This document shows, piece by piece, positions 1 through 64,000 of a DNA stretch of 64,000 nt. The notes below the pieces were generated by a model. That model did not search any database, had not been told where the DNA came from, and saw nothing but the letters and a program-made list of their open reading frames with translations. The stretch is from Macrostomum lignano. Its lineage: Eukaryota. The position numbers and the translations under genes are program-made. Every line of letters begins with the position of its first letter. The first letter of the stretch is position 1. The stretch lies in the NCBI GenBank assembly GCA_002269645.1, contig NIVC01003390.1, positions 4,228 to 68,227 on the forward strand. Reading direction: 5' to 3'.

Positions 1-1309
1 GGTCTCGCTCCTCCTACACTCTGCTGGCTCGGCTGCCGTTCTGCAGATCCAGCTGCAGTCCTCTGCTGGCTCTGGGATCGGTCAGTAGGTCTCGGATATT
101 TTTCAAACTGCCTCGCTTTGTTTCGGTCGCGTTCAGGCAGATTCTGAGCGTGCTCGACTTCCTTTATTCTGCGTTTTAAGTAGGTCAGATCCTCGCTAAT
201 CTCAGCATGCACTCTTGCCAGGTTATTCTCGCAATGCGCTTTCAGCTGCTCGAAGCCACTTCGATTTTTCTCCACTTCTCGCGACAGTTTCGGACGAATC
301 CTACGCAACAGCAGAGCTTGGTAATACAGATACTGCAGGAAAGTCGCGGAGTACTTTGGTCCACCTTGATCAGCGTCTTTTTCCTTTAAAGAGTTGGCAG
401 GCGGAGGATTTTTACTATAAAAGATAATGCTCTACTGTGTTCTAGCGTTTTGGATCTAGGTTCCGACCACGCAACACCTGTAATTATTGGAAATTGCAAA
501 TCAGCACATGAAATTCATTTTCTAGCGTTTCGCTCAGCTCATTCCCAAACCTGAAGAAGTTTAACGTCTATATCCCTTACACTCTCAGGATAACCGTTAC
601 ATTTTTGAACAGCCCCTGAGAAGCCGCCCTCTCTGGCATCGACAGTCATCGCGATTTCCAGGGAAAATCTGCAATGAGGAATTCCCTTTTGCCTCTCCGG
701 CGTCGAGGATGCGGGGCACTTCATCTGTAACTGCATCGCCTCAACTAAACTACCTCGGCCCAAACATGGATGTCCCTGAAGTTTTCAGACCCGAGAATTT
801 CCGCCACATGATTAGCAATCTAAGGGCTATAAGGCGAGTATCATCCACTCTTCAAACGGGAAGCACTAGCTGCACGAGGTCGCCAGGCTGTTGGCCAAAT
901 AGGCATCAATGCCTCCCCGATGCATCCGGATTACCGGAGCCCCTTGCAGCCAAGTCAAGCAAGGACTACTCCAAGTAGAATGATGGGAAACTATACATAT
1001 CTAAAAAAAGTTATTTGGAAAATCTACGATTGTACGTAGGATATAAAATTAACATAGAATCCTAATTTTCCAATCAAAAACTCTATGAATATCAATAGAG
1101 CTATAAGAAAAACAAGACGTATTAAAAGATGAACGTTGGGTCTGTCTCCTACGAGTTTCAAATGCAATAATAATTCTCGTGCTGGAAAATTAAAATCTCT
1201 CCTACCTCCGTAATGTATTTTTTCGGAAAAACCTGCCTCTTAAAATTTTCAGTAAACGTAGCTCATGGTCTCCCGTCCTTCTACTTAAGTAGTCCTTGAA
1301 GTCAAGTAA

Positions 1310-4300
1310 TTACAAGCCCGTACTCACAGACTCTACTTTTCTGTCGGGACCAACCCGAGAACATTTTCGGTTGATGCAACAGCAGTACAGTTCAGCTCGC
1401 CCCTGGTACTCGCGAAGCAGCTCAAAATATCCCTGTCTCCAGATTCCGATGGCCTTGCTGTGAAGCGTGCTCACCCGAAGGTTAAACAGAGCGATCAGCA
1501 GGTTAACCATCACAATGTTTACCAGCAGGAGGAAAACAAATAGCGTGAGATTGCGGAACCAAGACAGACCGATAGCGTTGGCCACTGATCCGACTTCCTG
1601 ACTCAAGTCGCTTCTAGGAGTGTCAAACTGAATGCGTTCAAAGTTGGTAAACAGCAGGTCGAACGGCATCGTAAAAATCTGCAGCATGACTCGCCACCAG
1701 TAGAACTCGGCCTGCGTCTCGCTCGACTGCGCGGTGGTTGATGGGAACAGCAAATTGAAGAAAAACACTCCAAACGATAGAAAAATGATCGCACTGATCG
1801 CAAGGAACGGTCCCAAGTCTCCGATCATTAGCTTCTTCAGCATGACGATAACGTGCCCCGTCTTTTGCCATGAGCTTAGGAAGGCAACAGAACGAAATCC
1901 GCAGAAAAGGAATGACGTGCTTAGAATGCACTGGCATGCGTAAGCAGTGACGTCACCAGGGTTTCCAAAAATGGACCACTTCCAGACGATGCCAAGCCAC
2001 AGAAGCAATAGAGCTATGAAGTCAAACACATTGTACACATTTCTCCAGTACATCGAGCACTTACTCGACCTACCACCACAACAGATTGCTTTTGGTGGCA
2101 GCGAGGTAAAGTCAAATACTTCGAGCACAAGAAACAGCAGCGCAAACGCAGTCAGAATTGCGTCGCTCACAAACGAATTGAATGTCGTCTTAAAGTCGGT
2201 AACAAACCAAGCAAAGTACAACATGAATACGATGTAGGTAGCTAGGCTAAATCCGAAGTGGGTAGTTGGACTTCCGCAGTTCTTTGCCTTCTTCCACTCC
2301 TCCTTAGCCAGTTTGTAGATGCAGTCTGTAGCAAACAGGTCCTCGCATTCAGCAATTTCAACGAGTTCCAAAACTGTGTACTGTTGAGACTCACCGCTGC
2401 AGCATATGGTCGCTCTACTGTTTTCATTTTCGTCAATGCTGTACTTCAGACCTCTGAGTTCGCCTCTGATGTAATTGAATAAAAGCTCTCTATCTTTGTC
2501 ATCTGAATTTGCATACAGCTGGTCAAGCGTGTTTACGGCTATGCTGATGACTTTGCTTGCGAGACTCTTTAGCTGGTCGTGATAAACATCGTGCTTTTTT
2601 ATCTTTCTCTTCAGCTGAATGATTAGTCGAATGCAGCTGGGAATCAGTTCGAACTGCCTCGTGATGATGAGGTCAGGCAGAAGATCGAGTTTGTTGTGTT
2701 TAAGTGCAAGGTCAATTAGTTGCATCTCCGTTGGATTTTTATCTATAGAACTATCATCTGGGTGGTCTTTGATCCACTGTCGAATGAATCCTTCCTCTGT
2801 CTTTGCCCCTAATAAGCTTAGTTTTAGTGCGCTGCGAAACGCTTGCGGCGAGTCATCACCCCAGGCTGCCTGCAACACGGAGACCCCCTGTGAGGACTGG
2901 TTCTCCCTTTTAAATCTTGATGGGCCTCTTTCTAACTTTTCTTTCACCACCTGGTCGACAATTCGAGCAATGTGCTGCATCGCGGCCGGCCGGTCAGGCA
3001 GCTTCACTGCACGGTGCAGTGGATCAAAAAGACAGCAAGCCTCGCTCGGTTCGAAGCCCTGGGCCTCCACTAACTTTTTCAGCTGGTCAGCATCGCGAGC
3101 GTAGTCGATGCAAGTCAGCCCATCGTGGTCCATGTCAGTTATTTTAAGGCCGTTTTTCGTTAAATAGGCAATGTTGGCCTGGTGGCCTGCTTGACAAGCG
3201 AAGTGCAGGCAATTGGCACCTTTGTTGGGACCCCGTTCCACTACCTTGCTGCGTAGTTCGGCTTTCTCGGCATTCGCAATCGAGGCGAGAGGTTCGATCA
3301 GATTCTCCAGGTTGTACCGGCTCGCGAACTCGTGAACTACGTGAACGCCATCCTTGTTAAGAAAAACTTTTTTCAAAATCGGACTATCGACCGCGGCACT
3401 TAAAATTTTAATGAGAACTTTCTCCTTTAATTGCGAGCAGTGAAGAAAGTTCTTTTTTAGATTGTTCTCGTGATTCACGCCATTTGGCATTTTCTCGGCA
3501 AGAAAGGCCACGTTTTGGAAAAATTCCTCCGAAGAAACAAGTTCATCGACTCTGTGATTTAAGAACATGGCGTGCAAGAGGCTATTCTCGTCGGCATCAA
3601 CTTCTTTGAAAGCGTCTGATTGGCTCTGCAGGATCTTCAGGAGCGAATAATTCCACGCCATGCAAGCGTAGAAGAGCATATTTCTGCCTCTGCCATCGCG
3701 ATCGGCAATGAAGTTATTTAATTTGAGGGTTGTCAACTTTTCCCGAATTGCTTTCAAGAGTTTCTTATCACCACCAGCCACGATATGCAATACTGTTTGG
3801 CCGTCGTCATTTCTTTCTTCGCTAATTAGCTTAATGCATTCGTCTTCAGTGCTGGCTTGCTTCAGGATCTCTAATATTCTGGCGAATGTATCGCATTTTT
3901 CGCTCATTGCCGCAATGTGCAGGTAGCTGTTTTTCTCTTCATCAGCATATTCTCTGAGTTGCTGCAATTTTCTGTCAGCAAACGCATCCACCATCTGCTT
4001 AGCCGTTTCGTCGGCGCAACGCTGAACGACTGTCTTCAGCACTGACTGACCCCCTGAGTCTTCCCATCCGAGGCACTCGTTGCCGAAAAATGTCTTCACT
4101 TCTTCAAACACTTCATCATTTTGGCAGCCTGGATTTTCGTTCCTAGCGGCACAGTGAGCCAGCGTGTCTCCGTCGTTGTCAACTGCAATCTTTTCTTCAT
4201 TTATCCTATTCCCAAGGTGCTCTCTGGCCTGTTCGAGCAGATGGTTCACCAGCTCATCACCGCAGTGCTCAACGGCCACATGAAGTACCGTATGACCTCT

Positions 4301-4939
4301 ATTGTTCTCCCATAGCATAGCAGGGAGATTTTCGTGAAGCGCCGATCTCAGGACTGACTCATCTGTAGAGTTTCTGGCAGCGTAGTGGGCCAGCGTGTCC
4401 CCAGCTTGATCCCTCATCTTTGAGCTCCGCAGCTCCTGCTCGGCGTCGGGATGCAACTGGCGAAACTGCTCAATACGATAGTTCTGAGCAGCGTAGTGAA
4501 GCGGAGTAGCTGAGTTCGAGTCTCGATGGTCAAGGCAAGATTTACCCGCCTTCTCGATCAACGTCTTGAGTAGTTCTTCTCCTTCGGAGCTCATTGCAGC
4601 ATAGTGAGCCGCAGTTCTCGAGTGCTCATCTTCGTGCAGCTTCAGAGCGCTTTCGTCTTTGCTGACAGCAAATTTCAACGCTTCTTTGAATTGTTTATCG
4701 CTGGCGTGAATCAACAACTCGTCCATGAATAGCAACTTGTCCGTGAATCGGTACTTCACAGCCGGCCGCACTTTCGTCTGGACACTGTTGTCTTCTCTGG
4801 GTGTCGGATCGGGCACCTCCGCCGGCGGCATCGGTTTCTCGGGCCAATCAGACTGGTCGAATCCGTCGAAGATGGCGTGGCTGCTTCCGGCTGGGGCACC
4901 CGGACCCAGTGGTGGGGCGGCGGAGCGAGCGGCAGCCAT
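1310..4939 (-). CDS. Intronless ankyrin-repeat TRP cation channel, TRPA-like (about 1,209 aa from the first ATG)
   Basis: The ORF track gives 1310..4993 from a TTG; the first ATG is at 4939 (MAAARS), just after a pyrimidine-rich ..ttttgccgccag acceptor-like site. Many ankyrin motifs (RTAAHYAA, ATPLHYAA, DTLAHYAA, HTVLHVAV, QTVLHIVA, ANCLHFAC) are followed by six hydrophobic segments with TRP-type motifs (WNVFDF-like WRNVYNVFDF, pore-region FTMPFDLLF, S6 VMVNLLIALF then W). Subfamily is inferred from domain layout only. Confidence 0.88.
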   Translation of the reverse strand: MAAARSAAPPLGPGAPAGSSHAIFDGFDQSDWPEKPMPPAEVPDPTPREDNSVQTKVRPAVKYRFTDKLLFMDELLIHASDKQFKEALKFAVSKDESALKLHEDEHSRTAAHYAAMSSEGEELLKTLIEKAGKSCLDHRDSNSATPLHYAAQNYRIEQFRQLHPDAEQELRSSKMRDQAGDTLAHYAARNSTDESVLRSALHENLPAMLWENNRGHTVLHVAVEHCGDELVNHLLEQAREHLGNRINEEKIAVDNDGDTLAHCAARNENPGCQNDEVFEEVKTFFGNECLGWEDSGGQSVLKTVVQRCADETAKQMVDAFADRKLQQLREYADEEKNSYLHIAAMSEKCDTFARILEILKQASTEDECIKLISEERNDDGQTVLHIVAGGDKKLLKAIREKLTTLKLNNFIADRDGRGRNMLFYACMAWNYSLLKILQSQSDAFKEVDADENSLLHAMFLNHRVDELVSSEEFFQNVAFLAEKMPNGVNHENNLKKNFLHCSQLKEKVLIKILSAAVDSPILKKVFLNKDGVHVVHEFASRYNLENLIEPLASIANAEKAELRSKVVERGPNKGANCLHFACQAGHQANIAYLTKNGLKITDMDHDGLTCIDYARDADQLKKLVEAQGFEPSEACCLFDPLHRAVKLPDRPAAMQHIARIVDQVVKEKLERGPSRFKRENQSSQGVSVLQAAWGDDSPQAFRSALKLSLLGAKTEEGFIRQWIKDHPDDSSIDKNPTEMQLIDLALKHNKLDLLPDLIITRQFELIPSCIRLIIQLKRKIKKHDVYHDQLKSLASKVISIAVNTLDQLYANSDDKDRELLFNYIRGELRGLKYSIDENENSRATICCSGESQQYTVLELVEIAECEDLFATDCIYKLAKEEWKKAKNCGSPTTHFGFSLATYIVFMLYFAWFVTDFKTTFNSFVSDAILTAFALLFLVLEVFDFTSLPPKAICCGGRSSKCSMYWRNVYNVFDFIALLLLWLGIVWKWSIFGNPGDVTAYACQCILSTSFLFCGFRSVAFLSSWQKTGHVIVMLKKLMIGDLGPFLAISAIIFLSFGVFFFNLLFPSTTAQSSETQAEFYWWRVMLQIFTMPFDLLFTNFERIQFDTPRSDLSQEVGSVANAIGLSWFRNLTLFVFLLLVNIVMVNLLIALFNLRVSTLHSKAIGIWRQGYFELLREYQGRAELYCCCINRKCSRVGPDRKVESVSTGL

Positions 4940-5100
4940 CGCTGGCGGCAAAATGTATGGAGTACATTCATGAATTTTGAAGTTCGCTGACAACGAGGGT
5001 TAAAGAAAGTAGTTTTTTAGGTATACGAGCTACAGCGATATGGGATATGAGGTGTGAGACAAGATTCAGTAGGATGAGAGCCTGCGAGATGAGATTCGAT

Positions 5101-5680
5101 TAAATAATTAGGTTTGGTGAAGTGAGATTCGGAGAGATTCGGTGGGATTCGGTGAGATGAGATTCGGTGAGATGAGATTCGGAGAGATTCAGTGAGATTC
5201 AGTGAGATTCAGTGAGATTCGGTGAGATGAGATTCAGAGAGATTCGCATAGATTCAGTGAGATTCAGTGAGATTCAGTGAGATTCAGTGAGATTCAGTGA
5301 GATTCGGTGAGATTCGGTGAGATGAGAGTCGGTGAGATGAGATTCAGAGAGATTCGCATAGATTCAGTGAGATTCAGTGAGATTCAGTGAGATTCGGTGA
5401 GATGAGAGTCGGTGAGATGAGATTCAGAGAGATTTGCATAGATTCAGTGAGATTCAGTGAGATTCAGTGAGATTCAGTGAGATTCAGTGAGATTCAGTGA
5501 GATTCGGTGTGATGAGAGTCGATGAAATGAGAATCGGTAAGATTCGGAGTGATTTAGTGAGATTCGGTGAGATTCGGTGAGATGAGATTTGGTGAGATAC
5601 GGCGAGATTCGGTGAAATAAGATTCGGAGAGATTCGGAGAGATTCGGTGGGATTCGGTGGTATGAGATTCGGCCAAGATT
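5101..5680. repeat. Degenerate 10-bp minisatellite (GAGATTCAGT/GAGATTCGGT)n
   Basis: Directly visible tandem array upstream of the TRP gene. Confidence 0.95.
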
Positions 5681-8115
5681 AGATTAGCTCATAGACAAGA
5701 ATGGGGCTGGAAGCTAGTCATGCATGTAAACGAATGCACTAAAAGTTAAAAATTAATATAAATTACGAACTACCTTGCTTTCAATAACTGAGTTCGTTCA
5801 GCAGATGCAGAAAGTTTATAGTGGAGATCTGAGGACCTACTCTCTGTCGATAAAACTCGAACTTGAAACCCCCTTGACTCGGAGGCGTTGGGCACGTACC
5901 CAAGTTTTGTCCCCATTTATAAGTCATAGAAACAAGGCAGGCATCTGGCTATTGGGGCACTGCGGCCTGGTAACAGGCAACTTTTACCTGTAAGAGAGCC
6001 ATTGAGCCCGATTTTTTACAATGAAATTTACTCATAACTACCCTCTCGGTCAGTTTAACGGGCCCAGGGCCAGGCCGGTCTTGCACACTTTTCATTGTGA
6101 GAACTATACACAGCCGCCTTAAGCAGAAGTATTCTTAGTGCATGCGAGTCGAGAGATGTTCTTAGGTTCCCAAAGACGGTTTTGTCTCTGCAAGGTCTCT
6201 CTATGTTATAAATACCAGACGTTGGCAACCAACATATTCTTGGCATTTTCGTCGCCTCTGCCACAAAGGAGCGGGCGAGTTACTTCATGCAGAGGTCACC
6301 CGAACGAAACAGTTTCTCGCAAACCGTCCAACAAAGTGCATGCATGATGGGCATTGCATTTTTTATGCACCGCAGATGTCATTTCTATTAAGGATTTAAG
6401 GCAAACATTAATTTCATTTTTCAAGTTCAGGTTGCCCTTTCATATTTTACTAAAGCCCTACTAGATGATGGTTACTAGGATTGGTCACTAGCTAAGCCTG
6501 TTGCTTAGCCTCTGTTCAGCAGCCCCAAGGATCTCTGCCTTGAACATCACGATGACAACAAGCACCCAAATGTATGGGGTCGACGTGTGGGACATCACAG
6601 GATCGAGAGTAGTCTCGAATTGCAACATAAAATCTGTAGATTGAGTCAGACGGCGTGGATCAAGTCCATGTCTCATTACCTTGGTGGGATGAACCAGAAT
6701 CACCATTTTTGCGTAATTTTTAACAAATGATCGACTGATGATCGAACGAAACGAAATGATCGAAACAGCAGAATATACTACTACTCTAGCGCAAGGACTA
6801 CACACAGTGGTCCTTGCTCTAGCAAAAATCTCGTATGCCTCGACAGCAGTAGAAGCACTAAAGTAGGTTTCGCCATTTAGAAAATTGTGATTTCTCGAGA
6901 CCATGCTAACTGCATTACTGAACTACAGCAATACGAAAATATACGCAAGGACCACTGTATATACGTGAATATACGTTCTCTAATGAACTCCATCTCATTT
7001 CTAAGAAAATAGTGTGTAACGTCATTCCACTTCACTTGTCCACAGGTCAAACTCAGACCAGTAGACGATGGATTGTTCAAGAACGAGTAGGCCTAGGAAA
7101 GATTTTAGGTTGCTGATTATGCCTAAAACCAGTGAATATTCGGAATTTATGAAGTCAGCGTTTCTCAGCGTACAGAACGTTAACAGCTCGTTAATCGCCT
7201 AAAGAAACATAACAAAATTTGTTGTAAACCAGGCCCAGTCAGATTCAATGTCGCTGCGACGAAGCTGTAGGCCTAACTTACATTTATCTTTAAGTTAAAT
7301 GTATTTTATTGTATCTTTTGCCTTTTAGTATTAGGCCTATTATTAAAAACGTTAAGACTTAAGTAAATATCTTTAAATGGATTTTTTATTTAAGTATAGT
7401 GGATAGCGGATAGCCTATAAGCTTTGTTTGCTCTAACGTGCAAGTTTTTAATAACGAGATGTGCATGTGCCTATGATAATTCTTCCATTAACATTGTAAC
7501 TTGATGTTTTTAAATTGTTTTTATGCCTATGCCTATGATAGTTTTGTTTTCTTTATATTTTTATAACTTTTTATATTCTTAATCTTATATAGGGCCTAGT
7601 TAGGCCTATATTTTTTGCATTTGTATATTTCATCTTCTTTGATCTAATATTTCTAAGATTATTTATAACTTTTTTGTAATTTAAATAAATGGTTATAAAT
7701 AATTGTTTATATAGATGTATATAATACATATATGATTATCTTATAATATTCTATAGATAATTATAAAGGAAATTAAGTCAAGTGGCTTAATGCCTTAACC
7801 CCTTAATAATTTCTTTTTCTTTTAAATTTGAAAAATAAGAAGTTTCATAATATAAATCAATTTATTTCTTATAAAATTCTATTAGACTTGCATTCTAGAG
7901 CTTTTTTAAATGTATATTAATGTTAATTCTTATCTTTCTTGAATTAAATAAAATGATTATATATTATACCCTTATACTTAATGTAGTATCACTGCCACTC
8001 TACCAATTTCCCTAAGTAGATATAAGCCTATGCCCTATTGGAATAACTGCATATATAGTATATGACTATATGCTATACAAAGTTATAAAATTTTGATTCC
8101 ATCTTAATTGATAAT

Positions 8116-8410
8116 AAATAATTAATTACACCTGCCCAATGGGCAGATGTGCAACCGACAGCTCAGCCGCAGCTATTGCGCGGCGCATCTGAAGGCTGCG
8201 TACGGCTGTTCAGTCCAAGGACTGGGGGGTCGCCACACACACCCTCAATTACCCCAGCTAATGCTGGTACCCATTTTACAGCTGGGTAAACTGAAGCAAC
8301 GCAGAGTTAAGTGTCTTGCTCAAGGACACAAATTGTTGCAGAGGGATCGGGAATTGAACCCCCAACCTTCAAGTCGTGAGTCCGACGCCCTAACCACTAG
8401 GCTACAACCC
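8116..8410 (-). mobile_element. tRNA-derived SINE with CORE(MIR)-like central domain, copy 1
   Basis: The minus strand begins with a tRNA-like head (TAGCCTAGTGGTT A-box, GGTTCAATTCC B-box). The plus-strand segment cccattttacagctgggtaaactgaagcaacgcagagttaagtgtcttgctcaaggacaca resembles the MIR/CORE consensus. The 3' end has a hairpin CTGCCC-ATT-GGGCAG and an AT-rich tail. A second copy lies at 9411-9680. Confidence 0.8.
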
Positions 8411-9024
8411 ATCTTGCACTATTCCATCTTGCACTACTATAAAATTAATAATATTTATATATAATATTTACTGTGCCTAAGCATGTTTACAAATGTATGC
8501 CATATATCCATAGGATTTGAAATTGTATTCCAATAGGGAGCCTTTGGATATATAGTTATGTAATAGGTTTTTATATAAAAGTATATAGTAGCCTAGCTTT
8601 ATTTATATTTAAGCATATATACACTTTATTATGCCTTAAAAGTTGATCATCAAGGGCATAAATTGCATAAGCAAAACCAAGCTAAGATTCAAATTTAGCT
8701 CCAAATATGACTAAACTTGAATTCAATCTTAGTACCACACTGTATCACTAGGCTTTGCTCCACCCTATGTGACCCTATCCCAATAATTATAACTATTAAT
8801 ACTTCAAATGAAGTACAAGTAGGATACGTCATGACGCAGTAAAAAAAACCTAGCCTATGATAATAACTGCAAACCATATTTCTCAGTCTACTTCTGTAAA
8901 TGATGTATTCAATATTTAGCCAATTCAAGCCAAAAAAACGTGCTGTTTTCAGCTTGAACCAGCTTGGCCATGTAACAGATTGCAAAGCTGTTCTGCCACC
9001 CTGCTAACATCTTGAAATTCAACA

Positions 9025-12000
9025 ATGTCATCTGACAATAATGTTAAGCGAGAGTACCAAATGGACTTCAACATTGTTGAAGCTGCCAATGCTGAGGATG
9101 AGTTCTCATTTTTTGCCAGCCTCCCGGATATACAGCCATCAACATCGGCTGGTCTGTCATCATCCACGTCTGCAACATTGCAGTCTGCTGCGACTGGGGG
9201 CTTCAGCTATGGGCACCTGATTGGCCAGATGGTGCTGGATGTGAGTTGTGGGACTGCTTAGTCACCTTTAGAAAGTCTGGATGTGAGTTTTGGGACTGCT
9301 TAGTCACCTTTAGAAAGTCTGGATGTGAGTTTTGGGACTGCTCAGTTACCATTAGAAAGTCTGGATTTGAGATGTATGACTTCTTAAATTAATATAATAT
9401 TAATAAAATTGATTACACCTGTCATAATGGGCAGATGTGCAACCGACAGCTCAGCCGCAGCTATTGCGCGGCGCGTCTGAAAGGCTCTGTACGGCTGTTC
9501 AGTCCATAGACTGGGGGGTCGCCACACACCCTCAATTACCCCAGCTAATGCTGGCACCCATTTTACAGCTGTGTGAACTGAAGCAATGCAGAGTTAAGTG
9601 TCTTGCTAAATGACACAAATAGTTCCGAGTGGGGTCAAGAATCGAACCCCCGACCTTTCAGTCGCGAGTCCGACGCTCTAATATTTATAATTAGTCTACA
9701 ATATTTCATAATTATATTTGAAATGCAAACCACCGCTACAGACTGTCGAAGGCTTCCTGCTGGTTGTGAACGAATCTGCTATCATTGACTTCGCCTCGCA
9801 AAATGTTGCTGCCTACACTGACTATACGGCGGAGGATCTGGTGCACAGGCCGCTCTATACAATTCTGCATAACGAAGACAGACAGCTGGTTCAGCCGCTC
9901 ATTGCCTCTGTGGCTGGTAAGGGGCTGCTCTAGGCTCTACTAGTGCTCGAATCCCACAGCCTCATCTCCAGCTTCCAGTGTCCTAGGCCCTACTAGTGCT
10001 CGAATCCCACAGCCTCATCTCCTGCTTCCAGTGTCCTAGGCTCTACTAGTGCTCGAATCCCACAGCCTCATCTCCTGCTTCCAGTGTCCTAGGCTCTACT
10101 AGTGCTAGAATCCCACAGCCTCATCTCCAGCTTCCAGTGTCCTAAGCTCTACTAGTGCTCGAATCCCACAGCCTCATCTCCAGCTTCCAGTGTCCTAGGC
10201 TCTACTAGTGCTCGAATCCCACAGCCTCATCTCCAGCTTCCAGTGTCCTAGGCTCTACTAGTGCTCGAATCCCACAGCCTCATCTCCAGCTTCCAGTGTC
10301 CTAGGCCCTACTAGTGCTCGAATCCCACAGCCTCATCTCCAGCTTCCAGTGTCCTAGGCTCTACTAGTGCTCGAATCCCACAGCCTCATCTCCAGCTTCC
10401 AGTGTCCTAGGCTCTACTAGTGCTCGAATCCCACAGCCTCATCTCCAGCTTCCAGTGTCCTAGGCCCTACTAGTGCTCGAATCCCACAGCCTCATCTCCA
10501 GCTTCCAGTGTCCTAGTCCCTACTAGTGCTCGAATCCCACAGCCTCATCTCCAGCTTCCAGTGTCCTAGGCCCTACTAGTGCTCGAATCCCACAGCCTCA
10601 TCTCCAGCTTCCAGTGTCCTAGTCCCTACTAGTGCTCGAATCCCACAGCCTCATCTCCAGCTTCCAGTGTCCTAGTCCCTACTAGTGCTCGAATCCCACA
10701 GCCTCATCTCCTGCTTCCAGTGTCCTAGGCCCTACTAGTGCTCGAATCCCACAGCCTCATCTCCAGCTTCCAGTGTCCTAGGCCCTACTAGTGCTCGAAT
10801 CCCACAGCCTCATCTCCAGCTTCCAGTGTCCTAGGCCCTACTAGTGCTCGAATCCCACAGCCTCATCTCCTGCTTCCAGTGTCCTAAGCTCTACTAGTGC
10901 TCGAATCCCACAGCCTCATCTCCAGCTTCCAGTGTCCTAGGCCCTACTAGTGCTCGAATCCCACAGCCTCATCTCCAGCTTCCAGTGTCCTAAGCTCTAC
11001 TAGTGCTCGAATCCCACAGCCTCATCTCCAGCTTCCAGTGTCCTAGGCCCTACTAGTGCTCGAATCCCACAGCCTCATCTCCAGCTTCCAGTGTCCTAAG
11101 CTCTACTAGTGCTCGAATCCCACAGCCTCATCTCCAGCTTCCAGTGTCCTAGTCCCTACTAGTGCTCGAATCCCACAGCCTCATCTCCTGCTTCCAGTGT
11201 CCTAGGCCCTACTAGTGCTCGAATCCCACAGCCTCATCTCCAGCTTCCAGTGTCCTAGTCCCTACTAGTGCTCGAATCCCACAGCCTCATCTCCTGCTTC
11301 CAGTGTCCTAGTCCCTACTAGTGCTCGAATCCCACAGCCTCATCTCCTGCTTCCAGTGTCCTAGGCCCTACTAGTGCTCGAATCCCACAGCCTCATCTCC
11401 AGCTTCCAGTGTCCTAGTCCCTACTAGTGCTCGAATCCCACAGCCTCATCTCCTGCTTCCAGTGTCCTAGGCCCTACTAGTGCTCGAATCCCACAGCCTC
11501 ATCTCCAGCTTCCAGTGTCCTAGTCCCTACTAGTGCTCGAATCCCACAGCCTCATCTCCTGCTTTCAGTGTCCTAGGCCCTACTAGTGCTCGAATCCCAC
11601 AGCCTCATCTCCAGCTTCCAGTGTCCTAGTCCCTACTAGTGCTCGAATCCCACAGCCTCATCTCCTGCTTCCAGTGTCCTAAGCCCTACTAGTGCTCGAA
11701 TCCCACAGCCTCATCTCCAGCTTCCAGTGTCCTAGTCCCTACTAGTGCTCGAATCCCACAGCCTCATCTCCTGCTTCCAGTGTCCTAGGCCCTACTAGTG
11801 CTCGAATCCCACAGCCTCATCTCCTGCTTTCAGTGTCCTAGGCCCTACTAGTGCTCGAATCCCACAGCCTCATCACTACTAAGGGATTCCGAATGGCGCG
11901 ATTTTGGAGGTGAGGTGGGTGTCAACCCTCCTCGCCTCTCATTGGCTGGCGCCCCGATCACTAGGTGATCGATACCCGTATCGATATCGGCGACTCGAAC

Positions 12001-15000
12001 CCGCGACCCTCCCCAGCCGCAGGCGCACCTACCGATATTAGATCCCAATAAATCAATCAGATCCCAAATCAATCAGATCCCAAATCAATCAGATCCCAAG
12101 CGCACCCTCCCGAGCCGCAGGCGCCCATGCAGCAGGCGCCCATGCCGCAGGCACCCCGAGTGTACACTCTCCCGATATGTGTGTACACCGATATGTAGTC
12201 ATCGATACGGGCCTCTTCCCCTCTCTCACCTACATCTCAACTAGCGAAATCGAACCCAGGTCGCGCCCATACTAGGACACTACACGGTTGTGGGGTATAG
12301 GGAGCGAGAAGTTTCAACCCTAACGCTGACGCAGCCCTGTACAGTGAGAGTGTACGGGCAGAGAGGGGTGGGGCGGACAGAGAACCAGCCACTAGGTTGT
12401 TATACTGTTGAAGCATAGGGAGCGAGAAGTTTTAACCCCGATGCTGACGCAGCCCTGTACACTGAGCGTGTACGGGCAGAGGGTGGGTGGAAAGAGATGT
12501 GAATAACACAGCCTGCTGCAGGAGCCGGATAGAGAGGCGCATGCTAGGACAGAGAGGTAGTGTGAGTCACACACACCCCACAGAGAAAGCCATACAGAGG
12601 ATAGAGAGCTCCCTCCCCAGTTGCAGGGGACAGAGAGGCAGGCAGGGTATGCAGGGGCATGCGAACCGTCAAGGGGCCACGCGAGGATAGAGTGGAGGAG
12701 CAGAGATGTGTTTGGACAGAGAGCCAGCCACGTGTGCGTAGTGTGAGGGAACAGAAACATATGGAGCAGGAGGGAGATAGGAAGCAAACGCGCAGGGTAA
12801 GGGAGCCATGCAGCAGGGAGCAGTGTACAGTGAGACACGGGCAGGGGTGGAGCCGTGCGTGGACAGAGCTGAACGGCACGGTCAGCTGCAGGAATAGGAT
12901 GATAGAGAGGCGCGGAGGGGGACAGAGAGCAGTGTGCAGGGTAGGCAGCCACGCAGGCTGGGGAACAGAGAGGCGCGTGTCAGCCAGTTACAGCCCGGGA
13001 CAGAGAAGTATGAAGGGGGGCCTGGGACAGAGAAGTATGAAGGGGGGCCTGGGACAGAGTTGCGAGCAAGGCACAGAGAGAGGTAGGGTCCGGTAGCTAT
13101 GTATAGGCAGGGACCCACGCGAGGGCAGGACAGGGCATGCAAGGCATGCAAATTACATGCAAGGGCAGTGAGGTGTGCGCGGAGGGAGACAGAGAGCAGT
13201 GTGTAGGGGTAGGTAACAGCAAACTTTAGTAGAGGCGCGTGCGGGGACGGAGAAACCAGTCTGAGCGTACAGAGACGTTACAGAGAGGTACACAAACAGA
13301 GACCAAAGCGGGCAGAGCACGTGTAGGGACAGAGACGTGAGGGAGAATAGACCAAAACACGCTATGTATTTTCAAAAGTTGGTTTTAGTGCAGCATATTT
13401 AATAGCGGGTAGTATAATAGTATGTACATAGTAGGTATAATGGTAGTAATAATAGTAAGTATATTAGCCCAAAAGGTAGGCTAAAACAGGCTAAACTGTG
13501 TGTACGCATCCTCATCACCCCACAAGCCCCCTCTCCCGCCAGACTCACTCTTCCATACCCTCCTGTATTGCTGTATGAAGGAAAATATAGTGTAAAAATA
13601 CAGATCTTAACCGTCAGACCGCTGAAATCAGGGCACACTAGAGGGGTTTCGGGGTCTGCATGCTCTATGTAAGCTGTTTCAATTATGTTTTGAAAAAACT
13701 AGGGGCTTAAATACAACGTTTTATTCAAAAAGTAGGTTATTTTAATGAAATAGCTGACACAATCATTGTCGAGAGTAGAAATTTTTATAAGAAACCAGGC
13801 ATTTTAGCAAAAATAAACCTTCAAACCACATAAAATTGAATAAAAAGCAGACATTTTCAATTATAAACCGCAAGTATTTTAATAGAAAAGTAAGCAAACA
13901 AGGCACAAAACCAGCAAATTTTACCTTTTTATTTTAATGTTACTGATAAGGTAGAGAGTAGAAACTTGTGAGCTGTACGGAGTTAGAAAGTATTAACCAT
14001 TATGTATCGTATGAATTATTAGTTCAGTACCAGCCATTGGTCAAGCGAGCATTTATGAAGTTATTACGAGTGATGAAGGGATAGAGAGCTATATACAGGA
14101 AGACAGTATCCTTCTAAACCACCACGAACAGATTGCTAATAGAGATAAGCTTTGTCTGTGTGCAGTATGAGTAAGCGAAGGCGGGGCAAATACTTTTCCA
14201 CATGCCGGACAGAACAGTATTGTGCTAGGATTTCTCTCGAAATCGCGGTACGTTACTAGTTTTTATCACACCATCCAGATGCGTCAACTAGTCAGCAGTA
14301 GTCATTTATATGTTATTAGAACTTACAAACCCAGGTCAAGTAAATATTACAAAGAGTATATTACGTACACACGCCAACTCCGAATACCAAGCCATACTAG
14401 TCTACTTGCAGTGCTCCTGGAGGGAAGGGACGGCGGGGTGTACACCCGGCAGGGTGGGCGTCCAGCGAGTGTACATCTGACAGGATGGGTGTTCAGCAAG
14501 TGTACATCTGACAGGGTGGGCGTTCAGCAAGTGTACCTTCAGCGTCGAGTAGGTGTACACCCGTCAGTGGGGAACTCCACCCCTCCCACCAATGTCGTGT
14601 GCATGCGGTTAGTCAGTATAGTGGTGGGGTAGACGGTGCAGGAAGGAAACCCAGATGCTGACGCTGCCCTGTACAGCGAGCAACCAGCCCCCTGTAGCAG
14701 GAGGGGGACAGAGAGTGCGTGGAGGCAGTAGGAGATAGAGGACGCTACCCGGCATGTCGCAGCACGCGGCGCGGGACAGAGGCAGTGTGTAAGTCACCCC
14801 CGCGGAGAGAGCTCCCCTGGCAGGAGGCGCGGGACAGAGAGGCGGTGAATCACACCCCACGGAGAGAGCCGTACAACGAGCTTCCCCACCCGAGTCCGGT
14901 AAATATTACAGAGTATTACGTGCACACACCAGCCCTGAATACCAAGCCATACTAGTCTATCTGCAGTGCTCCCAGAGGGAAGGGATGGTCAGGAGTTACA

Positions 15001-18000
15001 CACCAAGAATGCATTCATACAAAGAGTACACAACTCGAGCCCAGACACCAAGTCACAGTCTACTTACAGTAGAGATGGTAGATTAATAGCAAGATTATAT
15101 TACAATTAGACCTCTCTAGCACATGAGGAGTGAAATTCAATAATAATTGAATTCAATAATAATACAACATTTAGACGTAGTAATTTAATTACAAAATACC
15201 ACTAACACTGAGCCAACGAATTGTAGGTTACAAAGGAGTTGCCACTCATATGGAAAGCCAGTATAATGCAGGTGTGTATTATTAAAACATAGACAAAAAC
15301 GATGCAGACGTATATACACACTATTGATTTTGTACATGTACATTTCGGCATATTACCACACATCGCGGGCACATATTATATATCGGGGGATAGGTTAAAA
15401 TACACACATCGTAGATGTAGAAGCAGACACAATGCAGGAAAATTATGATACGAGTGTACATATTAGTGCGTAAAAGTATCATATTATGACACCCTGTAGC
15501 ACATATTGACATAATGCAGGGGAAAATATTGACAGAAATAGTACACAATTGTAGAGGTAACAACCAGCCAACTAGTAAGGGCATCCAGCACTTGTTCAGG
15601 TTTTTTTTATTTCGAGACGAGTGTCATGCCCCGCAAGAGATCTTATCAGAAATTTGTTGAACTCCACTGCAACTCTCCCCAGAGCCTCCAAATGGAGTTT
15701 TAACACTTGAGGGGATCCCGCTCAATGTACAGTGCGGACGGAGAGGGGTAACAGAAAGCGCTGCATCAGACCGCGGAGCTGCATTCCTCCCCCGAGGTAG
15801 GCGCGTCAGCTCCCACTCCTCATTTAACCATCAAGTAAACTAAAGAAGTCAAGCAGAAAGCCTTACAATCACCCGCAACCAGCACAAGTAAGAGTACTTT
15901 CCACTAGAGAGCCATAGTGCAAGATTCGCGAGCCAAGTTGAAGAAGCACACCAAATTACACTAAAGACATATGTATTAAAAAGCATACCGGCACCTCTAC
16001 AAAAACACAGTATGTACCGATTAAAGTTGCTTTTGGTGCAGTGTATTTAATAAAAAGCAGGTACCTAACACAAAAGTAGGCATCAATGCAGTGCACGGGC
16101 TAAACTGTATTTACAAACGCAGGGCAACGAACTACACACAATGTAGCGCATAGACATAATTGTACACATAAATGTACGCAATCTCCGGTATATAGGACCA
16201 AATGTACGCAAATGTACACAATGCACACAAACACACACACACTCAGGCGCATCCTGCAGCGCATCCTGCAGCACCGATCGCCGCAGGCGATGGCGCCATC
16301 GGCAGGAAGCTCTTGCTGTGAATACGCCTGAGTGTGTGTGTGTTTGTGTACATTGTGTACATTTGCGTACATTTGGTCCTATATACCGGAAATTGCGTAC
16401 ATTTATGTGTACAATTATGTCTATGCGCTACATTGTGTGTAGTTCGTTGCCCTGCGTTTGTAAATACAGTTTAGCCCGTGCACTGCATTGATGCCTACTT
16501 TTGTGTTAGGTACCTGCTTTTTATTAAATACACTGCACCAAAAGCAACTTTAATCGGTACATACTGTGTTTTTGTAGAGGTGCCGGTATGCTTTTTAATA
16601 CATATGTCTTTAGTGTAATTTGGTGTGCTTCTTCAACTTGGCTCGCGAATCTTGCACTATGGCTCTCTAGTGGAAAGTACTCTTACTTGTGCTGGTTGCG
16701 GGTGATTGTAAGGCTTTCTGCTTGACTTCTTTAGTTTACTTGATGGTTAAATGAGGAGTGGGAGCTGACGCGCCTACCTCGGGGAGGAATGCAGCTCCGC
16801 GGTCTGATGCAGCGCTTTCTGTTACCCCTCTCCGTCCGCACTGTACATTGAGCGGGATCCCCTCAAGTGTTAAAACTCCCATTTGGAGGCTCTGGGGAGA
16901 GTTGCAGTGGAGTTCAACAAATTTCTGATAAGATCTCTTGCGGGGCATGACACTCGTCTCGAAATAAAAAAAACCTGAACAAGTGCTGGATGCCCTTACT
17001 AGTTGGCTGGTTGTTACCTCTACAATTGTGTACTATTTCTGTCAATATTTTCCCCTGCATTATGTCAATATGTGCTACAGGGTGTCATAATATGATACTT
17101 TTACGCACTAATATGTACACTCGTATCATAATTTTCCTGCATTGTGTCTGCTTCTACATCTACGATGTGTGTATTTTAACCTATCCCCCGATATATAATA
17201 TGTGCCCGCGATGTGTGGTAATATGCCGAAATGTACATGTACAAAATCAATAGTGTGTATATACGTCTGCATCGTTTTTGTCTATGTTTTAATAATACAC
17301 ACCTGCATTATACTGGCTTTCCATATGAGTGGCAACTCCTTTGTAACCTACAATTCGTTGGCTCAGTGTTAGTGGTATTTTGTAATTAAATTACTACGTC
17401 TAAATGTTGTATTATTATTGAATTCAATTATTATTGAATTTCACTCCTCATGTGCTAGAGAGGTCTAATTGTAATATAATCTTGCTATTAATCTACCATC
17501 TCTACTGTAAGTAGACTGTGACTTGGTGTCTGGGCTCGAGTTGTGTACTCTTTGTATGAATGCATTCTTGGTGTGTAACTCCTGACCATCCCTTCCCTCT
17601 GGGAGCACTGCAGATAGACTAGTATGGCTTGGTATTCAGGGCTGGTGTGTGCACGTAATACTCTGTAATATTTACCGGACTCGGGTGGGGAAGCTCGTTG
17701 TACGGCTCTCTCCGTGGGGTGTGATTCACCGCCTCTCTGTCCCGCGCCTCCTGCCAGGGGAGCTCTCTCCGCGGGGTGACTTACACACTGCCTCTGTCCC
17801 GCGCCGCGTGCTGCGACATGCCGGGTAGCGTCCTCTATCTCCTACTGCCTCCACGCACTCTCTGTCCCCCTCCTGCTACAGGGGGCTGGTTGCTCGCTGT
17901 ACAGGGCAGCGTCAGCATCTGGGTTTCCTTCCTGCACCGTCTACCCCACCACTATACTGACTAACCGCATGCACACGACATTGGTGGGAGGGGTGGAGTT

Positions 18001-21000
18001 CCCCACTGACGGGTGTACACCTACTCGACGCTGAAGGTACACTTGCTGAACGCCCACCCTGTCAGATGTACACTTGCTGAACACCCATCCTGTCAGATGT
18101 ACACTCGCTGGACGCCCACCCTGCCGGGTGTACACCCCGCCGTCCCTTCCCTCCAGGAGCACTGCAAGTAGACTAGTATGGCTTGGTATTCGGAGTTGGC
18201 GTGTGTACGTAATATACTCTTTGTAATATTTACTTGACCTGGGTTTGTAAGTTCTAATAACATATAAATGACTACTGCTGACTAGTTGACGCATCTGGAT
18301 GGTGTGATAAAAACTAGTAACGTACCGCGATTTCGAGAGAAATCCTAGCACAATACTGTTCTGTCCGGCATGTGGAAAAGTATTTGCCCCGCCTTCGCTT
18401 ACTCATACTGCACACAGACAAAGCTTATCTCTATTAGCAATCTGTTCGTGGTGGTTTAGAAGGATACTGTCTTCCTGTATATAGCTCTCTATCCCTTCAT
18501 CACTCGTAATAACTTCATAAATGCTCGCTTGACCAATGGCTGGTACTGAACTAATAATTCATACGATACATAATGGTTAATACTTTCTAACTCCGTACAG
18601 CTCACAAGTTTCTACTCTCTACCTTATCAGTAACATTAAAATAAAAAGGTAAAATTTGCTGGTTTTGTGCCTTGTTTGCTTACTTTTCTATTAAAATACT
18701 TGCGGTTTATAATTGAAAATGTCTGCTTTTTATTCAATTTTATGTGGTTTGAAGGTTTATTTTTGCTAAAATGCCTGGTTTCTTATAAAAATTTCTACTC
18801 TCGACAATGATTGTGTCAGCTATTTCATTAAAATAACCTACTTTTTGAATAAAACGTTGTATTTAAGCCCCTAGTTTTTTCAAAACATAATTGAAACAGC
18901 TTACATAGAGCATGCAGACCCCGAAACCCCTCTAGTGTGCCCTGATTTCAGCGGTCTGACGGTTAAGATCTGTATTTTTACACTATATTTTCCTTCATAC
19001 AGCAATACAGGAGGGTATGGAAGAGTGAGTCTGGCGGGAGAGGGGGCTTGTGGGGTGATGAGGATGCGTACACACAGTTTAGCCTGTTTTAGCCTACCTT
19101 TTGGGCTAATATACTTACTATTATTACTACCATTATACCTACTATGTACATACTATTATACTACCCGCTATTAAATATGCTGCACTAAAACCAACTTTTG
19201 AAAATACATAGCGTGTTTTGGTCTATTCTCCCTCACGTCTCTGTCCCTACACGTGCTCTGCCCGCTTTGGTCTCTGTTTGTGTACCTCTCTGTAACGTCT
19301 CTGTACGCTCAGACTGGTTTCTCCGTCCCCGCACGCGCCTCTACTAAAGTTTGCTGTTACCTACCCCTACACACTGCTCTCTGTCTCCCTCCGCGCACAC
19401 CTCACTGCCCTTGCATGTAATTTGCATGCCTTGCATGCCCTGTCCTGCCCTCGCGTGGGTCCCTGCCTATACATAGCTACCGGACCCTACCTCTCTCTGT
19501 GCCTTGCTCGCAACTCTGTCCCAGGCCCCCTTCATACTTCTCTGTCCCAGGCCCCCCTTCATACTTCTCTGTCCCGGGCTGTAACTGGCTGACACGCGCC
19601 TCTCTGTTCCCCAGCCTGCGTGGCTGCCTACCCTGCACACTGCTCTCTGTCCCCCTCCGCGCCTCTCTATCATCCTATTCCTGCAGCTGACCGTGCCGTT
19701 CAGCTCTGTCCACGCACGGCTCCACCCCTGCCCGTGTCTCACTGTACACTGCTCCCTGCTGCATGGCTCCCTTACCCTGCGCGTTTGCTTCCTATCTCCC
19801 TCCTGCTCCATATGTTTCTGTTCCCTCACACTACGCACACGTGGCTGGCTCTCTGTCCAAACACATCTCTGCTCCTCCACTCTATCCTCGCGTGGCCCCT
19901 TGACGGTTCGCATGCCCCTGCATACCCTGCCTGCCTCTCTGTCCCCTGCAACTGGGGAGGGAGCTCTCTATCCTCTGTATGGCTTTCTCTGTGGGGTGTG
20001 TGTGACTCACACTACCTCTCTGTCCTAGCATGCGCCTCTCTATCCGGCTCCTGCAGCAGGCTGTGTTATTCACATCTCTTTCCACCCACCCTCTGCCCGT
20101 ACACGCTCAGTGTACAGGGCTGCGTCAGCATCGGGGTTAAAACTTCTCGCTCCCTATGCTTCAACAGTATAACAACCTAGTGGCTGGTTCTCTGTCCGCC
20201 CCACCCCTCTCTGCCCGTACACTCTCACTGTACAGGGCTGCGTCAGCGTTAGGGTTGAAACTTCTCGCTCCCTATACCCCACAACCGTGTAGTGTCCTAG
20301 TATGGGCGCGACCTGGGTTCGATTTCGCTAGTTGAGATGTAGGTGAGAGAGGGGAAGAGGCCCGTATCGATGACTACATATCGGTGTACACACATATCGG
20401 GAGAGTGTACACTCGGGGTGCCTGCGGCATGGGCGCCTGCTGCATGGGCGCCTGCGGCTCGGGAGGGTGCGCTTGGGATCTGATTGATTTGGGATCTGAT
20501 TGATTTGGGATCTGATTGATTTATTGGGATCTAATATCGGTAGGTGCGCCTGCGGCTGGGGAGGGTCGCGGGTTCGAGTCGCCGATATCGATACGGGTAT
20601 CGATCACCTAGTGATCGGGGCGCCAGCCAATGAGAGGCGAGGAGGGTTGACACCCACCTCACCTCCAAAATCGCGCCATTCGGAATCCCTTAGTAGTCTC
20701 ATCTCCAGCTTCCAGTGTCCTAGTCCCTACTAGTGCTCGAATCCCACAGCCTCATCTCCTGCTTTCAGTGTCCTAGGCCCTACTAGTGCTCGAATCCCAC
20801 AGCCTCATCTCCAGCTTCCAGTGTCCTAGGCCCTACTAGTGCTCGAATCCCACAGCCTCATCTCCTGCTTTCAGTGTCCTAGGCCCTACTAGTGCTCGAA
20901 TCCCACAGCCTCATCTCCAGCTTCCAGTGTCCTAGTCCCTACTAGTGCTCGAATCCCACAGCCTCATCTCCTGCTTCCAGTGTCCTAAGCCCTACTAGTG

Positions 21001-24000
21001 CTCGAATCCCACAGCCTCATCTCCAGCTTCCAGTGTCCTAAGCTCTACTAGTGCTCGAATCCCACAGCCTCATCTCCTGCTTTCAGTGTCCTAGGCTCTA
21101 CTAGTGCTCGAATCCCACAGCCTCATCTCCAGCTTCCAGTGTCCTAGGCTCTACTAGTGCTCGAATCCCACAGCCTCATCTCCAGCTTCCAGTGTCCTAA
21201 GCCCTACTAGTGCTCGAATCCCACAGCCTCATCTCCTGCTTCCAGTGTCCTAAGCCCTACTAGTGCTCGAATCCCACAGCCTCATCTCCAGCTTCCAGTG
21301 TCCTAAGCCCTACTAGTGCTCGAATCCCACAGCCTCATCTCCAGCTTCCAGTGTCCTAGTCCCTACTAGTGCTCGAATCCCACAGCCTCATCTCCAGCTT
21401 CCAGTGTCCTAAGCCCTACTAGTGCTCGAATCCCACAGCCTCATCTCCAGCTTCCAGTGTCCTAAGCCCTACTAGTGCTCGAATTCCAGTCCAGGTTTCA
21501 CTTTTTGGCTCGAATTTCCGCAGGAACGGCGCCAGTCAATCCGCACTCCAGCCGCGCTGTCCTGCGCCTGCTGCCCAACTGGCACCCAGGCGGCGCTCCT
21601 CGCGCCGGATCGGCGGCCCGTCAGCCGCTCGCGCTGGAAGCGACGCTGAAAGTCCAGTCGCTGTCCGACAGCCAATCAAGTTCGCCCGGTAAGCGCTGAC
21701 AGCTTCCTGACTGCTCTGGGACTGAATCTGTAGGTTAATTAGTTTGCATTTTCAAACTGATCAGGCTTATCTCGGCGCTACCTGGTCTGCTTGATGAAGC
21801 TGTCGCCTCCGCAGCAGCGGCAGCAGCAGCAGCAACAGCAGATGTCCTTGCCGATCCAGTCGTCCCAGCCGCCTCCAACTACCAGGGCTTCACTGTCTAT
21901 CTCGGGTTCCAGGAGTCAGCCGCAGCCGCCGCCTCAGCCGCATTCTCTTTCCGATTATATTTCCTGCCAGCACTCCTGCTCGGGCAGCAATGAGGTGCTG
22001 CAGGCCGTGTGCAGGTGAGGGGCCGGCCAGCTGATGTTCCAGTGTTCCTGGCAGACAGAAACTGACAGAAAATGGGAGACACTATGGCAGACCATGGGAG
22101 ACACTATGGCAGACCATGGGAGACACTATGGCAGACAATGGGGGACACTATGGCAGACAATGGGAGACACTTGAAGACAATTTGAAACACTTGCAGACAA
22201 TAGGAGACACTATGGCAGACAATGGGGGACACTATGGCAGACAATAGGAGACAATGGGAGACACTATGGCAGACAATAGAAGACACTATGACAGACAATA
22301 GGAGACAATGGGAGACACTATGACAGACAATGGAAGACACTGAAAGACAATGGGAGACACTATGGCATACAATGGGAGACACTATGGCAGACAATAGGAG
22401 ACACTATGGCAGACAATAGGAGACAATGGGAGACACTATGACAGACAATGGAAGACACTGAAAGACAATGGGAGACACTATGGCATACAATGGGAGACAC
22501 TATGGCAGACAATGGGAGACACTATGGCAGACAATAGGAGACACTATGGCAGACAATAGGAGACACTATGGCAGACAATGGGAGACACTATGGCAGACAA
22601 TAGGAGACACTATGGCAGACAATAGGAGACACTATAGCAGACAATAGGAGACACTATGGCAGACAATAAGAGACACTATGGCAGACAATAGGAGACACTA
22701 TGGCAGAAACTCTCAGATAACTAGACTGAAACTGACAGACAAACCGACAAGCAAGCATATAGACCTCAGACAGACACTGAGACACAGACGGGTAGACAGC
22801 TGCGGACACCAAGACTGTATCTGTGTGGCAATGCAAATATCAGCCTGCCAGTCTGTCATCCAATCCTTTCTGAGCAGCTCCGCCCTGGCCAGCAAGCTGT
22901 CTGTGAGATCGGATTTTTTCATTGGCCGGCGCTGGTGCAACCTGGTGCTCCCGGCCGACCGGACCATCTGGCAGCGCCACGTTGAGGATGTCGGTGAGTT
23001 CAGGGGGCCGACACGGTTGTAGTCTCGGGTTCTATGCTTGGCATGAACTATTAACACCCAGCTGCTCTTTCTCATTGAATCAGCCTGTCCGTTTCTTAGA
23101 TAAAAGTACGAGTTCTGGTTAAATTCCCACTACTCCAACCCGCCCCACTCGCAGTGTCGAGCCGCGATGCCTTGTCCAGCGGCATCTACCGCTGCCTGGT
23201 GACCGCGGCCGGTCAGATGGCCTTTGTAAAAAGTCGCAGCTACCTGACCGACCAGCAGTCTGGCCAGTTCACATCTACCCACTGCATTATCAGGTAGGCC
23301 ATAGCGACGATATGTAAACTTTAATATTGGTGGCACTTTCCAAGAAACAGGAGCTAACTGGTCGTTTGGAAGGGCCAGGACGGCGCTATACTACTACTGC
23401 TGCCACTACTGCTACTACTACTACTACTAAATACTAATACTACTACTACTAATGCTAATACTACTACTACTACTACTATTACTACTACTACTGGTACTAC
23501 TACTACTACTAATACTACTACTAATACTACTAAATACTAATACTACTACTACTACTACCACTACTACTACTACTACTACTACTAAGCTAGTTAAACAGTA
23601 GGATATGCTTTATTCGCGCAGATTCTGCGACTCGGAAGCGGATCTCAGCGGCGCTCCGTCCGCCAGTCTGCTGCGCCGGGTCGGCTCCGGCAGCGGCAGC
23701 AGCCCACCGGCGGCGTCGCTGCAGCAGCAGCCGCAGCCCCGCCCCTCTCTGGGGCCTCGCGAACGCCAGGAGCTGCTCAGCCTGGGTGCCCTGTACAAGA
23801 GCTGCGCCAAGCAGGACCCGGACCGGGCGGAGGCCCTGCGCAACCGCATGCTGGCTTTGTGGTCGGACTCTCAGCAGCAGCAGCAACCGCAGCCTCCCCA
23901 GGCTCAGCCGCAGACTCCGGCACCGGCGCTGTTCCTGTCGGCGCTGCCGCGTACGACGGACGCTTCATCATCGCTATCAACCCTGACAACCAGCGGCCAG

Positions 24001-26047
24001 CAGCCGGCCTCCCTGCTGATGAAGCTACTCAATGGGCCGAGCCAGCACTCATGCGCTGTCAGCCTCACATCCAACACGCTGCAGGTTCGCTGCTGAAGTT
24101 TTAGGGGCGGGACTGGCAGCGCACACAGAAATCTGGGGTTGGGGGCTGGCAGCGCACACAGAAATCTGGGGTTGGGAGGCTGGCAGCGCACACAGAAATC
24201 TGGGGTTGGGGGCTGGCAGCGCACACAGAAATCTGGGGTTGGGAGGCTGGCAGCGCACACAGAAATCTGGGGTTGGGAGGCTGGCAGCGCTCACAGAAAT
24301 CTGGGGTTGGGGGCTGGCAGCGCACACAGAAATCTGGGGTTGGGAGGCTGGCAGCGCACACAAATCTGGGGTTGGGGGCTGGAAGCGCACACAGAAATCT
24401 GGGGTTGGGAGGCTGGCAGCGCACACAAATCTGGGGTTGGGGGCTGGAAGCGCACACAGAAATCTGGGGTTGGGGGCTGGCAGCGCACACAGAAATCTGG
24501 GGTTGGGAGGCTGGCAGCTCACACAGAAATCTGGGGTTGGGAGGCTGGCAGCGCACACAGAAATCTGGGGTTGGGAGGCTGGCAGCGCACACAAATCTGG
24601 GGTTGGGAGGCTGGCAGCTCACACAGAAATCTGGGGTTAGGAGGCTGGCAGCGCACACAAATCTGGGGTTGGGGGCTGGCAGCGCACACAAATCTGGGGT
24701 TGGGGGCTGGCAGCGCACACAGAAATCTGGGGTTAGGAGGCTGGCAGCGCACACAAATCTGGGGTTGGGGGCTGGCAGCGCACACAAATCTGGGGTTGGG
24801 GGCTGGCAGCGCACACAAATCTGGGGTTGGGGGCTGGCAGCGCACACAAATCTGGGGTTGGGGGCTGGCAGCGCACACAGAAATCTGGGGTTAGGAGGCT
24901 GGCAGCGCACACAAATCTGGGGTTGGGGGCTGGCAGTGCACACAGAAATCTGGGGTTGGGGGCTGGCAGCGCACACAGAAATCTGGGGTTAGGAGGCTGG
25001 CAGCGCACACAAATCTGGGGTTGGGGGCTGGCAGCGCACACAGAAATCTGGGGTTGGGAGGCTGGCAGCGCACACAGAAATCTGGGGTTGGGGGCTGGCA
25101 GCGCACACAGAAATCTGGGGTTAGGAGGCTGGCAGCGCACACAAATCTGGGGTTGGGGGCTGGCAGCGCACACAGAAATCTGGGGTTGGGAGGCTGGCAG
25201 CGCACACAAATCTGGGGTTGGGGGGCTGGCAGCGCACACAGAAATCTGTGTGGGGGGCAGTCCCTAGTCTAGGTCGCGCATCCTGTACTGCTGGGCACAC
25301 AGCGCACAACTCCCATCTCCCAACCCCGATCCCACACAGGAGCTGCTGTGCGCCAAGGAGACGCAGGCTCGAATGGCCGAGCAGCAGCAGGTGAGCTCCA
25401 CCACGGCCACGCCGAGCACGCCGGGCAGAAAGCGCCAGCCGTCTTGGCCGGAGGAACTCGGCGGAGGCGGAGACGTGGACAGCAGCACGCAGCAGCTCGG
25501 CGGAGGCAAGCGAAAGCCACCAGGCGGCACGCAGCTGCTGGCGGCTCTGCTGAGCGATTCGGCGGCAGCGGCGGCAACGACTTCGGCGGCTTCGTCGGCT
25601 GCTGCGAATCGCGGACCGGCTGCACCCGCGGCCATTGCGGCTGGAGGCGGCGACAACGGTAACGGAGGGGAGGAGACCGGCGTGCTGGACAGCATCTTGA
25701 AGAGCATCGATGATTTAAAGCAGCAACAGCAGCAGCAGCAGCTGCTGCAGCAACAGCCGGCTGTGACCATTGCGCTGATTCAGCAGCCACCTCCGCCGCT
25801 GCCGCCACCAACTCCGCCGCAGCAGCCGCAGCCGGTGGACATTGCAGGCAGCGCCGAACTGCCCGAAGATGTAGTGCTGGACATCATTCTGGATATGGAG
25901 GAGCGGCACAGGCAGCCGGCGCCGGACTCCACCACGCCTGGCAGCGCAGGCAGCGGATCCGGCGGCGTCGGAGCCTCGCCGTCCGCCCCGGCCGCGCCGC
26001 CGTCAAACAGCGGAGGCGGCCTACTTGAAAAGCTGCTAAGCAGCTGA
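9025..26047 (+). CDS. NCOA: p160/SRC/NCOA (Taiman-like) nuclear receptor coactivator, PAS-A + PAS-B + LxxLL motifs, about 759 aa
   Basis: Phase-consistent GT-AG exons: 9025-9240, 9742-9916, 21476-21688, 21765-22014, 22878-22993, 23155-23293, 23622-24084, 25340-26047 (2,280 nt). PAS-A: LIGQMVLDTVEGFLLVVNESAIIDFASQNVAAYTDYTAEDLVHRPLYTILHNED. PAS-B end: GIYRCLVTAAGQMAFVKSRSYL..FTSTHCIIR, similar to NCOA VYRFSLADG..QTKSKL..VSTHFL. LxxLL motifs: LMKLL, LQ|ELL (spanning a splice junction), LAALL and C-terminal LEKLL. Confidence 0.85.
9237..9366 (+). repeat. 42-bp tandem triplication containing the intron-1 donor (GGAT|GTGAGT)
   Basis: Units start at 9237, 9279 and 9321, with a partial unit at 9363. 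Confidence 0.9.
9411..9680 (-). mobile_element. tRNA-derived CORE-like SINE, copy 2 (head slightly truncated), in NCOA intron 1
   Basis: Aligns end to end with 8116-8410 at high identity, with B-box GGTTCGATTCT on the minus strand. Confidence 0.8.
9930..11874 (+). repeat. 53-bp minisatellite, left block (about 36 units)
   Basis: Unit CTAGGCCCTACTAGTGCTCGAATCCCACAGCCTCATCTCCAGCTTCCAGTGTC; period confirmed (9983 to 10036). Confidence 0.97.
11875..20697. mobile_element. Giant palindromic (foldback) insertion, 8,823 bp, 6-bp TSD CTCATC, termini ACTACTAAGGG...CCCTTAGTAGT; probable non-autonomous Polinton/Maverick-like or novel DNA element
   Basis: Left arm 11875-16249 is the reverse complement of right arm 16325-20697, and ORF-track pairs mirror around 16286-16287. 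The spacer is 16250-16324. CTCATC occurs at 11869-11874 and 20698-20703, and the host minisatellite continues in the same orientation and phase on both sides. No transposase, integrase or polymerase ORF. The structure is certain; the family assignment is inference. Confidence 0.85.
20698..21490 (+). repeat. 53-bp minisatellite, right block (about 15 units); the last unit supplies the real 3' splice site of NCOA exon 3
   Basis: Same unit as 9930-11874. The final copy reads ..ccctactag|TGCTCGAATTCCAG into coding sequence. Confidence 0.95.
22070..22705. repeat. Compound minisatellite (GACACTATGGCAGACAAT(A/G)GGA-type, about 21-22 bp)
   Basis: Visible tandem array in NCOA intron 4. Confidence 0.9.
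23385..23585. repeat. (TAC)n microsatellite
   Basis: About 200 bp of imperfect TAC repeats in NCOA intron 6. Confidence 0.95.
24105..25250. repeat. 31-35-bp G-rich minisatellite (CTGGCAGCGCACACAGAAATCTGGGGTTGGGAGG)
   Basis: Tandem array in NCOA intron 7; it generates many spurious overlapping ORFs. Confidence 0.95.
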
Positions 26048-26333
26048 GATGCTGCAAAGCGTGGGGAAGGCGACTTACGCTCGATGTACAAGCTATTATT
26101 GCCATTGCTTGCGCTCGCTTCGTGATTCGATTTCGTGTTGATGTACTTTTAATATGCTTGGAATTAGCTTTGAAATGCCTTCCTTTCTTTATAGTTAGAA
26201 GCTGTAGCTATAGTTAGAAGTCAGTCGCTTAACACACTACTTTTTACTAAGTTGGTGATAGTAGTATGAAATATAGTGAAATATACAATTCATACACTAC
26301 TATCTCGATGAAAACGGTACCAAAGGCCAATAA

Positions 26334-26640
26334 GCGTTCCAGAGTCGTTGCAGGTAACACAGATAAGATAGGAAGTAAGTGGCTCTAGACGACTCAAACG
26401 ATGATGTTTCTCGGTACAAGTCGCTAAAAAGTGTTCAAAGAGATCAGCGTCACTTTATGAATTAAAAAACGCATTTTGCATTTATAGCAACAATATTTAG
26501 TTTACGCGAGTTAGTAGAAAGTTAAGCGCTAACAAAACTCTTGGACGACTTTTTCGGGACTCTGACGATTCTACAACTCACGTGATGCCCTCGTGACTCA
26601 ACAGTTGCCTCCATCGCATTACAGTCGTTTGAATCGTTAA
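26334..26640 (+). repeat. Dispersed ~300-bp repeat, copy A (MITE-like or unclassified)
   Basis: cagagtcgttgcaggtaacacag... and ...gtgactcaacagttgcctc match the reverse complement of 31070-31341. Confidence 0.7.
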
Positions 26641-27364
26641 AAAGTCAGAAGAGGCGCCAGCGTCGCTAGTAAGTTGTTTGCAACCACTAGCGATTCTTGT
26701 CACGGTAACGTTTTCAACGGGTGTACCGTTCTCATGGTAGGAGCAGCAGTGTCATGTATGTACATATTGTTTCATCTAATGTGCAGGTGCCAGATGTACA
26801 AATAAATAGTTTTCCCCGTAGAGTTCCCTGCTTTGTGCTTGATTACTTAGATTTGTGTTGTCTTTTATTTGCTGCTTTCAGTCGCGTGTAAAGTCCATAT
26901 CGTGTATTTATTGAATGAGCACAGGCAGTGAGCCATACCATATTGTTTGATTTCTCATCCCCATTGGCTGCTGCAACTCTGCGGTGTGCAAAGTTTTTTG
27001 TTATTTCACTGTTGTAGCAGGCTGTGAAATTGAGCTGCGCAAAGCGAATGGCTATTTTCTCTCATTATATTACTATTAGTAGCATGAGCATTATTTTGTA
27101 TATATTTTCATTATTGGTCTTTTTATTGTTTTATTAGAATATCTAATTTTGTATTAACATTTGCATTATTTTGCCTCATCAAATTTTATTAATTGTCAAC
27201 TAAGCCATATTATTTTGGCGTCTGTAAATACATTTTAGCTTTTCCTTTTTAGAGTGACATTTTCATTTTCATGCAGTTTCATTACGTTTTCTTTAGCCGT
27301 TGTTAGCGATAATTAAATGCCAGACCGACTTTCTGTATTGTGCTTATCTGGGGCGGCTGGTGTA

Positions 27365-27985
27365 AAAATTGCAGGGTGTGGGAGAGCTGGTGTGACAATT
27401 GCAGGGTGTGGGACAGCTGGTGTGACAATTTCAGGGTGTGGGACAGCTGGTGTGACAATGGAAGTGTGTGGGAGAGCTGGTGTGGGCTTGTGAGCTGGAG
27501 TGGGTGTGGGAGAGCTGGTGTGACAATTGCAGGGTGTGGGACAGCTGGTGTGACAATTGCAGGGTGTGGGACAGCTGGTGTGACAATTGCAGGGTGTGGG
27601 ACAGCTGGTGTGACAATTGCAGGGTGTGGGACAGCTGGTGTGACAATGGAAGGGTGTGGGAGAGCTGGTGTGACAATGGAAGGGTGTGGGACAGCTGGTG
27701 TGACAATGGAAGGGTGTGGGAGAGCTGGTGAGCTGGTGTGGGTGTGGGAGAGCTGGTGTGACAATTGCAGGGTGTGGGACAGCTGGTGTGACAATGGAAG
27801 GGTGTGGGAGAGCTGGTGTGACAATTGCAGGGTGTGGGAGAGCTGGTGTGACAATTGCAGGGTGTGGGACAGCTGGTGTGACAATGGAAGGGTGTGGGAC
27901 AGCTGGTGTGCCTATTGCAGAGTGTGGGACAGCTGGTGTGACAATGGAAGGATGTGGGACAGCTGGCGTGACAATGGAAGGATGT
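27365..27985. repeat. 30-bp minisatellite (GGGTGTGGGACAGCTGGTGTGACAATTGCA)
   Basis: Tandem array between the convergent NCOA and SEC16 3' ends. Confidence 0.95.
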
Positions 27986-28764
27986 GGATTGTCACTACAT
28001 ATTTGAACAAAAAACGAGGTCATTAAGTTCAATATCTCGGGCAAATGTTGGAGCGGAAACACAATCTGCAGTGACCGACTGCAACAGATTAGTGTCAGTA
28101 GTATAGTGTTACTATATTTGGCCAATTCACCTCTGCATGCAGAAATGCAACACAGACGGACAACGAATTGAAAATGAATATAATTAACGGCCATGAACCA
28201 GTGAAGCTAACCAAGAAGATTAGGGAATGAGAATCAAGAGCGCAACCTGGACCACACGAATACAAAACAGCTACATCACAAACAGATTTTTAAGCCAGCT
28301 AATTATATACATAGTATGAGCTATGGTGTACAGAAGCACACGGAAATCAAATTAAATAAACAAAAATTTAATTATATGTATATAATAATAGCTCTATGCA
28401 CCGAAATGAAAGGGACTTGGTGAGGAAAGACTCACACCAATTAGCAATCACTGACTGATTTGAAATTGATCCATGAAGAATATTTGTATCCGATCAAGAA
28501 CTCTAAGGAATAAGTGCAAGATAGTGGACACAAAAATACTAAAGCCAAGCAACAATCATTCTGGAAATCTTTAATTCTATTCGAAAAAACAACAAAAAAT
28601 TACTATGGCCTAAGCAGACGACAAGCAATGGCTTATAAAATACGATGCATGAGACATTGCAGGAGAGCTGAATCGAAATGATTCAACAATAAAGCACTGG
28701 GCTACATGTAGAGCGGTTTTCAGTTAGCAAATCATTGATTATCATGCTAGGCCAGAGGCGCCGG

Positions 28765-29893
28765 TCACTGAGGCACCGGCGCTGGGGAGAAAATACTTTT
28801 ACCAGCGGCGTAGTAATGCAGCGGCTGCGGAGGCGGCGGCGGACCGCCGGGGGCCGCAGTTGATGTCTGTTGCTGCCTCTGCGGCTGCGAAGTCTGCATG
28901 TACATCGGTGGCGGAGGCTGCTGCTGCGGCTGCGAAGCCTGCATGTACATCGGTGGCGGAGGCTGCTGCTGCGGCTCCTGCTGACTTGGCTCCGGCTGGC
29001 TGTCAGCACCGCTGCCGCCGCCGCCGCCAAACATCCTACCGAACATGCGAGAGAACATGCCTTGGCTGGCCTGCTGCTGCGGCGGCTGCTGTTGTTGAGG
29101 CGGCTGCAATTGCTGCTGCTGAGCAGCTTGATTCTGCTGCGACGACTGCATCTGAGACTGCGCCTGACTCTGCTGGGGAGGCGGCTGTGTCACTGGCTGG
29201 CCCACTTGATACGGACGAGGAGGCGGCTGGAATCGCTGCTGCTGCTGGTATTGCAGCGTCGTCGACTGCGGAGCCTGCTGCTGCGGCGGCTGAGACTGTG
29301 GGTATTGCTGCTGCTGCGGTGGCTCAGTCTGTGGGTACTGCTGCTGCTGCGGCGGCTGAGACTGTGCGTATTGCTGCTGCTGCGGTGGCTCAGTCTGTGG
29401 GTACTGCTGCTGCTGCGGCGGCTGAGTCTGTGGGTATTGTTGCTGTTGCGGTGGCTCAGTCTGTGGGTACTGCTGCTGCTGCGGTGGCTGGGGCTGTGGG
29501 TATTGCTGCTGCTGTGATGGCTGAGACTGTGGGTATTGCTGCTGCTGTGATGGCTCAGCCTGTGGGTATTGCTGCTGCTGCGGTGGCTCAGTCTGTGGGT
29601 ACTGCTGCTGCTGCTGCGGTGGCTGAGTGTGTGGGTATTGTTGCTGCTGCTGCTGCGGTGGCTCAGTCTGTGGGTACTGCTGCTGCTGCGGTGGCTGAGT
29701 CTGTGGGTACTGCTGCTGCTGCGGTGGCCGAGTCTGTGGGTATTGCTGCTGCTGCGGTGGCCGAGTCTGTGGGTGCTGCTGCTGGTGCGGTGGCCGAGTC
29801 TGTGGGTGTTGCTGCTGCTGCGGTGGCTGAGTCTGTGGGTATTGCTGCTGCTTCTGCTGCTGCTGCGGTGGCTGGGGCTGTGGGTATTGCTGC

Positions 29894-29926
<33 letters not shown>

Positions 29927-32900
29927 GGTGGCTGGGGCTGTGGGTATTGCTGCTGCTTCTGCTGCGGTGGCTGAGGCTGTGGGTATGGTGGGGTCTGCCG
30001 CTGTGCCTGCTGTTGGTATTGCAGATGGAGCTGCTGCGGCTGCTGAGTCTGCTCAGCCTGCTGAAGCTGCTCATAGTGCTCCGATGGCGGCTGAGCCTCT
30101 GGCTGTGGTGGAGGCGGCTGCGCCTGCGGTTGATAAGAAGCCCCTTGCGATTGCTGATACATCTGAGGCGGCTGCTGGTGATATTGGTGCTGCTGTTCGA
30201 ACTCCAGCGACTGCGGATGCTCCTCGTGAGCTGCTACCTCCTCAGGCTGGGACTGCGGCACGGGATAGCGCTGTTGGCCGAGCTGGTATTGGTTGTGCGA
30301 GTCAGACTGGCTTGGGTACTGGGAATAGGGCTGCTGCTGCTGCCGCTGCTGTTGCTGCTGCGGGTGGCTCATGCCTGAACTCAGGCTGGAATCCCGACTC
30401 CTCGCAGCTCCACGGCTCACAGGCGGAACCGGGTGCTGAGGCGGAGGCTGCGACTTCAGCAGCGGCGGCGGCTGAGGCGGTGGGGCAGGCGGAGGCTGCG
30501 GAGATGAAAACATTTTGAGTGGCGCCAAATTATCTGGGATTCGAGCGCGGCAATTCAGCCAAGGCTTGGTGGGGAGGGGAGGGTGCTAAAGCCACAGGAC
30601 TAAGAATATAGTGCAATACAGTACACGCGACTCACCGCATACGGTGGTCGCGCCACCGGCGACGAAGGCGGCGACGACGGTGCCGGCGATGTCTGGCGCG
30701 AATGAGCGCCGCTGCCGGCGCCCTGGACAGCCGACGATTCGCCGCCATGCGACGAGGCGCTGCTGGACAGGGCGCGCCGGCGCTGATAGTCGGGGATCTG
30801 CGAGGCCTGAGATGGGAAACCAGCGAGGTGGATTGTGTACATAAGATAATAATGCAGGAAGACTGCGGCCACCATGGCGCAAAGCCTTCGGCGACATCGG
30901 TCCCACAACCGGAGCGCTGAAGCAATTCTGCTCATTCCACAGACTCCCGAGCGCGCCAATACTGTACACAGGAGCGCACTCGTACACACGCTCACACAGG
31001 GTGTACAGGGGACTTTCTAATCGTCAGACATGTACACTCTCTGTGCCTTGGAGTTGGCTCGTTGAAAACGTCTCAAACAACCGTAATGCCAGGGAGAGGC
31101 ACGAGGCAACTGTTGAGTCACGAGCGCACCATGTGAGTTGCAGAGTCGTAATTCTACAGCGACTCCAGCACGCTTCAGATCAGACTTTACGGCCCCAGAG
31201 TCATATAACACCTCAAATTGACTCTTATGCGACTTTTTGACGACTTTTTAGCCACTGGTAACCTGGCATCTTGCCCATTGAGTCATCTAGAGTCACTTCT
31301 TTCCTATTTTGCCTGTGTTACCTGCAGCGACTCTGAAACGACTCTGGGAGAACGCAAGTGACTCTGATGCGAGTAACTATATGGGGTTTAAGCGGATTTA
31401 GGTCATACCGGCTCATCGAACGCGTCAAATGCCACATGAACCGAGGATGCAGACGCTGCAGCGGCAGGAGTCGCCGAGCTTTGCTGCTGCGTCCACGAGA
31501 CAGGAGGCTGCTGCTGCTGCTGCTGCTGCGGCAGAGGCGGCCGCCAGGATGCGGGATCATGATGCAGATTCCCAGTAGGCGGAGGCTGGAACGGCCGGTG
31601 CGGCAGAATCTGCTGCTGCTGTCGCCACCTGCGCCGCCCAGCAGCCAGTTCGGCCAGCTCAGCCAGCCAATCAGTGTCCAGGTGCTCGGACACTGCCGGA
31701 TGGCAGCGCAGCCGCTCGGCCAGTCGCAGAATCTCCCGCATCAGCGACTCAAAATGGGTGAAGGACTTGTTAATCTCTTCGGAGCCGTCCAGTTGCATCA
31801 GGCAGCGGCCGACGTTGCGGCAGTAGCGGAAGGCCTCCTCGCTCAGGCCGGCGTCCAGCAGCCGCACAGCGTACAGAAACTTGTAGGGCAGCAGGCGTGC
31901 CGACAAGCGGCGCTGGCAGACGCCGTCGAGCCGGCGACGTCGATCGCGGAGGCCGACAGCGAACTCGAAGACCTCGGTGAGCTGCACGGCCTCGTTGGGA
32001 ACGGCCGCCGCAACAGACGAAGCCGAGCCGGCAGAGGCTGCGACGGAGGCAGCGGCGGAGTCGAAGCCGATCAGCTCGATGGGCCCGCCTGGCCGGAACG
32101 GGTCCAGCGACTTGGCATCGAAGCTGTCCCCGTCGACGTCTGTAGCGTCGTCAAGGGCAACGCAGCCGCCGGCAAGGAGGTGGCACAGCTGGGAGGCGTA
32201 GAGGCGCCCGGCGGCCAGCAGGCGGTCGCCGAGGCGGGCGACGGCGGCGGCGGCCAGGCGGGGTCGGTCAGCCCGGTTAGCCAGCAGCATGGCCAGGAAG
32301 GGCCGCCACTGCCGCAGGTCCGCCAGCTCCGGCTCCCGGCCCTGGGCGCGTCACGGGGTAATAATATCATTTTATTCCCCTTCCCCATCCTCTTTTATCC
32401 CACTGCTGAGTCCACCCCGCTAAGCCCCACTCTCAACAAACAACAACAACAACAAAATACGCGACCCCGCATGCACAGTCGCAGTTAGAGCAGGGCGCGT
32501 CAGATGGCGCGCCGCAGAGCCTGGGAGCGAACAAAGTCCGCTCCGTTGGCAGTGTGGGGCGCCCCAGCGTCGCACAGCAGGCAGTCCACGTATCGACGGG
32601 TTCGGGCCTGACCCCGCCTGAACGGACCCTGCAAGGTGAGCAGCAGGACGCCCTGAACAGGTTGGGGGCAGTAGCCCTCAGCCCGGATCACGTGACCCGC
32701 CAGTTGAGGTCGCCGCCGGCGCAGAATGATGGACGGGCGTTGCAGCTTGGCCCGGAGTGCGCCGAGTCCAGCTGCCGCTCTAGCGTAGCCGTCAGCGTCC
32801 GCGTCTCGGCGTTGTAGAGCAGGACGGTTTCGACCACCGCCTGCCACAGCCGAGCCCTCTGGCGGTCGGGCAGCGCTTCGGACTGGAGGACGGCTCGGAT

Positions 32901-35900
32901 CGAACGAAAGGCCGCCCAGGCAAGTCCTCTGCGCCGCCGGAGGTCCTCTTCCACGTGGGGCACCAGACCGCCAAGGTAGGTGAACCGCTGGCAGCGTGCG
33001 AGCCTGGTCGTCTGCCCGTCTGCGCCGCGGCACGTCAGGTCCGCTGGGATGTCGGCCGGCACAATCAGCACCTCGGTCTTCAGCGTGTTGACGATCAAAC
33101 CGACGCTCGATGCCCACCTCGACCAGCCTGTCGATCTGGCCGTGAAGACTCTCCCACTCTCCCATCCCCGCTAAGCCCCACTCCCACCTAAGCAACAAAA
33201 TCGATCCCACTGACCTGCATGAAGTGGTACAGCGCCACCAGAGGGTCCCCGGGCTGCATGGCTCTGGCAGCGAATCTCTCCAGCATCCGAGCGTGCAGCC
33301 CCGCGTCCATCTGGTGAGCCAGAAACAGAGCCTGGCCCCACAGGCCGCGCCTACTAGCGTACTCCAGCGCCTCGCGCTTCCGGCCGTACATCAGCAACTT
33401 CCGGAATCTGTCTAGCCGCTTCTCGGCCTCAGACTCGGCGTCATCGCGCTGACGGCTGGCTTGGGACAGAGCGGCAGCGGCCGCAGAGGCCAGCTCTGAC
33501 TGCTGCTGCTGGGCGGAGTTCGGACTGGCGCGGCCGCTCGCCGGCTCGCTTGGTGGCAGCGACGCGAAGGCGTCCATGGCAACGTCGGCGGTGGAGGCGT
33601 CGAGGCCGGAGGCAGCATTGTAGCTGCGGTAGTGCGCGGTGCGCAGCTCGTGGCCCTCGAGCAGCAGGTCGGACAGGTCGCTGCCCATTGCGATCTGCGG
33701 TTGGGGGGTTGGAATGCCACTGACAATTTTTGCCCTGACTCTGACTCTATCAGTTGGGGATTTCAGTGGCCTGGGGCCCGAAAATCCATAATCCCATAGT
33801 GAAATAAAGAAGTCTGGACGCTCACAAGTCGAGGACTTGAGTAGCTAGCCCTATAAGTAGCTAGCCCTATGAGTAGCTAGCCCTATGAGTAGCTAGCCCT
33901 ATGAGTAGCTAGCCCTACAGCCCCCCCCCATTCGAACACAGATTGGAGACTTGTGAGAATTAGTGAATTTTTGTAGTCTCAAAATATTCGAACTCAGGAC
34001 CTTCTGACTCTAAAATTCAGGATTTTAGCAAGGTGCCATTGCCTAGTAATCAAGCGCGGCGCTCTGATGTGCCAGCAGCCCAGGCTCGATTCCAAGTGCA
34101 GTCACATTAATCCGGAGCTAAATTGAAATCTCGGCTTGGCTCTGCTCGTGCAATTAGCGGCCTAGAGGGCGAACCCCCAGGGCACAGTGAAGTGTACATG
34201 CCTAACGATAAATAAAGTTGGGCCGCTGTACACTCCTGTGTGAGTGTGTGCCTCTGCGCATGACTGCGTACGTATCCGCGCGCTTGTGTTGTGCGACAAT
34301 GTCGCTTAAAGTACGCCAGGGTGCACATAGCCCCCAGCCTCTAATAAAAAGGGGATTTTAACAGTTTTAGGATTCGAGCACAGGACCTTATAGGGGATTT
34401 CGGGGACACAGGTCTATCCAGGTCCTAAAAATCAGAGAGTACCTGGTATTTCTGCAAGACACCCAGCCAGCTGCCGCACTCACGCCATTATTCCTAACAA
34501 GGAAGTCCAGGAAGCCGATCAGCAGGGCGGCGTCCTCCCAGTCGGTGTCGGCCAGCCGCTCGTGCATCTCCACCAGCTTGGCGTTCAGGAAGGCCCGAAC
34601 TTCACTTTTCAGTGCCTCGCCGGGCACCAGCGGTCCGGGATAAGCGGAGAAGTCCACCCGGTCCCAGTCGGCCGCTAGACAGGCGCTGTCAAACAGGTGC
34701 ACCCTGGCCGGCTCGCCCTCGTCCGGCCGGGCCGGTGGCACCTGGACGGCCAGGCCAGGACAGGAGAGCGACAGGCGGGCGTGCGGCAAGCTGAACTTCA
34801 GCGGCGTGCAGCGGCCGGCAGGCTCCGCCTCTGACGAGGTGTCGCCCTGGCATTGAATGTGATAGATATTATTCTCTGTTGACTATCAAGCAAGTCTTTG
34901 AGAGTCTTTGATTAAAATCACAGCAGGGTGAACTGCAGCTCAGAGCTGCTGCCCAATCACAGCAGAGCGAACTGCAGCTCAGAGCTGCTGCCCAATCACA
35001 GCAGGGTGAACTGCAGCTCAGAGCTGCTGCCCAATCACAGCAGGGTGAACTGCAGCTCAGAGCTGCTGCCCAATCACAGCAGGGTGAACTGCAGCTCAGA
35101 GCTGCTGCCCAATCACAGCAGGGTGAACTGCAGCTCAGAGCTGCTGCCCAATCACAGCAGAGCGAACTGCAGCTCAGAGCTGCTGCCCAATCACAGCAGG
35201 GTGAACTGCAGCTCAGAGCTGCTGCCCAATCACAGCAGAGTGAACTGCAGCTCAGAGCTGCTGCCCAATCACAGCAGGGTGAACTGCAGCTCAGAGCTGC
35301 TGCCCAATCACAGCAGAGTGAACTGCAGCTCAGAGCTGCTGCCCAATCACAGCAGGGTGAACTGCAGCTCAGAGCTGCTGCCCAATCACAGCAGAGTGAA
35401 CTGCAGTTGACGCAAACAGCCAATTTCAGCTGCGTACTAACCGCGGGAAAGTTTGCTTAACTTGCAGAGCTGGCCCACGGGTAAGCAATTAAATAGTAAT
35501 ATATCTATCTATCAGATTTAGGTTACAGAATTGAAATACGAGAAGTCAGAGTCGCTGTAACACCCTGCTTGAGAGGCGCAGCGCCAGTCACAGCCCCATC
35601 GCACTCACCCAGGCAGTGAAGACTCCGAGCTGGGCAAAGTACTGCCTGTACTCCTGCTTCTGCTGCCTATAATAGTCGGCCTGCTGCGGGTTGGCCAGAA
35701 TGCAACTGTCAAAATAGTCGTCATACTGCTTTGCCAAGCTGCTGGCGGCGCTGTGGTGTTGCTGCAGCTGCTGCTGTTGTTGCTGCTGCTGCTGTTGCTG
35801 CTGCTGTTGTTGCTGCTGCTGTTGTTGCTGCAGCTGTTGTTGCTGCAGCTGTTGCTGCTGTTGCTGATGAAGCGGCTGGAAGCTGGACGCGTTAGTACCT

Positions 35901-36226
35901 TGTCCATAAGAGGAAGCCAATTGAGCATTATTGTTACCAGCAGCAGAACGGTTATATGGTTTGAATCCAGCAGCTGACGGTGCGGGTGAGAACTCGGAGC
36001 CGGCCGAGTTGTCCCGGTACTGGAAGCCGGCGCTGGCCTGACCGCCGCTTGGCGGGTCCTCCGCCTGAGCCGGGGTGGACAAGTGCGAGCCGTTCCTGTC
36101 TGGGAGCGGCACGGAGGTGGGGCAGAAGGGCTCCGAGTCCTGCCTGGCATGAGGCGGCTGCTGCTGCTGGGGATAGTAGAATCCCGGCGTGTACTGTTGG
36201 TAGCGACTGGCGTTTGGATCGGCCAT
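28765..36226 (-). CDS. SEC16: SEC16 (ER exit site COPII scaffold), about 1,430 aa, with Q/P-rich C-terminal repeat tail
   Basis: Phase-0 GT-AG exons on the minus strand: 36226-35609, 34846-34484, 33694-33215, 32341-31409, 30806-30636, 30495-28765. Sec16 central-domain motifs: TPLKFSLPHARL, YPGPLVPGEALKSEV, RNNG|IAMGSDLSDLL, FRKLLMYGRKREALEYA..LWGQALFLA, GDPLVALY, WRPFLAMLLAN, LGDRLLAAG, PYKFLYAVRLLDAGL. The extreme 3' end is less certain. Confidence 0.9.
31070..31341 (-). repeat. Dispersed ~300-bp repeat, copy B (inverted relative to 26334-26640), in SEC16 intron 4
   Basis: The reverse complement aligns with copy A over most of its length. Confidence 0.7.
32433..33165 (-). mobile_element. 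5'-truncated RTE-clade-like non-LTR retrotransposon (RT C-terminal part), decayed, 18-bp TSD
   Basis: Minus-strand translation: TLKTEVL..FTYLGG..VEEDLRRRRGLAWAAF..LWQAVVETVLLYNAET, then after a frameshift or deletion RRRRPQLAGHVIRAE. (TTG)n tail. TSD CCCCGCTAAGCCCCACTC at 32415-32432 and 33166-33183. Lies in SEC16 intron 3. Confidence 0.85.
33838..33918. repeat. 16-bp tandem repeat (GAGTAGCTAGCCCTAT) x5
   Basis: Directly visible. Confidence 0.9.
34032..34350 (+). mobile_element. Probable second tRNA-derived SINE family (degenerate)
   Basis: Degenerate A-box (tgcctagtaatc) and B-box (ggctcgattcc), then a GT-rich body ending in ..gcctctaataaaaa. Only one copy is in the window. Confidence 0.45.
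34918..35405. repeat. 39-bp minisatellite (CAGCAGGGTGAACTGCAGCTCAGAGCTGCTGCCCAATCA), about 12 units
   Basis: Tandem array in SEC16 intron 1. Confidence 0.95.
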
Positions 36227-39200
36227 GACTGCCCCCGCTTTCTTTACCGTTGGCAGTGTGTCACTGACTATTGGGCTCAATGCTCAATGCTGAAGAACTG
36301 AGCTGCTTAAAATAGCTCACTTATCTGCTGATATGCCTGCAGTCAGTGCTAGCAGAGCTGTAGGCTGTTTCTGTGGAGTCAAATTTAATAGATAACCAAT
36401 GACTGAAATGCTTAAGTGAGTGACTGGGATGATTCAATAACTATACTTTTGCACACTCGGGTATCCGTACTACTGAGTGATATAATAATATTAACAAAAT
36501 TGTAAACCATTATCTATTTTCAAACTGGGATCTTCAGAAATTGCAACTTCTTTTATAACAAGAATATCTTGACAACAAGACAAGGTCATGTCTTCAAGGC
36601 TTCTTGAGTTTTGATAAGAAGCTATGATTCAAGGAGTTCATAAATTCCAAGACTTAAAGGTAAAGTTAGTATTAGAATTAGACAATGACTTTAATGGCAA
36701 TTGACAAGATGCCAAACAATAAAGGAAAGTTGAGATGTCAATTTGGCAATATTTATAAAATTAAAGTAACATTTGCAATTATAAAGAGAACCATGGGCAA
36801 ATCTAATATTATTTACCTATTTATCTTCCTAGTCTAGGAAGAATATAATGAAAAACAGATATAGTTTCTAGGCAATGCTCAATGAATAACTTGATATTGG
36901 GATTAAAACAAACAAACTAATAATTAAAAACTATTTGTAGGTATTTTAAAAAGTATTTATTGTCAAAAAATCTAAGATTTATAGTACCAATATAAAATAT
37001 ATATATATAAAACCTAGGAAGTCATGATTTAGTTGTAAAGTCTAAGTTGTATATATTTTTAATAAGAAAGTATCTAAACAATCACTTAAATAAAGAATAG
37101 GTTTTATATTATTATCTAAAAATATTAAGGTGCAACAACTGCAACTGATAGGCTTTGCAATTGAGCCAATATGTATTAAAAGACAATTTGAATGAATCAT
37201 ACAAGTATATATTAAGGAATATAAAATCCCAAGTTTTGCCAATCCTGGAATCCTAGAACAAATTTAGCTAGGATCCTAGTCTTAAAAAGGTTTCTAATTT
37301 TTTTTGGTATCAGTTTAGTTTACAAAGCTATCTAATCTAATTTTAAAGGGCTTTCAATGATAAAAGTAGAATAAAATATAAAAGATTTTGAAAACAAGAA
37401 ACTGACAGTGAGCTCTGAGTTGAAGTGTGATATATAGGCTAGCATAATAGATGTGCTTTTTTACTTGTTAGTATTAGCTTAAAAATCACATTTGATTGTG
37501 ATATAACCTGGATAATGATAGCTTATAGAGCTATGGTCTAAGGTACTAATACTAGGCTAGGGTTGAAAGAAATCAGACCTTATTTTCCTAGGAGCACCTA
37601 CCCTAGATAGAGAACTGATAGCTTGGGTTGTAGTCTAATAGTAAGGTCCCACTGTTCTAATCCCAACTATAGCCAAGGAATTTTGAAAGTAAAATACTTA
37701 AAATAGCTATATTACACTTCAAATACCTTTAAAACCTAATAATAGCTTCTATTTATTATCCCTATAGCCCTATAGCCTTCTACTCACTTGCTCAAAAGAT
37801 TAAGGAATCAAAGTAAGACAACTATATTATTATTTTTAATTGACAAATTTCTTAGCTACAGATATTAACTTGAAAATGAATGATTGAATTATTGCAAAAT
37901 GGTATTAGGAAAATGGTATGGAGAAATAAGACCTTCATTTTAATGTTTTAACATTTTAGAATTTTACAATTTAAAATTTCAATGTAATTTGTTTATTTGT
38001 TCATTTTACAATCAATAGACATATATCACAAAACTTTGGCAAAAAAACTTACTTTCAGTGAATTGACTTGCTACTAGTCTAAGCCTATGTAGGCTATTCC
38101 TTATTAGAATAAATTTTATCTTTAGCAGATAGGGTTATATGTTTCCAAGTGGTTAGAATAGGCCTAATAAAATCAAAAATATAAACCAAATATTTTTATC
38201 CATACCTTTTTGGCTTTTGTCATCTTTACCTTAGAGTTAAAATAATAAATAACCTCTTTACCTTTAGGCATGCATAGGCAATTGCCAACCAACCTGATTG
38301 ATGTAGCTAGCATAAATTATGATAGACCAAGGGTAAGTTTCAAAATTGATGACAACAAAGTATATATATTTATTATTATACAAATTATTATATAGGCTTA
38401 CTTAGTACTTGTCATTGTATTATTAAACTTAGTTTCGGGTATATACAAATACAACTACAATAGATATATTTTTAGGTGGCTTAGTTAAATGGCTCTGACA
38501 ATCACAGCTCAGCAAAGTATGACGCTTTTAAAGCATTTAGTACTACTACTAGGTAGTCTAAAATTAATAGGCTCATGATGGCCCCAATCAACCTATTTTT
38601 TATCAATTTAGAAGCAATCATTTATTTTGAGCCTTAATTTAAATTTCATACTTGAATTGACTAGAGCATTGGTATTTATTGAGTATTTATTGTGAGTGCG
38701 GCTAGCGTTTAATGGAAACACATAACAGAATTTACAGTTCCACGCCACGTATTTCAGAAATGAAATTTATGCATTGTGCATGATTTGCTATTAGAATGTA
38801 ATTTATGATTTAATTTTGAAAATTGAAGGACTGTATACGCCGAAATAGTTTCATATAGGATTCTTCTGCAACCTTTAGAGGCTGATCAGAGATATTTTGT
38901 TTAATCATTCCGTGAAATTTCACCCGCTAATTTGAACGAACCCGGCCTGGGTTTAGTATCGAATCGAATGAATAGTAAATATTTAAATGATGCAGGTAGT
39001 GAAATATCCTACCAGAAAAGTAAAACCCGTCATCCTAGCACGTCTAATGACATTGTGGTTTTTACGATAATTCTGCTCATGCGAGCTTTTCTAGAGATTT
39101 AATAATAATTTGATTTTTAACTATCGGTTTCAACGGACTGTAACAAATGTAAAAAGACACTCAATAGGCACTGTATTGCATATGAGCCACAGGTAGTAGT

Positions 39201-40122
39201 AGGAAAAGCCTATGGTTGGCTGGATCACATACCGTGCCAAAAGTTTTTTGCTTGCTATGATTGATACATAGCTTTAATAACGGATGCCCTATGAAAGATG
39301 TAAATACTTCCTTCTAGTTCCACTCTGTCTGCCTTATATGTACATGTATCCATTCTCATAGCCATACACGCTCCTGACCTACACGCAGAAGAAATATCTG
39401 CCTTCTGTTTTTTTGTTGTTGTTTTCCAAGTCTTGCGGGTCTAGGATATGAACGTATCGGAAGAAATTAACTATGAAGTTTTCCACTCAACAATTCGCCG
39501 GCGCGTGGTCATGATACTTTTTCTGTCTAGATAAAAATGAATACAAATGTTTCAAAGCATTTTACGTTGAATGGTCAACACAATTTAGTGTCAAATCAGC
39601 GCTGTGAAATAGCAAAGCATTTTATATAGATTCTAGAATTCTTGATTGCTTAAGGCTATAATTAAAAGACACTTCAAATTAAGGCGACAAAAAGATATCT
39701 TGTTATTCTGTACATATGGTCCTTTCCTGACATATGAAGGATGCCACCGAAGCAAAGTATGACGCTTGTGCTTTGCGATACATGTAATTCGAAGAATCAA
39801 GAAATATATATAATTTTCAGCCACCACCAAAAAATAATAAATTAGTTTGCACACATGACAGAAAAGACGATATAGTATCAGCAGCAAAGAATTTTCGGCC
39901 AATTTAACACTCGAGATTTTTTACGGACACATTTGAGCAATACTGAAATTCCGACTGTCAGGCGAACTTGAAGTGAAGCACGCGTATTTCGTGCGGCTTC
40001 ATAGAAAATCCAAGGTGGAAAATTTATCAGAATTTATCTACAACCGCAAGCCTATGCAAAGCAAGTCACCTAAAGTTGCTGCAGTGTTTCTTAGAAATGC
40101 TCCAAAGCTGCCGTCGAGCTCA

Positions 40123-41619
40123 TCAGTTCAACTTCAACGGCTTCCAGGTTCCATCCGCCCCGCTAGCCGTCTCGGCATCGTTGACCAGCTGGCCTCCCGT
40201 CTCGGCCAGGCTCACTTCCTGGAAGAAAGCGTCCCTGTTAGGTCCCATGCTCGAGTCCGACTGGCGCCTCACCGTGACCGAGTTGAAACTGGTCTCCGCC
40301 ATCGCCGATCCGTTGCCGGCTTCGTTCCCGACGAGGGCGCCGTTGCCGCCGTGATGGAACGGCGTGTCGGGCAGGATGGTGAGGCGGGAGTACTTGCAGC
40401 GGCTGTCCTCCCGGTACTGCAGCCAGGACTCGTGCCGCAGCTGGCCGAGAGTCACCAGCGCTGTGGCTGCCTGCACCAGGGCCGCGGCTATCAGACTGAT
40501 GGAGTCCGGCCGCTGTCCGGCCACCAAAAAGCCGGCCAGCTGCACGAGAGACGCGGTGGAGCTCCAGCCCAGCTGGAACAGGCGCGACCTCTCGTTGCGG
40601 AGCCAGTGCAGCAGCATCGGCAGGCCGGTTGCCAGGCCGCCGACTCCCGCCAAGAGCAGCGGAGCGTCCGCAGCTTTCAGCGGCGGTAGACGGAGCGGCC
40701 GGGCCAAGAGCAGCGGCTGGAGCGCCAACGAGGAGGCGCACAGAAGGCCGGCTGTCAGCGCCAGCAACGGCAGCGAGGAGACGCCACCCAGCTTCCAGTA
40801 GACGACAGTGACGGCCACAGCCAGTAGAACGGCGGCGGTGGCACATCCGGCGAACTCCAGCGGCGGCGTCGGCGGCAACGGAGCCTCAGCGACAGCCGTG
40901 ATGTTGCTGGCGCTCGCCGCCAGCAGCGCCGAACGAAGAAAAGCCGGCCGAGCCAGCAGGCCGAGGTTGGCGATCGTGACGGCGGCAGCGAGCAGGCCGT
41001 ACTTGGTGCACGCCGTCTGCAGCACGAAGCACAGCGGCAGCGACATGACCCCGGCGTAGCTGAAGAAAATGCAGGCTGCGTCGGCCGTCACCGGCAGGCG
41101 CTGGGCGGCGCGCAGGCCGAGCTGGCAGCTGGCGCACAGCAGCGCCGCCGAGAACAGCATGGGGCGCCAGTGGTAGCGCAAAGCTGGCGCCACGTTGCCG
41201 TGCTGGAAGTGGCGCAGCAGGAGGCCGGTGCAGGCGATCAGGCAGAGCGGCGCCCCGGCGGCAAACAGCAGCTGGTGGCTGGGGGCTCGAACCCGGCCCA
41301 ACTGGCCGGCGCACCAGATCGCCACGGCCCAGCAGCAGGCGGCGGCGAGGCCCCAGCAGAGCGGAGGCAGGAGGGACCGTAGCTTTCGGCGCAGGTAGCC
41401 CGAGCAGCTGAGATCGTAGTCGCCCATGGCTGCCTCATCCTCCTCCTCGTCCTCGCTCTCCTCTTCTTCATTGGCATTGCTGGGCTGGCCATTGACTTCG
41501 ACCTGAGCCTCTGACGACGGCAGCACCTCAAGCAGCTGGTGATCAATCGGCGTGGGAGCGGCGGTGGGGACCGGTTCCATCGCCTGAGCTTGCGCAGGCT
41601 GGGACGCCGGTTCCGTCAT
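40123..41619 (-). CDS. Intronless drug/metabolite (EamA) transporter, SLC35G-like, about 498 aa
   Basis: Acidic N-terminus, multiple hydrophobic helices and the motif QRLPVTADAACIFFSYAGVMSLPLCFVL..GLLAAAVTIANLGLLARPAFL, which resembles SLC35G 'lplgdAt.i.f..p...RP.fl'. The ATG at 41619 follows the track's GTG start. Confidence 0.65.
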   Translation of the reverse strand: MTEPASQPAQAQAMEPVPTAAPTPIDHQLLEVLPSSEAQVEVNGQPSNANEEEESEDEEEDEAAMGDYDLSCSGYLRRKLRSLLPPLCWGLAAACCWAVAIWCAGQLGRVRAPSHQLLFAAGAPLCLIACTGLLLRHFQHGNVAPALRYHWRPMLFSAALLCASCQLGLRAAQRLPVTADAACIFFSYAGVMSLPLCFVLQTACTKYGLLAAAVTIANLGLLARPAFLRSALLAASASNITAVAEAPLPPTPPLEFAGCATAAVLLAVAVTVVYWKLGGVSSLPLLALTAGLLCASSLALQPLLLARPLRLPPLKAADAPLLLAGVGGLATGLPMLLHWLRNERSRLFQLGWSSTASLVQLAGFLVAGQRPDSISLIAAALVQAATALVTLGQLRHESWLQYREDSRCKYSRLTILPDTPFHHGGNGALVGNEAGNGSAMAETSFNSVTVRRQSDSSMGPNRDAFFQEVSLAETGGQLVNDAETASGADGTWKPLKLN

Positions 41620-42179
41620 CACAGCAGCTCTGGCGGCCAGTGCAGCGGCTTCATTGGCCCGGGCGCCGAGTCGCTGCTGCAGTTATACCGGCCGGGGACC
41701 AGCAACCGTCAGTGCAGCTAGCGAGCCCACTTCAGTCCTTTTGGAGCTCAGGGGATAATAATCCCTGCTGTTAGTGCAGTGCCGGCCAGCAGGTGTTGAG
41801 TAGTGCTCTAGAAGACTTCGAGTAGCCGCCCCGGGGTCACCTAGGGGTCGGTGATTCGAGTAGCGAGGAGCGAGAGGCCGAGCTGTGAGAGCAAAACTTA
41901 TCCCAGACTTACACGCGCCAGTGTAGCCGGGTGGGGGTGGCCGGGAGGAGTCTAAGAGAAGATCGGCTTGAGGAAGAGCCTCAGTTGGCCGGAGTGGCGC
42001 CCAACCCCGCCACGCTGCGCGCCGAGCTAAGGGGAGAAAGGGGGAATGCGTGGGGACTGGCGCGGCCCAGCAATAAACAACTGGTGCACCGCGGGCTGCG
42101 GCATTGTCAGCGCGGAGCGGGGAGAACTCGCCTCAGCCATGGAGACCCAGAACCAGAGCCTTGGAGTTGTATGCAAATG

Positions 42180-42945
42180 GAGGTATTGCATCCAGCCCAC
42201 AGTTGTATGTAGGAAGTTTCGCATCCAGCCTACAGTTGTATGTAGGAAGTTTCGCATCCAGCCTACAGTTGTATGCAGAAAGTTTCGCATCCAGCGTACA
42301 GTTGTATGTAGAAAGTTTCGCATCCAGCCTACAGTTGTATGTAGAAAGTTTCGCATCCAGCCTACAGTTGTCTGTAGAAAGTTTCGCATACAGCCTACAC
42401 AGTTGTATGTAGAAAGTTTCGCATCCAGCCTACAGTTGTATGTAGAAAGTTTCGCATCCAGCCTACAGTTGTATGCAGAAAGTTTCGCATCCAGCGTACA
42501 GTTGTATGTAGAAAGTTTCGCATCCAGCCTACAGTTGTATGTAGAAAGTTTCGCATCCAGCCTACAGTTGTCTGTAGAAAGTTTCGCATACAGCCTACAC
42601 AGTTGTATGTAGGAAGTTTCGCATCCAGCCTACAGTTGTATGTAGAAAGTTTCGCATCCAGCCTACAGTTGTCTGTAGAAAGTTTCGCATACAGCCTACA
42701 CAGTTGTATGTAGGAAGTTTCGCATCCAGCCTACAGTTTTATGCAGAAAGTTTCGCATCCAGCCTACAGTTGTATGTAGGAAGTTTCGCATACAGCCTAC
42801 ACAGTTGTATGTAGGAAGTTTCGCATCCAGCCTACAGTTGTAAGCAGAAAGTTTCGCATCCAGCCTACAGTTGTCTGTAGAAAGTTTCGCATCCAGCCTA
42901 CAGTTGTAAGTAGAAAGTTTCGCATCCAGCCTACAGTTGTATGCA
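42180..42945. repeat. 33-bp minisatellite (CATCCAGCCTACAGTTGTATGTAGAAAGTTTCG)
   Basis: Tandem array bounded by GTATGCAAAT(G/A)GAGG direct repeats. Confidence 0.95.
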
Positions 42946-43451
42946 AATAGAGGTTCCCCAGGAAATTTTTCAGTCCAGGCTCTGGATTTAGATCTCCATG
43001 CCTCAGCACAAGTTGGAGTGAGGGGACGAGGGCCTGGGGCCGGCCCTGGGAGGAGACAGCAGCGCCCCACCCAGAGCGAGCGGACACCACACTGCCGATA
43101 CTCTCTATGGCGGCGCAGCGTTTCACCTGTTCCCCCGGGCTTCAACTGGGTTTTTTTCTCCTCAAGCCCTCCCTGCTCACAGTGTGTGTAGCTGTTCTCA
43201 AGCCAGCACCATTCGCGTTCCCGCCCGATACGGGCAGAGCGAGAAAGAGGAAAGGGCGGTGAGTCTCGCTTGCGTGAGGAAGCTTTGGGGACTTTGGCTT
43301 GAATTTAAAGACGAGTAAATTAACTGATTAACAACAGGTTGTTTGAAATGCAGAACGACTTTGCCGGTTCTTTGCATAGAAACTCGCCCTCCTGATCTTC
43401 CTGCAATGTTTTGCCATTTTTCATCATGGAAGTGGCTCGATATTGAATTAG

Positions 43452-43810
43452 GCATGGCAACTACCAGAATGCGATTCTCCCTACACTTACTGCATAGCAA
43501 CTATCAGAATGCGATTCTCCCTGCACTTACTGCATGGCAACTACCAGAATGCGATTCTCCCTGCACTTACTGCATGGCAACTACCAGAATGCGATTCTCC
43601 CTACACTTACTGCATGGCAACTACCAGAATGCGATTCTCCCTACACTTACTGCATGGCAACTACCAGAATGCGATTCTCCCTACACTTACCGCATAGCAA
43701 ATACCAGAATGCAGTTCTCCCTACACTTACTGCATGGCAACTACCAGAATGCAATTCTCCCTACACTTACTGCATGGCAACTACCAGAATGCCATTCCCC
43801 CTACACTTAC
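43452..43810. repeat. 40-bp minisatellite (CATGGCAACTACCAGAATGCGATTCTCCCTACACTTACTG)
   Basis: About 9 units visible. Confidence 0.93.
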
Positions 43811-44194
43811 ACTGCCAGAATTTCAATGAAGATCTGCAGAGAGATTTGCTCACAAGCCAGCGGAGATGTTCAAGTCAGCCAATATATTTAGCACATAATT
43901 GATAGCTGCGGTTTTGTACAAAGAAAATGTTGGGACTTTATGCTAAAATAATTTACAGAAGAGTGTTCTATCTCTAAAGAAGGCGGGTGGGATGAAAGAT
44001 TTCTTGCTAATAAAAATACACAAATACCAGGAGCGTTCATCAATGGGGAAACGAAAATATGAAATTCTATAATTATCGCAAGCTTTAGAAAGAAAAAAAA
44101 ATAAATCGCCTTGATATATTTGATGATTTATTTTTGATCAGCTCTACAGTGAATTATTTTTGGGTTGTCAATTTATACTTGTTGCTTGATTGAT

Positions 44195-45210
44195 TGATCA
44201 GTTTATTCTTGATTCTTGATTGATTGATCAGTTGATTCTTGATAGATTGATCACTTGATTCTTGATAGATTGATCACTTGATTCTTGATAGATTGATCAC
44301 TTGATTCTTGATAGATTGATCACTTGATTCTTGATAGATTGATCACTTGATTCTTGATAGATTGATCACTTGATTCTTGATAGATTGATCACTTGATTCT
44401 TGATAGATTGATCAGTTGATTCTTGATAGATTGATCACTTGATTCTTGATAGATTGATCACTTGATTCTTGATAGATTGATCACTTGATTCTTGATAGAT
44501 TGATCACTTGATTCTTGATAGATTGATCACTTGATTCTTGATAGATTGATCACTTGATTCTTGATAGATTGATCAGTTGATTCTTGATAGATTGATCACT
44601 TGATTCTTGATAGATTGATCAGTTGATTCTTGATAGATTGATCACTTGATTCTTGATAGATTGATCAGTTGATTCTTGATTGATTGATCACTTGATTCTT
44701 GATAGATTGATCACTTGATTCTTGATAGATTGATCACTTGATTCTTGATAGATTGATCACTTGATTCTTGATAGATTGATCACTTGATTCTTGATAGATT
44801 GATCACTTGATTCTTGATAGATTGATCAGTTGATTCTTGATTGATTGATCAGTTGATTCTTGATAGATTGATCAGTTGATTCTTGATGGATTGATCAGTT
44901 GATTCTTGATAGATTGATCAGTTGATTCTTGATAGATTGATCACTTGATTCTTGATAGATTGATCACTTGATTCTTGATAGATTGATCACTTGATTCTTG
45001 ATAGATTGATCAGTTGATTCTTGATAGATTGATCACTTGATTCTTGATAGATTGATCAGTTGATTCTTGATTGATTGATCACTTGATTCTTGATAGATTG
45101 ATCAGTTGATTCTTGATAGATTGATCACTTGATTCTTGATAGATTGATCACTTGATTCTTGATAGATTGATCAGTTGATTCTTGATTGATTGATCAGTTG
45201 ATTCTTGATG
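44195..45210. repeat. 23-bp minisatellite (GATAGATTGATCACTTGATTCTT)
   Basis: About 44 units visible. Confidence 0.96.
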
Positions 45211-45352
45211 GATTAATAGATACTGTATTGGTCAGCGTCAGAAGAAAGGTCAATGAGTACTTGAAAAACCCGACCCAGTTTGCATCATCAGTCCAGCCCA
45301 GTGCCGAACAAAAGTGCACCCAAAGTGCATCAAAAGTGCAGTTTGCTGCCAC

Positions 45353-48300
45353 TCAGTCTTCGCGCTGTTTGTCCTCGGCCGCGGCCAGCCGCTCGGCTGT
45401 CAGCTCGCGACCTTCGGCGTGGCAGCGACGGAGCAGCCCAGCCAGACGGCGCCGGCCGAGGCCATCCAGCGCGTCGCCGAGAGACTCAACCTGCGCATCG
45501 GCGCCGTCTGCGGCTCTGGCGCGCTTCCAGTACAGCAGCAGTCGGTAGGGGATGCTGGCCGCGGCTGGCGGGTAGCGCAGCGGCGCCGACTCGAAGCTCA
45601 GCACGGAGATGGCGCTGTCCGGCAAGCCCAGCTGACCAGCCAGGTCGGCCGCCTCGCTGCCGGACAGCCGGCCGGCCAGGTGCTGCAGAGACGAGCGGCT
45701 CAGCGCCCTGGACTCGCGGCCGTCTGTGTGACAATTGAAAATAATCAGAAAGTCACAGGCTGTAGAAATTTATAAAATTAGGACAACAATAATCTTAAGA
45801 TGCTACTGGCCAGATCGGGAGTAAGTAGTGTAGCACAAGAGTTTGACACTATCAATAAAATTAATAGTATAAATTTGAGCGAGAAAGGAATGTCACGAGG
45901 CAGGCATATAGAATTGTGCTGCTGTACTTGAAAAGTGGCGTGCAAAACATGTGACTCGAGTTACTCAACGAACCAAAAGTTCTTTTTAGTGCAATATGAA
46001 TTTTTGTGCAGGGTGAATTCTCAGGTCTCAAAAAAAATCGATTTAAATTTACACAACATATAAATTTGCTCATAAATGAGATGTACAGATGATAATGTAC
46101 TCGCACGTGCCGCCCGTCAGTTGATGTCCAGTTTTTGTCAGAGGGCGAAGTCGCACGAAACCTTCAATAAATGCAGTTGATAAGTGAGATCGTGCCTATG
46201 ATGGTCTCGAGTGACAGCGTGAATGATGAGGGATCGTCAGCAAGCCAACAGGGGATTATCAGCAAACCTACAGGGGATTATCAGCAAGCCAACAGGGGAT
46301 TATCAGCAAACCTACAGGGGATTATCGGCAAACTTGCAGGGGATTATCAGCAAACCTACAGGGGATTATCGACAAACCTACAGGGGATTATCAGCAAACC
46401 TACAGGGGATTATCGACAAACCTACAGGGGATTATCAGCAAACCTACAGGGGATTATCGGCAAACTTGCAGGGGATTATCAGCAAACCTACAGGGGATTA
46501 TCGACAAACCTACAGGGGATTATCAGCAAACCTACAGGGGATTATCGGCAAACTTGCAGGGGATTATCAGCAAACCTACAGGGGATTATCGGCAAACTTG
46601 CAGGGGATTATCAGCAAACCTACAGGGGATTATCGGCAAACTTGCAGGGGATTATCAGCAAACCTACAGGGGATTATCAGCAAACCTACAGGGGATTATC
46701 AGCAAACCTACAGGGGATTATCAGCAAACTTACAGGGGATTATCGGCAAACTTGCAGGGGATTATCAGCAAACCTACAGGGGATTATCGGCAAACTTGCA
46801 GGGGATTATCAGCAAACCTACAGGGGATTATCAGCAAACCTACAGGGGATTATCGGCAAACCTACAGGGGATTATCGACAAACCTACAGGAGATTATCAG
46901 CAAACCTACAGGGGATTATCGGCAAACCTACAGGGGATTATCAGCAGACCTACAGGGGATTATCAGCAAACCTACAGGGGATTATCAGCAAACTTACAGG
47001 AGATTATCGGCAAACTTGCAGGGGATTATCAGCAGACCTACAGGGGATTATCAGCAAACCTACAGGGGATTATCAGCAAACTTACAGGAGATTATCGGCA
47101 AACCTACAGGAGATTATCAGCAAACTTACAGGGGATTATCGGCAAACCTACAGGGGATTATCAGCAAACTTACAGGAGATTATCGGCAAACCTACAGGGG
47201 ATTATCAGCAAACTTACAGGAGATTATCGGCAAACCTACAGGGGATTATCAGCAAACCTACAGGGGATTATCGGCAAACCTACAGGGGATTATCAGCAAA
47301 CTTACAGGAGATTATCGGCAAACCTACAGGGGATTATCAGCAAACCTACAGGGGATTATCGGCAAACCTACAGGGGATTATCAGCAAACTTACAGGAGAT
47401 TATCGGCAAACCTACAGGGGATTATCAGCAAACTTACAGGAGATTATCGGCAAACCTACAGGGGATTATCGGCAAACCTACAGGGGATTATCAGCAAACT
47501 TACAGGAGATTATCGGCAAACCTACAGGGGATTATCGGCAAACCTACAGGGGATTATCAGCAAACCTACAGGTAACAGTCAGCCAATTCAGCCATCAGCC
47601 ACTCACGGATCGGCGATCTGGCGGTGCGCCTGGGCGCGGTGAGCCGCTGCAGGCTCTCCTGCTTGGCCTCCTCGGGCTTCAGCCGGTAGATGCGCAGGTC
47701 CAGCAGCCGCGGGTAGTACCTGTACCAGGCCGGCCGCTGCTCTGCCGGCTTCGCGTTCTGTGTCGTCTGCGTGGCCGCGACCGCCGCCTCCCCATCCGAC
47801 GGCTCCTCCGGCGCAGGTGGCGGCTTCAAGTCCAGGTAGGCTTTGAGATCTCGGAAGCCGATGGTGAACTCGTGATTCGATAGCTGCTCACCGCTGCCGC
47901 TGAGCGCGGTGATCACGCCTCTGTGTGTGAGAATGCGATGTTTGGGTTTAGATGGGTAAAAGACCGGACCGAAGACTCAAGCTCCAAGCTCTTGCAGAGG
48001 ATTCGAGCCCCCATCCTCGGACAGATATTCGAACCCCGATTCTCGGACACCAGATTCGAGCCCCCAATCTCTGACAGCAGATTCGAACCCCCATTCTCGA
48101 CAGCAAATTCGAAACCCCCCAGTTTCGGACAGCAGACTCGAACCCCCCAGTTTCGGACAGCAGATTCGAACCCCCCAGTTTCGGACAGCAGATTCGAACC
48201 CCCCAGTTTCGGACAGCAGATTCGAACCCGAGTCAAACATGAATCAAAGCCTCACTTGAACGTCAGCGTCTCGCGACCCGCCAAATCCACCAGCTTCTCG

Positions 48301-50207
48301 TCGTTGTCCAGCGGCTCGCCAGAGTCGGCTGCCAGCTCGAGCAGGTAGTCATAAAAGTCGCTGGTGATGGTGGCCGTCCGCGCGGTCGGCACGATCTCGA
48401 ACAGCGCCATCCGGCCGGCGAAGCGCCGGTGAAACTGCACGCAGACCTCCTCGCGGGCTCGCGACTCGCCCAGGTGGCGCAGACGGAAGTCACCTGACAT
48501 CTGCAGCGTCACGGTGGCGCCGTCGCGCAGCTCGACCTCCACGCGACGGTTGCGCACCTCTTCGAGGACTGCCTCTGCCGCTGCCGCCGCTGCCGATGTG
48601 TCGCGCTCTCGGCGACGCCGGCGCAGCTGCCGCATAACCTCCTGGACTTCCGACTGCCTCGGCTGGTTCTTCTCCAGCCGGCGCCACTCCACACCGGCGC
48701 TGGTGGCATCGATTTCGAATCGCGGCTGCTGCGGCTGCTGTTCCCCCTCGCTAATTGGCGCCAGGCGCGCGCCGAGGGCCCAGCGGCGCCGCTCAAAAGC
48801 GGCAAACAGCAGCAGCTCGCCGGGCTCAGCGGCGTTCATCTCGGCGCAGCGGGGGAAACCGAGAGCGGCGCGGGGCAGCCACTGGGGGGAGGCCGCCTCC
48901 AGCAGGCAGAAGCGCGCGGGCTGGCGGCACTCGAAGCTGATGGACTTGCGGGTGAGCCGCACGGAGGACTTCTTGGCGTCCAGGGCGGCCCAGGCGGTCT
49001 CGGGCCGCTGCCGGCTCATAATGGCCAGGCGGTCAAGTATTTCCCGCCTCTCGGCGCCGCGCATCCAGTCGGGCAGCGGCAGCTTGACCGTCAGGCCGCG
49101 CCGGCAGGGCGGGCCGTCGTAGTCCAGGCTGTACATCGGGGACAGCGAGGCGATGTCCTGCGTCTCCGAGCGGTGCAGCTCGCGGACAAGCGACATGCGG
49201 TCTGGCGAGAACGGGATGATCTGCGGGTTTGTTCCCGGACGGGCAATTTAATTCTGAGTTAAGCTATGTTGGCCGCGGTTAGTACGTAACTAAACACTCA
49301 GCCATGTACATCGCGCACCATGCAAATACTCTGCAATGCAAACTGCGCATCTTCCTCACCGAGAAGTCGATGCGACCCGGCTCCGTGAAGGCGTTCTTCG
49401 GCACCCGCAGTGACGCCAGAGGGTCCAGCCGGAGTCGCATGATGCCCCCCTCCGGGGTCACCCGCACCGGCTCCTTCACCGGCGACAGCAGCGCCAGGTA
49501 AACCCCGGTTGTCTCCACCTCCACCGTCAGAAAGGTGTCATCTGCCGACGGCTGCGCCGCGGGCAGCTCTCGCCACTCCCCCGAATCGCCTTCGCTGATG
49601 TCGACCTCGCCGTCTTTAGCTTCGGCGCGGTGCATCAGCCGCAGGCGGCTCAACGGAGGATCCGGGCGTTTCAACAGCGGAAGCGTCAGGAGCAGCTGGC
49701 AGGGCAGGCGGCCGCGGCTGGTTGCTAGCACGTACACAGGCGACACCACCGACTCCAACTCGGCCAGGTCCGGACAGAAACCGGCGAGCTCGGCCGGCTG
49801 CACGGCCGCCACCTCCAGCGCGTCGGTGGGTCGGCCGAAGGCGCCCTCCGGGACAACGACGCAGCCGCCCTCCGGCAGCTGGAAGCGGCCACCGCGACGG
49901 CCGGGGTGCAGGCAGACGGAGTGACTGCGAAACAGGAACAAATGAGGAAGGCCGTGAAGCCTCTTGCTTTGAATGGTAAGGCCAAGTAATAATATAAAAT
50001 TTGATTTTGCCTACTGACAAAAGTAGTAAAATTCAGACGGACACTGCACTACTCACTCGAATTGGGACAAAACGGCCTCCAGGCCTTTTGGCTGCTCAGC
50101 TTCGCTGCCCACCAGCTGCAGGTGGTGCGTCTTGGCGTGGTGGCCGGACGTGGCCTTCGCCAGCGGCTGCCGCACCGCCGCGGGCTCTGGCAGAAGTAGC
50201 TCGGCGC
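45353..50207 (-). CDS. ZU5-ZU5-(UPA-like)-death domain protein (DTHD1/PIDD/ankyrin-C-terminal-like); 5' end not found
   Basis: Phase-consistent minus-strand exons: 50207-50057, 49924-49360, 49220-48256, 47920-47607, 45723-45353. ZU5-like PGRRGGRFQLPEGGCVVVPEGAF..VVSPVY..LTLPL and VTPEGGIMRL..LRVPKNAF..LSPMY..LTVKLPLP. Death domain LQHLAGRLSG..LAGQLGLPDSAI..LLLYWKR..VESLGDALDGLGRRRLA. Confidence 0.75.
46238..47572. repeat. 22-bp minisatellite (CAGGGGATTATCAGCAAACCTA), about 60 units
   Basis: Intronic array; it produces stop-free 360-570 aa pseudo-ORFs in all three + frames. Confidence 0.96.
47995..48235. repeat. Degenerate ~26-28-bp array built on CAGATTCGAACCCC
   Basis: About 8 copies of ATTCGAACCC in an intron of the death-domain gene. 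Confidence 0.8.
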
Positions 50208-50251
50208 CTGCAAGGGGAAGATGCAGCTGCACCTGTGAGCTCTGTTACTAG

Positions 50252-50600
50252 TCTGACCAAACTGTCTGACCAAACTGTCTGACCAAACTGTCTGACCAAA
50301 CTGTCTGACCAAACTGTCTGACCAAACTGTCTGACCAAACTGTCTGACCAAATAGTCTCTGACCAAACTGTCTGACCAAACTGTCTGACCAAATAGTCTC
50401 TGACCAAATAGTCTCTGACCAAACTGTCTGACCAAACTGTCTCTGACCAAACTGTCTGACCAAACTGTCACTGACAGCCAATTGTCACTGACAGCCAATT
50501 GTCACTGACAGCCAATTGTCACTGACAGCCAAATGTCACTGACAGCCAATTGTCACTGACAGCCAATTGTCACTGACAGCCAATTGTCACTGACAGTCAA
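50252..50600. repeat. Adjacent 13-bp (GACCAAACTGTCT) and 17-bp (GCCAATTGTCACTGACA) arrays
   Basis: Directly visible; the switch is near 50465. Confidence 0.92.
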
Positions 50601-51229
50601 TTGAGGATCTGTCTCATCGGAAAGGCTGCACAATTTCAATAAAAAATACGAGAAATTTGCACCAATTAAAAGTTTGACTCACTGGTCATGTCGAGTTCTC
50701 AGGCTTGAAAAAGGACTGAGGTAGTGGGCGAATATTTAAATCGATAATAAAGTTGCTGAGGCCCAGTTCACAGAGATAACGGCAGCAGTTCTCTAACACT
50801 TGACCTGGGCAGGCAAAGGGCCGGCTGCCTCTTTAAGTAGGCAGGGGCGCCGCCATTGTGCAGCTCAAGTAAACAAAAATTTGACAAGGACTCCTCCTCA
50901 CTCAGCCTTCAGCGGCAGCAGGTCTACCCGCCCTCCCCCACTCCCTGCCTGTCAACAGCTTTCCGCGCCTCACCTCAGGTGACCTCAGACATTGTTAAGG
51001 TCTGCTTTTGTGATGCCTTTGTGAGTTGTGAGCATTCAGGCCCGGCCAAGGACACCCAAGAAATGAAACTTGGATTGCCGGTTTTTTTTCCAGACTGAAA
51101 TTTTTTTGAAAAATATTTCAAGGGGCGCCGCCATGGATTTTGTGGTGGGGGGGGGGAAGCCAGGAATTCTACATGCACATGTACTTGACTAAATTCTTAC
51201 ATGTACATTATTTTGAGAATCGGTGTTGT

Positions 51230-51710
51230 CATCACTCATTTTGGCGCCGTAGGCAACTCATTTTAGCGCAATAGACACTCATTTTAGCGCCACAGACACT
51301 CATTTTGGCGCCGCAGTCACTCATTTTAGCGCCGCAGTCACTCATTTTAGCGCGGCAGTCACTCATTTTAGCGCCGCAGGCACTCATTTTAGCGCCGCAG
51401 GCACTCATTTTAGCGCCGCAGGCACTCATTTCGGCACCGCAGACACTCATTTTGGCGCCGCGCACACGGGTCACACGGGGGGTGGGGGGACAAAGCATTG
51501 GCATGTCCCTGCATAGCTTTTACTGGGGGGGGGACAAAGCATTGGCATGTCCCTCCATAGCTTTTACTGGGGGGGGACAAAGCATTGGCATGTCCCTGCA
51601 TAGCTTTTACTGGGGGGGGACAAAGCATTGGCATGTCCCTCCATAGCTTTTACTGGGGGGGGGACAAAGCATTGGCATGTCCCTCCATAGCTTTTACTGG
51701 GGGGGACATG
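51230..51710. repeat. Adjacent 21-bp (CACTCATTTTAGCGCCGCAGG) and ~43-bp (GGGGGGACAAAGCATTGGCATGTCCCTGCATAGCTTTTACT) arrays
   Basis: Directly visible. Confidence 0.9.
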
Positions 51711-52674
51711 TCCGCGCACAACTAACCACTCGACGTCAAGTTAAACAAAAATATGTAAAGAACTGCTTTCAAAACTTTTATTAAAATCCCTGTGAGTACA
51801 CTGAACATACTGCTCACTGCTGGCTTCAGAATGCCTGACAGTGAGGGGTTTGGGGCCACTCCAGACACTTTGCTTAAGCCTCCACGGCCCGCCGGGCGCC
51901 CCCTCTCCGCCGGTGTTTTTAAAGCTGCGCAGTAAACAGGCAGGCCGGCCCCGGTTTTTCGTCCCGAAATGTTTTTGTTTAAGCAGAAGCGGATCGCGTA
52001 GCGGTGCTCAAAAATATTTTTATTTATAATTATCTGAGTAAATATAGTTATTAGATATTATTTTGTTGAAAATAACAGAAGCGACAAGCGTTTTTGAATG
52101 CAGAGACAGCATGGGCTGCTACAGACTTGTATTTTAAATAAATAGAGTTATCGGTTTCGTCTGCAAAAGCCCAGAAAAATAACAAAATATATGCTTTTCA
52201 TACTACTTGTTAAAGGACAGACAGTAGAGGACAGAGAAGAAAACCAAAATTATTGAGATGCTGATAGCTTATATTTTTAAACGATTGGAATTGTGGATTT
52301 AGGATAGAAAACGACAGTAAAATTCTCATAAGTAGTAAATAGCGGTTGCGAGTTAGAATTATTCTCGAGTTTCAGTAGTTTGTTCAAGCAACAAAAAAGA
52401 GAGTAGATTTGCAATCCAGAAGGTTATAGGTGTATATATATGCTTATATAAACTATTTCATATAGCTCGTAAATCTACCTTGAAATTGATTAAAATTCCT
52501 TGCGGCGTTACCAACTTTGTTCAAAAAGCTTTTAAGGAAAAGGCGCGAATTTAATTTTTTTCGCGTGGATATGATTTGATTTGCAATTGGAGGGCATTCT
52601 AGAGTTCAGATATGGCAGAAAATATCACGGAATCTGCTTTTTTCCTTATCGGCTTTGAAGAGGCCTCCAGTTTC

Positions 52675-55600
52675 TCACTCGGCTGCGACTTTCACCTTCT
52701 GCTGCGGCTCCTCCAGCTCCGGCGCTTCGACCTTGTAGGGCTTCGCCTTGGGACCGCCGCGCAGGTAGGTCTTGTTGATGAAGGCCAGCAGGTTGTCCAC
52801 GCGGCTCGGCAGGGTGACGTTGAGCTGCTCGTCCAGGCTCTGGTTGCGGTAGTCGGTGCTGGCCAGGTTGTGACCGAAGTAGGCCCTGGCGGCCCGGCTC
52901 TGGCCCAGGCCGACAAACATCATGGCCCTGCGGAGACAAGCGGAGGCAAGCTCCTTTGGAATGATTTTTCACTGATTCTCCATCACTGTGCTCAGAACTA
53001 CCCCTCAGGTAAACTACCCCTCAAGTGAACTACCCCTCAAGTGAACTACCCCTCAGGTGAACTACCCCTCAAGTGAACTACCCCTCAGGTGAACTACCCC
53101 TCAAGTGAACTACCCCTCAGGTGAACTACCCCTTAGGTGAACTTCCCCTTAGGTGAACTACCACTTAGGTGAATTTTCCCTCATGTAAACTACCCCTCAG
53201 GTGAACTACCCCTTAGGTGAACTATCCCTCAGGTGAACTACCTCTCAGGTGAACTATCCCTCATGTAAACTACCCCTCAGGTGAACTACCCCTTAGGTGA
53301 ACTATCCCTCAGGTGAACTACCTCTCAGGTGAACTATCCCTCATGTAAACTACCCCTCAGGTGAACTACCCCTTAGGTGAACTATCCCTCAGGTGAACTA
53401 CCCCTTAGGTGAACTATCCCTCAGGTGAACTATCCCTCATGTAAACTACCCCTCAGGTGAACTACCCCTTAGGTGAACTATCCCTCAGGTGAACTACCCC
53501 TTAGGTGAACTATCCCTCAGGTGAACTACCTCTCAGGTGAACTATCCCTTATGTGAACTACCCCTCAGGTGAACTACCCCTTAGGTGAACTACCCCTTAG
53601 GTGAACTATCCCTCAGGTGAACTACCCCTTAGGTGAACTATCCCTCAGGTGAACTATCCCTCATGTAAACTACCCCTCAGGTGAACTACCCCTTAGGTGA
53701 ACTATCCCTCAGGTGAACTACCTCTCAGGTGAACTATCCCTCATGTAAACTACCCCTCAGGTGAACTACCCCTTAGGTGAACTATCCCTCAGGTGAACTA
53801 CCCCTTAGGTGAACTATCCCTCAGGTGAACTACCTCTCAGGTGAACTATCCCTTATGTGAACTACCCCTCAGGTGAACTACCCCTCAGGTGAACTACCCC
53901 TTAGGTGAACTATCCCTCAGGTGAACTACCTCTCAGGTGAACTATCCCTCATGTAAACTACCCCTCAGGTGAACTACCCCTTAGGTGAACTATCCCTCAG
54001 GTGAACTACCCCTTAGGTGAACTATCCCTCAGGTGAACTACCTCTCAGGTGAACTATCCCTTATGTGAACTACCCCTCAGGTGAACTAGATAGAAGCATT
54101 TTTGTAAAAAATTTCTGCAATTAAAAGAGGCCGACTAGTACTCTTTAAAATAGCCAATTCCGCCGCAGCGGAGCATAGCAACAATTTTTAATTGCCTACT
54201 GGGAACAGTTGCTTTTCTATTAAAAGCCGGCCAACAGGCAGCCTAGCTGCATTAGCTATTAGCTTTAAAATGTCCTTGCCTTCGCATTGTCATTTCACTT
54301 GAAGCCTAGGGTAGGCAAATTGTAAGGCTACAAAGTCTGAAGCAGCTGCCGGGGGGGGCAACTTGGACCCTCAGAGGTTCCCTGTGTGGGCAGGCAGCTT
54401 GTCTCCATTTCTTTTTTGCCTGGGCTGGGGAGCAGCGTCTCAGTTTTGAGTCCCACCACGATGGCGGCACTCCGCAAGGAACAATACGAGCTAGGGGCCC
54501 TCCGCGACACCCCGCCTGAATCTTTTGCCCCACCTCATGCTGTCTCCGCATCTCTCATCAGGGAAGCCAGCACTGGGAAGACACTGGTAAAGGTACAGGT
54601 TCAGCTGCTCACGCAAGCGGAGCCTTTTGCATGCGTCAAAGGAAGTTTATTTTAGCAACTTGAGTGGGGACTGTTAAAAAGAGTAAATTCACCAGGAATC
54701 GCACTTAGAAACGGTTAAGTAAAGTCGGAGCCAGTGAATTGCGAATGAAATTTCTTCTACAACGCACTGCCTACAATCCTGAGGCAAATGTTTCCGCATA
54801 CAGACTGGGGCTAGAATGGCTTATACAGGGTATTTGCACTGACAATGAAAAAGCGGAGGCCGCACCGCCTTGCGGGTCATTTGTGTCTAGAGTCGGCACA
54901 ATGGGCATGCCAGGTTGTCTGCGGCACAACTGTCCCAGACCAGAAGCAGCCACAACCCCCTAAAAACTAACTGATGCACTCAAATCTAAGAATTTCGGTC
55001 GCTAGGCAAAAACTTTACTCACTTTTGCACCATAAAGTCGACCATCTCGTGCTCATTCTCCTGCTTCTCAACGTCGTCTTTAACCTTGGCAAAGGCCTCG
55101 TTCAGGATTGAGACGAACATATTCAGCAAGATGAAGATGACGAAGATGGCGTACATGGCGAAAATCAGAGGTCCCAAGATCGGCTCGGACTCGTACAGCT
55201 CGAGGAATTTGAACTTGCCCAGCGCGATCTGCATCAGCTGCTCCATGGTGTACAGGAAGGTGCTGTAGCCGTACAGACGCTGCAAGAAGATGAGATGGAA
55301 AGTCTGCACAAAGGCGCAGAACATGATGAAGAACATGATGAAGAATTGGCGGATGTCCTTGGCGGCAATGCGCACAACGTCGCCCATCATGCCCATGCGC
55401 TTGTTGAAGCGGAGCAGCCGGATGAACTTTAGCGTGGACACAAACACGATAAATGCGGTGAAGTACGTCAGGTACTCATTCCAGAAGGCCACGTACTGGA
55501 AGTTCAGATAGACGTTGCCACCATACTTGCTGAACTCTTCCGTTAGTTTCGAAGTCTCGTAAATCACGTAAGCATAGGCGGCAATGCTGAGCACGCTGCC

Positions 55601-58600
55601 GAATAGGATAAACAGTTCAGCAAGATTCCATATGCTCCAGAAGTAGGCCTTGCGCTGCTTGTAGATGTTGCGCAGCTCCTTGATAATCATTCCAAGTAGC
55701 ATGAGGCAGAAAAGCACCTGGCAGGCTATCTCGAACGACTTCAGGCCTGAACCCAGGAAGCTGAGCAAGTTAGCTGCTTGGAACCGGTAGATTCCAACCA
55801 TTCCGCCAGTGCCCGAGAGCTCAAATACGATGGTCCCGATGCCGAACAGGTTCACGTTGGGGTTGTAGAAGGCCAGGTCAATAAACACGGCCCGTGTTTG
55901 CCTGTCCAGCCACTGCAGTGTCTTCAGCTCGTTTATGTTAGCCTGCATGGCGCTAAGCGAGCCCCGGAACTGAAACACGTAGCCGCCAGAGGCATAGGTG
56001 TACTGCCGAGCCATGTAGGGCCCCATGTTCTTCAGCGCTGAGCCGCTGGTGAATTTGAAAGCCTCGTATTGCGGCTTCGATGAGGTCTTGTTCGGATCGT
56101 AAGCTTGCCACTTGGGACTGAAATCACTCTTCTCTTCGGCCGAGAAGCTGTAGCTCTCGACGCAGTGACCAACTAGATAGCGTACGCTGGGCAGCACCGA
56201 GCAGGTGTCCATGCGGACTCGCTTCTGCCGCATGATGGCGTAGCCGACCAGCCGGGCAACGCGGTCCCCGGTAAAGCCGCGCTGCAGCAGCGGTGGATCG
56301 TTGTTGTACCACGGCCCGGCCCGGATTCCTGGCATGAATTTGGTCTGCATCCAGTTCCAGAACTCTTCCTCGGTGGAGATGCCGGGGATGCCCTCGCCAC
56401 TGGTCATTCCCAAGTCGGGCAGAAGCAGTCTCTCCATCTGCTCCTTCAGAACGTAAGCGTTCGGATCGCGGAAGGCGAAGGTGACGAAAAGCAGCAAGAA
56501 ATAAAAGAGCATGTAAAAGCTGATTTCGCGAAGAATGTCGAACATTTTCTTCTCCTTCAAGCGTCGCTCCCGGGCGCGTTCCAGCAACTCTCCCGATGGC
56601 GGCTGGATTCCAGACCTGCACTGGCCTCTCTGTCCCTCCAAATCGTCTTCGTGAAGCCATTCCTCGTCCATTTGCAGCCCGTTTCGCTGACCCAGCTCAT
56701 TCAGCACCTCCTCCTCATCGTCCAAAAACTCCTCCTCGTCTACAGAGTTCTTTTTGCACAGCAAGGCCATAAAAGCTGCCATCATGAGCACTTTGAGCGG
56801 CTGCGACAACATCACGGAAGAGAAAAACGAGATGAAAAGCGAGGAGATCCACTTCTTGCAAGTTTCATCCCCAAACTGGATGCCATAGAAGGTGGTGAAC
56901 AAAGCGGAGACCGCCGTTCCTATCACCAGAATTGACCACGCAATAATGCGCACCCACCACGGAAAGCGAACTTGCTTCGGCAATTTTTTCTCCTCGACGT
57001 CCACTTGCCGAACTGACGCCGGAGGATTCACGGCTGCTGCCGGACTCTCGGCGTACTTGGCTCTGTCGCCCTGCTGCGATTCCTTGCCCCAGTCAGCCCC
57101 GTCGAAGTGGTCGTTGATGGCCTTCTTCAGCTGATTGATGTAACCAACTCGTAGTTTCGACCGACGGAACAGTTCCATGACAACAAAGAGCGGCAGGAAC
57201 GAGATCAGATTGGTCACGACACCCACATATATCATTCTAGGCGTCAGTAGAAACGGTCCGATTGTGAGACCGTCACTAGCAGCCGGCTTTGACGGGCCCT
57301 CCCTCTGGTAGAACATGCAGGTCGTCACCATGGACAGGAACAGGAGCATCAGGCAGCACGCCACGCGCTCAACCCTCGTGAACCGGGACTCCGGCGGTCT
57401 GGCCATGACAGAAAGCCACAGATGACCGTCAGTCAGTCGCTTCTTTGTGTCCATCGAGAACAAATAGCTGAAATCACCCAGTTCCTGGTTGCCCGCTACC
57501 GGTACGACCCGGTCCACCGCTCCGTCGTCTTCTTCGACCGCCATCCACCGGTTGACTACAAAGTGGTATCGCCGCCTTGTCTGCAAGTCAATAATAGACA
57601 CGTAGTTGCAGTACCAAGAGGCGGCGGAGCCTTCGCCGCTATTGTCGTGCCACAAACGGAGAAAGTTCAGCGATCCAAGAGGTCTGTGGAGGATATAGAT
57701 AAAATTAGGCTTGAATGGGTTTGGCTACTAAAGTGCGTAAATTAAGCAGGAGGCCCGTCTACGCACCTCTCCACGGCGAGCAGGAACCGGTCAACACATC
57801 CGCGCTGCAACACTTTTCTGCTTCTGTCCATCAAGTGTCGCGTGTCGGTCTCGTCACGTTCGCCGCTAAGGATGAAAAACACCTTGGAGTCGGTGCCGGC
57901 GCCCCGGCGCATGCCGGTGCTGACGACTATCTCGTACAGGTACTTGTGGTCCGGGTTGTTGTCCGGAAGAGGCGCCACTCCTAGCTACAAATAAAACATG
58001 CGATGGTTTGCGACTGGTTTTTAATAGTCACTAACCAGTTTTAAACCCCGCTCCTCTGCCCTGCCAGTGTCAACTTGGCTGAGTGCGTGAGATCAAAAAA
58101 CTCATTCTTACCTTTTCCAGATCCTTTTTGTCGGATCGACGCGCCCAAACAAAAACGGCAATGAAGATTACAGCGATGACAATCTCCGTGACAAACAGAG
58201 TCGGATTCTTGGTGAAATCAAAGTTTGAAAACACGTAGTTCCAATCGATAGTGTTGGGCGATTCAACCCAGCCGCCAGCGAACGAGGTCAAGTGAGTGCA
58301 CTGGCAGTGCGTGACGCGAACCGTTGTGAGCGGTCCGACCGTGCAACCTCCGGTATTCCAGGAGGGCTGGCCTGGCTTAATTGCGTAGCAGCTGGCGGAG
58401 AAGATGCGCACGGTATACTTGATGCTGAACTGGTTGGTGTACTCATAAGGAATCGAAGGCCGAGTGAGCGGACCGTAGCGGTTCCACTCCGCCTGAGACA
58501 TCTCCCTGACACCGAACTTGAGCTTGTCGATACTTCGATCCCAGTCGGATGCCGATTTTTTTACACGAGCTTTGGCTTCCTTGTACTCGGCATTGGTCAC

Positions 58601-61600
58601 AAAGAAGGTGAAAGGGTCCGGGTCGTTTGGTCCAGGCGTCTCGTTGCAGAAGCGCGTGTGGGAGGGGATCATGCCCCACCAATCAAAGCCCTCGCTTGCG
58701 TCTGTCAGCGATGGCGGCTTCCAGAGACGGCCAACCACAAGAAACTGCCGACAAGGAGTGACGCCAAGTGTGAAGTTCTCGAACCGCAGCTGGAAGTGCA
58801 CGGACTGGTCAGAGCCGGTCAGCTGGAACTCGTGCAGGATCAGCTTCTGCTCAGCAATGCGATTCTTGCCGAACGGCCCATCAGCGGTACCTGGGATTTC
58901 TATCCCCTCGGGAATGCGAGGTATCGGCTGCATCGGATTGGGATCTATGTAATTCGGCTCCTCGAACGTTGGATCTTTGCGCAGAAAGATGTCGAAGAAG
59001 CTGCTTCCCGTGTCAGTTACGGAAATTTCGGTGCCGTTTTCATCCGACAGGTTCAGCGTCACAACCTCCGAAGTGGTCGACACGCTGCAATCGCCGTTGT
59101 TGGTGGCGGCGCTGACGTATGGATTAGTCGGAGTTGCCATGGCAGTCAGGCTGACAGAGCTGCGTGCTCCGGTGCAGCGACCCTCCGGACCGCCGGTAAC
59201 GCTGCACATGTTGGTTGGGAGAGTGACCCTGGAACGACCCGTGCGCACCAGGCTACCGCTCAGGCTGGCGGGCTCGGACTTTTGCAGCACCAGACTGAGC
59301 TGAGACGATTTTATGTTCATTGGCTTGTCGTTCATCACTAGTTTAGAAGTCATCGACTTTGTCAGCTTGGTGATCGAGGACATACAGCTAGAGGTGACCT
59401 CGGTCGAAACCTGGGTCTGCACAACGCCGTTTGTCTCATCCACGAATGCGCTGCTGGCCTGACTCAAGGGTTTGTTGGCGAAGCCGTCGCGACTTGACTC
59501 CCAGTCGGTGTCGTAGTCTCCAAACGGGGTAGCCATGGACGAGCGCTTATCAGTCAGGGTTCCATGCGACACGTGCACGTTTGAGGCCTGGTGTTGTGCG
59601 GGTTAGTTATTGATAGGATAGCATTTTGTATTGTTCGAATTATCAACTGCAAGTGAAAAAGATAAGGATTCGAGTCGCCCTGTAAAGGGCGGGTACGTGG
59701 CTCACTGTAATTATTTGCGACAAAGTGGCCAACACGGGCATCGAAAGTTCAGTCAGGCGCTCCTTGGATAGAGAGCCGCTGAGGCCTACTACCGCATCGG
59801 CCACCTCCACGAGTTTGTTCTTGCAGTTTATCTACAATGTTTGTGGTTTGCATTGACTGTGGCTCATTTGTATTTTACTTCAGTATTCGGGCATAGTATA
59901 GGTATCTGAACGGTAACAGCGCTCACCTGCGTCGTCCTGGAGAGGTCGTCAGCGTCTGTGCTCACCACCTGTATCGTATTTGAGACTAGACGAATCTGCT
60001 CGTAGTTAGCGCAGGTCATGGTGGCGAAGGTCTCAGACAGCATAGCCAGGACCTGTGCGCGTTCGTCTCTGCTGCGTTCGTAGGCGTCTTTCTCCTTCTG
60101 GGACAACGACTTCAGTTTCTAGGATTGTTGCGCGGGATGTTTGCGGGTGAAGCTTGCATAATGTGTCTTTGTAGTGCGCGAGATGCAAGCTGCAGCGAGA
60201 CAGTTTTACAGCAAACATATTTTTGGACTGGATTCATTCTAAATAAAAGCGTTACTCAATACTCACGTAGCGCTGGATCGAAATTTCACATGGTTCATAA
60301 ATTTCTTGCTAATAGTCACTTGCGTTAGTTCAAAACTTCACTTTGTGACACTACAAAGTTACGAGTTTGTGAAGTTTGGTGTCTTCTACGATGTGAGATT
60401 CGAGCTCCTGACAGCAGCCCAAACCCCCCTCCACTCTAGCAAGAGAAAGATGCCACAAAGCTGGGACCCTCATTTTGCAGATTAGAAGCAATAAAAATGA
60501 TGGATCAGAAATTTTCAATTAAAAAAAGCAGATTAAAGGGGTCGACACTTCACATGAACAGTTGCACTGAACAATCAAAGCAAAGCAGTGTCCCGACAAA
60601 CGCAGCTGCGAGTGCAAGGGAAGGTGAATTGAAAGCTGACAATTCCATTAGAACTGACGAACCGCTGGGCGGTGCCGATAAAGGAGGCGCTTGCTACCAA
60701 GAGTTCATAAATTGTCAAATTTTATTTCCAGATGGTTTCGGCGGAAAAAATAACAACCAGAGCGCCTATTTTAGGGGTAAAAATGAGGTATAGATAATCA
60801 TTTAAATGCTCTCTATGTGTAACCAGTAGCAAAATTTCACACGGTTTGCCATCGGTGTGAGTAAATCCGCGAAAATCCGAATCGGAAGGGCAATTATTCC
60901 GGATAAGCCAAGGTGGAGTAGGTGGGGTCGAATTCGAACGCAGCATGCAGCAGTGCGCAGAGACTGTGACATCACAGTAGAAAGCGCGGGCTCGGGGAAG
61001 CGAGACAAGACAATGAAAGCGGATTTCGCGAGTGTCCGGTCTTACCCGGTAAGCGCCTCCGACGGGTTGGTTTTTTGATTTCTGCAAGCATTGGCAGAGC
61101 AGAAGCAAATTTGCATGCCATTTCTAAGTAGAAAGATGTCCGTCACGGTAGATACAAGCGTATAGAATAAAAAATTAATATAAAAATTTCGCAACTTAAA
61201 TAAAGATCTTCATTGCAAGGAGGCAAAATTGAGGGCATTCAACGAAATCAACTGGTGCACCTTGTCGAGCAAACTGTGATGTGTATCGGTGTTTCATGTG
61301 GAGCAAACTTGATTAATAAATACGATAAACATAAACTGCAGACTTTTACCTTTTCAAGCTAAAATTATGAATAGTATGTAATCTTATTTAACAATTCAAA
61401 GACTCGAGTTTATTTTGATTTTTTAACCCACGGAAAACTGCAGCAGAGGGACACTACACTCGATTTTCTTCGAAATTTCTCGAAAAACTGGATCGAGTGT
61501 AGCGGGCCCTGTTCAGCTGTCCATGTGTCAACCACCATCCAGTATCAGCTTTCCCTAGAAGGCCGTAGAGAGAAGGCCGGTGTGTCCCTTGGCGAGCCCG

Positions 61601-63709
61601 GCTCGGTGGTCCTGCGACGTCTGTGGCTAGGGGACCTGACCTGTGCAGGCCAGCTGGTCAACCATTAAGGCGTCTTCGCAGTTGGGTCACCCAACCCCAC
61701 AAGGGATGCAATCTTGAGGTGGCTCGAGCACTGACTCCTAGAGGACCCACGCCTATTCCAGCAGTAGAGCGGCACACATGGTGTTTTAATCACGCGACTC
61801 CTGGAACTGTCCAATTTTTTATCCTAAAAGCCCTAAGCAGCTTGTCAACTGGGAGTGGCTTGCTATCCCTCGATTGAATGCTTTCGCAGCAGCTTACAGT
61901 GATCCCGTTGAGGCTGATCTCGTCGTAACCGCTGCCTGCCGTGGTGACTGACTCGGATCCGGTCAGGCCTGGGAAGAGCAGGGCGGAGCGGGAAAACAAA
62001 TCAGGATAAGTGAATCCCAGCAGAATCCCACTGACTTTGCTCAGTCAACCAACGCTTTTCTAAAAAATAGCTTGTCGATTCTCTACTCCCTGCTCTCTGA
62101 TTCAACTGGGACCATCATTTAGTTCCGAGTCGCATGGCTGCTGAGCGGGCTAAAAAGTGACTCCCCACAGTCATTCATTAGTTTCCATAGGCTACGCAGG
62201 CCCGTAGTCGGTAGACTTTGATGAAAATAAATACGTTTGGTAGGCTTTCAGTCGCAGCTTCAATTGTTTTTGCTTCTGCGTCTACTGAGCGCTTTCATCT
62301 CTGCCTCGTACTTTCACCTATACAGATTCGATATATTCAATGCATTCCACTTCAGTATTTTCTGGCCGCAGCGCAAAAACCCCAGGTTATGACCATAGAC
62401 TGTAGCTTCTGCAGCTTTCAAGCGTTAGTAGAAATCTGGCTGGCGCGGCCGCTTTACTGATGCAGCAGCAGCTGGTGTCTGTGGCCCAAACCCCGGGGTT
62501 TTTAGGGCCTCGGAGACGGCTGCTAAATAGGTACATTGGCAAACGATTTCATTGTTTAGCAATTTGACGATCATTCACATTTTTAATGCAGAACAATCCA
62601 TTATAGTATTTGTCATGCTATCTCAGCCTAGAGACATCCAAACTCAGCCAGCCCATCTCGACAGTGCGATTTTTTACGTAAGCCAGTCAAGTTTTACCAT
62701 AGACATGCTTCTTGGGGCCATGCTATCTCAGCCTGGGACATGCAATCTCAGCCACTTTTCAGATGCTATGTCAAGCTGTCCGTGGCTTAGTCTGTGATCG
62801 AAGCAAATGAAACAGAATGAGAGCAACAAGCGACGAAGACGAAGCGAGAAGTGTTTGCAATTGAAATCTATATTGGCTGAGATTGCATGTCCAGGCTGAG
62901 ATAGCATGGCCTTAAGAAGCATGTCTATGGTAAAAGTCGACTAGCTCGAGCCAAAAAACGCATTGCGGAATGGGACTGGCTGAGTTTGGATGTCTCTAGG
63001 CTGAGATAGCATGACAAATACTATACTACAAACAATGCATTGTCTGTAGGATCGTCAAACAGAAAAACAATGCAAAGAATCAGCGGTCGCAGCACGTGAC
63101 AACGATTTGTCTATGGCTCGCGCCTACTGGCGCTCGACAGACAATCGTTGTCACGCACTGGGACCGCTGATTATTTATCCATTGGCTAACGATTTCGTTG
63201 TTTAAATAATGCTTGTTTTTTAGTTGTTGTTCTTTTTGTTTTTGTTGTTGTTGTTGTCGTTTTTGTTTTTCTTGTTGTTCTTTTTGTCAGTTATGTTTTG
63301 TTGTTGTTGCTTTCACCAGATAAACGACCCTAAATTGTTCTTGGTAAAAGAGTGATTTGTCCTACAGCCCAAAAGCTGTTCCTGAAGCTCCGAAGACTCC
63401 GATCAATTAACTACGTTATCCAACTCTATTTTCGCTTTGGGCCACTCTTTCGAATCATTTTTATTAGCTTGCTGCAAACTACAAGGTAATGTTTGGCGGA
63501 GGTGATTTGGGGACCTCGCTGGTGCATCACTGCAGGTACTCACTGCTGATGCTGTTGCGACTCAGCGACACAATCATCGCGGCCAGGCCCTGCACCAACT
63601 GGCTGGTCTCCTTCAGGTTGCCCTTGTGAACTGTCTTCAAAATCGAGGAGCTGCCGCGGATAATTTTTTGCAGCTCGCTCCCGAGTAGCTGCCCAGACGG
63701 CTCTGACAG
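52675..63709 (-). CDS. Polycystin-1 family (PKD1-like) protein, 5'-partial: GAIN/GPS, TM1, PLAT/LH2, polycystin channel domain
   Basis: Phase-consistent minus-strand exons: 63709-63544, 61968-61898, 60118-59927, 59831-59706, 59587-58112, 57984-57767, 57683-55023, 52927-52675. GPS WNTGGCTVGPLTTVRVTHCQCTHLTSFAGGW. PLAT YEIVVSTGMRRGAGTDSKVFFILSG..LWHDNSGEGSAASWYC. GHLWLSV..SRFTRVERVACC; WLDRQTRAVFIDLAFYNPNVNLF; ILLNMFVSILNEAF. Upstream exons run off the window. Confidence 0.92.
53005..54088. repeat. 16-bp minisatellite (CAGGTGAACTACCCCT)
   Basis: About 67 units in the last intron of the PKD1-like gene. Confidence 0.96.
62563..63059. mobile_element. Small foldback/MITE-like inverted repeat (~190-bp imperfect arms, ~120-bp spacer)
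   Basis: 62563-62754 pairs with 62875-63059 (TTTGACGATC...GATCGTCAAA; gtcatgctatctcagcctagagacatccaaactcagcca). In a PKD1-like intron. Confidence 0.7.
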
Positions 63710-64000
63710 CTGAAGTTGAAAAACATTGCGTCACTGCTTTGCTGCACAGATATTTCACAAGGACCACTGTATCTGATAACAGGACGAAAAAAACTCTAAG
63801 ATTGTGTATTTTTGGAGGCCAATTTCCTAGAAAAATACACGGCGCAGATAAAAAAAGTTTTAAATCACATAATCAATGATTTCATTGCATCTGGGGCAGT
63901 GAAGAGCATGTTACTCTGTTGTATCGTATATAGGTGTGTAGTGAAAATTTATTTCATAATATTTTCTTTTAATAATTTTTTTAATACACAGGTATATTAA

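Follow-up and report, generated by a model that had tools for sequence, protein, structure and literature searches.

Foldback elements have been described in Drosophila (FB, Tetris, and Galileo) and in root-knot nematodes (Tm1); most of the known families are Mutator-like and generate 8- to 10-bp target-site duplications, and the foldback structure itself arose independently in several terminal inverted repeat (TIR) lineages (PMC4079207). Among other TIR elements, Ginger1 and Ginger2 produce 4- to 5-bp duplications and have TGTNR ends (PMC2836005). A third class comprises the Mavericks (Polintons), of which the vertebrate members are flanked by perfect 6-bp duplications and end in 6-bp motifs composed of di- or trinucleotide repeats; this end motif has been linked to jumping-back, and variants exist, such as an AC-type motif in one fish (PMC8097293). 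Intact Mavericks are 12.7 to 24.6 kb long and densely coding, with terminal repeats of 46 to 1,447 bp (PMC8097293). With regard to flatworms, planarians contain and express Polintons (PMC8532177), and polintovirus-like insertions have been reported in Rhabditophora (bioRxiv 10.1101/2025.04.19.649669). For Macrostomum lignano, no Maverick is documented.

The genome of M. lignano is ∼764 Mb in size. Here we analyze a 64-kb window of this genome (assembly Mlig_3_7, contig NIVC01003390.1) that contains an 8.8-kb palindrome, which we compare with the systems above and interpret as a probable recent insertion of mobile DNA.

Results

The palindrome lies in intron 2 (9917 to 21523, forward strand) of a gene encoding a 743-aa PAS-domain protein (product P0074, BOX15_Mlig006050g1). 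Exons 1 and 2 of this gene are at 9025 to 9240 and 9742 to 9916, and its remaining exons begin at 21524 (exon 3) and extend to 26047, the end of the last exon, all on the forward strand. Nearly all of the length of the intron consists of the element together with a host 53-bp minisatellite that it divides into a left part of 36.7 copies (9930 to 11874; Tandem Repeats Finder and the register test described below) and a right part of 14.9 copies (20698 to 21488; Tandem Repeats Finder). Approximately 85% of the Mlig_3_7 assembly is present as three paralogous copies, with a SNP rate of 2.2% (PMC10733133). The paralogous contigs of this locus often differ by the presence or absence of other mobile elements, including a SINE and an LTR element.

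Positions 11875 to 20697 form an almost perfect palindrome of 8,823 bp, in which two arms of ∼4.38 kb surround a short unique spacer. In an inverted-repeat search, five collinear blocks with 99 to 100% complementarity tile 11875 to 16252 against 16322 to 20697. Global alignment delimits a noncoding left arm of 4,378 nt (11875 to 16252, forward strand), a right arm of 4,376 nt that is its reverse complement (16322 to 20697, reverse strand), and a central spacer of 69 nt (16253 to 16321), such that the inverted arms comprise 99% of the element and the spacer stands in place of a core. A narrower definition that omits the final two matching bases yields arms of 4,375 and 4,373 nt and a 75-nt spacer, which reproduces the arm lengths given in the earlier note on this DNA. 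The alignment also returns the four 1-bp homopolymer indels and two substitutions counted in that note: the arms differ in length at four places, each time by a single base inside a short run of G or C, and by two C/T mismatches (three with the wider arm definition). The length differences may stem from errors in the consensus of this PacBio-era assembly, so that the true identity of the arms may deviate slightly from that computed here. All of the mismatches are found in the innermost 70 nt, where an imperfect part of the left arm (16183 to 16252, forward strand) pairs with 16322 to 16391, and there are zero substitutions between the arms across the outer 4,308 nt. Under a uniform rate, the probability that every substitution would fall in the innermost ∼70 nt is ∼2e-4 to 4e-6.

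The left arm contains a subterminal 16-bp repeat in three copies (12050 to 12099) and the 10-mer GCCGCAGGCG at 12016 and 12114, a further copy of which is found at 16280 in the central spacer together with small internal hairpins. Degenerate modules of ∼120 bp and of the GGGACAGAGAG type are scattered through the arm at 12290 to 13350 and 14620 to 14870, and AT-rich stretches are present at 13340 to 14300 and 15000 to 16250. Unique AT-rich sequence accounts for roughly half of the arm, whose tandem arrays are all short (16 bp by 3, 27 bp by 2.5, and 31 bp by 3.2 copies).

The longest ORF in the element encodes only 186 aa, and stop codons occur throughout all six frames (52 to 77 per 1,485-codon frame), consistent with the initial impression that no long coding ORF is present. 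Six-frame translations of the arm recovered no Pfam family at an E value of ≤1, a search of one of the six arm frames against 5.8 billion proteins had no matches, and of the 10 ATG ORFs of the element that were checked, none was present in the protein collection. No remnants of a pPolB, integrase, capsid, ATPase, or protease gene could be identified in the 4.4-kb arm by these searches (Pfam on six frames at an E value of ≤1, and the protein search on one frame).

The element begins with ACTACT (11875 to 11880) and ends with AGTAGT, so that each terminus is a trinucleotide repeated twice, a configuration with a chance of ∼1/64 for any such trinucleotide. It is flanked by CTCATC on both sides (11869 to 11874 and 20698 to 20703). 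Since the flanks are themselves repetitive, we assessed the duplication by the register of the 53-bp array: removal of exactly 6 bp restores the register with a period identity of 0.957, and all other removal offsets from 0 to 12 give a period identity of ≤0.881, which demonstrates a genuine duplication as opposed to a chance effect of the repetitive flanks. Both the termini and the exact CTCATC duplication first described from this sequence were thus recovered, and the latter passed the register test. Of the 244 ACTACT/AGTAGT pairs in the window, matching 6-bp flanks were found in 1, which is this element. Within the window, the 26-nt terminus is confined to both ends of the element (0 occurrences expected by chance), and the window contains a single copy of the element. 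The terminus was absent from the other loci scanned for it and from viral_contigs, as well as from metagenome_contigs, where the host satellite is absent too. BLAST searches revealed no arm-related sequence in the paralogous contig L005 or in the loci L001 and L003 outside their overlap with the window.

Mlig_3_7 contains two further paralogous copies of the locus, and both are empty sites. The 53-bp array is unbroken in contig NIVC01002247.1 (L005; 13.5 copies), where both flanks are collinear with those of the window (98 to 99% identity) and where BLAST detected nothing matching 11875 to 20697. It is also unbroken in contig NIVC01000795.1 (L004; 5.5 copies), where, as in the window, the next repeat array lies 578 bp away. 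The right flank is collinear with both paralogs over kilobases. An uninterrupted 53-bp array had been named in the earlier note as the form that an empty site would take, and its occurrence in L004 and L005 establishes that the element is a real insertion that is younger than the divergence of the subgenomes. The paralogs diverge by ∼0.5% in the stretch aligned here, and at paralog divergence the arms would be expected to show 22 to 95 substitutions over their outer 4,308 nt, against 0 observed. The proposal that either the insertion or the palindrome is recent is in agreement with this absence of substitutions, when set against divergences of ∼0.5% in the aligned stretch and 2.2% genome-wide (PMC10733133).

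Discussion

In this study, we characterized a palindromic element that probably represents a recent germ-line insertion of a noncoding, nonautonomous, foldback-structured mobile element into the 53-bp minisatellite that occupies intron 2 in the PAS-domain gene. On the best reading of the evidence, the element carries two copies of one end of its parent and was inserted by a trans-acting enzyme that cuts with a 6-bp stagger. Such a transposase or integrase would recognize ends that consist of a twofold trinucleotide followed by subterminal repeats, and it would introduce cuts staggered by 6 bp. The palindrome is likely to have been born by self-copying of one end of an asymmetric parent: in a nascent or resected strand, the 3' end would have folded back at a preexisting imperfect inverted repeat of ∼70 bp with a loop of ∼70 nt, and its extension to the terminus would have yielded a molecule with identical termini on both sides, each usable by that enzyme. 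The restriction of substitutions to the innermost ∼70 nt indicates fold-back copying of this kind at a preexisting short imperfect inverted repeat, and it fits the original suggestion that one end was copied back on itself; the paired segments at 16183 to 16252 and 16322 to 16391 are the putative remains of the repeat where copying started. The clustering could instead reflect a hot spot of mutation or consensus error at the center of a long palindrome.

Comparable structures are known from two other settings. Large chromosomal palindromes of ciliates, yeast, and tumor cells, which form when short inverted repeats prime fold-back synthesis, share with the element identical outer sequence and a center made of an imperfect short inverted repeat and its unique loop, but they arise at chromosome breaks and lack transposon-like ends and target-site duplications. 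Protein-primed linear replicons give rise to hairpin or palindromic deletion derivatives, e.g., the genomes of incomplete adenovirus particles and the hairpin derivatives of yeast linear killer plasmids, in which a second, inverted copy of one parental end likewise follows a short turn-around to yield two identical termini. These derivatives are extrachromosomal and retain genes or origins of the parent whose function is known, whereas the element is chromosomal, gene-less, and flanked by a target-site duplication, and there is no evidence that it was protein primed.

As to the helper enzyme, the 6-bp duplication and the short-tandem-repeat ends point in the first place to a Maverick/Polinton-type integrase, a serious candidate, if short of a probable one; a cut-and-paste DDE transposase from another superfamily with 6-bp duplications is about as likely. 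The latter would be the natural partner of an element derived from a non-Maverick TIR transposon with 6-bp duplications, where aberrant gap repair or a template switch after excision generated the foldback and the DDE transposase of its own family mobilized it. We regard this origin as plausible without expecting it to be correct. The element resembles FB-like foldback elements in that two long inverted arms make up approximately the whole of it around a short middle domain, with no coding capacity, degenerate internal repeats, subterminal repeated motifs, a target-site duplication at the flanks, and, as we propose here, mobilization in trans. This architecture has evolved independently in several TIR lineages (PMC4079207), and the presence/absence differences of other mobile elements (a SINE and an LTR element) that are common between these same paralogous contigs suggest a permissive genome. 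The alternative title of a giant foldback transposon, offered in the earlier note, accounts for the observations no less well than a Polinton snap-back does. The arms nevertheless appear to depart from the classical foldback pattern, with only short arrays and scattered degenerate modules in place of regular tandem arrays and with 4.4 kb of sequence that is without substitution outside the center, and the ends differ by their twofold trinucleotides. A Mutator-like foldback family, and with it the majority of those described, is ruled out by the 6-bp duplication, since 8 to 10 bp would be required (PMC4079207). Ginger1 and Ginger2 are likewise TIR elements, with a retroviral-type DDE enzyme that is related to integrases and acts by cut-and-paste, but they are ruled out because neither a 4- to 5-bp duplication nor TGTNR termini are present here. 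Few of the cut-and-paste superfamilies give 6 bp, and this origin also leaves the tandem-trinucleotide ends unexplained, with a chance of ∼1/64.

A possible but doubtful alternative is that the element is a defective or satellite-like snap-back derivative of a Maverick/Polinton, which arose during protein-primed strand-displacement replication, bears the same origin at both ends, and owes its integration to the integrase of its parent acting in trans. That 6-bp duplications and short-tandem-repeat ends form a Polinton pattern, as had been noted, is reported for vertebrate Mavericks (PMC8097293). The element shares with this class a perfect 6-bp duplication and terminal inverted repeats, and its 6-bp end motif is of a similar short-tandem build (for a twofold trinucleotide, a match expected by chance at ∼1/64); its center bears the fold-back signature expected from a snap-back, Polintons are present and transcribed in flatworms, and the palindromic derivatives of other protein-primed replicons provide a precedent. 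However, the trinucleotides of the most frequent vertebrate motif are here exchanged between the ends, a reversal of the reported polarity, and the subterminal short repeats are more typical of cut-and-paste transposons. The element is also shorter than intact Mavericks (8,823 bp versus 12.7 to 24.6 kb), its 4.4-kb arms are three times the length of the longest reported terminal repeats (46 to 1,447 bp), and it has no coding core, pPolB, integrase, capsid, or any other gene. Because Mavericks are densely coding and have terminal repeats of ≤1.4 kb, a recent 4.4-kb snap-back of one end should include ∼3 kb of genes, and no gene remnant was detected in the arm by Pfam on six frames or by the protein search on one frame; nor is a Maverick documented in M. 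lignano. Of the snap-back proposal in the earlier note, the duplication and the twofold trinucleotide ends speak for it in part, and the end polarity, gene content, and arm length count against it. A kinship with Mavericks/Polintons, to which the resemblance of the ends may point, is unproven, and we consider it rather unlikely that the element is specifically an integrated, defective snap-back form with two identical ends of a flatworm Maverick or polintovirus-like element that was both replicated and integrated in trans.

It is improbable that the palindrome never transposed and that an asymmetric element with short TIRs was converted in situ after insertion, through one template switch at an internal inverted repeat and a second switch back at the terminal repeat during replication or repair. 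Both switch points would be inverted homologies, of which the central imperfect repeat provides one, and the duplication and empty sites prove insertion and not the structure of the element at that time; yet two precise switches are required, the second and different half of the parent left no trace, and the classification of the element would be unchanged. An assembly artefact such as a chimeric fold-back long read, which the PacBio CLR era of Mlig_3_7 and the location of the arm length differences in short G/C runs could suggest, is very improbable, as a chimera would invert the flank, whereas the right flank keeps the orientation and register of the array with an exact 6-bp duplication and is collinear with both paralogs for kilobases, and the center is a unique 69-nt spacer between imperfect repeats with no blunt turn-around.

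Whatever its helper, a foldback-structured insertion of this age provides a clean and datable case in which mobile DNA has been active very recently in the genome of a regeneration model. Since the element is present in one of three subgenome copies of the locus in the inbred DV1 line, it is usable as a subgenome-specific marker. If transcribed, a perfect 4.4-kb hairpin in an intron of the PAS-domain gene could be a source of double-stranded or small RNAs, and it may also constitute a fragile site. The two-tiered arms, with an old imperfect center and identical outer parts, would illustrate the birth of a foldback from one parental end, a process that so far has usually been inferred and seldom seen. 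If the ends belong to a Maverick-type family, this class would be extended to gene-less palindromic dependants, and a sequence census could test for defective or satellite forms of virus-like elements. Should the snap-back origin prove true, the element would represent a palindromic satellite of a virus-like class in the animal germ line, with a previously undescribed polarity of the end motif.

Structure of the palindromic element

An inverted-repeat search over positions 11000-21500 tiled 11875-16252 against 16322-20697 with five collinear blocks that are 99-100% complementary, and when the right half was reverse-complemented and globally aligned to the left half, the arms came out at 4,378 and 4,376 nt, with 69 nt of unique spacer between them. 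The earlier note had arms of 4,375 and 4,373 nt and a 75-nt spacer, which is the same structure with two terminal matching bases left uncounted. Its remaining structural observations were reproduced: the ends ACTACT...AGTAGT and the CTCATC immediately outside each can be read directly in the sequence, and the global alignment returned the same four single-base length differences and two substitutions between the arms. Each length difference lies in a short run of G or C and is probably a consensus error of the PacBio-era assembly; the substitutions are both C/T mismatches, with a third counted under a wider definition of the arms.

The arms carry small palindromes in their terminal region, a 16-bp repeat in three copies, degenerate modules of ~120 bp rich in GGGACAGAGAG, and two AT-rich stretches. 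The 10-mer GCCGCAGGCG, expected 0.19 times in the whole window, occurs twice per arm in subterminal position (12016 and 12114 on the left, with mirror copies at 20449 and 20547) and once in the unique spacer (16280); it may be a protein-binding motif common to the ends and the center of the element. Within the window, the 26-nt terminus was found only at the element's own ends, and there are no further copies of the element.

The element has no detectable coding capacity. Its longest arm ORF is 186 amino acids (aa) and every frame holds 52 to 77 stops per 1,485 codons, in line with the earlier note's failure to see a long ORF. No Pfam family matched six-frame translations of the arm (stops as X) at an E value of ≤1, one full arm frame had no match among 5.8 billion proteins, and an exact look-up of the 186-aa ORF and 10 ATG ORFs in the protein collection found none on record. 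No tRNA genes were found in the element, nor any Rfam family at the gathering score; at an E value of ≤1, the only match was of a microRNA-precursor family to 16225-16349, at the center of the palindrome, on both strands at 45 bits (gathering score, 100). This match is far under threshold, the hairpin being generic and its stem CA/TG-rich, and we regard it as spurious. BLAST searches showed no plasmid or phage similarity and no vector or phage contamination. The terminal 22-mer was absent from viral_contigs and also from metagenome_contigs, the latter result being uninformative in that the host's abundant 53-bp satellite is likewise missing from that collection.

Insertion into an intronic minisatellite

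The element splits a 53-bp minisatellite into two parts (9930-11874 and 20698-21488). When the flanks were joined by script, the register of the array returned only if exactly 6 bp were removed (period identity, 0.957, versus ≤0.881 at other offsets), so the 6-bp target-site duplication that the earlier note saw in CTCATC is genuine. An annotated plus-strand PAS-domain gene holds both array and element in its intron 2, at 9917-21523 (exon 1, 9025-9240; exon 2, 9742-9916; exon 3 from 21524; product P0074, 743 aa), and splicing in the annotated model spans the whole element (window positions are record positions on NIVC01003390.1 minus 4,227). The Q-rich product of the PAS gene (25337-26047, plus strand) has an LxxLL-type motif, LLEKLLSS, at its end, which suggests a nuclear-receptor-coactivator-like protein. 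The closest relative of a polycystin-like ORF in the window comes from Macrostomum lignano.

Assembly Mlig_3_7 (GCA_002269645.1) mostly holds three paralogous copies per region, with a SNP rate of 2.2% and differences that are mainly insertions and deletions (PMC10733133). Both paralogs of the PAS gene provide the empty site that the earlier note had proposed to look for. On NIVC01002247.1 (locus L005), the gene is just 6.8 kb long (product P0073, 747 aa); its intron 2 holds an unbroken 53-bp array of 13.5 copies (L005:3864-4579), both flanks run collinear with the window sequence at 98-99% identity, and neither the terminus nor any match to 11875-20697 was found in the locus. On NIVC01000795.1 (locus L004; product P0068, 744 aa), an unbroken array of 5.5 copies (L004:10933-11224) lies 578 bp ahead of a 22-bp array, an arrangement shared with the window, and the element terminus was not found in the locus. 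Since both paralogs carry the array without it, the element inserted after the three copies had diverged. The array amounts to 51.6 copies at the element-bearing locus versus 13.5 and 5.5 in the paralogs, a difference that may reflect expansion following, or caused by, the insertion.

The element is not an assembly artifact. A fold-back chimeric read would also have inverted the flank, but the right flank keeps the orientation and register of the array and is collinear with both paralogs; moreover, the center is not a blunt turn-around but a unique spacer between the halves of an imperfect repeat.

Other insertions and repeats at the locus

A tRNA-like SINE of ~325 bp (~8096-8420) with a duplication of ~10 bp, ATTCCATCTT, is absent from the corresponding site of NIVC01002247.1 (L002:1-3000, minus strand), and a related SINE copy with 88% identity in PAS-gene intron 1 (~9420-9690) is present in both contigs. 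NIVC01002247.1 has ~4 kb between an ankyrin/ion-channel gene and the PAS gene, including a 33-bp array (L002:3604-4484 and surroundings), that the window lacks. The third paralog alone carries an LTR retrotransposon of ~9 kb (L004 ~12300-21300) inside the 22-bp array of the PAS gene. Its two direct repeats, 100% identical over at least 300 nt, are spaced by 7,933 nt, and it has ORFs of 347, 1,483, and 276 aa; here too, a tandem array of the gene received a recent insertion. Minisatellites are very dense in the window (49 Tandem Repeats Finder rows with periods of 10 to 118 bp), many of the arrays lying within introns and Q-rich coding exons, such as that of a Sec16-like ORF (28765-30528), and GC content ranges from 34% to 65% across 2-kb windows.

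Origin of the palindrome

All substitutions between the arms fall in the innermost ~70 nt, a clustering with a chance at a uniform rate of ~2e-4 for two substitutions or 4e-6 for three. The outer 4,308 nt hold none, where 22 to 95 differences would be expected at paralog divergence (~0.5% in our own alignment to 2.2% genome-wide [PMC10733133]); the 95% upper bound on outer-arm divergence is 0.07%. The simplest reading of these differences is fold-back at a pre-existing short inverted repeat: the two-tier structure suggests that a parent element already held a short imperfect inverted repeat with a loop of ~70 nt, at which a strand end would have folded back and been extended as far as the terminus, yielding a molecule with one parental end in two copies. 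The earlier note's proposal of one end copied back on itself fits this fold-back, although the snap-back during replication of a linear element that it had in mind is one of several compatible routes. Fold-back copying could also have taken place during repair of a cut-and-paste transposon, and conversion in place after insertion of an ordinary element is also compatible with the data. A T-shaped central hairpin, as in rolling-hairpin replicons, was rejected, as the spacer folds to small hairpins with nothing distinctive.

Candidates for the mobilizing enzyme

The length of the target-site duplication is the best clue to the mobilizing enzyme (PMC4079207), and Mavericks/Polintons make 6-bp duplications (PMC8097293), the length found here. 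In intact vertebrate Mavericks, the 6-bp end motifs are tandem di- or trinucleotides, with a presumed role in jumping-back during protein-primed replication (PMC8097293), and each end of our element is a trinucleotide in two copies, with a chance of ~1/64. The Polinton-type idea of the earlier note draws its support from these two features, but the two trinucleotides are swapped between the ends relative to the reported Maverick motif. Moreover, intact Mavericks are 12.7 to 24.6 kb long and densely coding with terminal repeats of 46 to 1,447 bp (PMC8097293), so a recent 4.4-kb copy of one end should bring along ~3 kb of genes, yet no gene was detected. The short subterminal repeats also count against direct Maverick origin, being more typical of cut-and-paste transposons. 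Two readings of the helper therefore stand side by side: we consider a Maverick-type integrase a candidate at somewhat less than even chances, and give a different DDE transposase about the same odds. In planarians, Polintons are both present and transcribed (PMC8532177), and polintovirus-like insertions have been reported from Rhabditophora (bioRxiv 10.1101/2025.04.19.649669); for M. lignano, we found no literature report of either Mavericks or foldback elements.

Several other candidates were rejected. Most foldback elements are Mutator-like, with duplications of 8 to 10 bp (PMC4079207), and a Mutator-like or P-like foldback would have the wrong duplication length. Ginger1 and Ginger2 (4- to 5-bp duplications and TGTNR ends [PMC2836005]) are excluded by the 6-bp duplication and non-matching ends, an LTR element by inverted repeats and ends that are not TG...CA, and L1-type twin priming by the lack of poly(A) and by both halves being one and the same segment.

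Relationship to known elements

The long inverted arms, short middle, lack of genes, and putative mobilization in trans are those of foldback elements, and by structure we class the element as one, with a single copy known. Its duplication length differs from that of the described foldback families, which places it outside them. Nor does it qualify by definition as a Maverick, since a search of the arm for the polymerase and integrase genes found neither, although it could be a non-autonomous dependant of one. It joins the foldback architecture to a duplication of 6 bp and to ends made of tandem trinucleotides, and its arms, identical outside the center, are among the longest described for foldback-type elements.
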